Shown piece by piece: positions 1 through 64,000 of a stretch of DNA of 64,000 nt. This stretch comes from Methanobacteriota archaeon. GTDB lineage: Archaea > Thermoplasmatota > Poseidoniia > Poseidoniales > Thalassarchaeaceae. The first letter of the stretch is position 1, and every line of letters starts with the position of its first letter. The notes beneath the pieces are model-generated. The model was not told where the DNA came from. It was given only the letters and a program-made list of their open reading frames with translations, and ran no database searches. The stretch is taken from assembly GCA_002722595.1 (NCBI GenBank), contig PBMO01000024.1, positions 11,700 to 75,699 of the forward strand, in the 5' to 3' direction. The position numbers and the translations under genes were made by a program.

Positions 1-1458
1 GTCACTGGACATCCAGAAGTATTCAATGGTAGAGTGAAGACACTTCATCCAGCGATTCATGCCGCCATCCTCGCTCGAGGCAACAACTCCGACGACATGG
101 CGACTCTCGAAGAGTTGGGATATCCAAGAATAGATTTGGTTGCAGTCAATCTGTATCCTTTTGAAGAAGTAGCAGCAAAAGAACCACCTGTTAGTGAAGC
201 GGAATTGATAGAAATGATCGATATTGGAGGGCCCACTCTTGTACGGGCCTCAGCAAAGTCTCACCAAGATGTCCTCATTGTCACAAACCCATTAGATTAC
301 AACGATATTCTTGAAACAATACAGGAAGCAGGTGGCGACCCAAGCGCAATCGATTTAGCAACACGTCAAAGGTTAGCACTTACAGCATATCAACGAACAG
401 CAGCCTATGATGTTGCACTGGCCAACACATTGGCCAACCGCCTTGAGTCACTTGAACACCCTGCCTCCGCAGTTTTGCCTGAGAAATTACTCATTTCGGG
501 AGGGGTGAGAAACCCCTTGAGATATGGCGAAAATCCACATCAACCTGCGGCATTTTACCCGGCAAATGTCGTTGGAGAATCACCAAATGGCCTAGCTGCA
601 GCAGTGCAACACGGAGGAAAGGCACTTTCATTCAACAATTATTTGGATTTAGATGCAGCCCTTCGTTTCTGCCGTTCGCACATTGGCTCTGATTGGAGTG
701 ATTGGCCACATTGTTGTGTAATCATCAAACACACCAACGCATGTGGGGTTGCAATTTCAACAAACCAAGTATCTGCTTGGGATGATGCATTAGCGAGCGA
801 CCCAGAATCCGCCTTTGGTTGTGTTATTGCATTCAACACACCAGTGTCTAAAGCAACCGCTGAAAAGATTGGAAATCATTTCGTCGAGTGCATAATTGCA
901 CCTGATTATGAAGATGGGGCTTTGGAGATATTATCTCTGAAAAAAAACCGCAGAATGCTCACATTGGAGGGAATGACATCATTGGATATGCAAACACATT
1001 TCCGCCAAATTGACGGAGGTTGGCTTGCCCAAACTGAAGGTGCACCAGTAATTGACTGGTCCGAAGTGAAATGTGTAACGACAACCCAAGCTGATCCAAA
1101 TCAAATTGACTTGGCGAGATTTGGTGTTGCAGTTTGCGCCCAGGTAAAGAGCAATTGTGTTATTTTCATCCAACCAACTCCAACAGGCTTTGCAACAGTA
1201 GGCATCGGCCCAGGGCAAACAAGCAGGGTAGAGGCAGTGCGGATTGCTGCCCGTCGCGCTGGCGAGAGAGCGAAGGGTGCGATGATGGTATCAGACGCAT
1301 TCTTCCCCTTCCGTGATGGCATTGACACCAGCCATGAAATTGGCATTACAGCAGTTGTCCAACCAGGAGGGAGCATCCGAGATCAAGAAGTCATTGATGC
1401 TGCAAACGAACACCAAATGACCATGCTATTCACGGGCACACGATTATTCAGGCATTAG
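1..1458 (+). CDS. purH: Bifunctional AICAR transformylase / IMP cyclohydrolase PurH, 5'-partial (reading frame open from base 1)
   Basis: Translation from base 1 gives VTGHPEVFNGRVKTLHPAIHAAIL...VVNLYPFEE, the MGS-like domain motif of PurH, followed by the AICARFT domain. The ORF track shows 474 aa from the first ATG. The N-terminus lies outside the window. Confidence 0.85.
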   Translation, partial: VTGHPEVFNGRVKTLHPAIHAAILARGNNSDDMATLEELGYPRIDLVAVNLYPFEEVAAKEPPVSEAELIEMIDIGGPTLVRASAKSHQDVLIVTNPLDYNDILETIQEAGGDPSAIDLATRQRLALTAYQRTAAYDVALANTLANRLESLEHPASAVLPEKLLISGGVRNPLRYGENPHQPAAFYPANVVGESPNGLAAAVQHGGKALSFNNYLDLDAALRFCRSHIGSDWSDWPHCCVIIKHTNACGVAISTNQVSAWDDALASDPESAFGCVIAFNTPVSKATAEKIGNHFVECIIAPDYEDGALEILSLKKNRRMLTLEGMTSLDMQTHFRQIDGGWLAQTEGAPVIDWSEVKCVTTTQADPNQIDLARFGVAVCAQVKSNCVIFIQPTPTGFATVGIGPGQTSRVEAVRIAARRAGERAKGAMMVSDAFFPFRDGIDTSHEIGITAVVQPGGSIRDQEVIDAANEHQMTMLFTGTRLFRH

Positions 1459-1465
1459 TGATTAT

Positions 1466-1852
1466 ATGAATTGGAAACACATAATTTCTTCAGGTACAGG
1501 CACGGGAGCAATATTAGCAATATTCATCCTTCTTGTATTCGTCCTTTCAGAACTCGACCCCGGCTCGTTTGCAGGATTATGTGGTGGTTTTCTTGCATTA
1601 TCAGCACTATCAGCCATAATTATCAATAAGATATCGAATATTATGGAGTGGCCAGAAGTCAACCTAAAGATTCTCATCCCCATAGGATTTTTTACATCGG
1701 TAATACCTCTTCTCGGGCCTATTTTCGGACTACCAAACACTAACCCAATTACATTGGCCACAGTTGTTGCCCTTGGAGCAGTCGGAGGCGCATTCTGGAG
1801 CCTACCTTTTGCTGGCTGGAACTATTGGAAAAACCGCGAAAAAGAAGATTAA
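1466..1852 (+). CDS. Small hydrophobic membrane protein, hypothetical
   Basis: 128-aa ORF 8 nt after purH with several predicted TM helices. No recognisable family. Confidence 0.4.
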   Translation: MNWKHIISSGTGTGAILAIFILLVFVLSELDPGSFAGLCGGFLALSALSAIIINKISNIMEWPEVNLKILIPIGFFTSVIPLLGPIFGLPNTNPITLATVVALGAVGGAFWSLPFAGWNYWKNREKED

Positions 1853-2349
1853 GTGACAACATCACGAGTTTTTACACGTATCGAAACATACAGAATTCCA
1901 CTTAATCCCACGAACAGAATTGTGATGGCACCTAGTGCATACTGATCCGCCCCCGTCCAAGAAGATGGATTGAGCAGAACTCCTTCTCCTTTAGTTGAGA
2001 CAAACCAAACGAAATATGCAGAGATTGTAGACATCAAACCAATCATCATCATAATGATTATTTTTACATGGAAGGGAAGTGTTTTTCCCGTTGCGTAATA
2101 ATCAAACAATTTTTCCCCAAAAAACCGATTGGTCAAAGTATATCTAAACAATTTTTCATTCGAAAGAGAAAACAGGAAGGCCGCTGGAACAGCCCAAGAG
2201 ACGGTTGGCCACCCGGGCACGACAACACCAATTCCTGCAAATATCAAAAACAGACAACCAATTGCCAGATAGATTCTCGATTTGAAACGATTACTCGCAA
2301 CTGAATAACACTCTACAACCTCGTCGATTGTTTGTAAACGCCCATTCAC
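1849..2349 (-). CDS. YbaN/DUF454-like inner membrane protein
   Basis: 166 aa with four hydrophobic segments. The GIGVVVPGWPTV motif near the first TM is typical of the YbaN/DUF454 family (family assignment from memory). Confidence 0.5.
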   Translation of the reverse strand: MNGRLQTIDEVVECYSVASNRFKSRIYLAIGCLFLIFAGIGVVVPGWPTVSWAVPAAFLFSLSNEKLFRYTLTNRFFGEKLFDYYATGKTLPFHVKIIIMMMIGLMSTISAYFVWFVSTKGEGVLLNPSSWTGADQYALGAITILFVGLSGILYVSIRVKTRDVVT

Positions 2350-2415
2350 ACTCCGCGGACTTCGGGTTTAAACATCATACTTCTCATTGGGCCAAGCCTC
2401 ATCAGTTGAGTCCAC

Positions 2416-3066
2416 TTGCCAGTAATGATGGCAATGCGACAGGGGTCCCCAGAAAACCCGCTTCGCACAGCGGTCTTGATTTCAGGCTCTGGCTCAGGGA
2501 TGGAAGCCTTAATTCTTCACCAAAAGAATCCAAATTGTACACATCGAACAGAATTAGTAATTTCCAACATCGCAGGAGTAGCGGGATTAGAGAAGGCGGA
2601 AAGGCACAATGTAAAATCAATGGCAATAGAATTGAACACATCAATTACAGATAAAAAATCGAGGCGTGAAACACACGAGAAAGCAATCATGAAAGCTCTT
2701 TCCATCCATGGAATTGAGCTCGTAATCCTTTCAGGATACATGCGAATCCTATCCCCCCAATTTGTTAGAAAGTGGAGAGGGAGGTTGTTGAACATCCACC
2801 CATCCCTGTTACCAAAATATCCTGGGGCACATGCCCATCGGGATGCACTCGCAGATGGTGCAAAGATTACTGGATGTACGGTGCATTTTGTTGATGAGGG
2901 GATGGACACCGGCCAGATTATTGCCCAAAGCCAACTTGAAATAAAACCAGATGACGATGAGAAATCATTGTCGGAACGAGTTAAAATTCTAGAGCATGAA
3001 CTGTATCCAAGCGTAATTGATGATGTTGCAACTGGGAAAATCAGCGCAAGTCAGATTGGGAATTGA
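2416..3066 (+). CDS. purN: Phosphoribosylglycinamide formyltransferase PurN
   Basis: AVLISGSGSG N-terminal motif, NIHPSLLPKYPGAHA, and the HFVDEGMDTGQII formyl-transferase catalytic region. Confidence 0.8.
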   Translation: MPVMMAMRQGSPENPLRTAVLISGSGSGMEALILHQKNPNCTHRTELVISNIAGVAGLEKAERHNVKSMAIELNTSITDKKSRRETHEKAIMKALSIHGIELVILSGYMRILSPQFVRKWRGRLLNIHPSLLPKYPGAHAHRDALADGAKITGCTVHFVDEGMDTGQIIAQSQLEIKPDDDEKSLSERVKILEHELYPSVIDDVATGKISASQIGN

Positions 3067-3613
3067 CATTCCTAAACCCACCATTTTCATCAAAGTTGAT
3101 AATTTTGTAGGGCACCCCTCTCATAACATCCTTGAGGGCCATTTCCGACGAAAATCTCTGCAATGCAGATAGTACAGGATCTACTTTAACAAGTGACAGT
3201 AATGGTTGCAATTGTTTACCCTTTGGCATAACCACATCATCACAACTCTCACTCAATCTTTCAAAAACTTGAGAGTTAATCCAAGGGACATCGCATGGTG
3301 CTAATTGTAATCTCTCAACACCCAAATCTTGGCACATTTTCAGCCCAGAAGTGAGGCCAGAACGTGCCCCCCTTTCCAAAACCGTATCGAGAACACATTC
3401 TACGTCTGTGAGGTGACCGAGGACAGCTAACACTTCCTGCCGCTGGAACATATCTCTGACTGCAATATAGATTGGCCTGCAACCCGCATCCCTGAGTGCA
3501 TGGGCTACTCGGACAATCATGGCCACCCCATCAACGAGAACGGTTGCTTTGTTCCTACCCATCCTAGAAGACGCCCCGCCTGCCAGAATTAATGCTGGAT
3601 GCATGATAACCAC
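3041..3613 (-). CDS. MobA-like NTP transferase (molybdenum cofactor guanylyltransferase-like)
   Basis: N-terminal LILAGGASSRMGRNKA nucleotide-binding motif and the later PCDVP motif are characteristic of MobA-like nucleotidyltransferases. Confidence 0.65.
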   Translation of the reverse strand: MVIMHPALILAGGASSRMGRNKATVLVDGVAMIVRVAHALRDAGCRPIYIAVRDMFQRQEVLAVLGHLTDVECVLDTVLERGARSGLTSGLKMCQDLGVERLQLAPCDVPWINSQVFERLSESCDDVVMPKGKQLQPLLSLVKVDPVLSALQRFSSEMALKDVMRGVPYKIINFDENGGFRNVNSQSDLR

Positions 3614-3822
3614 TAATCTAAGCGATTCAATTCATTCATCGCATTTTCTAACTCATTCATCAAAGCCTTAGCACGCGCTAGAAGCGCCCGCTGGTCCCTA
3701 CGATTTGCAGCATTCGGCAACCATTCTAATAATTGCTGAATATCAGCAGCATCTCGTTCAACAGTCCATCTTAGAACCTGCTCAAGAACAGGGTCATCCG
3801 CTTCTAAGAAACGCTCAACCAT
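3613..3822 (-). CDS. Small hypothetical protein
   Basis: 69-aa helical, charged ORF. Its stop overlaps the start of the MobA-like gene (coordinate 3613), consistent with coupling. Confidence 0.3.
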   Translation of the reverse strand: MVERFLEADDPVLEQVLRWTVERDAADIQQLLEWLPNAANRRDQRALLARAKALMNELENAMNELNRLD

Positions 3823-3858
3823 ATCACTGCCGTAAACCAGACAAACCTTAGCCTTCTC

Positions 3859-4545
3859 TCATGAAATACACATTTGATCGCGAATACGGACCAATAATGA
3901 ATCACCGTCAGGGTACGGGATATCATTGAAAGAATCCAGCAAGTTCTGCGATAATTTGGGCCTACCGCTGCGAATCCATATGGCATGTTGAGTAAGTAAT
4001 GCTAGATGGGCGTGAGCCGTACTTCGTTGGCACCATAGAATAAAACGCCCTTCACTGGGAATTGGATGCCCTGCACGAAGACATTCCTGTATTGACAGGA
4101 GTAAAGCTTCAGCAGTTTCAGTAGAACCAATCATTTCTTCTAACATAGTCCAAACATCTTCAATATCAGAGACGTTTGCAAGTAACAAGGCCGCCAAAGC
4201 AACATCTTCTCGCCCATGTCTCTTCCACAACTTGGGAATCAAGTCGGTAAGAACAGCAGATGTTGTATTTGTCAATAGCCATGAACAAATTCTTCGAAGA
4301 ACATCATCAGGAGTACCTAGATGGAATGAGTACCCACCAGAACTCCCCAATCGATCAGTATGAGACTTTGCAATTAGTGCAGGTACACCAATTGGATAGG
4401 TTTGCCGGAGAACATCAAGCAACTTCTTTGACCTAAGATGAATTTTGGTAGGTTGGGATGAAAACCAATCATCCAAAGGGTCACTCATTGTCAGTCTTAT
4501 TGCCCCCTTCGGGTAATATTGATAGAATCCGATTGAATAAACCAT
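3859..4545 (-). CDS. Hypothetical protein (alpha-helical)
   Basis: 228-aa ORF with no recognised motifs. The true start may be the internal Met (MSDPLDD...), which would remove the 65-nt overlap with the next gene. Confidence 0.45.
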   Translation of the reverse strand: MVYSIGFYQYYPKGAIRLTMSDPLDDWFSSQPTKIHLRSKKLLDVLRQTYPIGVPALIAKSHTDRLGSSGGYSFHLGTPDDVLRRICSWLLTNTTSAVLTDLIPKLWKRHGREDVALAALLLANVSDIEDVWTMLEEMIGSTETAEALLLSIQECLRAGHPIPSEGRFILWCQRSTAHAHLALLTQHAIWIRSGRPKLSQNLLDSFNDIPYPDGDSLLVRIRDQMCIS

Positions 4546-5050
4546 CTACGATATCCTTGGCTTGTTCAACTCCCTTTTCAACAACCTGGCGAACATTTTT
4601 TTCCACGTGCTCCTCCAATTCTGCATGGACCCCATTCATCACTTCCTCGTTCTCTTCCTCAGTAATTTCGAATAGGTATCTGAGGTATGCCACCACTAGA
4701 TATTCATCTTCACTAATACTGGCATTTAGGTATGCAGTTTGGAACATTCCAGAGTAAACCCTTAAGCAATCCTCCTTACTGATTTCACTCCCCCCTTCCA
4801 ATTTTTCACCATCCACAATCGCATCATAAACGCGCTTTGGCACATCTTCAGGAAGGCCCAATAGACCAGCCAATTTTATGACAAGACGCTTCTCTTCCCT
4901 TGTAATTTCACCATCTCTCAGAACGATTGAAACCACACCTTGGAACGCGCCAATGTCGGTAATAGCGGTAGAGGGCACGACCTCGGAGACATACTTCCTC
5001 CTCATAGCGGTTCGCCCACACCAGCAACGAGAATAAATCCACAATATCAT
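4481..5050 (-). CDS. TerB-like domain protein (tellurite-resistance TerB / DjlA N-domain fold)
   Basis: Two helical segments carry the xDGxIxxxExxxLxxxAxxLGL pattern (VLRDGEITREEKRLVIKLAGLLGLPED; SISEDEYLVVAYLRYLF), followed by an acidic tail. Confidence 0.5.
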   Translation of the reverse strand: MILWIYSRCWCGRTAMRRKYVSEVVPSTAITDIGAFQGVVSIVLRDGEITREEKRLVIKLAGLLGLPEDVPKRVYDAIVDGEKLEGGSEISKEDCLRVYSGMFQTAYLNASISEDEYLVVAYLRYLFEITEEENEEVMNGVHAELEEHVEKNVRQVVEKGVEQAKDIVDGLFNRILSILPEGGNKTDNE

Positions 5051-5208
5051 CCAATGCCTTCATGAAGGAGGGGCGATTCGGAGTGATTACAGGAATCCCT
5101 GTCACGTTCCCAGGACTTCGGTCCTTTTCCCGTGAATACGCGCGATGAGACCCCTCTTAGAGGGTTAGAGTGCCTTGAGAGACCTGTGTAAACAAGGAAG
5201 TAGAAAAA

Positions 5209-6381
5209 ATGAGCGATCAGAAAGCGAAATATATGATTCACGCAACCATCAAGGCAGATGGCACCATACAGCGAAAAGACGTTGTTGGAGCCGTTTTCGG
5301 CCAGACGGAAGGACTTCTCGGAGAGGAACTCCAGTTGCGTAAATTACAACGAACCGGACGAATTGGACACGTAGATGTCAACCTGAACTCAAACAAAGGC
5401 AAAGTATCAGGAGAAATTCTTCTCCCAAGTAGCCTTGATCAAGTATCAACAGCAGTCGTGGGTGCAGCCTTGGAGACAATCGAGCGCATTGGACCCTGTA
5501 AGGCAACAATCAAGATTACAGCTATTGAGAATATTCACAGCGTGAAGAGAGACACGGTAATTGACCGTGCAAAACACCTTCTTCTCAGCATAGTAAATGA
5601 GAGTTCTAATGACAGCAAGAGCATTCTTGATGAAGTGCGAAGTGTACTAACACTTGGTACAGAAACAAACATTGCCGGAATGACTTGCGGACCAAATGCA
5701 AAGGAAAGTGAGGCCCTCATTATTGTCGAAGGCCGAAACGATGTGCGGAATTTACTGAAAATGGGTATTAAGAACTCAATTGCAACCATGGGCGCCAACG
5801 TCAAAGACGAATTGATTGAATTAGCAAAAAGCAAGAGCACCGTTACAGCGTTTTGTGATGGGGATCGAGGCGGGAAGTTATTGTTGATGGAACTCTCAGG
5901 AGCGCTCGGCAAATCACTGACACATGTCGCATTAGCACCAGAGTCAAGAGAAGTCGAGCACCTTGAGGGGAAAGTCATAACAAAATGCCTCAACCAAAAA
6001 GAGGCTGCTGCCAAAGCTATTAGCAAGATTAAGACTCAACTTGAAGCAGATGATGATTCAGGTAGCACATCAGGAAATGACAAACCAGCACAAATTCCTG
6101 ATGAAGTTAAGGACTGGTCAGCACACATGGCAGATTTGAAGAAGAATCATGGCATGTTAATTTTAGACGACGGTTCAACATCCGATCCTGTTGGCGCCAG
6201 TAAATTGGCTGCTTTTGCAGAAGACATTGAAGGAGCCCAGTGCCTCATTTTCAATGGCAAGGTGTCGGAGAGGATGATTGAGATTGCAGAGTTGGGAGCC
6301 ATCCCAAATGTAATCGGTAGCACACTAGGAGCAAAGGGCTCGAATGGTGTAGCGACTTATGCAATGAACGATCTTGAGTAA
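5209..6381 (+). CDS. dnaG: Archaeal DNA primase DnaG (TOPRIM)
   Basis: N-terminus YMIHATIKADGTIQRKDVVGAVFGQTEGLLG is the archaeal DnaG signature. TOPRIM core LIIVEGRNDVRNLLKMGIKNSIATMG and CDGDRGG are present. Confidence 0.85.
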   Translation: MSDQKAKYMIHATIKADGTIQRKDVVGAVFGQTEGLLGEELQLRKLQRTGRIGHVDVNLNSNKGKVSGEILLPSSLDQVSTAVVGAALETIERIGPCKATIKITAIENIHSVKRDTVIDRAKHLLLSIVNESSNDSKSILDEVRSVLTLGTETNIAGMTCGPNAKESEALIIVEGRNDVRNLLKMGIKNSIATMGANVKDELIELAKSKSTVTAFCDGDRGGKLLLMELSGALGKSLTHVALAPESREVEHLEGKVITKCLNQKEAAAKAISKIKTQLEADDDSGSTSGNDKPAQIPDEVKDWSAHMADLKKNHGMLILDDGSTSDPVGASKLAAFAEDIEGAQCLIFNGKVSERMIEIAELGAIPNVIGSTLGAKGSNGVATYAMNDLE

Positions 6382-8290
6382 CCTCCACCCCATCGGGGTG
6401 ACAAAGATAACCTTGTCCACACTCCGGTGTAGCATGCAACCCCAAGCAATGGCACCAGCGCCAGCAATGCTCCCCGCATCTGCTGAGGCGCCACTTCCAC
6501 CCACTCCGAAGAATTCAAACAGTGTAATGATAATTCACACAGCACTAATTTTTGTGGCTATAATTTTATCTTCAACGGGTTTGCTTACTGATTCATGGAG
6601 CGTTGAAGAAACATCCCAAACCACCGATTTCCTTGGCCAAGAAATCACAGTGACCACCGAATCAAAGGTGGGTCTTGATGACATGTCTGCAACAATTTGC
6701 ACCAATGGCGAATGCGAAACAATGGTCATGGATCTATCGGACGCATATGAAAATTGTACGAAACAGGCATCAGACCTCGAACTCAATTCATCAGCCACCG
6801 AAGACTTGTGTGGCACGGCTGGGGATATGGCAAGCGCCGGATTCACCGGCACCCTCTTCATCGCTCTCGGAATCATAGTTTTGATTATTACATTGGTTGC
6901 GACTTTCATGGAGACGCGCGGGACCTTCCTCCCTTTCTCTCAATTTTACCCCTTTGTTGGCGCGGCCCTGCCTCTTATCGGCTCAGTGACGTGGTTTATG
7001 ATGATGCCAGAACCACCCGAAGGATCCGATCCAAGTATGGGGTATAGCATTTGGTTGGTTATTTTGAGCACAGTTCTAGTTGTAGGAGCCGGAGCATATT
7101 CGATGTATACTGACCCACCCTCCCGCACCCAATCGTCTCCTAAAATGAGCCAGAGAACCCCAGGATTGGGGGCGAGAACCCTTGCTACAGACTCAGATGC
7201 ACGAGAGTTTGTACTTAGAGAAACAGCCTTAGGAAATCAAACAATTTCAATAGTAGAAGATGGAAATCTGTTTCGCCTTACTAGGGCGACAAGAGTGGAC
7301 AATGATATACACAGTGAGGATTTATTCATGACTCGAATGAACGCTCTTTGTGGTTTCACACATTCTCGGTTTGATTGGTTAGATACAACCCGATATTTAT
7401 GGAATATTATGGGCCTGACAGGCTTTATCCTAACACTCGTAGCATATGAGAACGCATCATTGATATTTTATGCAAATTGGTTCATTCTCATATTTGCAAT
7501 AGGGACAATTCTCTCAATGCTCCAATTCGCCGATCCCGAACTGATTACCTTTGAGACCAATACCGGCAAACACCGAATGTTAATCTATCGCGCAGGCTCT
7601 AATCGAGCACTAACAAATGCCAGCATGGACCTCATCGATTCAACGATGAGAGATGTCCTCCGAGGCGAAGAGATAGACCCATCTGCATTGAACGCAGTTG
7701 CAGATTCGATTGAAGCAGAGATGGCAGAAGCCCGCAAAGCCGCCGAAGAAGCAGCAGCGGCACAACAGGCGGCTTTGTTACAGGCCCAAGCAATGGCCCA
7801 AGCCCAAGCGGAAATGCAAGCACAAATGCAAGCGCAAGCCCAAGCTCTAGCTCAAGCACAGGCACAACTCCAAGCACAACAAGCTGCGCAACAAATCGCA
7901 CCTGCGGCAACCCCCCCTCTCGCACAACCCCAACCTAGTGGAGTATCACCACCCCCCACACCTGCTCAAGTGATCCCGATGCCCCCAGTCACCAACCCCC
8001 CGACACCTGCAATGGCACCCGTTCCAGCACCTATTCCACCACCACCAGCTCCCGCAATGGCACCCGTTCCAGCACCTATTCCACCACCACCGGCAATAGG
8101 CGGCATGCCCACACCTCCGCCCCCAATCGGAGCCGAAATACCACTACCTCCATCCGCAGCAGCAGACATTTTACTTCCTGCTGAAAATTTGACACCTCCT
8201 CCTGAGGTGCCAACAGAAGCGACACCGCGTGACGACTCGATGTCTGAAGGAGAGAAAGAGAACCTCCTCACTGATTTGAGTGAGAATTAA
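6374..8290 (+). CDS. Polytopic membrane protein with Gln/Ala-rich and Pro-rich C-terminal region
   Basis: At least six hydrophobic helices, then a low-complexity AQAQAQ...QAQ stretch and a PAMAPVPAPIPPPPA tandem duplication. The start is more likely an internal Met (MIIHTALIFVAI..., about nt 6518) than 6374, which overlaps the dnaG stop. Confidence 0.55.
   Translation: MSNLHPIGVTKITLSTLRCSMQPQAMAPAPAMLPASAEAPLPPTPKNSNSVMIIHTALIFVAIILSSTGLLTDSWSVEETSQTTDFLGQEITVTTESKVGLDDMSATICTNGECETMVMDLSDAYENCTKQASDLELNSSATEDLCGTAGDMASAGFTGTLFIALGIIVLIITLVATFMETRGTFLPFSQFYPFVGAALPLIGSVTWFMMMPEPPEGSDPSMGYSIWLVILSTVLVVGAGAYSMYTDPPSRTQSSPKMSQRTPGLGARTLATDSDAREFVLRETALGNQTISIVEDGNLFRLTRATRVDNDIHSEDLFMTRMNALCGFTHSRFDWLDTTRYLWNIMGLTGFILTLVAYENASLIFYANWFILIFAIGTILSMLQFADPELITFETNTGKHRMLIYRAGSNRALTNASMDLIDSTMRDVLRGEEIDPSALNAVADSIEAEMAEARKAAEEAAAAQQAALLQAQAMAQAQAEMQAQMQAQAQALAQAQAQLQAQQAAQQIAPAATPPLAQPQPSGVSPPPTPAQVIPMPPVTNPPTPAMAPVPAPIPPPPAPAMAPVPAPIPPPPAIGGMPTPPPPIGAEIPLPPSAAADILLPAENLTPPPEVPTEATPRDDSMSEGEKENLLTDLSEN
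8007..8096 (+). repeat. Perfect ~45-bp tandem duplication encoding PAMAPVPAPIPPPP(A)
   Basis: gcaatggcacccgttccagcacctattccaccaccacc occurs twice, back to back, inside the CDS. Confidence 0.8.
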
Positions 8291-10902
8291 ACTTCCACTG
8301 CGATTTCCGACTTCACAAGTGCACTAGGTAACATGACAGACCTCTCTAGACGTGTTAGTGCGTTCGACAAACCCTCAACATCGTCATGTGTTGGCAAAAT
8401 GTATTGATCTGAATTCAAAGGAATCATCAAACCAGGGCCAGGGATGTCTTGCAACCGTTCCCCTAGCACCACAGCATCCTTCAATAAGCCCGCACCACCA
8501 GATTCACGCCTCCTCGCCAACCTTTCACCAGTCCATTTTTCCAATTTCTTCGCTATAGTTTCCAATTTGCCCCATAACAATTGGTGTTTTGCACTATCTC
8601 CCCTTTCTAGAAGCATAGCTAACCGAACCAATCTCTGTACACGAACATCTAATGGTGGTCGCAACATTTTCTCCAAATCTTCGTTTTTCTCAATCCCCAA
8701 AAGTGAGGACAGTCTCTTACTATCACTAATTGGGATTGCATCCTTCTGAGGTACTACAACAGATTTTGAACCAATCTCTGACTTGATGACTTTAGTAACC
8801 TTTTCGCGAGTAATTTTTTTCTTAGGAGAATTCGATTTCGCCACCGAATTTACACCACCTCCTCCCTTTTGAGAAATAGACTCAACAACTGATTGGGCCA
8901 CAGCCAATACTTTTGCCTCCGAATCATTTCTTGACAAACCTTCAGTCACAGCAGACGGAGAAACAACCTCCTTTTTATCCGCAGGGATTAACACTGGAAG
9001 ACGCTTTTCAATGATGGCTTTAGGCTGATTGGGTTCAAATCCATTGAACACAAAATTCGGGTCTGAAGCATCGCTTTCTTCGGACAATTGTAGCATAATA
9101 TCTTGATAATCATGGTCTATCAATACCAATTTTTCTGGACGCATTAAGTCGGCAAGAACCTTTTCTGCCAAACGAACATTAAGTCCCCAAGGCAAACCAG
9201 AAAGCCGCCTAACACGACTTTTTTGCACATCCATACTTTCCCTTATACTCGGCAAATCCAATCCCAGTTTCACAGGATCACTGACCAGCATCTCATACAA
9301 CCCTGCAACATCCCAACCAACTTGCCGCCATTGTTCAAATTCTTCTTCAAGCTTGTCACTCACTTGCCCCATTCTATTATCAATAATCTGTGACCGTCTT
9401 TCCAGTCCAAAAGACGCCGACAACTCACCTTTACTTTCAATCTCAGAAACGGCCCTTTCATATTCAGCCAAATCAAGAGCCCCAGAATCTAATTCATTCG
9501 GCCATAATGAAGCCAATTCACCCCTCGCCCTGTCAAGGAAATCACGGTGCCGATGGACCCTCATCATCGCAATAGTTAGCCATTCTTCCGCATCTTGTAC
9601 AGTGGAAAAACCTGCATTGCTATGCCTCAAATCCTCTAACCATTTTGAGACCTCCATCTTTCCTTTAATCGAAGTATCCAATTCTTCTAATTTTTCAATT
9701 AATGGCATAATAACATCCATTAGGTTTTGATGTTCATCTAATTCTTCAAGAACCGCTCGCGGCTCAGTTTCAACGAAAGAGACCCATTTTTCAACATCGA
9801 TTCCATATGATGACCAAACATCCAATTTAGCCTTACAAGACTCTCTAGCACTTTCTGTCTTTGCCACCAAGCCTTGTAGTAGAACATCCAAACTTCCAAT
9901 CGCATCTAAGTGGCCCCGAGTTCTTTCAGCTAATTTCCTAAACTCAGGCCATTGCAATAGATGAATTTCCATTTGCATCCAAATACCATGAGTGTCCTCA
10001 ATTTTCTTTGCTATACCTGGCATTTGAGCCTCCCATCTCAACATTTCACTAGGGAGAAGAGGGAGGTCTACAGCGAGCTGAAAGCCTTGAACCTTCCAAC
10101 TAGAAAAGCGCTGTTCAACCACCTGCAATCTGTTTTCAAGGTCAGCAGAATTGGAAGAAATTTCAAGACTCACCGATACTAGATTGTCTTCGTCTACAGA
10201 CTCCTGTGCGACAGTTAATGCTCCAAGCAACCGCTCCGCAATTTCCGCACTAAATGGCCGAATTTCTGTTTCAACACGTCGTTGACATTGACCCAATAAC
10301 TGATCAAGTTCACGCAACCTTTCTGCCTCAGTAAATCTTTGACGAGTATTACCTTTGAAAATCGAGGAAGTGTCCCAACCCCGTTGCTCGAGCATCTCAA
10401 CCATCCCATGAAGGGCCTCCGATCTTTGGACTCCCCTCCGTTCGATTTCATCAATGACTGGAGAGATTTCTCGCATGGGGGCCACTTCTTCAATCATGGA
10501 AACAATTCTTGGGGATGCTAGAACGATTTCATCATCGACAGAATCCAAGCGTTCAAGAATACGTGCAAGTTCAACAGAACGCCCTTCATCAGACCACTTG
10601 ATTTTTGATCGCTCAGCGACGATAACCCAAGGGCGGTGTTTACGAAGAAGACCGCTTAACTCAATATCCACAGAAGAGGCTTGCTTTGGGTCGGAGAGCA
10701 AAGAAAGAAAACGCGACCTCTCACTTTGTCTATGCTCGGGCAAATCAAGAACTTTGGCTCTAACATTGGCTGCATATTCAACTTGTTGTTCTAGCAATAA
10801 CATACGTTCACTTGCCAACTCACCAGTTGGCAAATCAACATCGAAACCCCGTTTGCGTAGCGCATCTATTCTCGCCTCGAACCGCTCTGGATCAGCCGAC
10901 AA
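8287..10902 (-). CDS. Large hypothetical cytoplasmic protein (871 aa, helical/coiled-coil-rich)
   Basis: Long uninterrupted ORF with protein-like composition and no recognised catalytic motifs. Antisense ORFs in this span look spurious. Confidence 0.6.
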   Translation of the reverse strand: MSADPERFEARIDALRKRGFDVDLPTGELASERMLLLEQQVEYAANVRAKVLDLPEHRQSERSRFLSLLSDPKQASSVDIELSGLLRKHRPWVIVAERSKIKWSDEGRSVELARILERLDSVDDEIVLASPRIVSMIEEVAPMREISPVIDEIERRGVQRSEALHGMVEMLEQRGWDTSSIFKGNTRQRFTEAERLRELDQLLGQCQRRVETEIRPFSAEIAERLLGALTVAQESVDEDNLVSVSLEISSNSADLENRLQVVEQRFSSWKVQGFQLAVDLPLLPSEMLRWEAQMPGIAKKIEDTHGIWMQMEIHLLQWPEFRKLAERTRGHLDAIGSLDVLLQGLVAKTESARESCKAKLDVWSSYGIDVEKWVSFVETEPRAVLEELDEHQNLMDVIMPLIEKLEELDTSIKGKMEVSKWLEDLRHSNAGFSTVQDAEEWLTIAMMRVHRHRDFLDRARGELASLWPNELDSGALDLAEYERAVSEIESKGELSASFGLERRSQIIDNRMGQVSDKLEEEFEQWRQVGWDVAGLYEMLVSDPVKLGLDLPSIRESMDVQKSRVRRLSGLPWGLNVRLAEKVLADLMRPEKLVLIDHDYQDIMLQLSEESDASDPNFVFNGFEPNQPKAIIEKRLPVLIPADKKEVVSPSAVTEGLSRNDSEAKVLAVAQSVVESISQKGGGGVNSVAKSNSPKKKITREKVTKVIKSEIGSKSVVVPQKDAIPISDSKRLSSLLGIEKNEDLEKMLRPPLDVRVQRLVRLAMLLERGDSAKHQLLWGKLETIAKKLEKWTGERLARRRESGGAGLLKDAVVLGERLQDIPGPGLMIPLNSDQYILPTHDDVEGLSNALTRLERSVMLPSALVKSEIAVEV

Positions 10903-11043
10903 CTACCCCGCCTCAACCCTCCCACCATCTCAAGGCTCTTCAATGTCCGGCCAATTCCGCACCTCAAAATCACTTTAGAAAACGGCACCTCACCCCTTTA
11001 GGGGTGCGAACTACTCAAAAGGTGTGGAAGTCGGCTCCATCCA

Positions 11044-13791
11044 ATGGAACCCGTCACAATCGGACTGACACTATTCTTTGCAGCAGCCTCCGGTGCTGTA
11101 ATTTGGTGGCTTGCACAGGCAGAAATAGGACTTCGTAAACTAAGAGAAGATTTTGAAACAGCGCATTCGGAAACGGCTCAATTGATGAAATCACTAAATG
11201 CTCAAACGGAGGAATTGGCAGATAGTGCAAAGGCACTACAGAGAGCACACCCTGGCCTTGCAGGGATCATTGAAGCACACAGAACACTCGATTACTTGCA
11301 GAATACTTTGGCTGGAGAAGGCGATGGTGATGCGGTAAAAGCAGCCGCATCCAACACTCTTTCAGCAGTCAAAGGCCTCCTAGCCACTAGAAGTGGTGAT
11401 GGCGACATCGAGGACGCCACCCCTGCTGACGCGGGCCTTCTAAACCTCGTTACAAGGGTTCTGCAAACAATGGAACAATTAGAACTCAAAATTAGCGATT
11501 TAAATCTCAGCAATTTAGAAGCACGACGTTTTGGAGAAATCGTATTTTTGGCAGGAGACAGAACTTGGGCAGCAGCATGTTACGAATATGCACTTGAGAA
11601 GGCTCCACGCGAAGTATCCACACTTCGTAGCCTGAGTCGCCTCAACAGGGAATCAGGGAATGAAGAAAAGTTGAGAACCAATTTAGAGAATCTACTGGAA
11701 TCAACACCTGATGACCCAGAACTATTACGGGAACACGCCAGAATCCTCACCAAGGCAGGAGATGCAGCAGCTGAGAAGGGCTTGCGCAGATTGGAAGCAA
11801 TGGGCATAGAAACTGCAGAAGACAAATCGATGTTGGCAAGTCTTGCTGCCCGCGCAGGAGATACTGATGGAGCACTTCAACAGATAGAGGCAGCAATTGC
11901 AAGTAACCCAACTGGTGAAGACTGGTTAAGAAAAGCCGAGCTCCACCTTGCTCGAAATGAAAGAGGCCTTGGGATTACAGCAGTTGATGAAGCCATAGCA
12001 TTAGATCGCCAATCGGGCCCAGCATGGTCCATCCGAGCCCAACTCCTAACCGGCGAATCAGGTCGCACAGAAGAGGCTCTCAAAGCAGCAGTACACGCAG
12101 TTGCTCTTGGGGAACCCCTACAACTCCTCAAGGCAGAGTTGCTTGAACGCTTAGGTCGCGGAGAAGAAGCCAAAAAGTCGCTTGAGGATTCACTGGAGAA
12201 GCATCCAGAAAACCCAGAAATACGTGCACAATTGGTCCTATTCCACCATCAAATTGGCGACCCAGAATCTGCATTCCAAATATTGGCAGAAGCACCAATT
12301 GAAGCATGGGAGGGTCCCGCACTCCATCTACAAAAGGGTAGATTGATATTAGCGGAAGCAGATAGGTATCGAGATGGAACGGGAGAAAAAGATAGGGAAC
12401 TTTTGGCAGAAGCAGATTTGGCATTTGAAGCAGCTCTTGAAGCCGACAGAGAAAATGGCATTGGGTGGCTTGGTAAAGCGAGAATTCAAAGAATGTTGAA
12501 AGATAATTCTGAAGCCCAAATCTCCCTCGCAAGAGCACGTAGATTGTTACCTGACGAACCTTTGATTGCTGCTGAAGAAGCATTACTGGCTTTGGATGGA
12601 AACGATATTGAGGCAGCAGCAAGGTTAATTTCCGAAGCACACGTTCTTGAGCGAGAATCTCCAGTTATTGACTATGTAAAGGGAGTAATAGCGGCTAGAC
12701 GCGGAGACCTCAATGAAGCGAAGAGGCTGTTTGATGTTGTACTTGCGGACGACCCACACCATGTCCGTGCCCGCCTTAACCGATGTACAACACTCATGAT
12801 GGAGCAAGATTATCATTCAGCATTGGATGATGTACAAACACTTCTAGATGCTCATCCCGAACTCGATTTGGCAAAATTACGCCGAGGCGAGATTATGATG
12901 TCCTTAGGGGAGTGGGCTGAAGCAGAATCAAACTTCAGAGAGGTCCTCGATAAGCACGAAAAGAATCCGCATGCATTAATCCAACTCGGAGCAGCACTCG
13001 TAGCACAAGATCGCCTGACAGAAGCAGAACAACCACTCAATGAAGCGATCCGTTTGGATGGCGACTCATCAGAAGGTTGGTATCAACGGGGTCTACTTTA
13101 CATCGCCTTTGGACAATTCGACTGCGCACTCTCAGATTTCGAAACAGCAGCTTTGAAGGACAAACATCACCTAAACGCATTGCTTCGAATTGCAGCAATT
13201 CACCATGAAAATAAGGATTGGGAATTGGCTGAAATTGCTTGGAGGAACGTCCTAGACGTGGAACCCGATAACAGGGTCGCTAGACGCCGAATTCAAGACG
13301 CTTTCGATGGCCAAACAGTCGTCAAGAAAGCCGCCGTACTTTCCTCTACCAGTGGTATTACTATCGCCGATGAGATTGAGGTAACTGAAGTTGAAGTTGT
13401 AGAAGAGTCAATTGTTACAGAAATAGAGGAGATTGAAACCATTATTGAAAATGAAACCCCTCAACAAACCACGGTGAAACCAAGAGGGACTGCAATGGAT
13501 TGGGCTGATGCAATTGATCTGTACATCAAAGAACACGGAGGCGTGGTTAACCAGGACTTCAAACGCCTTGGCTTAATTCCAGAAGATATCACCTCTGGTG
13601 AGCGTGCTCGCCTCAATGAAGAACTATCGGACAGCTTCACAAAGCATAAGGTAAACAATTTCCGAGTATTCTATTGCTCACCTTCGATTATTGAACCCGA
13701 CGAAGTCAAAGCACAATATGAGAAAAGCCAAAATCAAGAAGATCCGGAATTGGCGCAAGAAGATTTTGAGTTTGGATTCGGCAATCTTTGA
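11044..13791 (+). CDS. TPR-repeat protein (915 aa) with N-terminal TM helix
   Basis: N-terminal hydrophobic segment LTLFFAAASGAVIWWLA, then many 34-residue TPR-like units with W/LG/Y/A/F/A/P spacing (e.g. EGWYQRGLLYIAFGQFDCALSDFETAALKD). Confidence 0.7.
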   Translation: MEPVTIGLTLFFAAASGAVIWWLAQAEIGLRKLREDFETAHSETAQLMKSLNAQTEELADSAKALQRAHPGLAGIIEAHRTLDYLQNTLAGEGDGDAVKAAASNTLSAVKGLLATRSGDGDIEDATPADAGLLNLVTRVLQTMEQLELKISDLNLSNLEARRFGEIVFLAGDRTWAAACYEYALEKAPREVSTLRSLSRLNRESGNEEKLRTNLENLLESTPDDPELLREHARILTKAGDAAAEKGLRRLEAMGIETAEDKSMLASLAARAGDTDGALQQIEAAIASNPTGEDWLRKAELHLARNERGLGITAVDEAIALDRQSGPAWSIRAQLLTGESGRTEEALKAAVHAVALGEPLQLLKAELLERLGRGEEAKKSLEDSLEKHPENPEIRAQLVLFHHQIGDPESAFQILAEAPIEAWEGPALHLQKGRLILAEADRYRDGTGEKDRELLAEADLAFEAALEADRENGIGWLGKARIQRMLKDNSEAQISLARARRLLPDEPLIAAEEALLALDGNDIEAAARLISEAHVLERESPVIDYVKGVIAARRGDLNEAKRLFDVVLADDPHHVRARLNRCTTLMMEQDYHSALDDVQTLLDAHPELDLAKLRRGEIMMSLGEWAEAESNFREVLDKHEKNPHALIQLGAALVAQDRLTEAEQPLNEAIRLDGDSSEGWYQRGLLYIAFGQFDCALSDFETAALKDKHHLNALLRIAAIHHENKDWELAEIAWRNVLDVEPDNRVARRRIQDAFDGQTVVKKAAVLSSTSGITIADEIEVTEVEVVEESIVTEIEEIETIIENETPQQTTVKPRGTAMDWADAIDLYIKEHGGVVNQDFKRLGLIPEDITSGERARLNEELSDSFTKHKVNNFRVFYCSPSIIEPDEVKAQYEKSQNQEDPELAQEDFEFGFGNL

Positions 13792-14372
13792 AGGTGAAGT
13801 TCAAGCAACGAACCCTTCTCACAAGGTATATGAGTAGAGGATTGGAACCTGGAGACACCGCAACCGACTTCGAATTGCCAAATGCAAATTCACAAGAACC
13901 GGAATATGCTAACTTAGAGAAAATGATGACAGATGTTGGTTGCGTGGTCGTATTCACCTGCAACCATTGCCCCTATGTAATTGGCAATGAAACACGAATA
14001 GAAGCGATTGCTGATAGGGCTAGACAAGAGGGCCTTGGTTTTGTAGGGATTAATTCCAACGACCCAGACAATTATCCCACAGATAATTGGGAGCACATGG
14101 TCAAACGAGCCGAAACAATGTCTTACCCTTATCTTCACGATATAACCCAAGAAGTTGCAACCTCTTGGGGTGCGGAACGAACCCCAGAATTCTATTTGCT
14201 AAACGGCCAAGGAGTGGTAGTATATCGAGGGCGCCTCGACGACTCCCCCAAAGACCCAACTCTCGCCACTACCAGTGAACTTTCCGACGCAATAGATGCC
14301 TTACTCTCCAACGAAAAACCCTCAGTATCACGCACAGACAGTATCGGATGCTCAGTCAAGTGGAAGGTGTGA
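13788..14372 (+). CDS. Thioredoxin-fold thiol-disulfide oxidoreductase (redoxin/AhpC-TSA-like)
   Basis: FTCNHCPYV contains a CxxC-type active site in a redoxin-like context (DFELPN...VVVFTCNHCPYV...GINSNDP). Its ATGA overlaps the TPR gene stop. Confidence 0.6.
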   Translation: MKVKFKQRTLLTRYMSRGLEPGDTATDFELPNANSQEPEYANLEKMMTDVGCVVVFTCNHCPYVIGNETRIEAIADRARQEGLGFVGINSNDPDNYPTDNWEHMVKRAETMSYPYLHDITQEVATSWGAERTPEFYLLNGQGVVVYRGRLDDSPKDPTLATTSELSDAIDALLSNEKPSVSRTDSIGCSVKWKV

Positions 14373-15190
14373 AATTGCGACTTGGCATCCCCGCCAGAAT
14401 ATTTGCTACAATGCTGAAATTCTTACCTGGCCGTGTAGGCGACAGAATGTGGAAATGGTGGTACCAACGTCTTGCTAAAGCCAAAGCATGGGGTGAGTTT
14501 GGTTTCATGAACTATGGCTTCATCGATGACGATCAACCCACTTTAGAAGCCGATGACGAATCAGACCGCCTCTTTATCCAACTTTACCACATGAATATAC
14601 GCGACATCGAATTAAATGGAAAGCAAGTCCTTGAAGTCGGCTCCGGCAGGGGCGGTGGTGCGAATTGGATTGCTCGAACATACGATCCAAAGTCATTGAC
14701 TGCCATGGATTATTCTGCGGCCGCTGTCAAATTGTGCTCAAGAATGTATGGCCGCCAGAAGAACCTAACATTCATCGAAGGAAATGCAATGAAATTACCC
14801 TTCGAGGATAATTCATTTGACGTAGTATACAATGTGGAGTCCAGTCACTGCTACAGCGATATGGACGCCTTTGTCGATGAAGTCCATCGGGTATTGAAAC
14901 CTGGTGGACACTTCGCTTGGACAGATTTCCGCGACGCGAAAACAATTGAAGGAATTCGCAATAAATTCTCATCTTCTGAATTTGAAATTCTGAAAGACGC
15001 TGACATTACAAAAGAGGTCCTCGCCGCCTTGGATGAGATTAGCGATGACAAACAATCCAGAATCCAGAAGGGCACCGGCCGCATCATCCGTCGCAGTTTT
15101 GAGACGTTTGCAGGAGTACGGGGCACACCAGTTTACGAAGCATTTACCAAGGGCGAATTGGGCTATTACAGGTGCCTTTTGCGAAAGTAA
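14348..15190 (+). CDS. Class I SAM-dependent methyltransferase
   Basis: Motif I VLEVGSGRGGG and the post-I acidic MDYS, then LKPGGHFAWTDF. The start is perhaps at the internal Met near 14411. Confidence 0.7.
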   Translation: MLSQVEGVKLRLGIPARIFATMLKFLPGRVGDRMWKWWYQRLAKAKAWGEFGFMNYGFIDDDQPTLEADDESDRLFIQLYHMNIRDIELNGKQVLEVGSGRGGGANWIARTYDPKSLTAMDYSAAAVKLCSRMYGRQKNLTFIEGNAMKLPFEDNSFDVVYNVESSHCYSDMDAFVDEVHRVLKPGGHFAWTDFRDAKTIEGIRNKFSSSEFEILKDADITKEVLAALDEISDDKQSRIQKGTGRIIRRSFETFAGVRGTPVYEAFTKGELGYYRCLLRK

Positions 15191-15202
15191 AAATGCATGA
15201 AA

Positions 15203-15649
15203 TCAGTATTGCTCAAGCACAAGCTCAGTAGTTGTACTTGCGATTTCAGCAGGTGCTGCCAACCACATCCGATCCAACAACTCTCTCAAACTAACCGTAT
15301 CATCAACATGAACGACTGCAACTAAATCGGCTTCCCCACTGATTTCGTAAACTGACTCGACACCCTTCCAATTAGCGAACTCTCCAGCCAAACTTCCGAT
15401 TTCAACACCAGGTCCTACTTTCATTCTCACAAGTGCGGTTAAACCGATACCAGTTTCTCTAATTGTATATCCTCGAATAATACCTTCTTCCTCTAACCTT
15501 CGAACTCTTGTCCGAATAGTTCTTTCAGATACTCCAACCACCTTTGCCAGATCAACGTAAGCTTGTCTACTATTACCTCGAAGGGCTGTGAGGATTGCAC
15601 GATCGGTCTCATCAACATTCGCCATGTTCGACGAGCCGCAATCCTCCAT
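15203..15649 (-). CDS. Lrp/AsnC family transcriptional regulator
   Basis: HTH segment DRAILTALRGNSRQAYVDLAKVVGVSERTIRTRVRRLEEEGIIRGYT, followed by a RAM/ACT-like C-terminal domain. Confidence 0.85.
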   Translation of the reverse strand: MEDCGSSNMANVDETDRAILTALRGNSRQAYVDLAKVVGVSERTIRTRVRRLEEEGIIRGYTIRETGIGLTALVRMKVGPGVEIGSLAGEFANWKGVESVYEISGEADLVAVVHVDDTVSLRELLDRMWLAAPAEIASTTTELVLEQY

Positions 15650-15763
15650 TATGAACCCTACGAATATCCCCTTTTCGGTAAAAACCCAATTTTTTCCACG
15701 AAAAGTGGTAAAAAAGACCCAAAACCAAGAAATCGTGCTATTGATAGGTGCTAGACGTTTCCG

Positions 15764-16204
15764 ATGACCGTGTCGACCGAATCCTCGTACTCAAACGAAA
15801 GATTTCAAGACTTTTTGGACTCAATTTCATCAACTCCAATGGATAAGAAATTTTACGAGTGGTATAACATTGAAGTTGCAGCTGCAATTGATGGCTGTAC
15901 GATTCATAATCATGAAATTAACACAGAGTCCGGAGCATCTCTTATTTTCCTCAACAAAAGTGCAGTATTATGTGTGCCTAAGAAGGGACAAATCGCCCAC
16001 TACCCCCGACATCTTTTGCACTGCTTCGTAGATGATTTCCGCAGGAATGGAGAAAGTGACGATGGCTTGGTTATGCGTGCTGAATTATTCAGTATTTCAC
16101 CAAGTGAGGAACAATTAGCTTGGGAGGTCAAATGCAGATCTGAAAGGGACGTTCCAGGGGTCCAATCGAGCGTGTCACGTTGGTTGCAATGGTTGAATGA
16201 ATGA
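15764..16204 (+). CDS. Hypothetical protein
   Basis: 146-aa ORF divergent from the Lrp gene. No recognised motifs. Confidence 0.4.
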   Translation: MTVSTESSYSNERFQDFLDSISSTPMDKKFYEWYNIEVAAAIDGCTIHNHEINTESGASLIFLNKSAVLCVPKKGQIAHYPRHLLHCFVDDFRRNGESDDGLVMRAELFSISPSEEQLAWEVKCRSERDVPGVQSSVSRWLQWLNE

Positions 16205-16251
16205 CAGCGTCACATTGACAGTGTGCCTACTCTTCGCCACGATAGAGAGAC

Positions 16252-17505
16252 ATGTCACATTACATCAGCGGCCTCGCCGCACGTATGATTCTTGATAGTC
16301 GAGGCAATCCGACAGTGGAGGTTGATTGCTACGTCGATGGGAGATTGGCCGGCCGTGCAGCCGTTCCCAGTGGTGCGAGCACAGGTAGCCATGAAGCAGT
16401 AGAACTCCGAGATGGAGATATGAATCGTTGGCTCGGGAAAGGGGTTGACGGAGCAGTAACTAACGTAATAGAGAAAATCCAAGAAGCCTTAGTCGGACTT
16501 CCAGTTGACAATCAACACGTGATTGATGAAGTCATGCTTGAAATGGATACAACAGGCAACAAATCAAATATCGGTGCAAACGCGACACTAGGTGCAAGTT
16601 TAGCATGTCTTCACGCGGGTTCAAATGTTCACCAAATGCCGCTTTGGAGGTATGTTGGAGGACTGTCGGGGGGGAGTCTACCAGTTCCATTAATGAACAT
16701 CCTAAATGGAGGTGCACATGCAACATCCAACGTCGACGTGCAAGAGTTCATGGTAGTACCTCATGGATTCGATCACTTCCCTGAAGCACTTCGTGCTGGA
16801 GTTGAAACATATCACTCACTCAAATCTGTGCTAAAGGACAAAGGTCTGCTTGGAGGAGTTGGTGACGAAGGTGGATTTGCACCAAATCTGCCCAAGAACG
16901 AAGAAGGTTTGGCATTACTTGTCCAAGCAATAGAGCAAGCAGGGTATTCTCCTGGTGAACAAATGTCAATCGCACTCGATGTTGCTGCTCAAGAATTCCA
17001 CCATGCAGACGGCTATCACATCGATGGACGAATCATAGGTGGTGCTGAACTTGGTGAAATGTATAGCAGTTGGCTTGATGATTATCCAATAGTATCGATT
17101 GAGGATGCCTTTGGAGAGGATGATTGGCTTAGTTGGTCAAGATTCACAAAGAGTGAAGGACACAGGGTCCAAGTAGTTGGCGATGATCTATTTGTCACCA
17201 ACATCGGTCGTTTGGCAGAAGGGATTGAGATGGGTGCAGCGAATGCAATTCTCATCAAACCCAATCAAATAGGGACTGTTACTGAAACGCTTGAATGTAT
17301 TGACATGGCGAAAGAAAACGGCATGGGTACAGTGATTTCGCATCGTTCAGGTGAAACTAGTGATGATACGATTGCAGATATTGCAGTGGGTACACGTGCA
17401 GGACAAATCAAGACAGGCGCCCCTGCACGAAGCGATCGTACAGCCAAATACAATCAACTGTTGAGGATAGCAGAGGAATGTGAGGAATATACACAGCTCT
17501 ATTGA
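16252..17505 (+). CDS. eno: Enolase
   Basis: ARMILDSRGNPTVEVD, SGASTG, and the IKPNQIGTVTET/SHRSGETED-type motifs (here SHRSGETSDD). Confidence 0.95.
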   Translation: MSHYISGLAARMILDSRGNPTVEVDCYVDGRLAGRAAVPSGASTGSHEAVELRDGDMNRWLGKGVDGAVTNVIEKIQEALVGLPVDNQHVIDEVMLEMDTTGNKSNIGANATLGASLACLHAGSNVHQMPLWRYVGGLSGGSLPVPLMNILNGGAHATSNVDVQEFMVVPHGFDHFPEALRAGVETYHSLKSVLKDKGLLGGVGDEGGFAPNLPKNEEGLALLVQAIEQAGYSPGEQMSIALDVAAQEFHHADGYHIDGRIIGGAELGEMYSSWLDDYPIVSIEDAFGEDDWLSWSRFTKSEGHRVQVVGDDLFVTNIGRLAEGIEMGAANAILIKPNQIGTVTETLECIDMAKENGMGTVISHRSGETSDDTIADIAVGTRAGQIKTGAPARSDRTAKYNQLLRIAEECEEYTQLY

Positions 17506-18647
17506 GCCAACCAGTCCTTCAATCGACCAATTCCTTCTCTAATCACATCCTCTTCTGTAGCATAGGATAGTCGAATATAACCCTCTCCACCTGGTAGAGA
17601 ATCTAATGGGATAACTTGCACCAATGCTTCATCCATGGCTCTTTGAGCGAATGTAGTACCATCCATACCGGTGCCTCTGACATCAACCATGACGTAGAAT
17701 GCCCCCTCAGGTTCACTCGCCACAAGCGAGGGGATATGTTCGAGCAATTCCAATATCAACCCCCTTCTTCGAATATATTCTCCTCTAAATTGGTTTACAG
17801 CACTCCAATCCTTAGCAGCCAACTCGGCGGCCGGCATTAGGAATGAAGGAATGTGCGAACAAGTATTTCCTTGCAATCGACCAACAACTTTCGCAACAGA
17901 TGTAGGTGCCGCAAACACACCAATTCGCCAACCAGTCATTGCATGTGTTTTACTTGGACCACTGACAGTAAGGGTTCTTTCAAAACCACCCAGAATCGAT
18001 GCAGGTGAAACATGCTCAGTCTCATTCCAAATTAATTCAGTATAGATTTCATCCGAAATAATCCACAGATCATGCTCAATTGCTAATTTGACAATGCCAA
18101 TCATTTCATCAGGAGTATATACTGCACCAGTTGGATTGTTAGGACTATTGACAACAATCGCAGTCGTTTTTTCGGTGATTGCTGCACGTACTCTGTCCAA
18201 ATTAGGATGGAAACGAGGAGCATCGCACTGGACAAAAATTGGTTTTGCGCCCATCAATTCGACTTGTTCAGCATGTGTTGGCCAACAAGGAGCCAGCAAA
18301 ATCACCTCATCATTTTCTTTGGCAGCTACCATGAAAGCATAGAGTAAAGCCTGCTTGGCACCCGGTGTGATGACAATTCCCTCATCATCGACAGGGATCT
18401 TCCAACGACGGCGGAGGTGTGAAGCCCATGCTGTGCATAGGTTCTCTCGCCCTTCTCCCCTTGTGTAATGGGTATCGCCATCCAATAGCGCTTTTTTTGC
18501 AACTTCTGAAATATTCGTTGGAGTATCAAATCCCGGCTCACCTACAGTGAGACGAATAACACCTTCAGGAGGAGGTGAAAGAAACGCCTTGAACCCCCCT
18601 CGGAGATTAGTGAGACGCTCTGGGATGTCTGGCAAATTACCACCCAT
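17499..18647 (-). CDS. PLP-dependent aminotransferase class I/II (aspartate aminotransferase-like)
   Basis: VNSPNNPTGAVYT motif and the SKTHAMTGWRIG lysine region typical of AAT-family enzymes. Confidence 0.85.
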   Translation of the reverse strand: MGGNLPDIPERLTNLRGGFKAFLSPPPEGVIRLTVGEPGFDTPTNISEVAKKALLDGDTHYTRGEGRENLCTAWASHLRRRWKIPVDDEGIVITPGAKQALLYAFMVAAKENDEVILLAPCWPTHAEQVELMGAKPIFVQCDAPRFHPNLDRVRAAITEKTTAIVVNSPNNPTGAVYTPDEMIGIVKLAIEHDLWIISDEIYTELIWNETEHVSPASILGGFERTLTVSGPSKTHAMTGWRIGVFAAPTSVAKVVGRLQGNTCSHIPSFLMPAAELAAKDWSAVNQFRGEYIRRRGLILELLEHIPSLVASEPEGAFYVMVDVRGTGMDGTTFAQRAMDEALVQVIPLDSLPGGEGYIRLSYATEEDVIREGIGRLKDWLAQ

Positions 18648-18723
18648 GTCCTACCGAAGGGACAACATTCGGAATTGACCTTCAGCCTTGAAGATGCTGC
18701 TTTGTAATATACGATATTGGGCA

Positions 18724-19242
18724 TTACACCAGATTCGAATAACTAACAGCAGCCTCATCCGTCCAATGTGCCAAAGGGCCACTAGCAGCAATTCGACAAT
18801 CCTCAATCCGAACACTCACACTTTCTTGAAACTCCGTTTTGACTAAATGATCATATCCGAGAACCAGAGCACAATCAAGAATTCCAGACACAAAACCGAG
18901 TGTAGTTTTGTCGGTTTCAGACCAATATGCATCTCGAGGGTGAGTGTGAACCCAAAGCCGTAATGGAAGTTGAGAACCAATAGGGGGAGCCAACTTAACC
19001 CGCCCAATAGTCCCAATATCTACCCAAACCAAACGACGGGAATCGAATAAAACACTGACTTCCCTTTTCAATTTATCAGCCAAATGCCACAAATCTTCCC
19101 ACATATTATTCACAGCATAGTATGCAATACTCTCGATTATTGCAGCGGGCCTTGAAGTAGAGAAAGTCAAACTCTCTTCAATATCAAATTGCGAATGCAA
19201 TTTTGGTTGAACAGGTCCACGCGGCTCAGGGTCTACACTCAT
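18724..19242 (-). CDS. JAB/MPN (JAMM-like) metallopeptidase domain protein
   Basis: LWVHTHPRDAYWSETD matches the H-x-H-x(6-7)-S-x2-D JAMM zinc-binding signature. Its start overlaps the E1 gene stop by 4 nt. Confidence 0.6.
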   Translation of the reverse strand: MSVDPEPRGPVQPKLHSQFDIEESLTFSTSRPAAIIESIAYYAVNNMWEDLWHLADKLKREVSVLFDSRRLVWVDIGTIGRVKLAPPIGSQLPLRLWVHTHPRDAYWSETDKTTLGFVSGILDCALVLGYDHLVKTEFQESVSVRIEDCRIAASGPLAHWTDEAAVSYSNLV

Positions 19243-19913
19243 TTTCTCACCTCAGGGTACGGCAACTCACCCATGTGCGCTGAGTAAATCCGACCAGCAG
19301 GGACATTGGCTTCTCTGAGCCATTGTATAACCCATTGAGCACCATGTGCGGCGGCCAATGCAAACCCGAACTGAATGTTCCCAATTTCTACAGCCCCTTC
19401 TAATTGACAACTAGCCGATTGACCCCCCTCTAATTCAGGTAGAGAACATAGTATGTGATAATCATCGACACAACTCCACATCACAAAACCATCTGCCCGT
19501 GCACGTAAATCCAACCACTGAGAAGCATTTTTGTGAACCGATTTTCGTGGTTTTTCACGATCTACTGCAACAATGACTAGGTGATATTCACCGAGTGCGA
19601 AGTCATCAGAAAAATCCCTTTTCATCGTAATCACATCTAGCCCTGTATCTTCTAGAAGTGAAGAAATATTCATCCAGTTCACTAACGCATCAACCTTAGA
19701 TTTACCAATATCATCATCAGAAAAGAATTGATGGGGCAGATTTCTTTCTTCGACGATGTCTCCATCCATTATAGTCAACGACACATCTTTTTTCAAGCCA
19801 GATTTAGTAATGGCTTTTATTACAAAAATCGCAAGTAAACCACCAATTCCCCCCGCGCCAATTAGTAGTATTTTTCTTTGCATTCTATCTCCCTCAGAAG
19901 TTTGTATGATCAT
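19239..19913 (-). CDS. Minimal E1-like activating enzyme (ThiF/MoeB/UBA superfamily)
   Basis: Rossmann motif KILLIGAGGIGG and DGDIVEERNLPHQFF, which corresponds to the DxDxVExSNLNRQ adenylation motif. It is only 224 aa. Confidence 0.7.
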   Translation of the reverse strand: MIIQTSEGDRMQRKILLIGAGGIGGLLAIFVIKAITKSGLKKDVSLTIMDGDIVEERNLPHQFFSDDDIGKSKVDALVNWMNISSLLEDTGLDVITMKRDFSDDFALGEYHLVIVAVDREKPRKSVHKNASQWLDLRARADGFVMWSCVDDYHILCSLPELEGGQSASCQLEGAVEIGNIQFGFALAAAHGAQWVIQWLREANVPAGRIYSAHMGELPYPEVRK

Positions 19914-19935
19914 ATCATAAATTGTAAATTTCGGT

Positions 19936-19963
19936 ACACACCCGCCCAGCAGGCGGGGTGTAC
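19936..19963 (-). other. GC-rich imperfect hairpin between the Ubl and E1 genes (possible attenuator or RNA processing site)
   Basis: acacccgcc-cagca-ggcggggtgt forms a 9-bp stem with one bulge, centred in the 100-bp gap between the Ubl stop and the E1 start. Confidence 0.3.
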
Positions 19964-20013
19964 CTGTAATCTTCTCAACCGTTTTGGTTGGTGTGTTTTA
20001 TGGCCGAAACCCA

Positions 20014-20331
20014 TCATTGACCGCCAACAAGCGGGGACACGATTCTAACATTCTCTGCAGATGATAGAGATGCTTCATCAACTTGACCAGGTGTCACCAT
20101 AGTCCCGTCAACATACACCCAAGATCCAGAAGAGTTCCCTTGAATTATTTCGACCGTTTCAGCCGGATTCAAGAGCTTCTGTGAATGTCCCGTTTTGTCG
20201 GAAATCTGTACCTTAATTTGATGCATAGATGTTCCTCCAATATTTTTGACCTCGTCTACGAGCCGAGTCCGGTCCTCACCGGCATAGTCATTGAAAAGGA
20301 CCGTCACACCCCTTCCTCCTCTTGTGTCCAA
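20014..20331 (-). CDS. Ubiquitin-like beta-grasp protein (MoaD/ThiS-like) with C-terminal GG-Q
   Basis: The C-terminal half MHQIKVQISDKTGHSQKLLNPAETVEIIQGNSSGSWVYVDGTMVTPGQ...ENVRIVSPLVGGQ has the MoaD/ThiS pattern (VNG..v.....L.dGDeV.i.Ppv.GG) plus one extra residue. The N-terminal 35 aa may not be translated; an internal Met near nt 20226 is an alternative start. Confidence 0.6.
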   Translation of the reverse strand: MDTRGGRGVTVLFNDYAGEDRTRLVDEVKNIGGTSMHQIKVQISDKTGHSQKLLNPAETVEIIQGNSSGSWVYVDGTMVTPGQVDEASLSSAENVRIVSPLVGGQ

Positions 20332-21347
20332 TCCATTAGATTGGTTTGAAAGCGTCTGATAAATCGCTGCATCGTATCGGTTAATTGTCCATTATCTTGG
20401 TAAGGAGGGTTACCAATAGCTCTACGCCACAAATGCTCAATGTTGACATTTCTTCTACGCATTCTTTCCGGAGTGCCGAAAACATGCCGACCTAATGTAT
20501 TGATATGGCGTGCTGAATTTGTATCGTCGTACAGAGATAGTACAAGGGTGACTAAAATATCTCCAAAAACAACATTATGAGCGCCAACTGGATCAATGCA
20601 TATGAACTCTAACTTTTCATCCAATTCGCGAAAGACAGCATAGTTTGGTGTGTGGCGTTTAGGCTTAATTCTGTAGACGTTCCCCGACGCACCAATTACT
20701 TCGATATATCCATCCATTATGGTGGCCCTCTCATTCAAATCGCCAACGACTTCTTGGACAAATTGAAACGATCTGGCCCATGCAGGAGGATTCCTAGCAA
20801 CAAATTCATCTTCCCCGATTAGCCAGATGAAAATTGCAGTAGTCAATTTGTTTTTGACATCCTTTCCAAAAACCCCTAGCATGATTTTGGCAACATGCTC
20901 CTGGATATGCATTCCTTTGGGGAATCGAACTAGCCCGGCATCTTTGAGTTGGTTTTCAACTCCCAACACTTCCCCTTGACTAACAGATCGAGACTTCACA
21001 CGATTGAGGTGTAAGATACCAATACCCAAATTATCCAAAGCCGAGATCCAGCCAATATCAGAAACAGGTCCCAGATATGGAAAACCCATGTCGAAAATAT
21101 GCCTCCGAGGAATCCAATTCCCCCCATTTCTACTGCGCAAATCATGAAAAATCTCTCTCATATCTGATAATTCTTCAATCGAAAAACTGCTTGAAGGCCT
21201 GACCCAGGAGGGTTTTTTTCTGGTTCTTCTAATTGAAAATCTGACCCACGGGTAACAGCATCGGCAGAGTTGCAATCCACCACTTCGATGTAGGATACGT
21301 AAATCCGTAAATCCCAAATTACAACTATCACAGGCGTGCAACATCAA
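20304..21347 (-). CDS. Hypothetical protein, candidate divergent E2-like (UBC-fold) partner of the Ubl/E1/JAB genes
   Basis: Uninterrupted 347-aa ORF immediately upstream of the Ubl gene. The C-terminal segment HTPNYAVFRELDEKLEFICIDPVGAHNVVFGDILVTLVLSLYDD loosely resembles the E2 HPN...C(L/I)D(I)L...hydrophobic-helix...D(P) active-site region. The true start is uncertain; MREIF... near nt 21161 is possible. Confidence 0.35.
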   Translation of the reverse strand: MMLHACDSCNLGFTDLRILHRSGGLQLCRCCYPWVRFSIRRTRKKPSWVRPSSSFSIEELSDMREIFHDLRSRNGGNWIPRRHIFDMGFPYLGPVSDIGWISALDNLGIGILHLNRVKSRSVSQGEVLGVENQLKDAGLVRFPKGMHIQEHVAKIMLGVFGKDVKNKLTTAIFIWLIGEDEFVARNPPAWARSFQFVQEVVGDLNERATIMDGYIEVIGASGNVYRIKPKRHTPNYAVFRELDEKLEFICIDPVGAHNVVFGDILVTLVLSLYDDTNSARHINTLGRHVFGTPERMRRRNVNIEHLWRRAIGNPPYQDNGQLTDTMQRFIRRFQTNLMDWTQEEEGV

Positions 21348-21528
21348 AGCAAACTCCTTTTCAATTTATAAGTGGAAATTGGGCGCATAATATTCGAACA
21401 TCATGTACCATAATCGCGGCCCCTCTTCAGCAACGTCCGGGGTATTTGAATCTCATGAAAAGATAAGGAGTTAGAGCAAAATTTAGAACACGATTAGCAA
21501 CGTCGAAACAATATTCTTCCAAAGAGGT

Positions 21529-22095
21529 GTGTGGAGTGCTGTGGGACTAACTTTAGAGATATCTTTGCCAGGCTCAAAGCTTTCCGAAGCCTACTACTCC
21601 TGTCGTTATGCTTGTCTCCGTGAGCCACTTGGTTTTGAGTTGGGTGCAGAACGACTTGAAGACGACAATGAAGCAATACATGCATGGTGGGAAGATAAAG
21701 ACGGCGAGGTATTGGCTGTTGGACGAATACATAGGATTCCAAGCAAGTCTGATGGCAGCCAACCAGATCACTCTGGCCCCGATGCCGCCTTATGTCCGGC
21801 TTTTACTCCATTAACGGAAGAGCGGGACGATTTACGCCCTGCTGTACAAATTCGTCAAATGGGTACACGCGAATCTTGGAGGCGGCAAGGTCTAGCTAGT
21901 GGATTAGTAATTGCACTTGAGGCAGCAGCAATCAGCCAATGGGGTGCAAAAAGTGGGTGGTTGCAAGCCCGTCTTTCCGCGATTCCGATGTACGCAAGCG
22001 AGGGATGGAAAACTTTTGGTGAAGAATACGAGGTAGTAGGAATTGGCCCCCACCTTTCAATGTGGAAAATGTTAGTTGGGGATGAATCAAATTGA
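21529..22095 (+). CDS. GNAT family N-acetyltransferase
   Basis: RQGLASGLVIALEAAAISQWGAKSGWLQA matches the GNAT motif A region (Q/RxxGxG/A). Confidence 0.6.
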   Translation: MWSAVGLTLEISLPGSKLSEAYYSCRYACLREPLGFELGAERLEDDNEAIHAWWEDKDGEVLAVGRIHRIPSKSDGSQPDHSGPDAALCPAFTPLTEERDDLRPAVQIRQMGTRESWRRQGLASGLVIALEAAAISQWGAKSGWLQARLSAIPMYASEGWKTFGEEYEVVGIGPHLSMWKMLVGDESN

Positions 22096-22862
22096 GTAAC
22101 GACCAAGAAGTTGCTGAGTGGTTAGATAACCTTCTTCGGAAAGAATTAGATCTTCGGCAAAGCAGAGGAATCAAGAAAGAAATAGAACTCGGACCTAAAA
22201 CACCGAGAATCATAATACTGAATCAAGGAGAAGTGGCAGGGTATGCTGAAATGCGTCGAATATCGACCATTATTGAACTGGCAACAGTGGTAGTGGACCC
22301 AAAATTACGAGGAAAGGGATATTCACATCAGATTGTCCATCAAGCATGGGAAAGGTGGAGACAAGATCCGGTTTTGCATGGAACAACATTGGGTGGAGAT
22401 GTTGATTTAACAAGGAGTCACCAACTCCCTAAAACGGTTAGTAGACCCCTAATTTCATTCACCCGAGATCCGGCAATGGCGGCCGCCTTGGTTGGAGGGG
22501 GTTTTACAATGATGCCCCGTAAACGGAGAATTTCCCGTCTTTGGTTGTGGAAATCCGATTTTGCAGCGTTACCAATCATGGTTCAAGCCTCAATATCTTT
22601 TGACAGACTTTTGAGAGGCATCCGGTTTCTCTTCACATCTCCTAGCCGCATAGCGCATTATTTACGACATTCAAGAGATTACAGATTATTTGTAAGAATA
22701 CCTGAAACTGCCGAACGTCCCCCTCCAAGGATGCACATGCGGAGTGAACGTGAAGGAGGCGTCCCGTCCGATCTCATGAATCAAATGGAGGCGATTGCAT
22801 TTACTATGGAAGAGGAACCAGGCATCTCTTCTGAAATCAAAGCATGGGACGAAGGAGAATAA
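22092..22862 (+). CDS. GNAT family N-acetyltransferase with C-terminal extension
   Basis: VVVDPKLRGKGYSHQIVHQAWERW matches GNAT motif A. It overlaps the previous GNAT gene by 4 nt. Confidence 0.55.
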   Translation: MSNDQEVAEWLDNLLRKELDLRQSRGIKKEIELGPKTPRIIILNQGEVAGYAEMRRISTIIELATVVVDPKLRGKGYSHQIVHQAWERWRQDPVLHGTTLGGDVDLTRSHQLPKTVSRPLISFTRDPAMAAALVGGGFTMMPRKRRISRLWLWKSDFAALPIMVQASISFDRLLRGIRFLFTSPSRIAHYLRHSRDYRLFVRIPETAERPPPRMHMRSEREGGVPSDLMNQMEAIAFTMEEEPGISSEIKAWDEGE

Positions 22863-22871
22863 TGGCAATAA

Positions 22872-22948
22872 TGGAGCACAGAAGGGGATTCGAACCCCTG
22901 TGAAATGGATTTGCAGTCCATCGCGTAACCGGGCTTTGCTATCTGTGC
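22872..22948 (-). tRNA. tRNA-Cys (anticodon GCA), with encoded CCA
   Basis: The reverse complement reads GCACAGA-TA-GCAAAGCCCGGTTACGCG-ATGGA-CTGCAAA-TCCAT-TTCAC-AGGGG-TTCGAAT-CCCCT-TCTGTGC-T-CCA. It has a 7-bp acceptor stem, a 5-bp anticodon stem, a GCA anticodon in a 7-nt loop, a canonical T-arm, and the U73 discriminator typical of tRNA-Cys. The D-arm pairing was not cleanly resolved by eye. Confidence 0.8.
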
Positions 22949-23008
22949 AGCAAGTCGCCGAAAAGCACCGTCTATTCAAGCCTCACGCATGAGGAAATTG
23001 AACAGAAA

Positions 23009-26000
23009 TCACGAACAACCAGTTGTGGCGCCACAACTATTGCACTTTAGACAGGTACCATTGCGGACCATTTGACTGCCACCACACTCATCACAAATAT
23101 CTCCAGTAAATCCAGCCTCGCGTGCCTGCTGTCTCATTATTGAAGCATTGTCAACAACATTGAGAGTTGTTTGGACGTTGCGTTGTTCTCCTTGTGAACG
23201 AGCCACCCCATCCTCTGTAATTTCTGGGCGGCTGATTGAAGTGACCTCCAAATCCTCCTCACTTACATGCGCTAGATCATTTCGACCTAGATAGTCAATC
23301 GCCAATTCTCTGAATATGTAATCTACTAAACTTGTAGCCATCTTGACACGGTTTGAACCACCCTGAACCATTCCACTTGGTTCGAACTTCTGGAAAGTGA
23401 ACGATTTCACGAACGCATCTAGAGGTACACCATATTGCAACCCAATCGATACCGCAATCGCGAATTGGTTCAGAAGGCTGCGCCATGCAGCTCCTTCCTT
23501 TGAAGTGGTGATCATAATTTCTCCAAGACGACCATCGTCATACTTGCTTGAAGTTAGGTAAACAGTATGTCCACCCACACTCGCCTTCATTGTTCTTGAA
23601 TCACGAACAGCAGGCAAGGGCTGTCTCGATGCGATATAGTTGTGAACAAAGGCTTCAGCAACAGGTGTAGCCTGTTCTTCGGGAAGAGGCAACACCTCCG
23701 CAACCTGTTTGACAACCTTCTTTACAGTGACAACTTCCTCCTCCTCATCTTCCTCGACACTAGACATGTCCACTAGACTATTCATGAGTGGCTGGGATAG
23801 TTTACTACCATCTCGATACACAGCACAGGCCTTGTTCATTGTTGAGTGAGAGAGATCATATGCAGCCCGCACATCTTGGATTGATGCTTCACTTGGCATG
23901 TTAATGGTCTTTGAGATAGCACCTGATATGAATGGCTGTGCAGCAGCCATCATCAATACGTGGGCATCCCAATCAATACATCGAGTCCCATTTTTACCAC
24001 CAGGAGTTGCACAATCGAATACAGCAAGATGTTCTGCTTTGAGGTGCGGTGCATCTTCTATCGATAGATGTCCAAAGACGTGATTGTGTGCATTTTCAAT
24101 TTCAGTAGCACTAAACCCAAGGAAGCCCAGTGTATCGAAGAATGGGTTGTCACAGTCCTCCTTCGAAATTCCCAACGAATCCATGCAGAAATCCTCACCG
24201 AGGACATGCGTTGCAAACAGAGATCGAATATCGAATACAGTTGCTACAGCCCCCTCAATCTTCGAAAATTCATTTTCTGAAAATCCAATTTCCAGCAATT
24301 TTTGCAGTGAGACACTTTCGCATCTTTCAAGAGTTCCAGTTCCCATTACATGGTCTACAATCTCTTGTGCTTCATTCTCGCTGTATCCCAATCGCTTTAG
24401 TGCAGTGGGAACACCTTTGTTGATAATTCTTAGAGAACCACCACCAGCTAATTGTTTGAATTGAACAAGGCTGAACTGTGGCTCAACACCAGTTGTGTCT
24501 GCAGCCATGACTAAGCCAATAGTTCCAGTTGGTGCAATAACAGTTGTCTGTGCATTTCGGTAGCCATGCTCTTCTCCTAGGGCGAGCGCGCGATCCCAAA
24601 CACCTCTTGCCGCTTCAAGCAAATCCTTCGGACATTTCTTTGAATCAATACCCATAGGGGTAATCGACAATCCCTCATATTGGTCCTCAGGCACATCATA
24701 TGCAGCCCTTCGATGGTTCCTCATCACTCGGAGCATATGTTCTGCATTTTCTTCATATCGAGGGAAGGGGCCAAGGAAGCTGGCCAAATCAGCACTGGTA
24801 GCATAGGCCTCACCAGTCATGATTGCAGAAATCGCACCACATATTGCATAACCACGCGAGTCGTTGTAAGGTATCCCCATGTGCATAAGCAATGATCCGA
24901 TGTTGCAGAACCCTAAGCCCAGTGTGCGGTAATCATATGAATTACGAGAAATTGCTTGACTTGGGAATTGGGCCATCAATACACTGATTTCTAGAGTAGT
25001 TGTCCACAAACGACATGAATGTCGGAAGCCTTCAACATCGAAGACCTGCGAATCCATATCATAGTAGTGTAGTAAATTGATACTGGCTAGATTACAAGCA
25101 GTGTCATCCAAGAACATGTATTCACTGCATGGATTGGAACCATTAATCCGCCCTCCTTCAGGACAAGTATGCCATTCGTTAATCGTAGTATCAAATTGTA
25201 TTCCTGGGTCAGCACATGCCCAAGCAGTGTAAGCAATATCATCCCACAATTGGTTCGCATCAAGGGTTCTGTGTGCTTCAGGAGCGCGCCCTTCCTTGGC
25301 AGCCTTTTCCTTTTCAGTTCTGAATACGAGGTCCCACCCTCCTCCATCTTTAACAGCCTGCATGAATGATTCAGGAACGCGAACAGAGTTGTTTGAATTC
25401 TGTCCAGATACAGTTGCGTAGGCCTCACCTTCCCAATTGGTATCCATAACGTCAAAGTCAACACTCTTCCAACCTTGTTTTGCCAAATCTAGCATTCTTT
25501 GCAAATGTGGTTGTGGTATCGAGGACCGGATAGCTTTGACCATTGCCGATTTGAGTGCCGGGTTGGTATTCGGATCGATTGACAACTCGTCACCATCCCA
25601 ACAGGCTGAAAGAACATCATTACAATGCTTCTGTACCATCGAAGAACCAGCTACAAGCGCACTGACCTTTTCTTCCTCATTTAATTTCCAGCCAATATAT
25701 TCTTCAATATCTGGGTGATCAAGGTCGAGTGTGACCATTTTGGCAGCCCTTCGTGTGGTACCTCCACTCTTGATTGCCCCTGCGGCTCTATCTCCTATCT
25801 TGAGGAATGAGAGTAAACCGCTCGAAGTACCGCCGCCGGAAAGTGGCTCACCAGCTCCTCTAATGTTGGAGAAATTCGAACCGGTTCCAGAACCAAACTT
25901 GAACAACAACGCTTCTCGATTCCATAATCCCATAATCGAGCCAGTATCTCCTACCAAACTGTCACTAACACTCTGAATAAAACAAGCGTGTGGTTGTGGG

Positions 26001-26632
26001 TGCTCATATGCATTGACGGATCGGAGATCTTCTTCAGTAACTGGGTCAACATACCAATGTCCTTGGGCGGGCCCTTCGATACCATAGGCCCAATGCAGAC
26101 CTGTATTGAACCATTGGGGACTATTTGGGGCGGATCTCTGGCTTGCAATTAGGTAACACATTTCGTCATAATATGCACGAGCATCATCCTCACTCGCAAA
26201 GTAACCGTGCTTCCAACCCCAGTATGTCCAGGTGCCCGCAAGTCTTCGGAAGAGTTGGCGACCATCAGATTCGCAACCATAGCGATCATCAGCATCCATT
26301 TTTTGCAACTTTTCTTCATCTGGCGCGGACCTCTGTAACCATTCAGGCACACCATCTTCAGGAACTTTCCTGAGAACTTTGGGTACACCCGCCTTTCGCA
26401 TATATTTCTGAGCACAAACTTTTCCTGGAACACCCTCGAATCCTGCTGGCATTGACACGTCCTTGATTTCAAATGCAACAGTACCATCTCTGTTGTTGAT
26501 AACAAAGTCAAAAGTCACCCAATCGAAACCATCGAATGGATCAACACCAACTTGTGTGAACCGACGTTCAACGACCATACCTTGTTCACTATCTCCAGTA
26601 CTTGCACTCTCCTTTAGTTTGGATTGGGTCAT
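23009..26632 (-). CDS. nrdJ: Class II (adenosylcobalamin-dependent) ribonucleotide reductase NrdJ, long form (1207 aa)
   Basis: Conserved RNR core motifs (NPCSEYMFLDDTACNLASINL; GFCNIGSLLM; thiyl-radical region) and a C-terminal Cys-rich zinc ribbon CDECGGSQMVRNGTCLKCNSCGATTGCS typical of class II RNRs. Confidence 0.85.
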   Translation of the reverse strand: MTQSKLKESASTGDSEQGMVVERRFTQVGVDPFDGFDWVTFDFVINNRDGTVAFEIKDVSMPAGFEGVPGKVCAQKYMRKAGVPKVLRKVPEDGVPEWLQRSAPDEEKLQKMDADDRYGCESDGRQLFRRLAGTWTYWGWKHGYFASEDDARAYYDEMCYLIASQRSAPNSPQWFNTGLHWAYGIEGPAQGHWYVDPVTEEDLRSVNAYEHPQPHACFIQSVSDSLVGDTGSIMGLWNREALLFKFGSGTGSNFSNIRGAGEPLSGGGTSSGLLSFLKIGDRAAGAIKSGGTTRRAAKMVTLDLDHPDIEEYIGWKLNEEEKVSALVAGSSMVQKHCNDVLSACWDGDELSIDPNTNPALKSAMVKAIRSSIPQPHLQRMLDLAKQGWKSVDFDVMDTNWEGEAYATVSGQNSNNSVRVPESFMQAVKDGGGWDLVFRTEKEKAAKEGRAPEAHRTLDANQLWDDIAYTAWACADPGIQFDTTINEWHTCPEGGRINGSNPCSEYMFLDDTACNLASINLLHYYDMDSQVFDVEGFRHSCRLWTTTLEISVLMAQFPSQAISRNSYDYRTLGLGFCNIGSLLMHMGIPYNDSRGYAICGAISAIMTGEAYATSADLASFLGPFPRYEENAEHMLRVMRNHRRAAYDVPEDQYEGLSITPMGIDSKKCPKDLLEAARGVWDRALALGEEHGYRNAQTTVIAPTGTIGLVMAADTTGVEPQFSLVQFKQLAGGGSLRIINKGVPTALKRLGYSENEAQEIVDHVMGTGTLERCESVSLQKLLEIGFSENEFSKIEGAVATVFDIRSLFATHVLGEDFCMDSLGISKEDCDNPFFDTLGFLGFSATEIENAHNHVFGHLSIEDAPHLKAEHLAVFDCATPGGKNGTRCIDWDAHVLMMAAAQPFISGAISKTINMPSEASIQDVRAAYDLSHSTMNKACAVYRDGSKLSQPLMNSLVDMSSVEEDEEEEVVTVKKVVKQVAEVLPLPEEQATPVAEAFVHNYIASRQPLPAVRDSRTMKASVGGHTVYLTSSKYDDGRLGEIMITTSKEGAAWRSLLNQFAIAVSIGLQYGVPLDAFVKSFTFQKFEPSGMVQGGSNRVKMATSLVDYIFRELAIDYLGRNDLAHVSEEDLEVTSISRPEITEDGVARSQGEQRNVQTTLNVVDNASIMRQQAREAGFTGDICDECGGSQMVRNGTCLKCNSCGATTGCS

Positions 26633-26942
26633 TGATAATCATCTCCTATTTTTGGGAATCTAAATTTTGATTTATTTTAGGGGTCCAGCCGGCGCCATAG
26701 CACACAGGGAGTTTCGGTCCGGTTTAGTGGGTCTTTGAAGATATCGCAAAGAGAGAGTGTATTTCGATGCAAACTTGTGATAAATTACACAGTTCATAAA
26801 TCTCTTATTGTGAACAATTAAGGGTGTTTGTGAAATCAATATGATATATTATCGACTCACATAATCACTCAAACCACTTATCCATACACGGGCAATTGCT
26901 TTGAGGTAAACCCGCCCGTCACAGATTATCCGGAGGGACATT

Positions 26943-27458
26943 ATGACGACACCCGAATCAAATGACGAATCAGAGGACACTCAAGCAGACGTTGATCCAT
27001 TTGAGGAACTAGGGGTCGAACAACATCTCCCTGGAGACCACTCTGGTGATGGATTAGATGCTTTCATGGATGATGAAGATGAAGAGGATCAAATCGAGAC
27101 CACGCGCCCCGAATCAGCCATAACAGAAGAAGAGGACGAAGATGACGACGATTTGTTTGCAACTCTTGGAGTGGCTGGACCTGCAGTTTCACTAGCATCG
27201 ACAGGTCAAGATGACCTTCTATCTGCTTTCATGGATGAAGACGAAGAGGTTGTTGAAGTTGAAGAACCCGCGACAACGACTGAAACGAAACCATCTGCTC
27301 CAGATGCGAAAGATGCCTACAAAATGGTTCTTGAAACGGTGTGGGTAGATGGGATTCTGGATCCCGGCGAAGTCAACTTGCTCGCCCGACGACGTGAAGA
27401 ACTGAATCTTAGTTTCGAAGAACATCTAGAACTAGTTCGCCAGATGTTGGGTGATTAA
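26943..27458 (+). CDS. Acidic protein with C-terminal TerB-like helical domain
   Basis: The N-terminal 120 aa are extremely acidic (DDEDEEDQIE, EEEDEDDDD). The C-terminus VLETVWVDGILDPGEVNLLARRREELNLSFEEHLELV fits the TerB-like pattern. Confidence 0.5.
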   Translation: MTTPESNDESEDTQADVDPFEELGVEQHLPGDHSGDGLDAFMDDEDEEDQIETTRPESAITEEEDEDDDDLFATLGVAGPAVSLASTGQDDLLSAFMDEDEEVVEVEEPATTTETKPSAPDAKDAYKMVLETVWVDGILDPGEVNLLARRREELNLSFEEHLELVRQMLGD

Positions 27459-27929
27459 ATGGAGCCACTAGGCAGAACTCCATTTGAACACGCCCTCGCT
27501 CTTGCGTGGACTGATGGTGTAATGACTGCTATGGAATTCCGTCATTTAGACACACTTCAGCAAGCTTTGGGCATTAGTGATCAAGAGCGTTCTCTAATTG
27601 AGGAAAATTATGAAAATAAACTAGTTGAAGGTACGGCTAAAGTCGGCACAGACCGAGACTCACTTGCCAAATGGATAGATGCCATCCGCGCATTAACTGC
27701 AGTCCACCCAGATATATCCAGCGGCTTAGCTCGCCGTCTTGGTGGTACTGCCTTACGTGCAGGCCTCACTCAAGCCGGTTGGAAATTGGGCTATACATGG
27801 ATGAATCAATTGGGTTTGGCAAAACCATTCGCCGAAGGATGTTGGATGGTTGGGGGCCCCCTTCCCCCCCTCAACGCTGTCCCCCTAGCACTAGCTCCCG
27901 TTGCCAATAGTTTGTCACTACTAGAGTAG
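27459..27929 (+). CDS. TerB-like domain protein
   Basis: ALALAWTDGVMTAMEFRHLDTLQQALGISDQERSLIEE fits the TerB pattern. The ATG follows directly after the TAA of the upstream gene. Confidence 0.5.
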   Translation: MEPLGRTPFEHALALAWTDGVMTAMEFRHLDTLQQALGISDQERSLIEENYENKLVEGTAKVGTDRDSLAKWIDAIRALTAVHPDISSGLARRLGGTALRAGLTQAGWKLGYTWMNQLGLAKPFAEGCWMVGGPLPPLNAVPLALAPVANSLSLLE

Positions 27930-27964
27930 TGGTGAAATTTGGCAACTTCTCTATGCGGATAGCG

Positions 27965-28327
27965 TTATTCACTATGGGCTTCCAATAAATCGATTGAGAT
28001 TATTGCCAATGCTTCCTCATGGGTACACTCCAAACTGACTGGACAAGCGACACCTGCATTGGCCGCATCTAACCAAGTCTGTGCACAGACACACCAACGA
28101 TCTCCAGCCTTGAGTCCTGGGAAATTGAATTGCGGGGCCGGCGTAATCAAATCATTGCCCTTGGATAGAGCAAAATTCAGGAATTCATCCGTCAGAATAC
28201 AGCATACAGTGTGAGATCCCCTATCACTAGAATCTGTGTTGCAACAGCCATCTCGGTACCACCCAGTCATTGGATCAGTAGAACAGGGTTGAAGTTCAGT
28301 CCCATTGACATTGACACTTGGGTGCAT
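27965..28327 (-). CDS. DUF2237-family protein
   Basis: TGWYRDGCCNTD and CVCAQTW motifs are typical of the DUF2237 family (from memory). Confidence 0.55.
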   Translation of the reverse strand: MHPSVNVNGTELQPCSTDPMTGWYRDGCCNTDSSDRGSHTVCCILTDEFLNFALSKGNDLITPAPQFNFPGLKAGDRWCVCAQTWLDAANAGVACPVSLECTHEEALAIISIDLLEAHSE

Positions 28328-28400
28328 ATAACGACGGTAGTATGGGGAATCTTAACTCTGTGTGAATATTCCTTTCCTTCGAATAATTGAAAGCATATCT

Positions 28401-28838
28401 TTAGGGTCGAATTTCAAGTACCCAATCAAGCGATGCTCCTGCCCCAGTGACCATTGCTCCGACGCTACAATTTTTCTCATGGCTTTTTTCGATAATCCTC
28501 TCTACTAATTTTTGAGGAACATCACCTTCGATGACATAATTCATTCTAATGGCAGTAAATTTTCGAGGAGGTTCTTCGCGTCGATCGGCATCCAATTCAA
28601 TCCACATATCTCGCACATTTTCCATGCGGTGCTTGAGGCCGGTGATGACATCCAGTAGCGTACATCCACCATGGGCAAGAAGAACCATCTGAACGGGATT
28701 CGGCGACTCACTTGTGTGCATTGGCATGGTAATCCCGTGTTGGTTTTCACCCTCTAAATCTTCATCCCCCATCCAGCGTACGATTCCCTTCATATCTACG
28801 CGCACACGTAAGGAGTGGATGAGGGTTAGCATCATCAA
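28401..28838 (-). CDS. OsmC/Ohr-family peroxiredoxin-like protein
   Basis: About 140 aa with [10 protein letters not shown] and a later CSVGAMV cysteine, the two-Cys arrangement of the OsmC family. Confidence 0.55.
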
Positions 28839-30094
28839 TGTCCTCTTTCTCGGCGCGATTGAGAGACATGTCTGGTACTACAATCACAATGCAAAATGGC
28901 GCACTAAATGTCCCAAATGACCCGATAGTTCACTATATCGAGGGAGATGGCATCGGAATCGACATTACTCCCGTAATGATTGAAGTCGTTGATGCTAGTG
29001 TGAACAAAGCCTACAATGGGGAAAAGCAAATCCATTGGAATGAAGTGCTTGCTGGTGAGAAAGCCTTCAATGCAACAGGAGAATGGTTACCTGATGAGAC
29101 ACTCGATGCAATGAGAAATGGGTTAGTATCAATCAAAGGACCCCTAACAACACCTGTTGGTGGCGGGATTCGAAGCCTCAACGTCGCTCTCAGGCAGCGT
29201 CTCGATCTTTTCGCATGTGTCCGTCCGGTTCGCTGGTATGCAGGCACCCCTAGTCCAGTGCGAGACCCAGGAGCAGTCGACATGATTATTTTCAGAGAAA
29301 ACAGTGAAGACGTCTATGCAGGAATAGAATGGGAAGCAGGTTCTGATGAGGTTGCCAAAGTGATAGAGTTCCTCCAGAATGAAATGGGAGTCACCAAGAT
29401 CCGCTTCCCAAATACAAGTGGTATCGGAATCAAACCAATCTCCAGCGAAGGGACAGGACGAATTGTTCGTGCCGCAATTCGATATGCGATTGACAACGAC
29501 AAGGATAGCGTAACACTTGTTCACAAGGGCAACATCATGAAATTTACAGAAGGAGGCTTCCGAGATTGGGGTTACCAACTTGCGCAGGATGAATTTGGTG
29601 CAGAGTTACTTGATGGAGGCCCTTGGTGTTCGCTAATCAATCCAAATACAGGAAATACAATCATCATCAAAGATGTAATTGCAGATGCGATGTTACAACA
29701 AGTATTGACTCGACCAAGAGAGTACGGAGTTCTAGCAACAATGAATCTCAATGGCGATTATATTTCAGATGCACTTGCAGCCCAAGTTGGAGGAATTGGA
29801 ATAGCACCTGGTGCCAATATCAATTATGATACGGGAATTTCGATATTTGAGGCAACTCATGGCACCGCTCCGAAATATACAGGACAGGACAAAGTCAACC
29901 CAGGAAGTCTGATTCTCAGCGCAGAAATGATGCTACGGCATATGGGTTGGTCCGAAGCAGCAGATCTCATTGTGAAGGGAATGGAGGGCGCGATTAGTGC
30001 CAAGACGGTGACTTACGATTTTGAGAGATTAATGGAAGGTGCCACCCTACTCAAGTGCTCAGAGTTTGGACAGGCAATCATTGAACATATGTAA
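28838..30094 (+). CDS. icd: NADP-dependent isocitrate dehydrogenase
   Basis: [14 protein letters not shown], the [30 protein letters not shown] motif, and [26 protein letters not shown]. Confidence 0.9.
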
Positions 30095-30097
30095 CGC

Positions 30098-33000
30098 TCA
30101 ACCTTCTTCTGCCCATTTGATTAATCGATCAATTAACTCAGATTTCTTCCCGCTAACTGGAAGATCCCTTTCCTTGAGTAGATCAGTCAACTCTTTCTTG
30201 GTCATTGTATCTAGATCCGGTAATTCCGGTTTAGTGGAATCTTCTTCCACATTTTCAATTTCAGCATTAATCATCTCGACGATATCTTCAGCATCCTCGT
30301 TAGCTACAGTCTCTTGCTTCCGCCTTACTCTCTTCCGCTTGTTTTCACTAACAGGTTTTGTCGGCGTATTGTCAAAGGTATGATCTGCAATTCTTCGGTT
30401 CCATAAATCGATATAATGACCTGGAGAAAAGCGACCTGCTTCCACGTGTAGGAACATTCTCTTGGTAGCAGCATCCGTTGTCAAACCAAGGGAAACAGCT
30501 TTCTCCATAACAGATGCCAACTCATCATTTTCCTTTTGTTCCATCAATACATCATCGTCATCAAATTCGAATTTCCGGTCTTCGATTTCTGATATAATTT
30601 GTTGAAATTGCCTATTGGATATAATTCCCGCTTCAAACAAACTAGTTGCTTGATTGGCAGCCCTTCTTAGTTGCAAAGGATTTGTAGCACTTGCAACGAT
30701 ATCCATCATCTTCTTCTTCTGCTTCCCCCTTCCAGTTAGTATCAAGGTTCGTTGACCAACAACGAGTAAGAGAACGATTGGAATTAGGATAATACCAATT
30801 GCAGTTATTTCACCTGCTAGTAATTGCTCAAAGAAGGTTTCATCTTCTGCGGCTTTGATTGCATCATCACATCCATCTTTGTCGAGATCGTTGAGTGTTT
30901 CAGTCCACAGTTCTGGGCATAAATCAAATTCATCGAGAACACCATCTCCATCGTCATCATCGTCCTCTGCACCATCACGACAACCATCAAGATCCATATC
31001 ATTGCTAATATCAATAGGAACAATTAGGCCATCATTGGTCCTAATCACTTCACCCTGTGGACAAGCATCTTCATCGTCATTTAGACCATCAGCATCATCA
31101 TCATCGTCTTCAAACGAATCCAAACAACCGTCACCATCTATGTCATTCGTTTCATTGGAAATCCAATTTTTCTGTGAACCAATTGATGCCGAACAACCAT
31201 CGAGTACGTTGCCATTGACATCACGATCATTGACTCCATCGTTATCATCATCTAGATCTTCACTGAAATCCCAACATCCATCATTGTCATAATCTGTTAA
31301 CAGGGTCGGCGTCCATCCCTTGTTCCCTTTGGGGCATGAATCATTTTCATCGAGAACACCATCTCCATCATCATCATCATCACACAAATCACCATACATG
31401 TCATTGTCATAATTATCTTGGTCAGTATTTTCAATATCCAAACAATTGTCAAAGGTATCCCCTACGAGGTCCCCATCTCTGTCATTGAGGGGGTCGCAAC
31501 CATCAGGAATACCATCGAAATCCGAATCTAAAGCATCATTGAAGCCATTACAGATATCATAGGTATCCGACCATCCATCGCCATCACTATCTTCCCCAGG
31601 CCACGAATACCACTGATCTTGGACAAGCACATCTCCATCAATTGATTCCAATATGCTGGACATGTTTGTTGTCCCAAACCAGTTATCTTCTGCAACAATA
31701 TCAGCAGATGTAAGAAGTGGAGCATCAATAACAAGTTGATCTATTGTTGTGAATATGTTATCTGTCACAGTGATGGTGTCAATCGTATTTGGTGAACTCT
31801 GTGAAATTGAAATCGCTTGAACCAATTCTGACATGTTGTTATCTGAGATTGTTGCAAACCGAACATCAGTCATATCAATAGCAACACTTGATGTTAGATT
31901 CGACATGATATTGTCTTGAATCGCAATGGACCCGATACTATCCAATATTAGCATCGGCACACCATTTGCCCCACTATTTGAGAATTGATTATTCAAAATA
32001 GTCGTTTGAGAAATTAAACCATTTACTGGTTTGATTCTAATCGTAGATGCAGAATCAGAAATAATATTCCCAGAGAAGTCAACAGATGACAATTGCCCAG
32101 CCCCAGTATCAACAGCATTGGGAGTTGTTGTGAATATGAAATTCCCATCGATATCATTGAATTCGTTATTCGATATTTCCACATCTCCCCTTAATCCAGA
32201 TGCAATAATTGCGGAAGACGAAGAGGAATTTCCATTGAATACCATATTTTTAATCGTCAAATCTGAGATTCCACCGGGTGCATTAATGTGAAACATGGAT
32301 TGGCCAGAGGAAGTACCTCCATCCAAAGTAAGACCGTCAAAAGTCAAGTTTTGAATCAGATAAGTTGCTTGTACATTTACACCACCAACAATTTCGGGAC
32401 TTGCACCCTCCTCTGCCTTGAGCATTAGATTTGCAAGAATTTCTGAATTAGATATGGTTAAAATTTCATCGAAAACACCATCTGACAATTCGATTGTAAA
32501 CCAACTATTCTGTGATGCCACAACTGTATGTGCGACAGCCTCACTAGCACTTGAAAAATACGCAATCGACTCACCGATTAGAAGAGAAAGATTCTTCCCA
32601 CCCGTTTTTGCATATGGTTCGAGTTTTGTTTCCTCAACAGTAGTCGAATCGCCCACATTGATCATGTAAACACCAACATCATTGAAGTTTGAATTATCTT
32701 CATTGAAAACTCCTCCATCAGTTAGTTGTAGCGCGGCACCAACATCCAATCGCTCGTACAGATTATTTTGAACAGTCACCCCACCCTGTTGGTCATCAGG
32801 ATAAGAAGTTCCAAAATTCCAGTTTACTTGTTCATGAGCAAAAATGGCCATTCCTGGTGTGGGTAAACCATCAACTCCTGGCAACCCACCCCACAAACCA
32901 TCATGGATGTCAGCAAATCTATTGTTCTCGATAAGGGCTCCTCCGCCCTCATTAAGAGAATGTACTTCATGCAAGGAAATCCCTAGACCAATGGAACCCC

Positions 33001-33634
33001 CAACACCTCCGATGTCATAGATTTCATTTCCTCTAATTTCTAAACCATCAATTGTATTCGTTGCAGTACCACCGGGTTTAGCATCAGTCAATATCCCCCA
33101 TGACGTTGAACGAGCACCATCAACTCTTTTTGCCATCCCGTGGATGAAGTTGTTATTGATTTCAATATCTGATAAATTACCTTGTGCGCCAGAGACATAT
33201 ATTCCCCATCGGGTACTTTCATCACCTCGAATATCAAAGCCATCAATTGATACCAGACTACTTTGAATCAGGAATCCACCAGACGTTTGTTCAATATCCA
33301 CAATTGTTTCCTCTAGGCCCCCTGCACTCCTAACCAAAGCACTCTGCCCACTACCTGCACCTTTCAGACTTAGAGGGTGGGAGATGGTAATGGAGCCTGT
33401 AAGCTCGTATGTTCCAGCATTTACCCAGATGGTATCACTCGGGCTCGATGCTATGACTGCATCCGCAATTGTACAATATGGATCTTCCACAGAACCATCA
33501 CCGAAATTGGGGCAATTGGCAACATCCACATATATTTCACTTCGACCTTGTGTGGCAGAACTCATTGGCAAAGATACAGAGAGGAACAAAAGAGAAACAA
33601 GCGCAAACGCAAGCACACGCTTTGAACCAATCAC
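30098..33634 (-). CDS. Giant type-I membrane surface protein: signal peptide, right-handed beta-helix (PbH1-like) region, TSP3-like Ca-binding Asp repeats, one TM, cytoplasmic tail ending in a SAP motif
   Basis: N-terminal signal MIGSKRVLAFALVSLLFLSVSLPMSSA. Periodic IxNNxF/IxxN beta-helix turns through about aa 650. DxDxDGxxDxxD repeats (DSDGDGWSD, DRDGDLVGD, DDDGDGVLDE). TM ITAIGIILIPIVLLLVVG. C-terminus LPDLDTMTKKELTDLLKERDLPVSGKKSELIDRLIKW fits the SAP consensus. Confidence 0.75.
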   Translation of the reverse strand: MIGSKRVLAFALVSLLFLSVSLPMSSATQGRSEIYVDVANCPNFGDGSVEDPYCTIADAVIASSPSDTIWVNAGTYELTGSITISHPLSLKGAGSGQSALVRSAGGLEETIVDIEQTSGGFLIQSSLVSIDGFDIRGDESTRWGIYVSGAQGNLSDIEINNNFIHGMAKRVDGARSTSWGILTDAKPGGTATNTIDGLEIRGNEIYDIGGVGGSIGLGISLHEVHSLNEGGGALIENNRFADIHDGLWGGLPGVDGLPTPGMAIFAHEQVNWNFGTSYPDDQQGGVTVQNNLYERLDVGAALQLTDGGVFNEDNSNFNDVGVYMINVGDSTTVEETKLEPYAKTGGKNLSLLIGESIAYFSSASEAVAHTVVASQNSWFTIELSDGVFDEILTISNSEILANLMLKAEEGASPEIVGGVNVQATYLIQNLTFDGLTLDGGTSSGQSMFHINAPGGISDLTIKNMVFNGNSSSSSAIIASGLRGDVEISNNEFNDIDGNFIFTTTPNAVDTGAGQLSSVDFSGNIISDSASTIRIKPVNGLISQTTILNNQFSNSGANGVPMLILDSIGSIAIQDNIMSNLTSSVAIDMTDVRFATISDNNMSELVQAISISQSSPNTIDTITVTDNIFTTIDQLVIDAPLLTSADIVAEDNWFGTTNMSSILESIDGDVLVQDQWYSWPGEDSDGDGWSDTYDICNGFNDALDSDFDGIPDGCDPLNDRDGDLVGDTFDNCLDIENTDQDNYDNDMYGDLCDDDDDGDGVLDENDSCPKGNKGWTPTLLTDYDNDGCWDFSEDLDDDNDGVNDRDVNGNVLDGCSASIGSQKNWISNETNDIDGDGCLDSFEDDDDDADGLNDDEDACPQGEVIRTNDGLIVPIDISNDMDLDGCRDGAEDDDDDGDGVLDEFDLCPELWTETLNDLDKDGCDDAIKAAEDETFFEQLLAGEITAIGIILIPIVLLLVVGQRTLILTGRGKQKKKMMDIVASATNPLQLRRAANQATSLFEAGIISNRQFQQIISEIEDRKFEFDDDDVLMEQKENDELASVMEKAVSLGLTTDAATKRMFLHVEAGRFSPGHYIDLWNRRIADHTFDNTPTKPVSENKRKRVRRKQETVANEDAEDIVEMINAEIENVEEDSTKPELPDLDTMTKKELTDLLKERDLPVSGKKSELIDRLIKWAEEG

Positions 33635-33644
33635 AATCTCACCT

Positions 33645-36600
33645 CTAACTCAACCAATCATCATCATCAGAGGGAGCATCATCTAAATTTTCAGCATCCC
33701 TGTATTCCTTGTATGCTTCCCATTCTTCATCAGAAATCTCCCCATCACCATCAGTGTCAATAGCATCGAACATCACGTCGCCAGCTTCACTTCTTTCCCA
33801 AGCAGACCTTTCAGCGGCTTTTCTTCGCATAAGGGCCATCATAGTCAATCCAACAGCAATCATTAGTGCGATAACAAAGGCACCAATAGCCCAGTAATCC
33901 TTACTTTCTTTTTCAGCAATCCCACTTGACAAAACACAACCCTGAGCATCAACGATAGATCTTTGCGCTTTCAGCGTATTTGGACAGATATCGAATTCAT
34001 CGATTACTCCATCCCCATCCCCATCGTCTGTTATCGTGTCACCTTCAATAGCACAACCATTGGTTTTGACAGGTGTATTTGCTTTAGTATTGATACATCG
34101 GTCCAAATCATTGGTAATGCCATCTCCATCACTATCAAGTTGATAATTCGCGCAACCATTGACATTGACATTTAGATCTTCAACAGTGTTTGGACATGCA
34201 TCCAATATGTCGACAACTCCATCATTATCTGCATCAGATAATCCAGCCGTACACCCAAGTAAATCGACTTCTGCTCCGAATGGGGTATTCAAACATTGGT
34301 CATTTGCATCAGACACCCCGTCATCATCGGCATCTCTCTGAGTGGAGCCACAACCAACCAAGTCAGTAGTAACAACATCATAACCGGGAGTTCCTGGGCA
34401 ATCATCATTTGAGTCGGGAACTCCATCATTATCAGAATCCTTCTGACTCAAACCGCAACCCTGTGAATCTACTACGTCACTTGCGGGGGTGAAAGGACAA
34501 TTGTCGTATATGTCTGCAACACCATCCATGTCATTGTCATCGGTAACAGCATCACCTTCCGCACAACCGACCAAATTGATTTCAGATCCAGGAGGCGTGG
34601 TATCACACACATCAATTTCGTCATTGATAGAATCTCCATCAGAATCTTTCTCAGAAGGTGCACAACCATCCATATCAACAGACGAACTCAATGGGGAATC
34701 GGGACATAAATCTGCATTATCCATAACTCCGTCCCCATCACTGTCCAGTTGGGATCCTCCGCAACCAAATTCATTGACAGATTCATTTCCAGGGGTTCCC
34801 GGACATTGATCTGCAATATCCTTGTAACCGTCTCCATCAGTATCTCTTTCAGAAGGCCCACAACCTGTTTGGATATTGACCTGTGCGTGTTCCGAAAATG
34901 GGGTATTCAAACATTGGTCAATATCCTCAGTCACGGAATCTCTGTCGGTGTCATCAAGACAACCGTCTGCCCCCAAAACGCCAGTCCCATCTCCAACGTA
35001 TGCATCATACTCAGGTGCAGCAAATTCATCCGGGCAACTGTCATCTGGATCATAAAATTGGTCTTCATCCGCATTATCTATGCAACCGTCCGCTCCAGTT
35101 TCAGATGAGCCAATCCCTGTATAATCATCGTAATTCAATGCATTTTCGGTTGGACAGAGATCATTCCATATAGGCACTTGATCACCATCGTCGTCAGATT
35201 CTAAAATCTCCAAAACCTGCACCACTTGAACAGAAGTACCACCTATATCGTCGATAGCTCTCAAAATGATAAGCAGATTCCCAGTTGGCAGTAAATTGGT
35301 ACTGAAGTTGTTTGAATTGGGCATGCGATCCCATCCAGTAAAACCCTCGTAAACATCAGTCTGATTGTAGTATTCAACGGTCCCTTCATTCACATCATAC
35401 TTCTCAATAATCCATTCATAGGTAGTGATTGGTCTTTCACTAGTAAACTCAACGGTGAAATTGACCGGACGTCCTTTGAACACAGCCTGCCCTGTAGGGG
35501 TACTCTGCCAATATTCACTAGTTATTCCCTGACTCCCTACCACAAGTTCAGGACGATCCCAAACTGAAAGGTTGAACTCGGAAGAATCGTAACCCCCTCC
35601 ATTCCATGAATAAAGAGTCAATTCTAATGGTTCATGCTGTGTTGTAGTCGGAGTTCCTGAAATCACACCACTTGTAGCATTGAAAGTCATGCCGGGAGGC
35701 AACACCCCGTTATTTTTACCAGGAGGATTTGCAGAAACCATCTGAAGGCCGTGATCGTTTGTGTTTGAAGCCGCGATACCTGTAAGATAGTTGTTCCCTT
35801 CTCCACCACAATATGGAGCAAGTTCTCCTTCAATCTCTAAACAGATTGTGGATCTAATATTGTACGATTCACTTCCACTCAACTTGGCAACATACATCCC
35901 AGTAACACTCTTGTAATCTTCATCATTACCAACACCTTTCCAATTCAAGGCATGCCATCCACCCTTATTTGCTCCAAAGCATCGAACGAGATTGTCTTCA
36001 AACAGGACACATGTACCACTATCACTCTTTGCAACAGTGACGGGTACAGAGTTTGAATCGATTGTCAAACTATATCCACTGGCATGGTCTGTGAAATCAA
36101 TATGGTTCACGTTGTCTGAATATGTGTCAGTACTACTGCTTGGATTGTTTTGGCGATCATGTCCTTCCCCCCAACACCAAAGCCGAACCACAATTGATGC
36201 AGAATCCGTACGGTCGTTTCCAATCACGCAAACACCATTATTATCTAAATCAAAGTCAGTGATTTCAACATCAGTATATGCTGAACTGAATGACACCTTA
36301 ATTGGAACTTCGTTTTGCTTAGTCTTGCTGTAGTCTCCAGCTATACTACCTCCATAAGTGGCCAACCAATTTGACTCATTATGTCCATTAGCAGGAGTAT
36401 TACTAGTACCGCCCCAACACCATAAATCTCCATCCGAGTCCAAGGCACAAACCCTGCTTGTGTAGACTTCAACATCAATGAAATTTACAGTTTCATCTAC
36501 ATGAACTCTGGTTGGATAATATCGTGATTGACGGTCCCCCACACCCAATTGCCCATTGGCGTTACTTCCCCAACAATACAACTTCGCACTTGCGATTGCA

Positions 36601-39017
36601 CAAGCAGTATCTCCATGCACTGAGATGTCCTGCACAGCAGGTTCTGTCCAAGGCGAGGATTGATTTGTTGCAGGCAGAGGATAAGACATAGAATCAATGA
36701 AGACTCGGTCAGCCCCAATTGTCGACGGACTCGCATCCTTGGAGTATTCCAATACTATTGAGTGGTTTCCAGAAGTTACGGGAATGGTTACAACTCTCCA
36801 ACCCGCCACATTAACAGCTACATCGGCACTTACAGAACCATCAACGTAAATGTTCAATTTATCGCCTGTGTCACTAGAATCAAATGCACATAATTTGAGG
36901 TACCCGTCACCTGTTTCGACATCGATAGTGATTGCCGAGTGTTCTCCATCAGCAATTGTTTCATTGGCGTTTGTATTATAATCTCCAAGATTTGAAGATG
37001 CAGAACCGAGCCCCATCCATCCATCAACAAAGCCAGAAGTTAGGGGAAGTTGACTCAACTCACTGTTATTTACAAATGACCAATTTCCACTGCTGGACTC
37101 AGTCTCATTCCACACAAAAGAAGTGCCATTTTCGAACGATTCGAAATGGTGATCAGATTCAACCCTCCACTCACACCCAAGATAATTGTTGGTATTTGCT
37201 ACAGAAGTATCGGATTCAGCAGTAGTGGGCGCCTGTTGTGCGTCCGGATTCGCTGCAAATGAGATCTGTGAAGCACTTTGATAAACATCTACCTTGCCAT
37301 TTCCTAAAGTTCCTAGATTATTGTCGTCTCCCCAACACCATAATGTGCCATTTGTCACAATTGCACAGGCAACTCGCGTCCCGAGGTCTATTTGCTGAAT
37401 ATCTAAATTGGACGCACTACCAACAAGCGCAGTGGGCTGTTTAAAATATTCAGACTCAGTAGATTCATTGGACAAAACTTGGCCAACATTCTTCCCCCAA
37501 CAGTACACCTTTCCATCTTCAACTAAGGCACAGGCCCGTGAATTATCAAGGTCCATACCTCCAACATAATTGGCATGTTTCCCTCTCAATTCCCACCAAG
37601 CATCCTCTCCACCAGTATTGGTAGGGGGCTCAATAGTTTCAAAATCCCCACGAGTAATAAGGTAGTCATTAGAAGAACCATGATCGATCGATGGGCTCGA
37701 AGGCTCCACAATTTCAATCCTCATGACATTAGTTTCTCCAGTAATTTGGTCAATTACTTGGAATCCTCTTGATACATTCTCCCACCATCCGAATACCTTG
37801 TAATCTTTTACATCCATAACTCCATTTGGAGTTCCGGAAATCACTCCAGTGGTGAGATTGAAATCAACACCATCTGGTAAGACTGGATAGGCATTAGGGT
37901 ACGGATCCTTTTGCCAACTTCTCGCATCTGTCAGATAATTACTTTGCCACGACTGAGAATAATGCAAATTTCCAAAAGTAAAATAACGCAATTCATCAAT
38001 GGTCCCATCAAAACCATCTGCAAAAATACATTCATTACCTTGACCCCATGTCATCATACCAGTTCCTACCTCTTCAGGATTGGTGTTGTTCACCACAGAA
38101 AACGTTCCAGAAGAACTAGATGCATTATCGACAAAAACTTGAGTTTGCAAGTGTTGACCATTTTTTTGGCGATGATAACGAAGCCCAATGTAGTTCCATT
38201 CTCCAACATCAACAGTATCCATATTAACAGTCCCGAGTGTACTTCCAGCCTTGGTTCTGTAAATCGTACTTTCATCTATTTCACCAATGTGGTTTGCACC
38301 CCAATAGTAGTTCACTTGCAGATATCCATCGGCCATAAGATTGACAACGATTGCATCAAAGGTACCATTGGGATTCATTATTTCACGCTTGAACAATTGT
38401 CCTCCAAGAACATCAGGTTTGAAAAATCCAGCAAAACCGTTGGAATATTGATGCCAGTCAGTACCATGGGGCTGGCAATTACCTGCAGTTAGGTTGGAAC
38501 CAGCGTAACCACTCAACTCATATCCCTGACGCCAGTAACCATCCATTGCCCAATTCGTAACTCCATTGCTGATTAGATCATCAGGAACATGATCTGATTG
38601 TACATCATCACCTTGATCGACACGTCCTGGCGTATCGAAATTCCACCAATGCGACCCCATCATGTCATGATTCCAAGTCCTGCTCCAGCTAGGAAGTACG
38701 CTGGTTAGTCCATCAGCGGGCTCTATCGAGAAACCACTCGGTGTTGCTGTACCGAGAAATGGGAACATGATTGGGCTAAATTGAGTCGCCATAGTTGTGC
38801 CATTAACTAAGGCATTAGCACCCGTCATCGACATTGCACTTCCAGCATAAAAGATGTACTGGGGCGGCTGCCCTCCACTAGTCATTTGCATCTTGGTTGC
38901 ATTTTCGAGCCGATAACTCTCGTCAGATGCAGTATTTTCTTCGGGCAAAAACCCAGTCATTGGCATTAGAATCATTAGCAATGCTAGGTAAATCGCTTTC
39001 CACTTCATACGGGACAC
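33645..39017 (-). CDS. Giant surface protein (1790 aa): signal peptide, lectin/LamG-like N-region, RCC1-like propeller repeats, TSP3-like Ca-binding repeats, one TM, cytoplasmic EF-hand-like tail
   Basis: RCC1-type units (ACALVEDGKVYCWGKNVGQVL; ACAIVTNGTLWCWGDDNNLGTLGNG; ACAIASAKLYCWGSNANGQLGVGD). Dozens of DxDxDGxxDxxD repeats. TM WAIGAFVIALMIAVGLTMMALM. C-terminal DTDGDGEISDEE matches a canonical EF-hand loop. Confidence 0.75.
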   Translation of the reverse strand: MSRMKWKAIYLALLMILMPMTGFLPEENTASDESYRLENATKMQMTSGGQPPQYIFYAGSAMSMTGANALVNGTTMATQFSPIMFPFLGTATPSGFSIEPADGLTSVLPSWSRTWNHDMMGSHWWNFDTPGRVDQGDDVQSDHVPDDLISNGVTNWAMDGYWRQGYELSGYAGSNLTAGNCQPHGTDWHQYSNGFAGFFKPDVLGGQLFKREIMNPNGTFDAIVVNLMADGYLQVNYYWGANHIGEIDESTIYRTKAGSTLGTVNMDTVDVGEWNYIGLRYHRQKNGQHLQTQVFVDNASSSSGTFSVVNNTNPEEVGTGMMTWGQGNECIFADGFDGTIDELRYFTFGNLHYSQSWQSNYLTDARSWQKDPYPNAYPVLPDGVDFNLTTGVISGTPNGVMDVKDYKVFGWWENVSRGFQVIDQITGETNVMRIEIVEPSSPSIDHGSSNDYLITRGDFETIEPPTNTGGEDAWWELRGKHANYVGGMDLDNSRACALVEDGKVYCWGKNVGQVLSNESTESEYFKQPTALVGSASNLDIQQIDLGTRVACAIVTNGTLWCWGDDNNLGTLGNGKVDVYQSASQISFAANPDAQQAPTTAESDTSVANTNNYLGCEWRVESDHHFESFENGTSFVWNETESSSGNWSFVNNSELSQLPLTSGFVDGWMGLGSASSNLGDYNTNANETIADGEHSAITIDVETGDGYLKLCAFDSSDTGDKLNIYVDGSVSADVAVNVAGWRVVTIPVTSGNHSIVLEYSKDASPSTIGADRVFIDSMSYPLPATNQSSPWTEPAVQDISVHGDTACAIASAKLYCWGSNANGQLGVGDRQSRYYPTRVHVDETVNFIDVEVYTSRVCALDSDGDLWCWGGTSNTPANGHNESNWLATYGGSIAGDYSKTKQNEVPIKVSFSSAYTDVEITDFDLDNNGVCVIGNDRTDSASIVVRLWCWGEGHDRQNNPSSSTDTYSDNVNHIDFTDHASGYSLTIDSNSVPVTVAKSDSGTCVLFEDNLVRCFGANKGGWHALNWKGVGNDEDYKSVTGMYVAKLSGSESYNIRSTICLEIEGELAPYCGGEGNNYLTGIAASNTNDHGLQMVSANPPGKNNGVLPPGMTFNATSGVISGTPTTTQHEPLELTLYSWNGGGYDSSEFNLSVWDRPELVVGSQGITSEYWQSTPTGQAVFKGRPVNFTVEFTSERPITTYEWIIEKYDVNEGTVEYYNQTDVYEGFTGWDRMPNSNNFSTNLLPTGNLLIILRAIDDIGGTSVQVVQVLEILESDDDGDQVPIWNDLCPTENALNYDDYTGIGSSETGADGCIDNADEDQFYDPDDSCPDEFAAPEYDAYVGDGTGVLGADGCLDDTDRDSVTEDIDQCLNTPFSEHAQVNIQTGCGPSERDTDGDGYKDIADQCPGTPGNESVNEFGCGGSQLDSDGDGVMDNADLCPDSPLSSSVDMDGCAPSEKDSDGDSINDEIDVCDTTPPGSEINLVGCAEGDAVTDDNDMDGVADIYDNCPFTPASDVVDSQGCGLSQKDSDNDGVPDSNDDCPGTPGYDVVTTDLVGCGSTQRDADDDGVSDANDQCLNTPFGAEVDLLGCTAGLSDADNDGVVDILDACPNTVEDLNVNVNGCANYQLDSDGDGITNDLDRCINTKANTPVKTNGCAIEGDTITDDGDGDGVIDEFDICPNTLKAQRSIVDAQGCVLSSGIAEKESKDYWAIGAFVIALMIAVGLTMMALMRRKAAERSAWERSEAGDVMFDAIDTDGDGEISDEEWEAYKEYRDAENLDDAPSDDDDWLS

Positions 39018-39086
39018 CTACGGTGTCCCCGTCGAGAGGGCCAAATATAATACCCGCTGTTATTTTCAAAAACAGGCCAATTTCAG

Positions 39087-42000
39087 TCAATCAAACAAAT
39101 CGTCATCATCATCTAACAAATCATTCATGTCAGGCAATGCATCCTCGGGATCAATTTCGAAATCATCATCGTCATCTAACAAATCAGGCAGACTTTCACC
39201 TTCATCTAGGTCGGCGGTGGAATCACCATCATCATCTAACCAACTATCATCGTCATCAAGTACGGACGAATCATCATCCCAATCGTCCATATCATCGTCA
39301 GAATCGCTAGTAATATCATCATCATCAAGTTCAGCGAAGATGTCGTCCGCAGTCAACTCTTTCTTCTCGTTCTTCTTGCTTGATTTCACCTTCTTTTCAG
39401 ACGGCCTAACCTCGTCATCTTCCTTCAATTTCCAACGAACTGCAATTACGAGCCCTGCAATAATTATCGCGATGAGTACACCAATAATAATCGCCCAGGT
39501 ACTCAATGACATAGAATCACCACCGCGCTTTATCGCACCATCTGATTGAATACAAGCTTCATCTACATCGCTTGCATCAGTCCAGTCAGTTCCTGCAATT
39601 TGCTCTTCCTTGTCTCGACACCCATCACCATCAGTATCTCTTTGCGAGGCGCCACAGCCTGATTGATTTGGAGACTCATCAATAGGTGTATCTGGACAGA
39701 TATCAAGCCCATCATGAATCCCATCGAAATCAGAATCAGCATACTCTGAAGGAGCACAACCATTCTCATCTATTTGGTTTAGAAGGTGAGATGGTGTTGA
39801 ATCACACTGATCATCTACATTATTCAACCCGTCACCATCTAAATCCATGTCAGAATCGCATCCGTCAGGGATTCCATCACCATCGACATCTAATCGGTCA
39901 TCATGTCCTTCACAATCATCTGCTGCGTTGGGTACCTGATCACCATCTCTGTCTTCATCCATGACATCACAGATGTGATCGCCATCAAAATCAACCGGGG
40001 TGTCAGAATTATCCAAAGGATTGCTTCCACATAGACTTTCTTCAGTATCAGACCAAGTATCTTGGTCATCATCTTCATCAAGATTATCACCAGTACCATC
40101 ACCATCAGTATCAACACTTTCGTTTTCATCAAGAGGGAACGGGTCATCGACATCAAGAACACCATCTCCATCATCATCTACATCAGCAACATTGCCAATA
40201 CCATCATTGTCTGTGTCTTCGTATTCAGTAGGATCTAAGGGCAATGCATCCCAGGTATCTGGCACACCGTCCCCATCATCATCAGTATCTGTGTTGTCTG
40301 GTTCACCATCGCCGTCCGTATCCATCAAACAATCAGCAGCTGAAGTCGATGCCGGGCCCAATGTTGAGGCACCATTAGGGCAAGGAGTTGGGGCAGTATT
40401 GCCCAAACCAGCAGCATAAGTTCCAATTGGGGCATCAGTACAACCTGTTGCACCCACCCAATCTTGCCAAGTTCCTTCCGGACAAAGAGTTTGACTGACC
40501 GCTTCACTTAGGGCTACGAAATTCCCCGGATCAGCAGACAAGCAAGTGGTGCGCCGATAATTTGGTTGATATGTTCCCGGTGCACAATCCTGTTCCCAAA
40601 TACTACCATCATTGCTTGTGTAATGGCCGGGACTTGTATCTACACAATCATCACTTGACACCGACCCATAATTTGGATTGTACGTACCTGCAAGACAGGG
40701 CGTGTCATCGAGTGCCCCATAGACGTCAACGTAATGCCCACGAGCAGCTTGAGTTGGTTGCGCTTGTCCCGTAGTTGGGACATAAAATCCGGGCTGTGCC
40801 TGTTGACATGCTGTTGCACTTTGGGATGCAGTGTTTGGATTGAATGTACCTGCAAGACATGCTTGTTGAGAAGTTGCTTCATATCCGGCAACATAGTGAC
40901 CTGGGCTTGCTGGTGTTTGAGTTGTACTTGCCATTTGATTGACATAGTAACCAGGTTCTGCAGATAAACAGGCATCTGAAGAACTAGAAGCATTTGCTGG
41001 ATTGTAAGTACCTACGCCACACCTTATTTGTGCCGTTGCCCCGGTTCCTTCCACATAATGTCCTGGCGCCGCAGGGATTTGGACAGCACTAGCCCCACCT
41101 GGGACATAATAACCCAAATCGGCAAGAACACAATCTGTAGAATCCGTCGAACCGTAATTTGGATTGTACGAACCAGCTAAGCAGGGCGTCTCTGTGGTTG
41201 CCCCAATTTGATCCACATAGTAACCAGGTCCGGAGGTGGTTTGTTCAAAACTCGCAGGATTGGTTACATAATGACCCAGAGATGCTGGTATACAAGCAGA
41301 CGCGCTCCCAGACGCATTGTCTGGATTGTACGTGCCTGCCTGACATGGCGTTGGTTGTGAAGCGCCGACAGTATCGACATAGTAGCCACGACTAGCAGCT
41401 GTTTGGGTCGTAAGAGCCTGTTGAGGTACGTAGTGTCCTAGATCGGCTAACATACAAGCAGACGCATTTGTAGACCCTGAGTTTGGATTGTATGAACCCG
41501 CCTGACAAGGCGTTGGTTGTGATGCACCGTGCGTATCGACATAGTAGCCAGCCACAACTCCAATTTGCGAAGTACTCGCAGAGTTGGGGACATAGTGTCC
41601 AGGATCTGCTAGCATGCAAGCAGACGCGTTCCCTGAGCCATTGTTTGGGTTGTATGAGCCCGCCTGGCATGGCGTTGGCTGTGACGCACCGTGCGTATCG
41701 ACATAGAAACCAGCAACGGCTTCAATTTGCGCAATACTCGCAGGATTTGGTACGTAGTGTCCAGGATCTGCTAGCATGCAAGCGGAGGCATTATCGGAAA
41801 CAGCGTTCGGATTGTAGGACCCCGGCAAACATTGAGTTTGTGTGACCGAACCATTGACATCAACATAATGCCCAGGGGTTGCATCTAAACAATCGGTTTG
41901 TCCCGTCCCTGGTTGATAAGTTCCAATCAGACAAGCCGTCTGATTATCTTGTCCGGGCGTATCGACATAATGTCCAGCATCAGCGTCTATACACGAAGTC

Positions 42001-43616
42001 TGACCCATCATCGACTGGTATGTTCCATTGGCACATGGCACTTCAGAAATAGCGCCAATAGTATTGACATAATGTCCTAGAGACGCCTCAACACAATTGG
42101 CTTGTGTGGTATTTGGTTGATATGTTCCAACCGAACATTCGATTGCGACCAGATTCCCACTACCATTTGCATAGTGACCAATCGGAGCCTCTTCACAAGA
42201 ATATCTTCCAAAGTATCCTTCATCACATGCTGTGGTTAGAACAGGATTGTTCGGGAATTCATCCTCAGGACTTGCAATTCCATCTCCGTCTTCATCACCA
42301 GGCATGTTTGTGTCATACACATTGAGCACACCGTCTCCATCTCGATCTCGCTCTGATAGAACAATTGATTCACTCAAAGGAGCACCAATTGGTACCAGTG
42401 AGTCATTTCCAGTTCCATCACCAAGCTGGTCATGTTGATTGTCACCCCAACAGTAGGCATCACCGGAACTGCCTACGGCACATGTATGGCTGATTCCAGT
42501 AGTCAAAGAAACAGCACCTAATGAGGTGTTGGTTTGCACATATTTCGGTATATTTGAGTGTGAAGTAGAGTTGTCTCCCAATTGTCCATCAGCATTGTTT
42601 CCCCAGCACATTATAGTGCTATTTTCAAGCAATCCACAAGTGTGTCGCTCACCAGTTGCAATGGCTGTTACATTTGCATCAATGGTGATTTCTGTAGGTC
42701 TATTTTGACTCTGCACAGTCCCATCACCTAATTGGCCACGATCGTTCCAACCCCAGCAGTGTGCTTTGGCATCATCGAGCAGAGCACAAGTATGCTCTCC
42801 TCCTGCAGAAATGGCCACGGCTCGCTGGACATCAAAGTCGATGCTAATTGGAATGTAACTATTGTTTGCGGTACCATCTCCAAGTTGGCCCTGGCTATTG
42901 TATCCCCAACACATCATAGTGCCATTGTTGGTTAGAGCACATGTGTGCGAATCACCTGCTGTTAATGACACTGCAGACACATTTTGCCCAAGATCCACCC
43001 AAACGGGTGCACTGCTAGAATTAACAGTACCATCACCTAGTTGTCCATGATTGTTGTATCCCCAACAATTTACGGATGCATTATCAAGAATGGCGCAACT
43101 ATGCGTTTTTCCAGCAGCAACTGCGATACCCAAGCGCTCTCCAAAGGATATTGTCGTTGGTGGGGAAGGCACAGTCAAATTCGCACTTTGGCCTGATTGC
43201 CCATAGAGATTTTGTCCCCAACAGGCAACAGTTGCATCATTCATCACAGCACAAGTGTGATAGTTACCAATTGCAACACTAACTGCTGAAGGTTGATTGT
43301 TCAATCCTGAAAAATCAACAGCACCGCCGGAATTGCTACCGAGTTGTGAGAATGCATTTTGTCCCCAACAATTCAAACTTTCATTTGTAATTGCACAATT
43401 GTGCCTTCCTCCAGAAGCAAAAGAGTCGTCAGTAAAAATGGAACCTGAAACAAACCCAGGAGCATTCACACCGTCTGTATGTTGTATAATTCCGTCTTGT
43501 TCGAGCCCATTATTTTCAATCGCAATCGACAAACTCATACAGATTAGAATCAATCCGAGGACAAATCCACGGAGCACACTTGTATCTATTTTCATATTTG
43601 GCCATAATTTAATCAT
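39087..43616 (-). CDS. Giant surface protein (1509 aa): signal peptide, 7+ RCC1-like repeats, about 12 Cys-containing ~45-aa tandem repeats, TSP3-like repeats, one TM, poly-acidic cytoplasmic tail
   Basis: RCC1 units (HNCAITNESLNCWGQNAFSQLG; HTCAVMNDATVACWGQNLYGQSG, etc.). Repeats of the form C..ADPGHYV.N.AS..Q.....G[FY]YVDT.GASQPTPCQAGSYNPN. Acidic DGDG repeats. TM AIIIGVLIAIIIAGLVIAV. Tail DDDD/DLDD. Confidence 0.75.
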   Translation of the reverse strand: MIKLWPNMKIDTSVLRGFVLGLILICMSLSIAIENNGLEQDGIIQHTDGVNAPGFVSGSIFTDDSFASGGRHNCAITNESLNCWGQNAFSQLGSNSGGAVDFSGLNNQPSAVSVAIGNYHTCAVMNDATVACWGQNLYGQSGQSANLTVPSPPTTISFGERLGIAVAAGKTHSCAILDNASVNCWGYNNHGQLGDGTVNSSSAPVWVDLGQNVSAVSLTAGDSHTCALTNNGTMMCWGYNSQGQLGDGTANNSYIPISIDFDVQRAVAISAGGEHTCALLDDAKAHCWGWNDRGQLGDGTVQSQNRPTEITIDANVTAIATGERHTCGLLENSTIMCWGNNADGQLGDNSTSHSNIPKYVQTNTSLGAVSLTTGISHTCAVGSSGDAYCWGDNQHDQLGDGTGNDSLVPIGAPLSESIVLSERDRDGDGVLNVYDTNMPGDEDGDGIASPEDEFPNNPVLTTACDEGYFGRYSCEEAPIGHYANGSGNLVAIECSVGTYQPNTTQANCVEASLGHYVNTIGAISEVPCANGTYQSMMGQTSCIDADAGHYVDTPGQDNQTACLIGTYQPGTGQTDCLDATPGHYVDVNGSVTQTQCLPGSYNPNAVSDNASACMLADPGHYVPNPASIAQIEAVAGFYVDTHGASQPTPCQAGSYNPNNGSGNASACMLADPGHYVPNSASTSQIGVVAGYYVDTHGASQPTPCQAGSYNPNSGSTNASACMLADLGHYVPQQALTTQTAASRGYYVDTVGASQPTPCQAGTYNPDNASGSASACIPASLGHYVTNPASFEQTTSGPGYYVDQIGATTETPCLAGSYNPNYGSTDSTDCVLADLGYYVPGGASAVQIPAAPGHYVEGTGATAQIRCGVGTYNPANASSSSDACLSAEPGYYVNQMASTTQTPASPGHYVAGYEATSQQACLAGTFNPNTASQSATACQQAQPGFYVPTTGQAQPTQAARGHYVDVYGALDDTPCLAGTYNPNYGSVSSDDCVDTSPGHYTSNDGSIWEQDCAPGTYQPNYRRTTCLSADPGNFVALSEAVSQTLCPEGTWQDWVGATGCTDAPIGTYAAGLGNTAPTPCPNGASTLGPASTSAADCLMDTDGDGEPDNTDTDDDGDGVPDTWDALPLDPTEYEDTDNDGIGNVADVDDDGDGVLDVDDPFPLDENESVDTDGDGTGDNLDEDDDQDTWSDTEESLCGSNPLDNSDTPVDFDGDHICDVMDEDRDGDQVPNAADDCEGHDDRLDVDGDGIPDGCDSDMDLDGDGLNNVDDQCDSTPSHLLNQIDENGCAPSEYADSDFDGIHDGLDICPDTPIDESPNQSGCGASQRDTDGDGCRDKEEQIAGTDWTDASDVDEACIQSDGAIKRGGDSMSLSTWAIIIGVLIAIIIAGLVIAVRWKLKEDDEVRPSEKKVKSSKKNEKKELTADDIFAELDDDDITSDSDDDMDDWDDDSSVLDDDDSWLDDDGDSTADLDEGESLPDLLDDDDDFEIDPEDALPDMNDLLDDDDDLFD
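40586..42206 (-). repeat. Tandem ~135-bp intragenic repeats (Cys-rich GHYV/SYNPN modules), several nearly identical at the DNA level
   Basis: Near-identical DNA blocks, e.g. around 41560-41700 versus 41700-41840 (…gtatcgacatagtagccag… / …gtatcgacatagaaaccagc…). Confidence 0.7.
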
Positions 43617-43646
43617 TCAATAAAACCTCCCCGAATAAATAGAGTA

Positions 43647-45002
43647 TTAATCCCCATCGAACATATCTAACGTTGAAGCAAGGGCTGCAATTTCCGCCCG
43701 TATCTTCTCTTTTTCTCTTGACTGTAATGAGGTATCCAAAAGTTGTTGCTCTAACCATGCAATTTCTGAACGAACAGTGTCTCTCTCTTCCCGATGTACT
43801 TGATCAGCTCGAGCCATTTGCAGTCGCGCAGCATGTTGTCGCGCCTCTTTCCTTCGAACTCGCAGCTCACGATTCGCACCCTTGTAGGATGGTTGTGCCT
43901 TCATCTCGATACTAACTGGGAATGGGATAATGATATCCTCTTCATCAAATCGATCAGAAATCGCTTGAAGAATCCAATCCCGTGCAGGCCATTCATCAGA
44001 ATAGTCAGAAATCCAAGTATAGAGACGGAAATCTCTAGAATATTCACCAAGGCGAATTAGCAAAGCACGAGGCGAGGGATCTTCTAGAGTGTATGGACAA
44101 CTTTTCGCAACTTCAATCAATATTTTCTTGATATGAGGCGGGTCTTCACTATAATCCACTCCGATGTCTACTAAGAGATTGAGTCGCTTTGGGACACCAT
44201 CCCCCCCACCACGGGCTTTATTCAATACAGTATTGGATACTAGAGAATTATTTGGAATAATTACTAGTTCTTCTGACCATGTCAGCAATTTCGTTGAGAG
44301 AATTCCAGATGAGATTACTTTACCCTCGATTCCATTGACTTCAATCCTGTCACCCACATCAAAAGGCCGATCCATAGCCAACATAAATGAATTCAAAATA
44401 TTTCCAAGGGATTGTTGCAATGCCAACCCAGCAATTAGGGAAAACACCGCAAATGATGCAAATATCCCGGACAACTCAATCCCAAACTCATTGACAATTA
44501 GGAAAATTGCCACAGTCCATGCGAGTGAACGCATCAAACCACTCAGGAACACATTCCGACCAGTGACCGATACCCCACTTTCATTTGACTGAATGTAAGC
44601 CATCATTGGTGGAACGACAACCTTGATTGTGGAACTTATGATACTGGTCATGAGAACAATATATGCGATATTCAGCAAGTAATTGACCTGAAGCAAGGTT
44701 TCGGGGGACAACCATGAGAGGGATAAATTTACACAGAAAACCATAGTGAAAACTTCAGTTCTTTTTGAAATAGGGACAAATAGGTCATTGTCCCACCCTA
44801 CCTCAGTTTTGTTGACAAATAGCCCAATCCTCTTGAGAATGACAAATTTAAGTAGGACTAACAGTCCTAAAGTTAGACCAATACATAGCCCAATTTGCGC
44901 ACCAGCGCTTAACTCATCGGCCCAATTTATCACAAAGTCGACTTCATCCAATAGACTTGACATGGCCCCATCTCTGATGGGGCGGCCCCGATATTGATTC
45001 AA
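43647..45002 (-). CDS. Small-conductance mechanosensitive channel (MscS family)
   Basis: Three N-terminal TM helices, then the conserved pore/beta-domain region GNILNSFMLAMDRPFDVGDRIEVNGIEGKVI. Confidence 0.8.
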   Translation of the reverse strand: MNQYRGRPIRDGAMSSLLDEVDFVINWADELSAGAQIGLCIGLTLGLLVLLKFVILKRIGLFVNKTEVGWDNDLFVPISKRTEVFTMVFCVNLSLSWLSPETLLQVNYLLNIAYIVLMTSIISSTIKVVVPPMMAYIQSNESGVSVTGRNVFLSGLMRSLAWTVAIFLIVNEFGIELSGIFASFAVFSLIAGLALQQSLGNILNSFMLAMDRPFDVGDRIEVNGIEGKVISSGILSTKLLTWSEELVIIPNNSLVSNTVLNKARGGGDGVPKRLNLLVDIGVDYSEDPPHIKKILIEVAKSCPYTLEDPSPRALLIRLGEYSRDFRLYTWISDYSDEWPARDWILQAISDRFDEEDIIIPFPVSIEMKAQPSYKGANRELRVRRKEARQHAARLQMARADQVHREERDTVRSEIAWLEQQLLDTSLQSREKEKIRAEIAALASTLDMFDGD

Positions 45003-45014
45003 ATGCGTTTTGTT

Positions 45015-46808
45015 TCAGGTTGGGGCGAAAAATACACCTAAAGTAACATCCAAAAGGGAAACTGTAATCCAACTTGTCAATGCTGCAATCCACATCATGG
45101 TAGAAACTTGACCCATCGCCAAAGCAAACCCTCCTCCGCGCAAACGAGTAGCAATTGCGGACAAAATAATCACCATCAAGATGATTAGAAGGGATGTAAT
45201 TAGTTTGAACAATGCAATATTTTCATCAACAGCTCCAGTTTCTTCTAAAACGGGAATTCCCAAACCTCCGGCGTTCTCTGTAAGTTGGTCAACCTGCATG
45301 GTCTGCATTCCTTGTGCAACACTGGCAATATCCGTCCCTAATCGAAGAACAACAGCAATTGCAATATTAAATGAAACAATTGTGGAAATAAGTAGGCCAT
45401 ATGCCACACCTCGCATAGTACCGGCTGACAAAGCCCTCCTCCTCCTTAGTGACAAGAGATTGGTGGTATTCTGACTCACTAGATCAGCAACCGCTGCAGG
45501 CTCTCCACTTGCCTGAGCCCCCTCCAAATAAATTCGATTAAAACGAGACACCATACCTGAATTAACTTCTGCGGAAAACCAATCCCAACTTCGCTCAGAG
45601 TCAATACGTATCATTAGTCTACTTTCTAGACTCGCAATTGGTTTATTGAGGGAACCAAAATCAATTCCACGGAGTGCTTTGATTGTTGCAGAAGGTTCAG
45701 CGGCTCTTGCTTGTGCAGTACCCCCTAAAGCACGAATGAAACCAGGATAGGATTCATCACGCCGCAAGATGCCTTGCTCTTCCCTTCCTGCAGTAAAACC
45801 AGGAAGCAAAAATGGTGTAACGATAAGGGCTACAAGTACGAGCCCGTATTTGTCCCAGGTACTCATCAGACCATCGAAATACATCAAAATTACAATAGCC
45901 GATGCAACTAATATGGGTGCGCCCATTATACTTGCAACAATCCAAACTTGCCGCATTTTCGTTCGGTATTCTGTATTAAATTCATGTCTACCAAATATTG
46001 GGTCGTCGGGCACGATTGATCTGAAGGCGACTAAAGTACCTGCCTGCATTAGAATAAACAGTGTGGCTGCAAGGAGTACCCATCGTATTCTAGCCATAAC
46101 TTCAAGTGGAGCAGAACCGTAATCTTGAGTTACAAAGAGTACGAGGTGAATCCCAGAAACTACGATTCCAAAAATTCCAGTTGTTGTCAGTGAAATGTAG
46201 ATTTCTTTGAGCATATCAATAGATTCTAATCGTGTATCATAAAGGGTATCAAATTCTTTTGAAAAGGTCTTCTGTTCTGCTTGCATGAACTCGTTTATTG
46301 GTTGACCGGCTTCTACAGAGAACGCCATGCGGTCAAGAAAATCTCCCCATATTGGAGAGGGACTTTGTCGCCCAATGATTCTAGCAGCTTCAGGTAAACT
46401 AGTGTGCCACTTTTCAACCAAGACTTCGATTGATTTCACCTCATCTGCGAGAGCCCCATAATCACTCATTTGGCGCAGAATGTCGAACATTGATTGCGCA
46501 TTCACTTCGCCAATACTCAAAATCCCCATTCGAGTGATGAACATATGCATTTCTTTCTCGATTAGAACAGCATCACGAAGAGTTTGGACAATTGGCCATA
46601 TGATGGCGGCACCTGTGGTTAGTAATGGAAACATAACTAGCAGAGCAATGCCTGACGCCCCTACAAACAGTGAACTAAGAACCGAATAAAGAATAAATGA
46701 TACTACTAAACCACCGATTGCAGCCGGTAAAACGAAATTTAGTAGATACTTAGGTACGGGCATCCCCAATCGCTTTAGAGCAATTTGGAATAGGGATAGA
46801 CGCTCCAT
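45015..46808 (-). CDS. flaJ: Archaellum assembly membrane protein FlaJ/ArlJ (TadC/GspF-like)
   Basis: 597-aa polytopic membrane protein immediately downstream of flaI in the archaellum operon. Its size and topology match FlaJ. Confidence 0.7.
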   Translation of the reverse strand: MERLSLFQIALKRLGMPVPKYLLNFVLPAAIGGLVVSFILYSVLSSLFVGASGIALLVMFPLLTTGAAIIWPIVQTLRDAVLIEKEMHMFITRMGILSIGEVNAQSMFDILRQMSDYGALADEVKSIEVLVEKWHTSLPEAARIIGRQSPSPIWGDFLDRMAFSVEAGQPINEFMQAEQKTFSKEFDTLYDTRLESIDMLKEIYISLTTTGIFGIVVSGIHLVLFVTQDYGSAPLEVMARIRWVLLAATLFILMQAGTLVAFRSIVPDDPIFGRHEFNTEYRTKMRQVWIVASIMGAPILVASAIVILMYFDGLMSTWDKYGLVLVALIVTPFLLPGFTAGREEQGILRRDESYPGFIRALGGTAQARAAEPSATIKALRGIDFGSLNKPIASLESRLMIRIDSERSWDWFSAEVNSGMVSRFNRIYLEGAQASGEPAAVADLVSQNTTNLLSLRRRRALSAGTMRGVAYGLLISTIVSFNIAIAVVLRLGTDIASVAQGMQTMQVDQLTENAGGLGIPVLEETGAVDENIALFKLITSLLIILMVIILSAIATRLRGGGFALAMGQVSTMMWIAALTSWITVSLLDVTLGVFFAPT

Positions 46809-46817
46809 ATATTCACC

Positions 46818-48539
46818 TCAATCATTGTTAATCGGCGTCCAAACGTCGATGGCTTTCGAGAAAGCCTCCCACCCCTGTTGGTAGTATACATCTAGAATGT
46901 CAAATACATCATCGTAATGGACCAAATCATTGTCAACCATTCTTTGCAATGCCTCTGTTCTACGTTCCATTTCTTCATAGATGTCACGTTTATTTTCAAA
47001 GCCCATTAAAGCAGCCATTTTATTTTCCATGAGGTGTGATTGGAACATTCCACGGAAGTAGTGCTTGTCTCTAACAGGATTCCAATCGAACATACCACGA
47101 GTTAACACACCATCGGCCTCTTTGTTGTATCCAATTACTTCATCTATTCCAGTAATTCTTCTTGCAATTCCACCACCGGGCGCCTCAACAACCTCTTGGA
47201 AAATTGCAAAATTTAGATTGTCAAAGAAACGCATTGGGACGTTAATAGGATCTCCAGTAAAGCGCTGAATCATTTTGACAATTGATGAAGCGTGGAATGT
47301 GGCAATTACAGGGTGTCCGGTTTGCATTGCTTGGAAAGCAGTAGCCCCCTCTGCCCCCCGAATTTCTCCAATTATGATGTATCTTGGCCGACTCCTAAGT
47401 GCTGCCTTCAATAAATCGAACATTTCAACACGCGAGTCTTCATTCTTGGAATCACGTGTTACAAGTCGCTGCCACAATCTATGCCTGACTTTTACCTCCG
47501 GTGTATCTTCAGCAGAGTAGATTTTTACATTGTGGTCGATGAATGGTAAAATCGCATTTAGCGTAGTAGTTTTGCCGGATGCAGTTTCTCCAGATACTAG
47601 TAATGACATACCATTTTCTAAGCCCAACCAGATGTAAGCTGCAACTTCGGCAGAGAGAGTCCCCCATTTGACAAGTTGAGTAATTGAAATCGTTTCCTCT
47701 GCGAATTTCCGAATCGTGAAAGAAGAACCAAGCATTGAAACATCGTCTGAATATACAATATTGATACGACTACCATCCAATAAAGCACCATCAATAATTG
47801 GTTTACTATCTGAAACGGGCCTACCAATTCTTTCAGACATCGCCCGTAGGTAACGTTCCAACATATCGCGATCTCTGAACCTGATATTCGATGTCACCAT
47901 TCCGAATACCTTGTGATCCATGCTTATGTATCGAAGACCAACTGCGTGAATATCTTCCAACATCTCATCTGAAAGTAAGGCTTCCAAGGGACCAGATCTA
48001 ACAAGATCTCTAATCACAGTATACGTTAATCTCTCTAGCTGTTTTTCGGTTACTTGTAGTGGGATCTCCCCCATTCCAATACTTTGTAGGAACCGATTAA
48101 CAGGGGCACCTGCATTAATCGACGAACTAGGTGAACTAGTTATGGTGGTGTGCCTCGCAATCATATTTTCTAGCATAGCTTCAAATTCAGCATCTGAACC
48201 AAATGACGGTGCGTTTGGCGCTTCTTTTAGCAATCTCTCAACAAGAATTTGTTTGATATTTTCCTCATCCTCATTGAGTTGTGGTTCAATCGCGAACCAC
48301 AATGTTGTACCTGCCCCCTCTTCTTCATCAGTCGGTCGATAGACGTGCGCAAATAGAGGCCCCCTTAGGTGATAAATGAGATTCAAGTCACCTTGATTTG
48401 CGGCCCTATCCAACTTGCCATAGTAGAACGGTTTAGCTCCGTATTTTTCTTCAAAGTCAGATACCCATTTCTCGACGTGATCGAATCTTCCCATGACTCC
48501 ATCCAGATCACCTTGTTGGAATTCAATTTCTTCAACCAT
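46818..48539 (-). CDS. flaI: Archaellum ATPase FlaI/ArlI (type II/IV secretion ATPase family)
   Basis: Walker A LVSGETASGKTTTLNAIL, an Asp box, and the flaH-flaI-flaJ context. Confidence 0.85.
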   Translation of the reverse strand: MVEEIEFQQGDLDGVMGRFDHVEKWVSDFEEKYGAKPFYYGKLDRAANQGDLNLIYHLRGPLFAHVYRPTDEEEGAGTTLWFAIEPQLNEDEENIKQILVERLLKEAPNAPSFGSDAEFEAMLENMIARHTTITSSPSSSINAGAPVNRFLQSIGMGEIPLQVTEKQLERLTYTVIRDLVRSGPLEALLSDEMLEDIHAVGLRYISMDHKVFGMVTSNIRFRDRDMLERYLRAMSERIGRPVSDSKPIIDGALLDGSRINIVYSDDVSMLGSSFTIRKFAEETISITQLVKWGTLSAEVAAYIWLGLENGMSLLVSGETASGKTTTLNAILPFIDHNVKIYSAEDTPEVKVRHRLWQRLVTRDSKNEDSRVEMFDLLKAALRSRPRYIIIGEIRGAEGATAFQAMQTGHPVIATFHASSIVKMIQRFTGDPINVPMRFFDNLNFAIFQEVVEAPGGGIARRITGIDEVIGYNKEADGVLTRGMFDWNPVRDKHYFRGMFQSHLMENKMAALMGFENKRDIYEEMERRTEALQRMVDNDLVHYDDVFDILDVYYQQGWEAFSKAIDVWTPINND

Positions 48540-48547
48540 TGGATCAC

Positions 48548-49243
48548 CTAACTAACTGCTGTAATATCTACAATGAAGCCCATTCCAGGTTCCACACGCC
48601 AACCGATTCTTGGTTGAACAGGGCCCGCGGCTCTAAGAAAACGAGTAATGGCCATGGTTCTATTCAACCCCCCTCCAACTTCTCGAATGCGCATATCAAT
48701 CGCAACTTCGGCAGATGAAATTAGTGCCCTAACAACATCATCCTCCAATTCTTCAGGGTCGATAATTAACATCAAAGAACGACCTTCAGAACAATATTTT
48801 CGGAGAGAACTCAACAATTCCTCCGGACTTCCAGAATAGTGTTGAAGTATACTTGAAGCGCGATCAATTATTGCCATTTCAGCATCCTGTACAGGTTTTG
48901 AATCCAAAACATCTGCAATTTGCACAATGCCCTCCACTTCATCAGATACAACTCCAAACCTAGAGAGTAAAGTCAAAGATCCACTTTCTGTTGCATCAGT
49001 CATAGAATAGCCTAAACTGTCAACTTGTTCTAACCAACCACGAGTTGTCAATTCAGTACTAACAACGGTTAGGCGGGCCCCGTGATTGATTAGTCCGTAA
49101 GCAAATCTTTGAGAAATGAGACTTTTCCCTGCGCCCACTACACCTGTCACAATGTAAAGAGAGCGTTTTGGTAACAGCCTCCCTAAACTATCTGACAAAC
49201 TATCAGTTTCCAATTCGAACGGGAAACCATTTTCATCATCCAA
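48548..49243 (-). CDS. flaH: Archaellum protein FlaH/ArlH (RecA/KaiC-like ATP-binding)
   Basis: Walker A IVTGVVGAGKSLISQRF, about 230 aa, located between flaG and flaI. Confidence 0.8.
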   Translation of the reverse strand: MDDENGFPFELETDSLSDSLGRLLPKRSLYIVTGVVGAGKSLISQRFAYGLINHGARLTVVSTELTTRGWLEQVDSLGYSMTDATESGSLTLLSRFGVVSDEVEGIVQIADVLDSKPVQDAEMAIIDRASSILQHYSGSPEELLSSLRKYCSEGRSLMLIIDPEELEDDVVRALISSAEVAIDMRIREVGGGLNRTMAITRFLRAAGPVQPRIGWRVEPGMGFIVDITAVS

Positions 49244-49718
49244 TCCGAATCACCTCAGAGAACGCAAAAGTGCCCGAAACACCTCGATATTCCTCACTAC
49301 GAACTATGACAGTAAGGACCGTTTCATCACCAGAATTTAGAGTCAAACCCGTCGGACAAATACGTAATTCTAACACATTACCTTGAACCCAATCATTGGT
49401 TGAAGTCAACATTCTTCTATTCGAAATGGATGTATCGCTGCCATTTACAATCACCCCAATTTCACTATTTTTCAAAACCAATTTACCTGAGTTTTGTAGG
49501 TGTATAGTTAGATTGCAAGCAGTTTGATTCCAAGCCATATTCATAGGGTCACTGGTTAATGATGCCTTGGTCATAGTATCGGCTTCAACCTGAGTTTTAG
49601 ACGATTCAATCGAATTTGCAATACCTCCCCATGAGGCAATTAAGACACTTGCAGCAATACCAGCTGTAATTAGCCCAGTTATGAGCATCAACATCTCACT
49701 TGCACCACCATCTGCCAT
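49236..49718 (-). CDS. flaG: Archaellum protein FlaG/ArlG-like
   Basis: 160 aa with an N-terminal archaellin-like hydrophobic helix (LITGLITAGIAASVLIA), positioned after flaF. Confidence 0.55.
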   Translation of the reverse strand: MADGGASEMLMLITGLITAGIAASVLIASWGGIANSIESSKTQVEADTMTKASLTSDPMNMAWNQTACNLTIHLQNSGKLVLKNSEIGVIVNGSDTSISNRRMLTSTNDWVQGNVLELRICPTGLTLNSGDETVLTVIVRSEEYRGVSGTFAFSEVIRIG

Positions 49719-49727
49719 TTCATTCCC

Positions 49728-50168
49728 TCACACTATTGCAATCGCTGAAGATGCTCCCATTGCTGATACAAAGATTCGACTTGGAGAACCAAATCCAGTC
49801 CCACTAATTTGTATGTGCTGAATTTCTCCAGGGAATAACACCGATGTTGAATTGTGATGCTGACTTGCTTGGAAAGGAACCCCTCCATCTATGCTGAACC
49901 ACATGTCATCATAGTCTATGTTTTGATCACCAACATTTGTGATATTAACATGGATACTGACACCGTCTTCAGTAGCATTTATTGCTCTTAATTCCGGCTC
50001 TTGTATGGCCAAGTCATCTATCTCTGCAGCCATTTGGGTGCTTTCAGTGAGAGACATTGATGCCAATGCAAAGATGCCCAATAAAGCGGTGCCGACAATC
50101 ATAGCGGCTATACTTGTTGAACCACTCAGATTCAGGCCCCCTCCGAAGGAGCATTGGCCTGCCTCCAT
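49728..50168 (-). CDS. flaF: Archaellum protein FlaF/ArlF-like
   Basis: 146 aa, N-terminal TM AAMIVGTALLGIFALA, then a beta-rich domain. Operon position after the flaCDE-like gene. Confidence 0.55.
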   Translation of the reverse strand: MEAGQCSFGGGLNLSGSTSIAAMIVGTALLGIFALASMSLTESTQMAAEIDDLAIQEPELRAINATEDGVSIHVNITNVGDQNIDYDDMWFSIDGGVPFQASQHHNSTSVLFPGEIQHIQISGTGFGSPSRIFVSAMGASSAIAIV

Positions 50169-50947
50169 GCCCCAATCATGGCGTTAAACATCAACAATTC
50201 CCTGTGTGGGAGGTGTTCAGCAGCATTTTCATTAATGGCTGGATCTGCTAAATCAATTAGGCCTTTTAGAACCGCACATTCGTTTGTTGTAATCATTCCA
50301 CTCGCGGCGGCTTTGTCCACAAAAGATGTGGCGCTGGTTGAGGACAAATTGTCCAACAGAAGTGCTACAATTTCACTTGTTGTAATTGGTAAATTCTCTG
50401 TTAATGCACCAGGTCTCTGGTTAAGGAATGGATTTAATTCAGCAATTCGACTTTCATATAAATCGAGTAAATTTACATCAGTTTGTTGAACAACGTCAAC
50501 CTCAGGTTCAACATCACTTTCTTCACCCTCAGTTACAACTTCATCTTCATCAGTATCCATCGTGATAAGTTTGTCAGTTGGGATGGTGTAAGGCGTCCCT
50601 GCAATATCTTTCAATTGTGTGAGGCGTGCATCCATCATGGCCATGGTCGCTTCAATTCGATCGAATCTAGAATCCATTTTATCTTCCATTTCCTTGGTAT
50701 CGAAATTACCTTGCTTACCACTGCTATCTTGTGACATTGAATCAGCGGGCTCTAGCCCAGTGGCTCCAATCCGGGCTCTTGTCGGTGAAGGTGACAACGT
50801 CCACGCATCTTCTTCTATTGGGGTGGCATCTAGAGGTATTGTTGCAACATCAATCGAATGAGTGGCTAAACTTTCCAATCTCGATACCGCTTGCTCATCC
50901 GCAATATCGTCTTCGTTTTTACCGAATATTTTGTCGATAATGCTCAC
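50132..50947 (-). CDS. Archaellum accessory protein, FlaC/D/E-like (tentative)
   Basis: 271-aa acidic protein located between flaB and flaF, where euryarchaeal operons carry flaCDE. No strong motif support. Confidence 0.4.
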   Translation of the reverse strand: MSIIDKIFGKNEDDIADEQAVSRLESLATHSIDVATIPLDATPIEEDAWTLSPSPTRARIGATGLEPADSMSQDSSGKQGNFDTKEMEDKMDSRFDRIEATMAMMDARLTQLKDIAGTPYTIPTDKLITMDTDEDEVVTEGEESDVEPEVDVVQQTDVNLLDLYESRIAELNPFLNQRPGALTENLPITTSEIVALLLDNLSSTSATSFVDKAAASGMITTNECAVLKGLIDLADPAINENAAEHLPHRELLMFNAMIGAWRQANAPSEGA

Positions 50948-50994
50948 TCAGACACACTCCAATACCGCATCCTCCGAAGAGGACATATTCCACC

Positions 50995-51573
50995 TCAGAC
51001 AATTGATGATCCAGGGTTGACATCGTTGTAGTGAAGAGACGCATAGGTATCTCCTCCACCACTGATGAAGACCCGCATCTCTTGGTTGTCTCCAACTGAT
51101 GGCGTACAATCAACCGAAGTGTCAATTGGGACCAAGAAAGTCTCACCAGCATCAACTGTTGCACCCGTAGCATAAGCGGTACCATCGAGGTCCGTAGCAA
51201 CTCCATCAAAACCTCCCGCGTTAATTGATGCTGTTGTTGAACCATCATCGCACGCCATATGCCATTCCATTTCTGACAACGGTGTGGTATCTGAACCTGA
51301 ACTGAGCTGGACGATGATGGTAATTTCATCAGCAGTACCACCAGCAGCACTTTCTTCACTTACATAGGCGCCCTGGATCAGGATTTTTCCACCCAAATTA
51401 TCCTGGGTATCGTCGCCTGTTTTTTGCGCTCTTTGTTGCAATTCTTCAGCCGTCTTGATAATAATCGTCGAGGCTACGGCAGCCACTAAAATCAATGCGA
51501 TAAAAATAATCATTGCACCGATACCAATGGCACCTAAGTCATTCTTTTTGAGAGAGTATTCATCTTTGTTCAT
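50995..51573 (-). CDS. flaB: Archaellin (flagellin) FlaB/ArlB
   Basis: Class III signal peptide: basic KKNDLGA, then GIGAMIIFIALILVAAVAS. Length and Ser/Thr/Gly-rich beta region are typical of archaellins. First gene of the fla operon. Confidence 0.85.
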   Translation of the reverse strand: MNKDEYSLKKNDLGAIGIGAMIIFIALILVAAVASTIIIKTAEELQQRAQKTGDDTQDNLGGKILIQGAYVSEESAAGGTADEITIIVQLSSGSDTTPLSEMEWHMACDDGSTTASINAGGFDGVATDLDGTAYATGATVDAGETFLVPIDTSVDCTPSVGDNQEMRVFISGGGDTYASLHYNDVNPGSSIV

Positions 51574-51611
51574 TTCATCATCTCCTTGTGCTCCGAATTA
51601 GCACCTGCCAA

Positions 51612-51626
51612 GTTTATAGTTATAGC
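51612..51626 (-). promoter_or_regulatory. Putative TATA box for the archaellin operon
   Basis: Minus-strand tataactataaa lies about 38 nt upstream of the flaB ATG, with a GGAG RBS-like element between them. Confidence 0.35.
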
Positions 51627-51660
51627 CACTACAAAACCCCCAATATCGTCCCTCAGTCCA

Positions 51661-52539
51661 TCATTTTTTCAATTCTAAATCGAGTGTAGATATTTCCACA
51701 GATTTCGGAGAAAGATATCGGAAAAATGGCCATGATTTACAAGACCATCCAGGGGGGACCCATGGGACCAACAAAACGTCATTCATCGCTTCGTCACTAG
51801 CGTTCTCAACACGACAAGTCATCCGCAAGCCATCTGGACGCAAATCATAACCAGTTTGAACATTCAATTTCTCCTGCAAACTCCCAGGTGCACCAAATTC
51901 ACGAATTGCAGCCATGGCTGAAGGAGTAATGATGAATACAAGATCCATTGATTCCCCAGGTTGTAATCGATCGACAGGTTGCGTGATTGGCAAGGCCCTC
52001 CAATTAGGAGGAACTGGAGCTTTGATATTGAACCCAGGAAGCACTACATTACTTGTGTTTTCAATCCTTACAAGCAATTGACCTTGATCAGAATTAGCCT
52101 CCCAGCGAGCTTCAACTCCCATCCAAAATTGGAAGAAAATGAATGGGTTCAGTGCTGCACTATTTGCCAAAAGGTGCTCAATAAGGCGCTCTAGTTGCAA
52201 TGCTGATTCATCAAAAGCACTGCGCATAATCAAAGTCTCTGCGGTTTTCATTGTAAGCAGAATATCAAGCAATTCATCTTCACTTGTTGCACGATCCCTC
52301 ATTAGAGAATGCAGCATGCGAATAGCCCTCTGCATTTTCCCAATGTGGCCACTTAGGACCCCAATATCTTCTCTTGCCTGTCGAATATTCTTCTTTGCGA
52401 AGCGAACATCTTTTTCTAGAATCGCCTCTTGAATCAATTGAATATGTTCATCTAAGACGAGATTCAATCGTGTAACCTGCGCTCGCAAGTCGGATTGGGT
52501 CGGCATCACGCCATCATACATTGCCTTCCACCTCCACAC
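51661..52539 (-). CDS. Hypothetical protein (292 aa), possible archaellum-associated or regulatory
   Basis: ORF directly upstream of flaB. Its start overlaps the stop of the upstream giant gene by 26 nt. No recognised motifs. Confidence 0.45.
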   Translation of the reverse strand: MWRWKAMYDGVMPTQSDLRAQVTRLNLVLDEHIQLIQEAILEKDVRFAKKNIRQAREDIGVLSGHIGKMQRAIRMLHSLMRDRATSEDELLDILLTMKTAETLIMRSAFDESALQLERLIEHLLANSAALNPFIFFQFWMGVEARWEANSDQGQLLVRIENTSNVVLPGFNIKAPVPPNWRALPITQPVDRLQPGESMDLVFIITPSAMAAIREFGAPGSLQEKLNVQTGYDLRPDGLRMTCRVENASDEAMNDVLLVPWVPPGWSCKSWPFFRYLSPKSVEISTLDLELKK

Positions 52540-55500
52540 TCACATCATGTGAGTCTCCCCATCGTTGTCCGATTGTAATTTTACGTAATTCCGTAGATGG
52601 ATTTCCAAGTTGTACAAGGAGCCCCCTAGCTTCTCCTTCAAAGTAAGTTAACTCTTCAAATATCTGATTCCATGAAGTGGTGCTATTACGAATAGTTAAT
52701 TCTACGGATAATGCACAAAGCATCAGATACAGGAAAATCGAACCGATGTTGGCTTCACCCCAGGAGATTTCATTTGGCAAGACTAGAACCATGAAGATAA
52801 ACCCTAATGGTGCAAGCGATAATTTGACTCGCAACTGATTGGCAACACGAATTATTTCACCTTCATGGTCTTCTACAAGATTACTACCTCCTCTCAGCAA
52901 ATTTTGCCTGTCAGATAGGATTGCTGGGAATTCATGTGATGCAGCACTCCGAGTAATTAGCGCCAACCAAATAATCGATGCAAAACTCATGACTATGTTT
53001 GGAATAGTTCCGAGACCATAATGGGTAGAAACACCGAGTAAAGCACATCCTGCATATGCACTCAGCATCAAAGACCTCTCATCCTCTCGAGACTTTCGCA
53101 ATAATTGACTACAAAGTAAGATTAAACCAAGTGTTATTGGAATCAATACCAACAATGGAGGTGACCATGAGTTCAGCGAGAAAGTCTCCCTCAGTGCATC
53201 ATCATCTGGTTGGTTACCATACATTTCAGTGGATTTAATGACAACATTACAGCTAACATCTTTTGATGTCTCCCACCAATTCAAAGCCCCAGTTTGAACA
53301 TTCCAATTGACGGATTTTATGCCACCCTTTCCTAATCCAGCAATTGATTGCTCTTCAGAACCCATAATTTCGATTCCATCCTCACATTCAATGACTGCAA
53401 CAGCATCATCTGGCAAAGTATTGTTTCCGTGATTCTTTATCATTGCACTCACTAGTCCACTGGTGGATTCTGATATCTCATCACCCATCTCAATATTCAC
53501 TGATAAGATGCCAGGATCAGCCCATGAATCAGAAATCACTCTGACATTGAATGAAGTGATATTGTTACCACCAGTACTTGGATGAATCAGATTAAAGTCA
53601 AGGGAATAACCATCACCTGGCGGTAAATTTTCAATCGCTGGCATTTTGATTCGCAAGCGAAGGGTACGATTCTCGCTTGAAGGGGTCGGTCCCAATAGAT
53701 AGGTTTCACCATTCAAATTCAGAACTTCTGGTTGGCCCCATGTAACTGGATCAATAGTAAATTCCCATTCAATATCCCCGGCTCCAACATACATACTTTC
53801 GTTGATGAATCTTTCAGAACCTACTAATTCTAGGACATATGAATCCATTTGGTCTCCGACAATGCCTTGTTCCAGAACATTTGTCCAAGGAATATCAATT
53901 GTGAAAGTATTGAAGACTTTATCGGGAACTGCGAGATATTCTCCTTCTGTCCAAATTCGTGCGATTTGCAACGTCGATTCTAAGTCTCGATCACCCAAAT
54001 CCTCCTCCAGTGGAGAGAACTTCAAATTGAGTTTTGTTTCCTCTAAATTCCATGCAGAGTCAGCAATATTTTGCACAGTGAAATGAATATTTCGCATCTC
54101 TCCCATGGGCAATGTAAGATTTTGTAGATCACAATCACTCACAAGCCAACGTGTGTCATCTCCAGTTGTGCAAATGACATCTAGTTGAACATCAAGATTA
54201 CCTCTATTGACCACTTCCACTGTAAAGTCCCTACTTTCATAGGGCCTGAGTTTGATGATATTTGGTGCATTCCAATCTACCTGGAAAACTGAGTCAGTTA
54301 AGAATTCAACATTCGCCCCCCCGACAGTCTGATTATCAGTAACATTAGTTGCCACCATATTGCCATAATTGATATCGCCAGACTCTAGATTGTCATTACC
54401 ACCAGCAGCAGGAACTCTGATTGACAAAGTGATACTTTTCGTTTCAGTACCGGCTGGTTCCAAGGTTAAATTCTCCGGCTCAATTCCGTAAACCCATTCA
54501 TCACTGCCCCCAATTATTCCAAATTCAAACTCAATAAATTCTACTAGGTTTCCATTGTTAGTTACATCAAATACCATTGAAAAGTTCTGCCCTGGAACTA
54601 CAGAGACACTTTCATCAAAACCGAAAGTGATGTTGTGGAATGGATTGACATTAATCTCCACCATGGTTTGGGCAACCAAATCACCATCATTGCTGAGTGT
54701 CACTCGTGCAGAGTGGTTGGTATCAGCCCGCGCGAATGGATTTGCTAAAATGTTGATTTCCACAGTCCTGTTTTCACCAGGTAGAAGAGTTATGGAAGAA
54801 CTCGATGCTACATTTACATCAATATGCTCCGAAAAACCTTCAACGCCAACATCGAACTGTTGTAAACTATTTCCGATATTTGTGACTAGTAGGGGCAATA
54901 ATTCCAATTGGTCGACACTCACGTTTGCAATAGCGTCTGTAGGCAAAAGTGTGGCTCCGACCAACTCTTGGATCTCAAATGGCAACAACTCCTGCGCAAT
55001 TATATTTCCAGACTCATCGATAACCTGCAATATTACATCAGAATCAGCATCCGCTCGATAATTTGGCGGAGCTGTTGCTGAGACAATAATTTGCTCAACA
55101 TTCTCGCTATTTATTATTGGAAATAAGTCGGAATTAGAAGGCACAGAGATCGAAGTTGTTGGCTGTGAAGAAACAGACCAACCCAATGGCCCCGATAAGA
55201 TGTAACTGAGATTACACTCATGGTTTCCGAGATTGACAATATTTACTGGAACGGAAGCCTCAACTTCGGGAGTAATTATTGTTGGAGATGGCACCTCAAT
55301 AGATGCCTTTGACACCTCAGGTATGTTCACTGTTAGGACAACTCTCGAAACAGGAGATTCGATTCCACTGAGTCCAGATACAATAGTCAGTGAAGCAGTC
55401 ACTTCGACTTCTAATTTACCTGCAACAGGGGGCACCCTTATACTATCGCTGCCAGGATCTGGAGACCCTAGATTTGCAACAATCATTTGCGTTGCTCCAA

Positions 55501-57295
55501 GACCCATAATAGAATTCTCAGGAGTAATTTCTGCACTCCACCTGTTTGCCTCATTTAGACCATTCCCGTTTCTTGTTGCTTCGAATGAAGATGGCGCAAT
55601 GTCCAAATCAACATTTACAGTTGTGCTTGGGTTTGTGATTAGATTGTGGCGCACTTGCATTTCTAATTCAACTGGATTCGCCCAGACTCGATTGTCAAAG
55701 ACATCAATTGCTGGCATGAAGAATTCAGTATTTTCAGCCATCAATTCAACCATGATTGTTGGTTGAACATGTAAGAAAGTATGTTGAATGTTCGGTTCAC
55801 CTCCGATTTCTGGAGAAACGTCAGTCCACAGACGCAAGGTATTCCCTTCGACCAATTTACTAGATGGATCTAGAGGTAGAGTTAGTTGTGGTGGCGTGAC
55901 TGTGATAGTCACAGTGATTTCTTCACCTACTGACATGTATGGAGTTGTACTCGGATGTGCAGTTACACTCCAACCTGGTGCTAATTGTGAGAATCCACAA
56001 TCAACTGTGAAAACAGCTGGAGAGGTTCCATTATTCTTCAAAATATATTGAATATTTTCGGCTTGACCCGGAGTGACATCGACATTCCAAGAACTATGAT
56101 TCAATGTGGCCTGTAACAAGTCACCCGCATAGACAAACGCAGTCGCATCCACAGAGTAACCCTCTGTTTGACTCGTAATCTGCAAATCGATTCTATCGAT
56201 TTCCGACCTGTTAGTATCTATTGGCAATTGCACATCCACAGATACCAAGTTAGAACCAAAACCGATGATGTTTATGAGCCCAAGAGTTACATTTGTACCC
56301 CAACCTTTCATAGAAATTACACTGTAATCGTATGTATCGGCAGCGCCTAAATTTTGCACGATGAATGTTAAAACGGCAGAATTTCCTGGTTCTACAGCCC
56401 TATCACTGGGTGCGAGAATCGCTGCCCTGTAATCGGAAAATACTGTATTTATTTGCAAACTTCGCACAATACTTTCAAACGACCAATATATTGTGATATC
56501 ACACGGCCCAGAGTCTACCAATGTAGAATTGATTGGGACTTGAATGTATTGATATTGAGATGGTTGACTAATGATATTCTCTGAGAGATTCAGTGAAGAA
56601 TAAGTAAACTCTGGACCATTGCAATCAGAAAGGTTTACCGCAAAATCAACAGTTGTTTCGGTATTTCCAAGATTTATTGACCCAATTTCCAGATCCCACA
56701 CTCCTAATGGCATACGAGCATCAATATCAGGAGCCTCAATTATTACATTCGCTTCTGAATCCACTGTGAATGTATCACTATTTTGGGCATTATTAGTAGA
56801 GTCGGAATCTTGGGAAGGAGACAGACCAGTCATGACAATTTCGACTCGGATGAATCCGACTTGTCCCAAAACAGCATCCCACTGAATAACACATTGTTGT
56901 TGAGAGTTGCCTAGAACTTCGTATGTAACAGAATCACATCCAATTCGATTGGCCATAACAGGATTCACTCCTTCAGTGATGATTATGTCAATAATTGCAG
57001 TATGAGCCCCATCATTTCGAATAGTCACCAGTATTTGTTGCATGCCATCTGACAGTTGGACTTCGCCGGTACTGGTGTCTAAAAAGGAGCCAGAAATCCA
57101 CTGTAAAGGTTCCACCATAATGTCAGTAGTAGGCGTATTTTTTGCAACATCCATTTGGTTATTCTCTTGTTCACTCAATTCTTGTGGAGGCACAATTGGC
57201 GATAGGATATGTACAAGCATCAATAAAACCAAAGCGAGACTCAACTTGCCCCTATAATTTTCAGAAAATATCCACCGATTCACCATTCCAATCAC
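52514..57295 (-). CDS. Giant surface protein (1593 aa) with signal peptide, many beta-sandwich (CARDB/Ig-like, tentative) repeats and a C-terminal cluster of ~5 TM helices
   Basis: N-terminal signal LSLALVLLMLVHILSP. Repeated ..V.V.N.GN.. beta-strand patterns with N-glycosylation-like N-x-S/T sequons throughout. C-terminal hydrophobic segments (LLVLIPITLGLILLCSQLL, IVMSFASIIWLALI, LGFIFMVLVLP, IGSIFLYLMLCALSV). Confidence 0.65.
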   Translation of the reverse strand: MIGMVNRWIFSENYRGKLSLALVLLMLVHILSPIVPPQELSEQENNQMDVAKNTPTTDIMVEPLQWISGSFLDTSTGEVQLSDGMQQILVTIRNDGAHTAIIDIIITEGVNPVMANRIGCDSVTYEVLGNSQQQCVIQWDAVLGQVGFIRVEIVMTGLSPSQDSDSTNNAQNSDTFTVDSEANVIIEAPDIDARMPLGVWDLEIGSINLGNTETTVDFAVNLSDCNGPEFTYSSLNLSENIISQPSQYQYIQVPINSTLVDSGPCDITIYWSFESIVRSLQINTVFSDYRAAILAPSDRAVEPGNSAVLTFIVQNLGAADTYDYSVISMKGWGTNVTLGLINIIGFGSNLVSVDVQLPIDTNRSEIDRIDLQITSQTEGYSVDATAFVYAGDLLQATLNHSSWNVDVTPGQAENIQYILKNNGTSPAVFTVDCGFSQLAPGWSVTAHPSTTPYMSVGEEITVTITVTPPQLTLPLDPSSKLVEGNTLRLWTDVSPEIGGEPNIQHTFLHVQPTIMVELMAENTEFFMPAIDVFDNRVWANPVELEMQVRHNLITNPSTTVNVDLDIAPSSFEATRNGNGLNEANRWSAEITPENSIMGLGATQMIVANLGSPDPGSDSIRVPPVAGKLEVEVTASLTIVSGLSGIESPVSRVVLTVNIPEVSKASIEVPSPTIITPEVEASVPVNIVNLGNHECNLSYILSGPLGWSVSSQPTTSISVPSNSDLFPIINSENVEQIIVSATAPPNYRADADSDVILQVIDESGNIIAQELLPFEIQELVGATLLPTDAIANVSVDQLELLPLLVTNIGNSLQQFDVGVEGFSEHIDVNVASSSSITLLPGENRTVEINILANPFARADTNHSARVTLSNDGDLVAQTMVEINVNPFHNITFGFDESVSVVPGQNFSMVFDVTNNGNLVEFIEFEFGIIGGSDEWVYGIEPENLTLEPAGTETKSITLSIRVPAAGGNDNLESGDINYGNMVATNVTDNQTVGGANVEFLTDSVFQVDWNAPNIIKLRPYESRDFTVEVVNRGNLDVQLDVICTTGDDTRWLVSDCDLQNLTLPMGEMRNIHFTVQNIADSAWNLEETKLNLKFSPLEEDLGDRDLESTLQIARIWTEGEYLAVPDKVFNTFTIDIPWTNVLEQGIVGDQMDSYVLELVGSERFINESMYVGAGDIEWEFTIDPVTWGQPEVLNLNGETYLLGPTPSSENRTLRLRIKMPAIENLPPGDGYSLDFNLIHPSTGGNNITSFNVRVISDSWADPGILSVNIEMGDEISESTSGLVSAMIKNHGNNTLPDDAVAVIECEDGIEIMGSEEQSIAGLGKGGIKSVNWNVQTGALNWWETSKDVSCNVVIKSTEMYGNQPDDDALRETFSLNSWSPPLLVLIPITLGLILLCSQLLRKSREDERSLMLSAYAGCALLGVSTHYGLGTIPNIVMSFASIIWLALITRSAASHEFPAILSDRQNLLRGGSNLVEDHEGEIIRVANQLRVKLSLAPLGFIFMVLVLPNEISWGEANIGSIFLYLMLCALSVELTIRNSTTSWNQIFEELTYFEGEARGLLVQLGNPSTELRKITIGQRWGDSHDVSVEVEGNV

Positions 57296-60200
57296 TCCAC
57301 CTTGAATTTAGTTACAAATTGTAACTTATTTGTTAGAGACATTTGAGCCTCATATTCTGAATGAGCACCCTTAGACAAAATTCTAATCCGACAATCTGAG
57401 ATGTCAACTCTTCTGAATGTCTGGTGCTCTTTGTAAAAATGGACATAGACGTAGTACGTTCCTTTTGGCGCTTTACCATTGCCCCAATAGACATTTTCAA
57501 CGGGGGTTTTGGACTCACCTTTTTGATTCATCTCGATATCCTGGACCCCTCCATCAGATGATTTTGGATTTCGTGGGTGAATAATTTCTTGACTTGGAGT
57601 TACAACAAGTATATTGAAATCATTTTTGTTATCCCAAAGTAATGAGATTTGAACATCTCCTCCCTTTGCACCACTTTCGTTTAATCTTTCATCGAATAGA
57701 TCATTTTTCCACTCATCTTGTGGTAAAGGCTGCAAACCTCCACGCTTGTAAGCCCCGTTTAGCGCCTTATGCAATCTCATTTGCTTATCTTTCTCGACCT
57801 CTTCTGGACTGAGTTCTTTCTGTAATGCCTTTCTTCGAGCTATCCGCATTCTCTGTAGAGTATCAGCATGTCGTTTGTCAATATCTTTGAAAACAATTGA
57901 TGATAACTGCGTCAATGATTTCGCATTCGAAATCTTTGATTTATAATTTTGAATCTTCTCTCTTTCCGCCTGTAACTCAGCCCGTTTCAAACCGCTCTCA
58001 ATTTGCTTTTGTCTCTTCGCTACAGCCTTGTCGATAACATTTACCACATCATCATTCAGATGAGCATATCTTACTGCAGATAATTCATCCAAAGATCGAG
58101 AATTTTCGATTACACGCATAATTTTTTCATATTCTGCTTTTTGTTTCGCCAAAGCCCGTTTCCTTGCTTTTTCTTTTAGTAATTCCACCGCTTTCTCGAT
58201 ATTTCTCTTTAGCATTACTTGATGAAGGGATGACAGATTTGGATCAATTTCCGGCATTTCACTAGGTTTCTTAGCGGCCTTCATTTGTTCCCGAAGTTGT
58301 TTGTATAGGAGGGCTTCTTCCTCCATCCTCGTTCTAAGTGTAGATGCATCCGGGACATCAATTGTTGCAATGACTTCTAATTTATCACCATAACTGGCTT
58401 GACCATTGTAGAGGTAATAATCGGCCCCCATTTTCACACGCAATATGTAATCAGTAGGATCGGATTTACGCCTCCCCCGATGTCTATTTCTGTGCCAGAT
58501 ACATGCGTAGTATTTACCAGCAGGTGGTGCTTTTCCAGCAGGCCAAACAACATTTTCCATCGCCGATTTCATTTGCGGTTTTGCATTCATTTCGAGGTCG
58601 AGTTTACCACCACAAGAAGATCGACGCTTCCCTCTATGGATAACATCTCCAGAAGGAGTTTTTATTATCAAATCGAGATCATTCATGTTGTCCCAAAGTA
58701 AACTGAATCTTAGGGCTCCATCAGCAGCCTGCAAAGTCTTTACGCGTGTTCGGAATTTCGACTCAGCTTCTATATTGAAATCAACATCAACAGGTTCCTT
58801 CTTCACTTTCTTGACAGCCTTCTCAACATATTCGATAACCCGCTCATCTTCCAATAATATCTCCAAAACCTGCGCTTGGATTTTTTCGAGTTCTTCTTGT
58901 TGTTCTTCGTTTACACCATCAATCACGACCGCCTCAACTTCAACAGATGTCTTCCCTCCCTCGATTTCCTTTCGAAGTTCCTCAAATCTTGCGGCTTGCT
59001 CACGCTCAATACGTTGTCTCTCTAATTCCTCTAGATAATCCAATCGTTCAAGACGGATATTTTCTAATTCTTGGCGTTGTTCTGCATTGACATTTTCCAA
59101 TCCAACATCAAGCAACTGCTCAATATCTTCGATACCAGATAGTAAACCTAGATAACTATTGTATTGCTCTTCGAATTTCTCCCGCTTTGCAATCTCAATC
59201 AACTCGTTTCTGCACTTCATGCGCAATTCTAACAACTCATCCCGCTGAACCTCATTAACACCTTCGATTTGTATTGCATCTAATTCAAGAACGTATTCAC
59301 AATCTAGGATTTCTACCCGCAATTCTGCATATACAAGATTTTCTCGTGCTATTGTAAACATTTCATTCAATTCTTTTTCCTGGATGGGATTGACACCATC
59401 TATGGTGATGGAATCCAACTCCTTGGAACTCTTAGCTGAGTCAATTAGTAGGCGCAACTCTTCAGCCCGAGCCTCTTCTTTCAGGTGCTTGACCCGCAAT
59501 TCAAGAACCGACATTCGCTTTTCACGCCGCTCTTCTAGTTCCGCCTTCATTTTGGTATTGACTCCAGTAAAGACCATCGCTTTGAGCTCGTCTTGATCCT
59601 CACAATCTAGTATCAAGTTTGACCATTCTTCAAATTTCTCCACCTCGCCACGTTGCCTTTCGATTTCCTTTAGACGAGAATAATAGAAATCATAGTGACT
59701 CTGCAACCTTTCTTCGGCTTCTTCACTGAGTCCACCCATGTCCAAGTTTTCAAGGTACGCAGTAGTCTGCGCCGCTTGTATCTCACGATACAGTTGTTCC
59801 TCTCTCCTAAGTATTTCGAGTTCGGACGACAATTCCCCGATATGTTTGTCAGCTTCCTGCAACTCCTGTAATTCTCTTTCGCTCATGGCTTCCATTTCTC
59901 GCCTTCGAACCCGTTGAATCTCATCTTCAAAGGACAACTGATAGAGGCGGTTGTAGATTTTCAGGAGAATCGCATGGCGATCATCAAGTTCGACCAGCGT
60001 TAAACCATCAACACTTAGAGATAACAACTCGAGTTCAGTTTCCGTGATATGCTTCTCACCCACGCCCCGAATCATTTCGATTAGTGAATTACACTCGAGA
60101 ATTTTTTCCACAGACCTTTCCCGAATTGAGTGCCTTTCCATCGCAGCACCTTTCAATCTCTCTATTTGGTCAATGACTTGCTCCTTTTCGACATCATCTT

Positions 60201-60456
60201 GACTAGTGTTTGTTTGTACATCAGTCTGGAATGGAACCATATCTTGCTCATAATCTACTCTTGGAACGATGAATGAAGATGTCCCTCCACCCCTCGGCCC
60301 CATGGTTTCCCCATCTACATCAATATCGTCCATAGCCAGAGCTCTAATGATGGACGAACCAGTTCGTTTCTTAGCACCCAGGTGAGTGGATGCTTGCCAA
60401 ACAAGAACAGCTGCGACAAGAGAAACAACAACCCAACCAATTGTTTGTTCCATCAT
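57292..60456 (-). CDS. Membrane-anchored coiled-coil protein (1054 aa) with two C-terminal YfaP/DUF2135-like modules
   Basis: N-terminal TM WVVVSLVAAVLVWQA. A long E/R/K/L-rich coiled coil carries periodic (I/V)DGVN(x)(E/I)Q..EL units. Two about 115-aa modules begin RFSLLWDNMNDLDL…SCGGKLDLEMN and QISLLWDNKNDFNIL…SDGGVQDIEMN. Confidence 0.7.
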   Translation of the reverse strand: MMEQTIGWVVVSLVAAVLVWQASTHLGAKKRTGSSIIRALAMDDIDVDGETMGPRGGGTSSFIVPRVDYEQDMVPFQTDVQTNTSQDDVEKEQVIDQIERLKGAAMERHSIRERSVEKILECNSLIEMIRGVGEKHITETELELLSLSVDGLTLVELDDRHAILLKIYNRLYQLSFEDEIQRVRRREMEAMSERELQELQEADKHIGELSSELEILRREEQLYREIQAAQTTAYLENLDMGGLSEEAEERLQSHYDFYYSRLKEIERQRGEVEKFEEWSNLILDCEDQDELKAMVFTGVNTKMKAELEERREKRMSVLELRVKHLKEEARAEELRLLIDSAKSSKELDSITIDGVNPIQEKELNEMFTIARENLVYAELRVEILDCEYVLELDAIQIEGVNEVQRDELLELRMKCRNELIEIAKREKFEEQYNSYLGLLSGIEDIEQLLDVGLENVNAEQRQELENIRLERLDYLEELERQRIEREQAARFEELRKEIEGGKTSVEVEAVVIDGVNEEQQEELEKIQAQVLEILLEDERVIEYVEKAVKKVKKEPVDVDFNIEAESKFRTRVKTLQAADGALRFSLLWDNMNDLDLIIKTPSGDVIHRGKRRSSCGGKLDLEMNAKPQMKSAMENVVWPAGKAPPAGKYYACIWHRNRHRGRRKSDPTDYILRVKMGADYYLYNGQASYGDKLEVIATIDVPDASTLRTRMEEEALLYKQLREQMKAAKKPSEMPEIDPNLSSLHQVMLKRNIEKAVELLKEKARKRALAKQKAEYEKIMRVIENSRSLDELSAVRYAHLNDDVVNVIDKAVAKRQKQIESGLKRAELQAEREKIQNYKSKISNAKSLTQLSSIVFKDIDKRHADTLQRMRIARRKALQKELSPEEVEKDKQMRLHKALNGAYKRGGLQPLPQDEWKNDLFDERLNESGAKGGDVQISLLWDNKNDFNILVVTPSQEIIHPRNPKSSDGGVQDIEMNQKGESKTPVENVYWGNGKAPKGTYYVYVHFYKEHQTFRRVDISDCRIRILSKGAHSEYEAQMSLTNKLQFVTKFKVE

Positions 60457-60905
60457 TCATCCTCCTGCTGATCAACACTTTCTTCTTCCTCAACATTGCG
60501 TTTGGGAGAACTTTGCACATGAACTGGCCTACCTTGCTTCAGGTATCTGGCAACTAAGGCATCAAGCATCCGTCTATGCACATCTTCTGAGATGCCCAAC
60601 TTCCGACGCTCATCCCACAACAATATCTGCTCAGTTTTTGAGAGAATTCCATCATCTAGGTAGACTTCAATTAGTCGACGATATGCATCCCGGTCGGATA
60701 AGGCATAAACTAACTGAGAACCATCGATTGAATCGGCACGGTGCTGAATTTGATTCCCCAAACTCACAGCTTCAGCATGAGTCATCTCTCTGCTGTCATA
60801 CCGAGATTGTATTTCATTAGCGATAGCCTGTAAACCGAGAATGGTCATTTCACGATTGATACGGCGTTGATATTTCCGGCCAACCCTCGTCATTCGCATG
60901 TTCAT
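60453..60905 (-). CDS. TerB-like domain protein
   Basis: SIDGSQLVYALSDRDAYRRLIEVYLDDGILSKTEQILLWDERRKLGISEDVHRRML gives two TerB-like helix pairs. It has 4-nt overlaps with both neighbouring genes. Confidence 0.5.
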   Translation of the reverse strand: MNMRMTRVGRKYQRRINREMTILGLQAIANEIQSRYDSREMTHAEAVSLGNQIQHRADSIDGSQLVYALSDRDAYRRLIEVYLDDGILSKTEQILLWDERRKLGISEDVHRRMLDALVARYLKQGRPVHVQSSPKRNVEEEESVDQQEDE

Positions 60906-61723
60906 GCCACCTCAAAAACACACACCAATCGAGGCGGTTCGTCATTCGTTATTTCTCCACGGTATTCGTTGGATTCATCTCCATTCTTAACCAGCACTCT
61001 ATATTCGGTGGAATCAACTTCTGCGTGCTGCTCGAAATGCTCAACAAAGACTTTGAATTCACCCTTTGGCACAGATTTTTCTGGCCAGAAGATATTTTCA
61101 ACAGGCTGCTCACTAGTGGGCGCTTCATTCATGTCAACATCTAATTGGCCCCCACATTTTGACAATTTGTTGTCAAAAGAGATACGCTCTCCCGATGGAC
61201 AAAGCACACTTAGGTCCAAGTCGTTTTGATTATCCCATATGAGGCTAACTTGAACTCCACCAGATTTGGCATTTTCTCTATCCAAACGAGCTTGAAAATC
61301 ATCATCATTTGTGCTACGTACTTCTTGACCACTAACTTCATCTAGAGCTGTAGAAGTTCTAACTCCACCTGTTTTTTGCTGCCACTCTTTCCCTATTTGC
61401 TTCAACAAATCTTCGGCATCTACATCTAACCTTTCAGTTGATATCGAATCATCCGGCGGAGCATTAACCGCCTCACCTTTCAATTCCGAAACCAGCTCTT
61501 CGGTTGCGGGACTAGGTTCAGGAGGCGGCTGATTCATTCGATTCAAGTCATCCTCCAATGCAAACCGATTCGGGCGTGGCTCCTCAACTTCCACAGCCGA
61601 AGAACGAACGCCACCAAGTCTACTTGCTTGCGCAGGGTTTTGTTCAGCAGTCAGAATCCTGTAAACTCCAAAGCCAAATAGTGTAGCAATGATGACGAAT
61701 AAAGCATATGATTCCATTGCCAT
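60902..61723 (-). CDS. Membrane-anchored protein (273 aa) with one YfaP/DUF2135-like module
   Basis: N-terminal TM ALFVIIATLFGFGVY. The C-terminal module QVSLIWDNQNDLDLSVLCPSGERISF…CGGQLDVDMN is homologous to the two modules of the 1054-aa protein. Confidence 0.65.
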   Translation of the reverse strand: MAMESYALFVIIATLFGFGVYRILTAEQNPAQASRLGGVRSSAVEVEEPRPNRFALEDDLNRMNQPPPEPSPATEELVSELKGEAVNAPPDDSISTERLDVDAEDLLKQIGKEWQQKTGGVRTSTALDEVSGQEVRSTNDDDFQARLDRENAKSGGVQVSLIWDNQNDLDLSVLCPSGERISFDNKLSKCGGQLDVDMNEAPTSEQPVENIFWPEKSVPKGEFKVFVEHFEQHAEVDSTEYRVLVKNGDESNEYRGEITNDEPPRLVCVFEVA

Positions 61724-61731
61724 AACCTCAC

Positions 61732-62709
61732 CTATACAACATCCGCCTCAAGAATAACCAGTGCCAGTGGAGTTACGCGATATTCCACGCGATTCTCAAT
61801 AAAGGTCCTCTTTACTAGGCCAAGAGCCTGCATTCTTCCAAGAACACCGCTTCGCATATGTGGCATAACTGAAGCACTCCAATCGGCCTTGGTCCCAGGT
61901 CCATACCTCCTATTGATGCGTGCAAGCAATGAGGTTGGTGTATTCGAACCAACATGTATGCCATCCAAAACGTGGCGCATGAATTTCCATTCACGCATCA
62001 TTTCAGTCCGAATTTGAGACAATACCAGAACCTGTTCATCTGCTGACAACGAAGGCCCTCTGTGATCTTCTTCATCAAGGACTGGATTGCTGAGGAGCGA
62101 GAAATTACGCCCCACTTCAGTAAATTGTACACGACCAATGTCAGAAATGCCAATCAATCCAAAATCAATCATTGCACCAGACGACTGTTCTGCATTCAAA
62201 CCACTCTTGCGAATGATATACTGATTCAGGAAGCGATTAATCGCAGCATCACTTGAGTTGGGGAAAGAGGCATGTAACCTATCACCACGTGGGCGAGCAT
62301 AATCTTCATCGATCATCCGTAAATAGTTCCGCAAAGAACCGACTCTATCCGACATTTCCTCTCTGAATTCTCTAATGGTTGGTCCGACGCCATCATCGTC
62401 AAGCAAAGACCACAGGACCCTACAACCAATTTTCAATGGCAATAGCCTGTTGATATGGCCTGACAAGGCACCACTTTGGAATGCCGAAACAGTTGCTTTT
62501 AGGGACAACCTTTCGGCAGAAAGCTGCAGCAATTTCAACTCATCCAGGGCTGGCTCACTGGTAAATGCAGCTTGGTTCGAAGACCTGTCTGCTGCTCGAC
62601 TTTCACTAAGTATGGCTCTGCAATATTCATCCACACTCATGCCGTGCCGTTCGGCATCTTCGATCAATTTAGCAACCAAAGCCGCTGGTAACGACAATGC
62701 GGCCTCCAT
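61732..62709 (-). CDS. Hypothetical protein (325 aa)
   Basis: First ORF of the tightly packed minus-strand gene string, 8 nt upstream of the next gene. No recognised motifs. Confidence 0.45.
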   Translation of the reverse strand: MEAALSLPAALVAKLIEDAERHGMSVDEYCRAILSESRAADRSSNQAAFTSEPALDELKLLQLSAERLSLKATVSAFQSGALSGHINRLLPLKIGCRVLWSLLDDDGVGPTIREFREEMSDRVGSLRNYLRMIDEDYARPRGDRLHASFPNSSDAAINRFLNQYIIRKSGLNAEQSSGAMIDFGLIGISDIGRVQFTEVGRNFSLLSNPVLDEEDHRGPSLSADEQVLVLSQIRTEMMREWKFMRHVLDGIHVGSNTPTSLLARINRRYGPGTKADWSASVMPHMRSGVLGRMQALGLVKRTFIENRVEYRVTPLALVILEADVV

Positions 62710-63005
62710 AGGAGGCTCCCTATTGAGCCGACTTATATTTATTCGTCTTTATTAGCGATTTTATCAATTAATTAGATTTAATTACAAATCAAAATTATGA
62801 ACAACCGTCCAAACGCCGATCCCACCACCGAAACAAGCTGTAAACGAACATTTTCTGGCATTTATTGTGGTGAAAAGAGTCCTGGGTGAAAGAAAAAAAC
62901 ACTCAAAGAGGGAAATATCAAATATATTGTAATAAATAGTAATTAATACAAAAATATAGATATATTCACTAATTTAGGTAGCCTTGGACCAGATATATTG
63001 ACGAC
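62710..63005. promoter_or_regulatory. Strongly AT-rich ~300-bp divergent intergenic region (divergent promoters; other roles not excluded)
   Basis: Sequences such as ttaattagatttaattacaaatcaaaattatg and aatatattgtaataaatagtaattaatacaaaaatatagatatattcac are much more AT-rich than the flanking coding DNA. The region lies between divergently oriented genes. Confidence 0.4.
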
Positions 63006-63695
63006 ATGAACGCCGCACGATTCCTCATGGACGAGGAACTCAGGCGGGTGCGCCAGAAATTGCTTGCCCTTTCCGAAAGAGCCCAACAAGAGGGCCACCC
63101 ACTCCGTTGGTTTGAGGAACTCTATACGGAGGCCAATCGAGACTCTGGTGAGATACCCTGGGCTGCCATGACCCCAAATATCGCAATGGTCGAGTGGTTA
63201 GCAAACAGGCCAGACATCACAGGCAAAGCATTGGTTGTAGGGTGTGGTTTGGGCGACGATGCTGAATGGCTTTCTGCCGTTGGTTTTGAAACCACAGCTT
63301 TCGATATATCTCCAAGTTGCATACAGTGGTGCAAGGATCGCTTTCCCAACACAAATGTCGAATACCGTGTTGAGAATCTCTTGGATCCACCCAGTGAGTG
63401 GAATGATATGTACGATTTAGTCGTTGAAATCCATATCCTTCAGGCCATACCAGATTCAATTCGAGACAGTGCAGCTAATCAATTACCTGGATTATTATCT
63501 TCAAATGGGCATTTATTGTGTATTGGGCGTCTCTCAACAAGCAATATCCCTGATGAACCACCTCCCCCTTGGCCACTAACTCGAACTTGGTTACAGAGCC
63601 GGTTTAATTCATTGACAAATATTGTATTCCGCAATTTTGTCAAGGAGGAAACACCCTCTATCGACAGATACATTGCAGTATGGACTAGAAATTAA
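63006..63695 (+). CDS. SAM-dependent methyltransferase (small, TPMT/Methyltransf_23-like)
   Basis: Motif I ALVVGCGLGDDAEWLS and a post-I acidic residue in TTAFDISP, then the motif II/III region YDLVVEIHILQAIP. Confidence 0.65.
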   Translation: MNAARFLMDEELRRVRQKLLALSERAQQEGHPLRWFEELYTEANRDSGEIPWAAMTPNIAMVEWLANRPDITGKALVVGCGLGDDAEWLSAVGFETTAFDISPSCIQWCKDRFPNTNVEYRVENLLDPPSEWNDMYDLVVEIHILQAIPDSIRDSAANQLPGLLSSNGHLLCIGRLSTSNIPDEPPPPWPLTRTWLQSRFNSLTNIVFRNFVKEETPSIDRYIAVWTRN

Positions 63696-63964
63696 ATCCA
63701 TTTTCCTAGATCAGCCACATTTCTAATAACACCAAAACCTAGGGAATCCTCTAATGCTCTTCTCACAATACCAAAGTCAGAATCACGAGAAGCAACGAGA
63801 ATACAACCAATATCACTTGTGTTAGTTTCTGCAAGCATGGCTGCAAAACACATAATGTCACAATCGCCCTTTTCAGGGTATATCGTTTGCCCATCAATGG
63901 AAGTCCGTTTTTCTTTACTTCTCGCATTGTGCATGGTTTTATCACTAGTAACTTTGTTGTACAA
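63692..63964 (-). CDS. NYN/LabA-like domain protein (possibly N-terminally incomplete near the window edge)
   Basis: ILVASRDSDFGIV resembles the LabA/NYN (x)SGDSDF motif. The ORF reaches within 36 nt of the window end, so the true start may lie beyond. Confidence 0.35.
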   Translation of the reverse strand: MYNKVTSDKTMHNARSKEKRTSIDGQTIYPEKGDCDIMCFAAMLAETNTSDIGCILVASRDSDFGIVRRALEDSLGFGVIRNVADLGKWI

Positions 63965-64000
63965 CTGTGAATTTTCTAGTAGGAACGCTTTAACCTCACC

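Follow-up and report, generated by a model that had tools for sequence, protein, structure and literature searches.

What do the unannotated genes next to an archaellum cluster encode, and do they belong with it? Marine Group II (MGII) archaea are uncultured and count among the most abundant archaea of the surface ocean. Descriptions of their 'motility operon' do not go beyond the core Fla genes and the unannotated orthologous hypothetical genes that accompany them (PMC6336850). Swimming and adhesion are debated as the role of this operon, and no identifiable chemotaxis genes are known for the order (PMC6461757). How the archaellum is anchored in the S-layer-less Thermoplasmatales is likewise an open question (PMC12448462). 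The window analysed here, a stretch of 64,000 nucleotides from a Thalassarchaeaceae contig, carries an archaellum cluster and is rich in giant surface proteins.

The archaellum cluster (45015..51573, minus strand) encodes archaellin (50995-51573), an unannotated acidic 271-aa protein, a 146-aa protein, an ArlF/G-like 160-aa protein, ArlH, ArlI, and ArlJ, with Pfam matches to Arch_flagellin (1e-22 and 1.8e-7), KaiC (1.3e-10, ArlH), T2SSE (1.4e-34, ArlI), and T2SSF (2.6e-11, ArlJ). No recognisable ArlX or ArlC/D/E is found in the cluster of this lineage. It is preceded on the same strand by six closely packed genes, which encode proteins of 325 aa (61732..62709), 273 aa (60902..61723), 150 aa (probably 148 aa; 60453..60905), 1054 aa (57292..60456), 1593 aa (52514..57295), and 292 aa (51661..52539). 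Neither these block proteins nor the 271-aa protein match the Pfam FlaC or FlaD/E models at E ≤ 0.1 or any other archaellum-accessory family of Pfam, and the block has no match to such a family in NCBIfam. The original prediction had singled out the 273-, 150-, 1054-, and 1593-aa genes as a translationally coupled string followed directly by the archaellum operon. All four open reading frames exist on the minus strand and are packed as in an operon, but the 325-aa gene at the start of the unit and the 292-aa gene had been missed. The archaellum genes do follow, but only after the 292-aa gene and then an 87-nt gap with a TATA-like box in front of the archaellin gene.

The 325-aa and 273-aa genes are separated by an 8-nt gap containing GGTGAGG, and the next three junctions (273/150, 150/1054, and 1054/1593) are 4-nt ATGA/GTGA overlaps, provided that the first start codon is used. 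For the 150-aa gene, however, the orthologues favour a start two codons later (nt 60899), which leaves a 2-nt gap, and for the 1593-aa gene the ATG at 57286, which has a GGTGGAG Shine-Dalgarno-like site in front of it, is the more probable start. The 1593/292 junction is an overlap of 26 or 8 nt, the 292-aa start lying inside the end of the 1593-aa gene. Because divergent orthologous loci show gaps of 10-14 nt and 4-8 nt as well as overlaps, it is the tight packing that is kept and not the exact 4-nt overlap. All junctions from the 325-aa to the 292-aa gene are on one strand, are overlaps or gaps of 2-14 nt, and are conserved in orthologous loci. The six genes are predicted to form one transcription unit (ribbon-helix-helix protein, anchor, helical protein, anchor, surface protein, Ig-like protein). 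Upstream of the first gene lies an AT-rich intergenic region of 296 nt (62710..63005, minus strand) with TATA-like boxes, common to the block and a divergently transcribed methyltransferase gene; it is the probable promoter of the block.

Together, the 273-aa and 1054-aa proteins contain three homologous modules of about 125 aa: copy 1 at aa 149-273 of the 273-aa protein (60905..61279, minus strand; HMM i-E 8e-55), copy 2 at aa 569-701 of the 1054-aa protein (58354..58752, minus strand; 7e-48), and copy 3 at its aa 919-1054 (57295..57702, minus strand; 3e-56). A six-frame HMM scan of the window found exactly these three. Their proposed mutual homology is borne out by BLASTP (E 5e-26 and, for copy 2 against copy 1, 7e-24), with 34-37% identity and 26 invariant columns. 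Copy 3 has the most divergent motifs (DFNIL for DLDL and SDGG for CGG). Structure prediction with AF2, which had been suggested as a check, gives an eight-strand beta sandwich for copy 1 (pLDDT 94, pTM 0.88).

The guess that these modules are related to YfaP/DUF2135 was correct as to homology. A module profile built from 11 sequences aligns with residues 141-226 of E. coli YfaP, including its DLDLHV motif (hhalign 97.7%, E 1.7e-12), and Pfam DUF2135 (PF09906) matches 15 of 89 close relatives at E ≤ 1e-3 (best 7e-9). Three module matches carry the JGI label 'YfaP (DUF2135 family)', and the precomputed record of one relative (P0034) has a faint YfaP_C match. The window copies themselves, on the other hand, stay below the Pfam gathering threshold of 22 bits: copy 3 is the sole copy with a match (17.2 bits for the module by itself and 14.6 within the whole protein, covering 17 of the 48 profile positions), and copies 1 and 2 have none. 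With its 48 positions, the Pfam model represents just the C-terminal portion of the module; the complete DUF2135/YfaP domain is far longer. The three modules are thus beta sandwiches of the YfaP/DUF2135 superfamily, sharing W-D-x-D-x-x-DLDLHV, P-x-G, G-x-LD-x-D, and G-x-Y-x-V-x-x-Y with the C-terminal domain of YfaP. Their invariant acidic and Asn residues are kept across the 89 relatives and across homologues of 23-56% identity. YfaP carries a signal peptide, is encoded in a bacterial alpha-2-macroglobulin operon, and is extracytoplasmic, whereas the window modules occur in three copies in archaeal N-anchored proteins, alongside helical-repeat rods, and are predicted to be cytoplasmic.

Clustered at 50% identity, the family has 9,604 representatives, and no solved structure close to it was found. 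The same module is present in phrog_1735 and phrog_23228 (E 1.7e-27 and 2.6e-13), proteins of about 670 aa from rV5-like and other large phages. Altogether, 390 phage records match the module, with a best BFVD fold match at TM 0.75. These are proteins of bacterial viruses encoded among replication genes, and they differ from the window proteins in having no TM anchor or helical repeats as far as examined. The PPC domain (PF04151) resembles the module in size and in its all-beta sandwich, and the module of one relative (P0010) matches PPC weakly (E 0.002). That match is sub-threshold, the window modules have no PPC match, and the stronger PPC matches in relatives may represent separate domains. 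The YfaP/DUF2135 family spans bacteria, archaea, and about 390 phage genomes and probably sits on both sides of the membrane.

As originally predicted, the 273-aa and 1054-aa proteins each begin with one hydrophobic TM helix (residues 1-26 and 1-27, respectively). In the 273-aa protein, whose orthologues are 53-88% identical, the helix is followed by a conserved juxtamembrane motif, an acidic linker, and the single C-terminal module. The 1054-aa protein continues with a basic juxtamembrane cluster, a helical-repeat rod, module 2, a shorter rod, and the C-terminal module 3, an architecture conserved in homologues of 23-56% identity. Its first rod consists of seven repeats of about 55 aa (aa 131-556; 58789..60066, minus strand), recognised by alignment and each opening with s-x-x-ELD-x-I-x-I-x-GVN-x-x-Q-x-x-EL. 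Two more repeats between modules 2 and 3 (aa 785-895; 57772..58104, minus strand) were found by alignment and with a repeat HMM, which detects nine units in a 56% orthologue, two to seven in divergent homologues, and none in 120 shuffles. In the 1054-aa protein, at least nine helical repeats of 55 aa build a rod that modules interrupt and cap.

In all orthologues, the N-tail in front of the TM helix has 1-6 acidic or neutral residues and the helix is followed by KKR/GRRK or R..R..R; the same pattern is seen in 29 of 41 N-anchored relatives. The two module proteins contain 15.6% and 9.5% K+R and 0.28 and 0 sequons per 100 aa, similar to ArlH and ArlI. The surface proteins of the window have only 2.5-4.7% K+R, with 1.3-1.7 sequons in the three large ones. 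By the positive-inside rule and by composition, the modules of both proteins probably face the cytoplasm. As both proteins would be N-out/C-in anchors, their rods and modules are expected to lie at the cytoplasmic face of the membrane. Pointing the other way, YfaP has a signal peptide, and among module relatives with an internal TM helix the module is mostly predicted outside (23 vs 6).

The protein encoded between the two anchors, proposed to be TerB-like, has 150 aa, six helices, and a basic N-terminus, with no TM helix or signal peptide, and yields a confident six-helix AF2 model. It has no match in Pfam (up to an E-value of 10), NCBIfam, or the PDB sequences, TerB included. Its model has no TerB or other significant match among PDB folds. 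Its 77 homologues are unnamed or 'hypothetical', the organism-named ones coming from Thalassarchaeaceae or Thermoplasmatota, and none carries a precomputed Pfam domain. What does resemble TerB (PF05099) is a single hairpin of 48 aa (residues 73-120, A-Y-R-R-L-I-E-V-Y-L-D-D-G-I-L-S-x-T-E...L-G-I-S), which aligns with the TerB-type hairpin repeat of a Poseidoniales PadR-TerB protein (hhalign 76%, E 2.3e-5; HMM domain E 9e-6), a protein that itself passes the Pfam TerB threshold. A second matching half is lacking in the 150-aa protein, and the same kind of hairpin recurs in unrelated small ORFs of the window. The 'TerB-like' label is thus weak and comes down to this hairpin.

Among the remaining block proteins, the 1593-aa protein begins with a signal/anchor helix, continues as an ectodomain of about 1330 aa made of Ig-like repeats, and ends with four TM helices and a short tail on the cytoplasmic side. 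It matches Pfam NPCBM_assoc (4.6e-6) and NCBIfam choice-of-anchor T (7e-16, below cutoff), with 4.3% K+R, a pI of 4.1, and 1.4 sequons per 100 aa. The 292-aa protein is soluble, helical in its N-terminal half and Ig-like (adaptin-appendage/NPCBM_assoc-like) in its C-terminal half; its Pfam matches are weak, and its syntenic orthologues are 59-95% identical. The N-terminus of the 325-aa protein gives sub-threshold ribbon-helix-helix matches (Pfam FitA-like_RHH 0.0035 and NikA-like 0.014, NCBIfam MbpA 5e-4), which makes it a candidate DNA-binding regulator.

The order 325→273→150→1054→1593→292 aa→archaellin→ArlF/G-like→H→I is intact in 14 genome loci (50-94% identity) and in 4 long metagenome contigs. 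The block was found in the same order in 12 metagenome loci; the 4 of these contigs that reach far enough all carry the archaellum genes as well. The 325-aa gene is syntenic in all loci and is preceded by at least four unrelated gene sets, and the conserved unit therefore begins at this gene. Block and archaellum cluster are thus inherited as one unit in archaellum-bearing Thalassarchaeaceae (Marine Group IIb). The more general co-occurrence of the module with TerB and archaellum loci, for which a search had been proposed, was not found: the association is confined to this one lineage.

The best explanation at present, which we put forward tentatively and at somewhat less than even confidence, is that the block encodes a cytoplasmic scaffold close to the membrane and specific to this lineage, which would be co-expressed with a giant surface protein and would serve the archaellum or an adhesion apparatus. 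Both anchor proteins and the small basic 150-aa protein would form this scaffold, with the Asp/Asn/Glu cluster of the modules (DLD, LDxDxN, EN) binding a divalent cation, another small ligand, or a partner. Coupled to the polytopic 1593-aa and the 292-aa Ig-like proteins, it might anchor, position, or regulate the archaellum or adhesion machinery. The soluble, signal-less 150-aa partner and the presence of the module in phage proteins among replication genes speak for the cytoplasmic orientation. Against this reading, the acidic 271-aa gene occupies the usual ArlC/D/E position and may already fill a scaffold role, and common descent could account for part of the synteny, which lies within a single family. 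Under a possible though rather doubtful alternative, Poseidoniales would use the 1054-aa and 273-aa proteins in a general membrane skeleton or for housekeeping, for instance to shape the cell, organise the membrane, or tether a cytoplasmic partner, and their genes would stand next to the archaellum cluster of this lineage by historical accident, with no functional tie to motility. Homologues of the 1054-aa protein with the same TM/helical-repeat/two-module architecture (23-31% identity) indeed lie amid PfkB kinase, archease, CcmE, DHODH, topoisomerase, or peptidase genes, with no archaellum genes within 10 kb, and because of these the 1054-aa family is not intrinsically archaellar. About 68 other module loci likewise lack archaellum genes within 10 kb, and in other archaea small N-anchored module proteins occur as scattered single genes. 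The 150-aa, 1593-aa, and 292-aa genes, however, were found in the archaellum-linked block only, and the position and packing of the block were kept while its proteins diverged to 36-60% identity and the upstream flank was replaced at least four times.

If the rods and modules were extracellular, they could form a fibrous anchored stalk that presents beta-sandwich binding domains for adhesion to particles or cells, together with the 1593-aa protein and the archaellum. Such a stalk would fit the classical signal peptide of YfaP, the many relatives that join the module to PPC, C-type lectin, VWA, NPCBM, or P-domain or to an internal TM helix with outside prediction, the proposal that MGII archaella are adhesive (PMC6461757), and the abundance of giant surface proteins in the window. 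It is quite unlikely, given that all orthologues lack a basic n-region ahead of the TM helix and have a strongly basic stretch behind it, that K+R is 3-6 times that of the organism's genuine surface proteins with sequons almost absent, and that the 150-aa protein translated along with them is soluble and signal-less. A Ter-like complex for envelope stress or metal sensing, with a TerB protein acting alongside the membrane-anchored module proteins, is very unlikely. In its favour are the hairpin alignment, the conserved acidic cluster of the modules, which could bind metal, and, in one other lineage, the position of the PadR-TerB gene 2-3 kb upstream of the homologue of the 1054-aa protein. The 150-aa protein, however, has neither a TerB HMM match at any threshold tried nor the TerB fold, small units of this hairpin kind are common in the genome, and neither TerC nor TerD nor any other Ter gene is present in the block. 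No observation connects the block with stress, and with modules predicted to be cytoplasmic the envelope-stress or sensing complex of the original prediction finds no support.

The scaffold reading has a more far-reaching form, which we consider improbable: a hitherto unrecognised trans-envelope platform that anchors the archaellum in an S-layer-poor lineage of Thermoplasmatota, in which membrane-tethered cytoplasmic rods with cation-binding YfaP-type tips would be coupled to a giant polytopic surface protein, as a counterpart of the ArlX rings or of the euryarchaeal polar cap/stator anchor. In Crenarchaeota, FlaX (ArlX) is a TM-anchored ring scaffold, and the ring binds FlaI and FlaH (PMC5019145, PMC5517150). 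The 1054-aa protein has an ArlX-like layout in an arl cluster that is without recognisable ArlC/D/E: an N-terminal anchor (aa 1-27) with a basic C-flank, a long helical rod predicted to be cytoplasmic, and a gene fixed upstream of arl. No sequence similarity to ArlX was seen with the Pfam and NCBIfam models, and the 1054-aa protein differs from ArlX in its beta-sandwich modules and in having homologues outside archaellum clusters. It is also several times the size of ArlX.

The hypothetical genes of the MGII motility operon hereby gain an anatomy, consisting of a candidate regulator, two tethered module proteins predicted to be cytoplasmic, a helical partner, a giant surface protein, and an Ig-like protein, and the boundary of the unit is now defined. 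Should the block be an accessory complex of the archaellum, it would bear on how the archaellum is anchored in S-layer-less Thermoplasmatota and on what replaces ArlX or ArlCDE. The function of YfaP was still unassigned in 2025 (PMC12356324), and an anchoring platform, if true, would provide the first cellular role for the very large DUF2135/YfaP family.

The three modules lie in a block of six genes that forms an unbroken minus-strand ORF string heading the archaellum (arl) cluster. It starts with an RHH protein of 325 aa (61732-62709, minus strand), followed by proteins of 273 aa (60902-61723, minus) and 1054 aa (57292-60456, minus), each opening with a single hydrophobic helix, and, encoded between these two, a 150-aa protein without such a helix (60453-60905, minus). 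The 1593-aa protein that comes next (52514-57295, minus) has a helix at its N-terminus and four more at its C-terminus, and the last gene of the block encodes a 292-aa Ig-like protein (51661-52539, minus). When ORFs are called from the first start codon, the 273/150, 150/1054, and 1054/1593 junctions are the 4-nt overlaps that had been described originally, and the 8-nt gap between the 325- and 273-aa genes contains the motif GGTGAGG. Alignment with orthologues, however, probably places the start of the 150-aa gene at nt 60899, that of the 1593-aa gene at the ATG at 57286, and that of the 292-aa gene at the ATG at 52521, which would reduce its overlap with the 1593-aa gene to 8 nt. In divergent loci the junctions are still very short (10-14 nt and 4-8 nt), so that the proposed operon is upheld by the same-strand string and its short junctions, whereas the exact overlaps are tied to the first-start-codon calls. 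Space for promoters is restricted to a 296-nt AT-rich region 5' of the 325-aa gene and an 87-nt gap before the archaellin gene, and TATA-like boxes are found in both. A scan for sigma-70 promoters and intrinsic terminators gave the same counts as shuffled sequence; being a bacterial scan, it is not applicable to an archaeon and is uninformative.

The archaellum genes do follow the four genes originally described, but not directly, as the 292-aa gene and the 87-nt gap intervene. The archaellin gene (50995-51573, minus; Pfam Arch_flagellin, 1e-22) is followed by genes for an acidic 271-aa protein (50132-50947, minus; pI 4.1), a 146-aa protein, an ArlF/G-like 160-aa protein (Arch_flagellin, 1.8e-7), ArlH (KaiC-like), ArlI (T2SSE, 1.4e-34), and ArlJ (T2SSF). 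The 271-aa protein, encoded between archaellin and the ArlF/G-like genes, has no family match and is kept in every syntenic locus at 46-86% identity. In euryarchaeal clusters, this position is occupied by ArlC/D/E. The last gene, directly after arlJ with a 12-nt gap, encodes an MscS-type mechanosensitive channel (43647-45002, minus). Downstream of the cluster, three giant proteins are encoded on the minus strand (30098-43616): one of 1509 aa with RCC1 repeats and ephrin-receptor-like domains, one of 1790 aa with RCC1, thrombospondin type 3, He_PIG, and EF-hand domains, and one of 1178 aa with a C-terminal SAP domain. The 1509- and 1790-aa proteins have the composition of surface proteins (2.5-4.7% K+R, 2-4% Cys).

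Twenty related genome loci were retrieved, all from Poseidoniales MAGs that are mostly labelled Thalassarchaeaceae (MGIIb), the closest being UBA602 at 94% identity. The order 325, 273, 150, 1054, 1593, 292, archaellin, 271, 146, 160, ArlH, ArlI is identical in every locus with enough flank, at protein identities of 36 to 95% across the syntenic genome loci. Metagenomes yielded a further 12 loci with this type and content, including one that matches the window at 100% identity. What lies 5' of the 325-aa gene differs, with at least four unrelated gene sets across the loci. Since the gene order is fixed and this flank is variable, the conserved unit begins at the 325-aa gene and continues into the archaellum cluster. 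By ORF clustering, the two closest loci (L001 and L002, 92-94%) appear to have, upstream of position 8587, about 3 kb with four extra ORFs separating the methyltransferase gene from the 325-aa gene, where the window has only the 296-nt spacer (62710-63005); this difference at the block boundary may reflect an insertion or a deletion. At the window edge, a 90-aa ORF (63692-63964, minus) is the C-terminal part of a protein of about 1130 aa that is complete in L001-L003.

The homology of the three modules was confirmed far beyond chance: the C-terminal 125 aa of the 273-aa protein match two segments of the 1054-aa protein with BLASTP E-values of 5e-26 and 7e-24 (34-37% identity, 26 invariant columns), and a module HMM run on all six frames of the window recovers exactly three copies. 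Their sole Pfam match is to DUF2135, in the third copy, where 17 of the 48 model positions are covered at 17.2 bits, below the cutoff of 22. When all proteins of the block were scanned against Pfam and NCBIfam, the matches were likewise only sub-threshold or generic Ig-like. DUF2135 is matched, however, by 15 of 89 close relatives (best 7e-9), and the module profile aligns to residues 141-226 of E. coli YfaP, including the DLDLHV motif, with an hhalign probability of 97.7% (E 1.7e-12). The assignment to YfaP/DUF2135 made in the original prediction was therefore correct, and the Pfam model spans just the C-terminal third of a domain of about 125 residues. An exhaustive HMMER search with an 11-sequence module profile returned 9,604 cluster representatives at E<=1e-3, with 5,900 left at the stricter E<=1e-10, and up to 22 copies in some proteins. 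Others of the 89 relatives contain PPC, GYF_2, VWA, C-type lectin, NPCBM, zinc-ribbon, EF-hand, or HEAT domains. The family is known already, though uncharacterised; a literature search for DUF2135 found no papers, and YfaP is listed as a functionally unassigned hypothetical protein (PMC12356324).

AlphaFold2 models the module as a confident eight-strand beta sandwich (pLDDT 94, pTM 0.88). Foldseek found no PDB match at E<=1e-3, and a search of PDB sequences with the module profile found nothing; weak Foldseek matches to MmpS5, DUF4425, PLAT, and C2 were set aside as generic sandwiches. In the viral structure library BFVD, the matches are exclusively uncharacterised phage proteins of about 700 aa (TM 0.75), and the module matches phrog_1735 (1.7e-27) and phrog_23228 and is present in 390 phage records. 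In Klebsiella phage KpS11, a 676-aa "DUF2135 domain-containing protein" in which Pfam finds no domain is encoded beside a DNA polymerase gene (positions 2726-4756 of the phage locus L112). Module proteins of about 670 aa (phrog_1735) occur in large enterobacterial, Caulobacter, and other phages, where their genes lie among replication genes; in some records they are labelled "DNA-directed RNA polymerase". The motifs L-x-W, D-x-D-L, P, G-x-L-D-x-D-x-N, E-N-x-x-W, and G are near-invariant across relatives, and the same residues remain unchanged even in those homologues of the 1054-aa protein that are only 23% identical. The resulting Asp/Asn/Glu cluster suggests a candidate cation or ligand site.

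In the 1054-aa protein, seven helical repeats of about 55 aa lie between the anchor and the first module and two more between the modules, each beginning with s-x-x-ELD-x-I-x-I-x-GVN-x-x-Q-x-x-EL. A repeat HMM built on the window's units finds nine in a 56% identical orthologue and between two and seven in divergent homologues; in 120 shuffles it finds none. Four divergent clusters of proteins of about 1040-1090 aa carry two modules at nearly the same positions (around 550-700 and at the C-terminus) and form one conserved Poseidoniales family with the 1054-aa protein.

In all orthologues of both anchor proteins, the N-terminal tail is only 1-6 residues long, acidic or neutral, and lacks the basic n-region of a signal peptide, and the helix is followed by a basic flank (KKR/GRRK in the 1054-aa protein, R..R..R in the 273-aa protein). 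By the positive-inside rule, an N-out/C-in orientation is predicted for both. Among the closest relatives, the same charge pattern is seen in 29 of the 41 that have an extreme N-terminal helix; in relatives with an internal helix, the module is mostly predicted outside (23 vs 6). Clear surface proteins of this uncultured organism contain 2.5-4.7% K+R at a pI of about 4.05, and the three large ones have 1.3-1.7 N-x-S/T sequons per 100 aa. The 1054- and 273-aa proteins, at 15.6% and 9.5% K+R and 0.28 and 0 sequons per 100 aa, resemble ArlH and ArlI. Taken together, the flank charges, the composition, the soluble 150-aa protein encoded between the two anchor proteins, and the phage copies among replication genes lead to the prediction that the modules are most probably cytoplasmic. 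YfaP carries a signal peptide, so the domain seems able to function at both faces of the membrane. The N-terminus of the 1054-aa protein (60376-60456) and its orthologues have, where the hydrophobic helix begins, a conserved G or S just ahead of Y/W (M-x-T-M-I-G|Y-A-I-V); a class III (prepilin-like) signal peptide was rejected because the acidic leader and the basic residues after the helix are the reverse of pilins.

The 150-aa protein had been called TerB-like, which was not borne out for the protein as a whole. It has no Pfam or NCBIfam match even at E 10, an exact-sequence lookup gave no match, and none of its 77 homologues, all unnamed or "hypothetical", has a Pfam domain; those with a named organism come from Thalassarchaeaceae or Thermoplasmatota. 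AlphaFold2 yields a confident six-helix protein (pLDDT 85), for which Foldseek found nothing in the PDB at E<=1e-3 and no TerB entry among the matches. Profile matches to Tic110, SIKE1, and YggX among PDB sequences were at chance level, and PADLOC gave no defence family beyond a marginal PDC-S48 match on the hairpin (E 0.0012), on which ground a role in defence was discarded. Residues 73-120 are similar to the repeats found in a PadR-wHTH protein of Poseidoniales whose score exceeds the Pfam TerB threshold (33.9 bits). The same "DG-I-xxxE...LGIS" hairpin occurs in two adjacent ORFs of 171 and 156 aa (26943-27458 and 27459-27929, plus strand), which are unrelated and carry it C-terminally in one and N-terminally in the other. 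The hairpin is a recurrent small unit of this genome, and for the 150-aa protein the most fitting description is a small helical protein with a single TerB-type hairpin rather than a TerB protein.

Outside this block, neither TerB nor archaellum genes generally accompany the module in the metagenome and genome loci. Divergent homologues of the 1054-aa protein, at 23-31% identity, are embedded in housekeeping genes and have no archaellum gene within 10 kb; one group neighbours PfkB kinase, archease, CcmE, DHODH, and topoisomerase genes, and a second, on a 1.86-Mb contig, is surrounded by peptidases and a tRNA-synthetase-like gene. N-anchored module proteins of smaller size occur singly amid archaeal housekeeping genes. 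The metagenome loci number 80, of which about 68 do not belong to the window type; these have no homologue of the 150-, 1593-, or 292-aa protein and no arl gene nearby. A PadR-like winged helix is combined with three TerB-type repeats (Pfam TerB, 4e-8) in a 319-aa protein encoded 2-3 kb upstream of the large homologue in one other lineage only (L020, 5423-6382; L022, 7445-8404; also L050 and L051); there, PfkB kinase and archease genes lie between it and the gene for the 1082-1087-aa homologue. Because of these out-of-context homologues, singletons, and arl-free loci, the link between module and archaellum is specific to this block and not general. The same homologues are what favours the main rival reading, a general membrane-skeleton role of the large protein whose position here is historical, which we consider somewhat less likely than the accessory-unit reading given below. 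An extracellular adhesion stalk is improbable, the modules being predicted on the cytoplasmic side, and the envelope-stress complex originally proposed is not supported, a Ter-like stress system being the least probable of these readings for a block whose TerB resemblance is confined to one hairpin.

The best supported reading, which we hold tentatively, is that the block serves the archaellum/adhesion apparatus as an accessory unit specific to this lineage. Both anchor proteins would join the 150-aa protein in a membrane-proximal cytoplasmic scaffold whose modules would bind a cation or a partner, the polytopic 1593-aa surface protein and the 292-aa Ig-like protein would link this scaffold to the outside, and the 325-aa RHH protein may regulate the block. 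Crenarchaeota possess a TM-anchored FlaX ring, and Euryarchaeota combine FlaC/D/E with a compositionally undefined polar cap (PMC5019145, PMC5517150); a literature search for ArlX with coiled-coil found no papers. In Thermoplasmatales without an S-layer, archaellum anchoring is unresolved (PMC12448462). MGII lack identifiable chemotaxis genes (PMC6461757), and the published description of their motility operon lists core Fla genes together with orthologous genes that lack annotation (PMC6336850). The fixed place of the block at the head of the archaellum cluster is a new observation, as is the architecture of an N-anchored helical-repeat rod, predicted to be cytoplasmic, that bears YfaP-type sandwiches.
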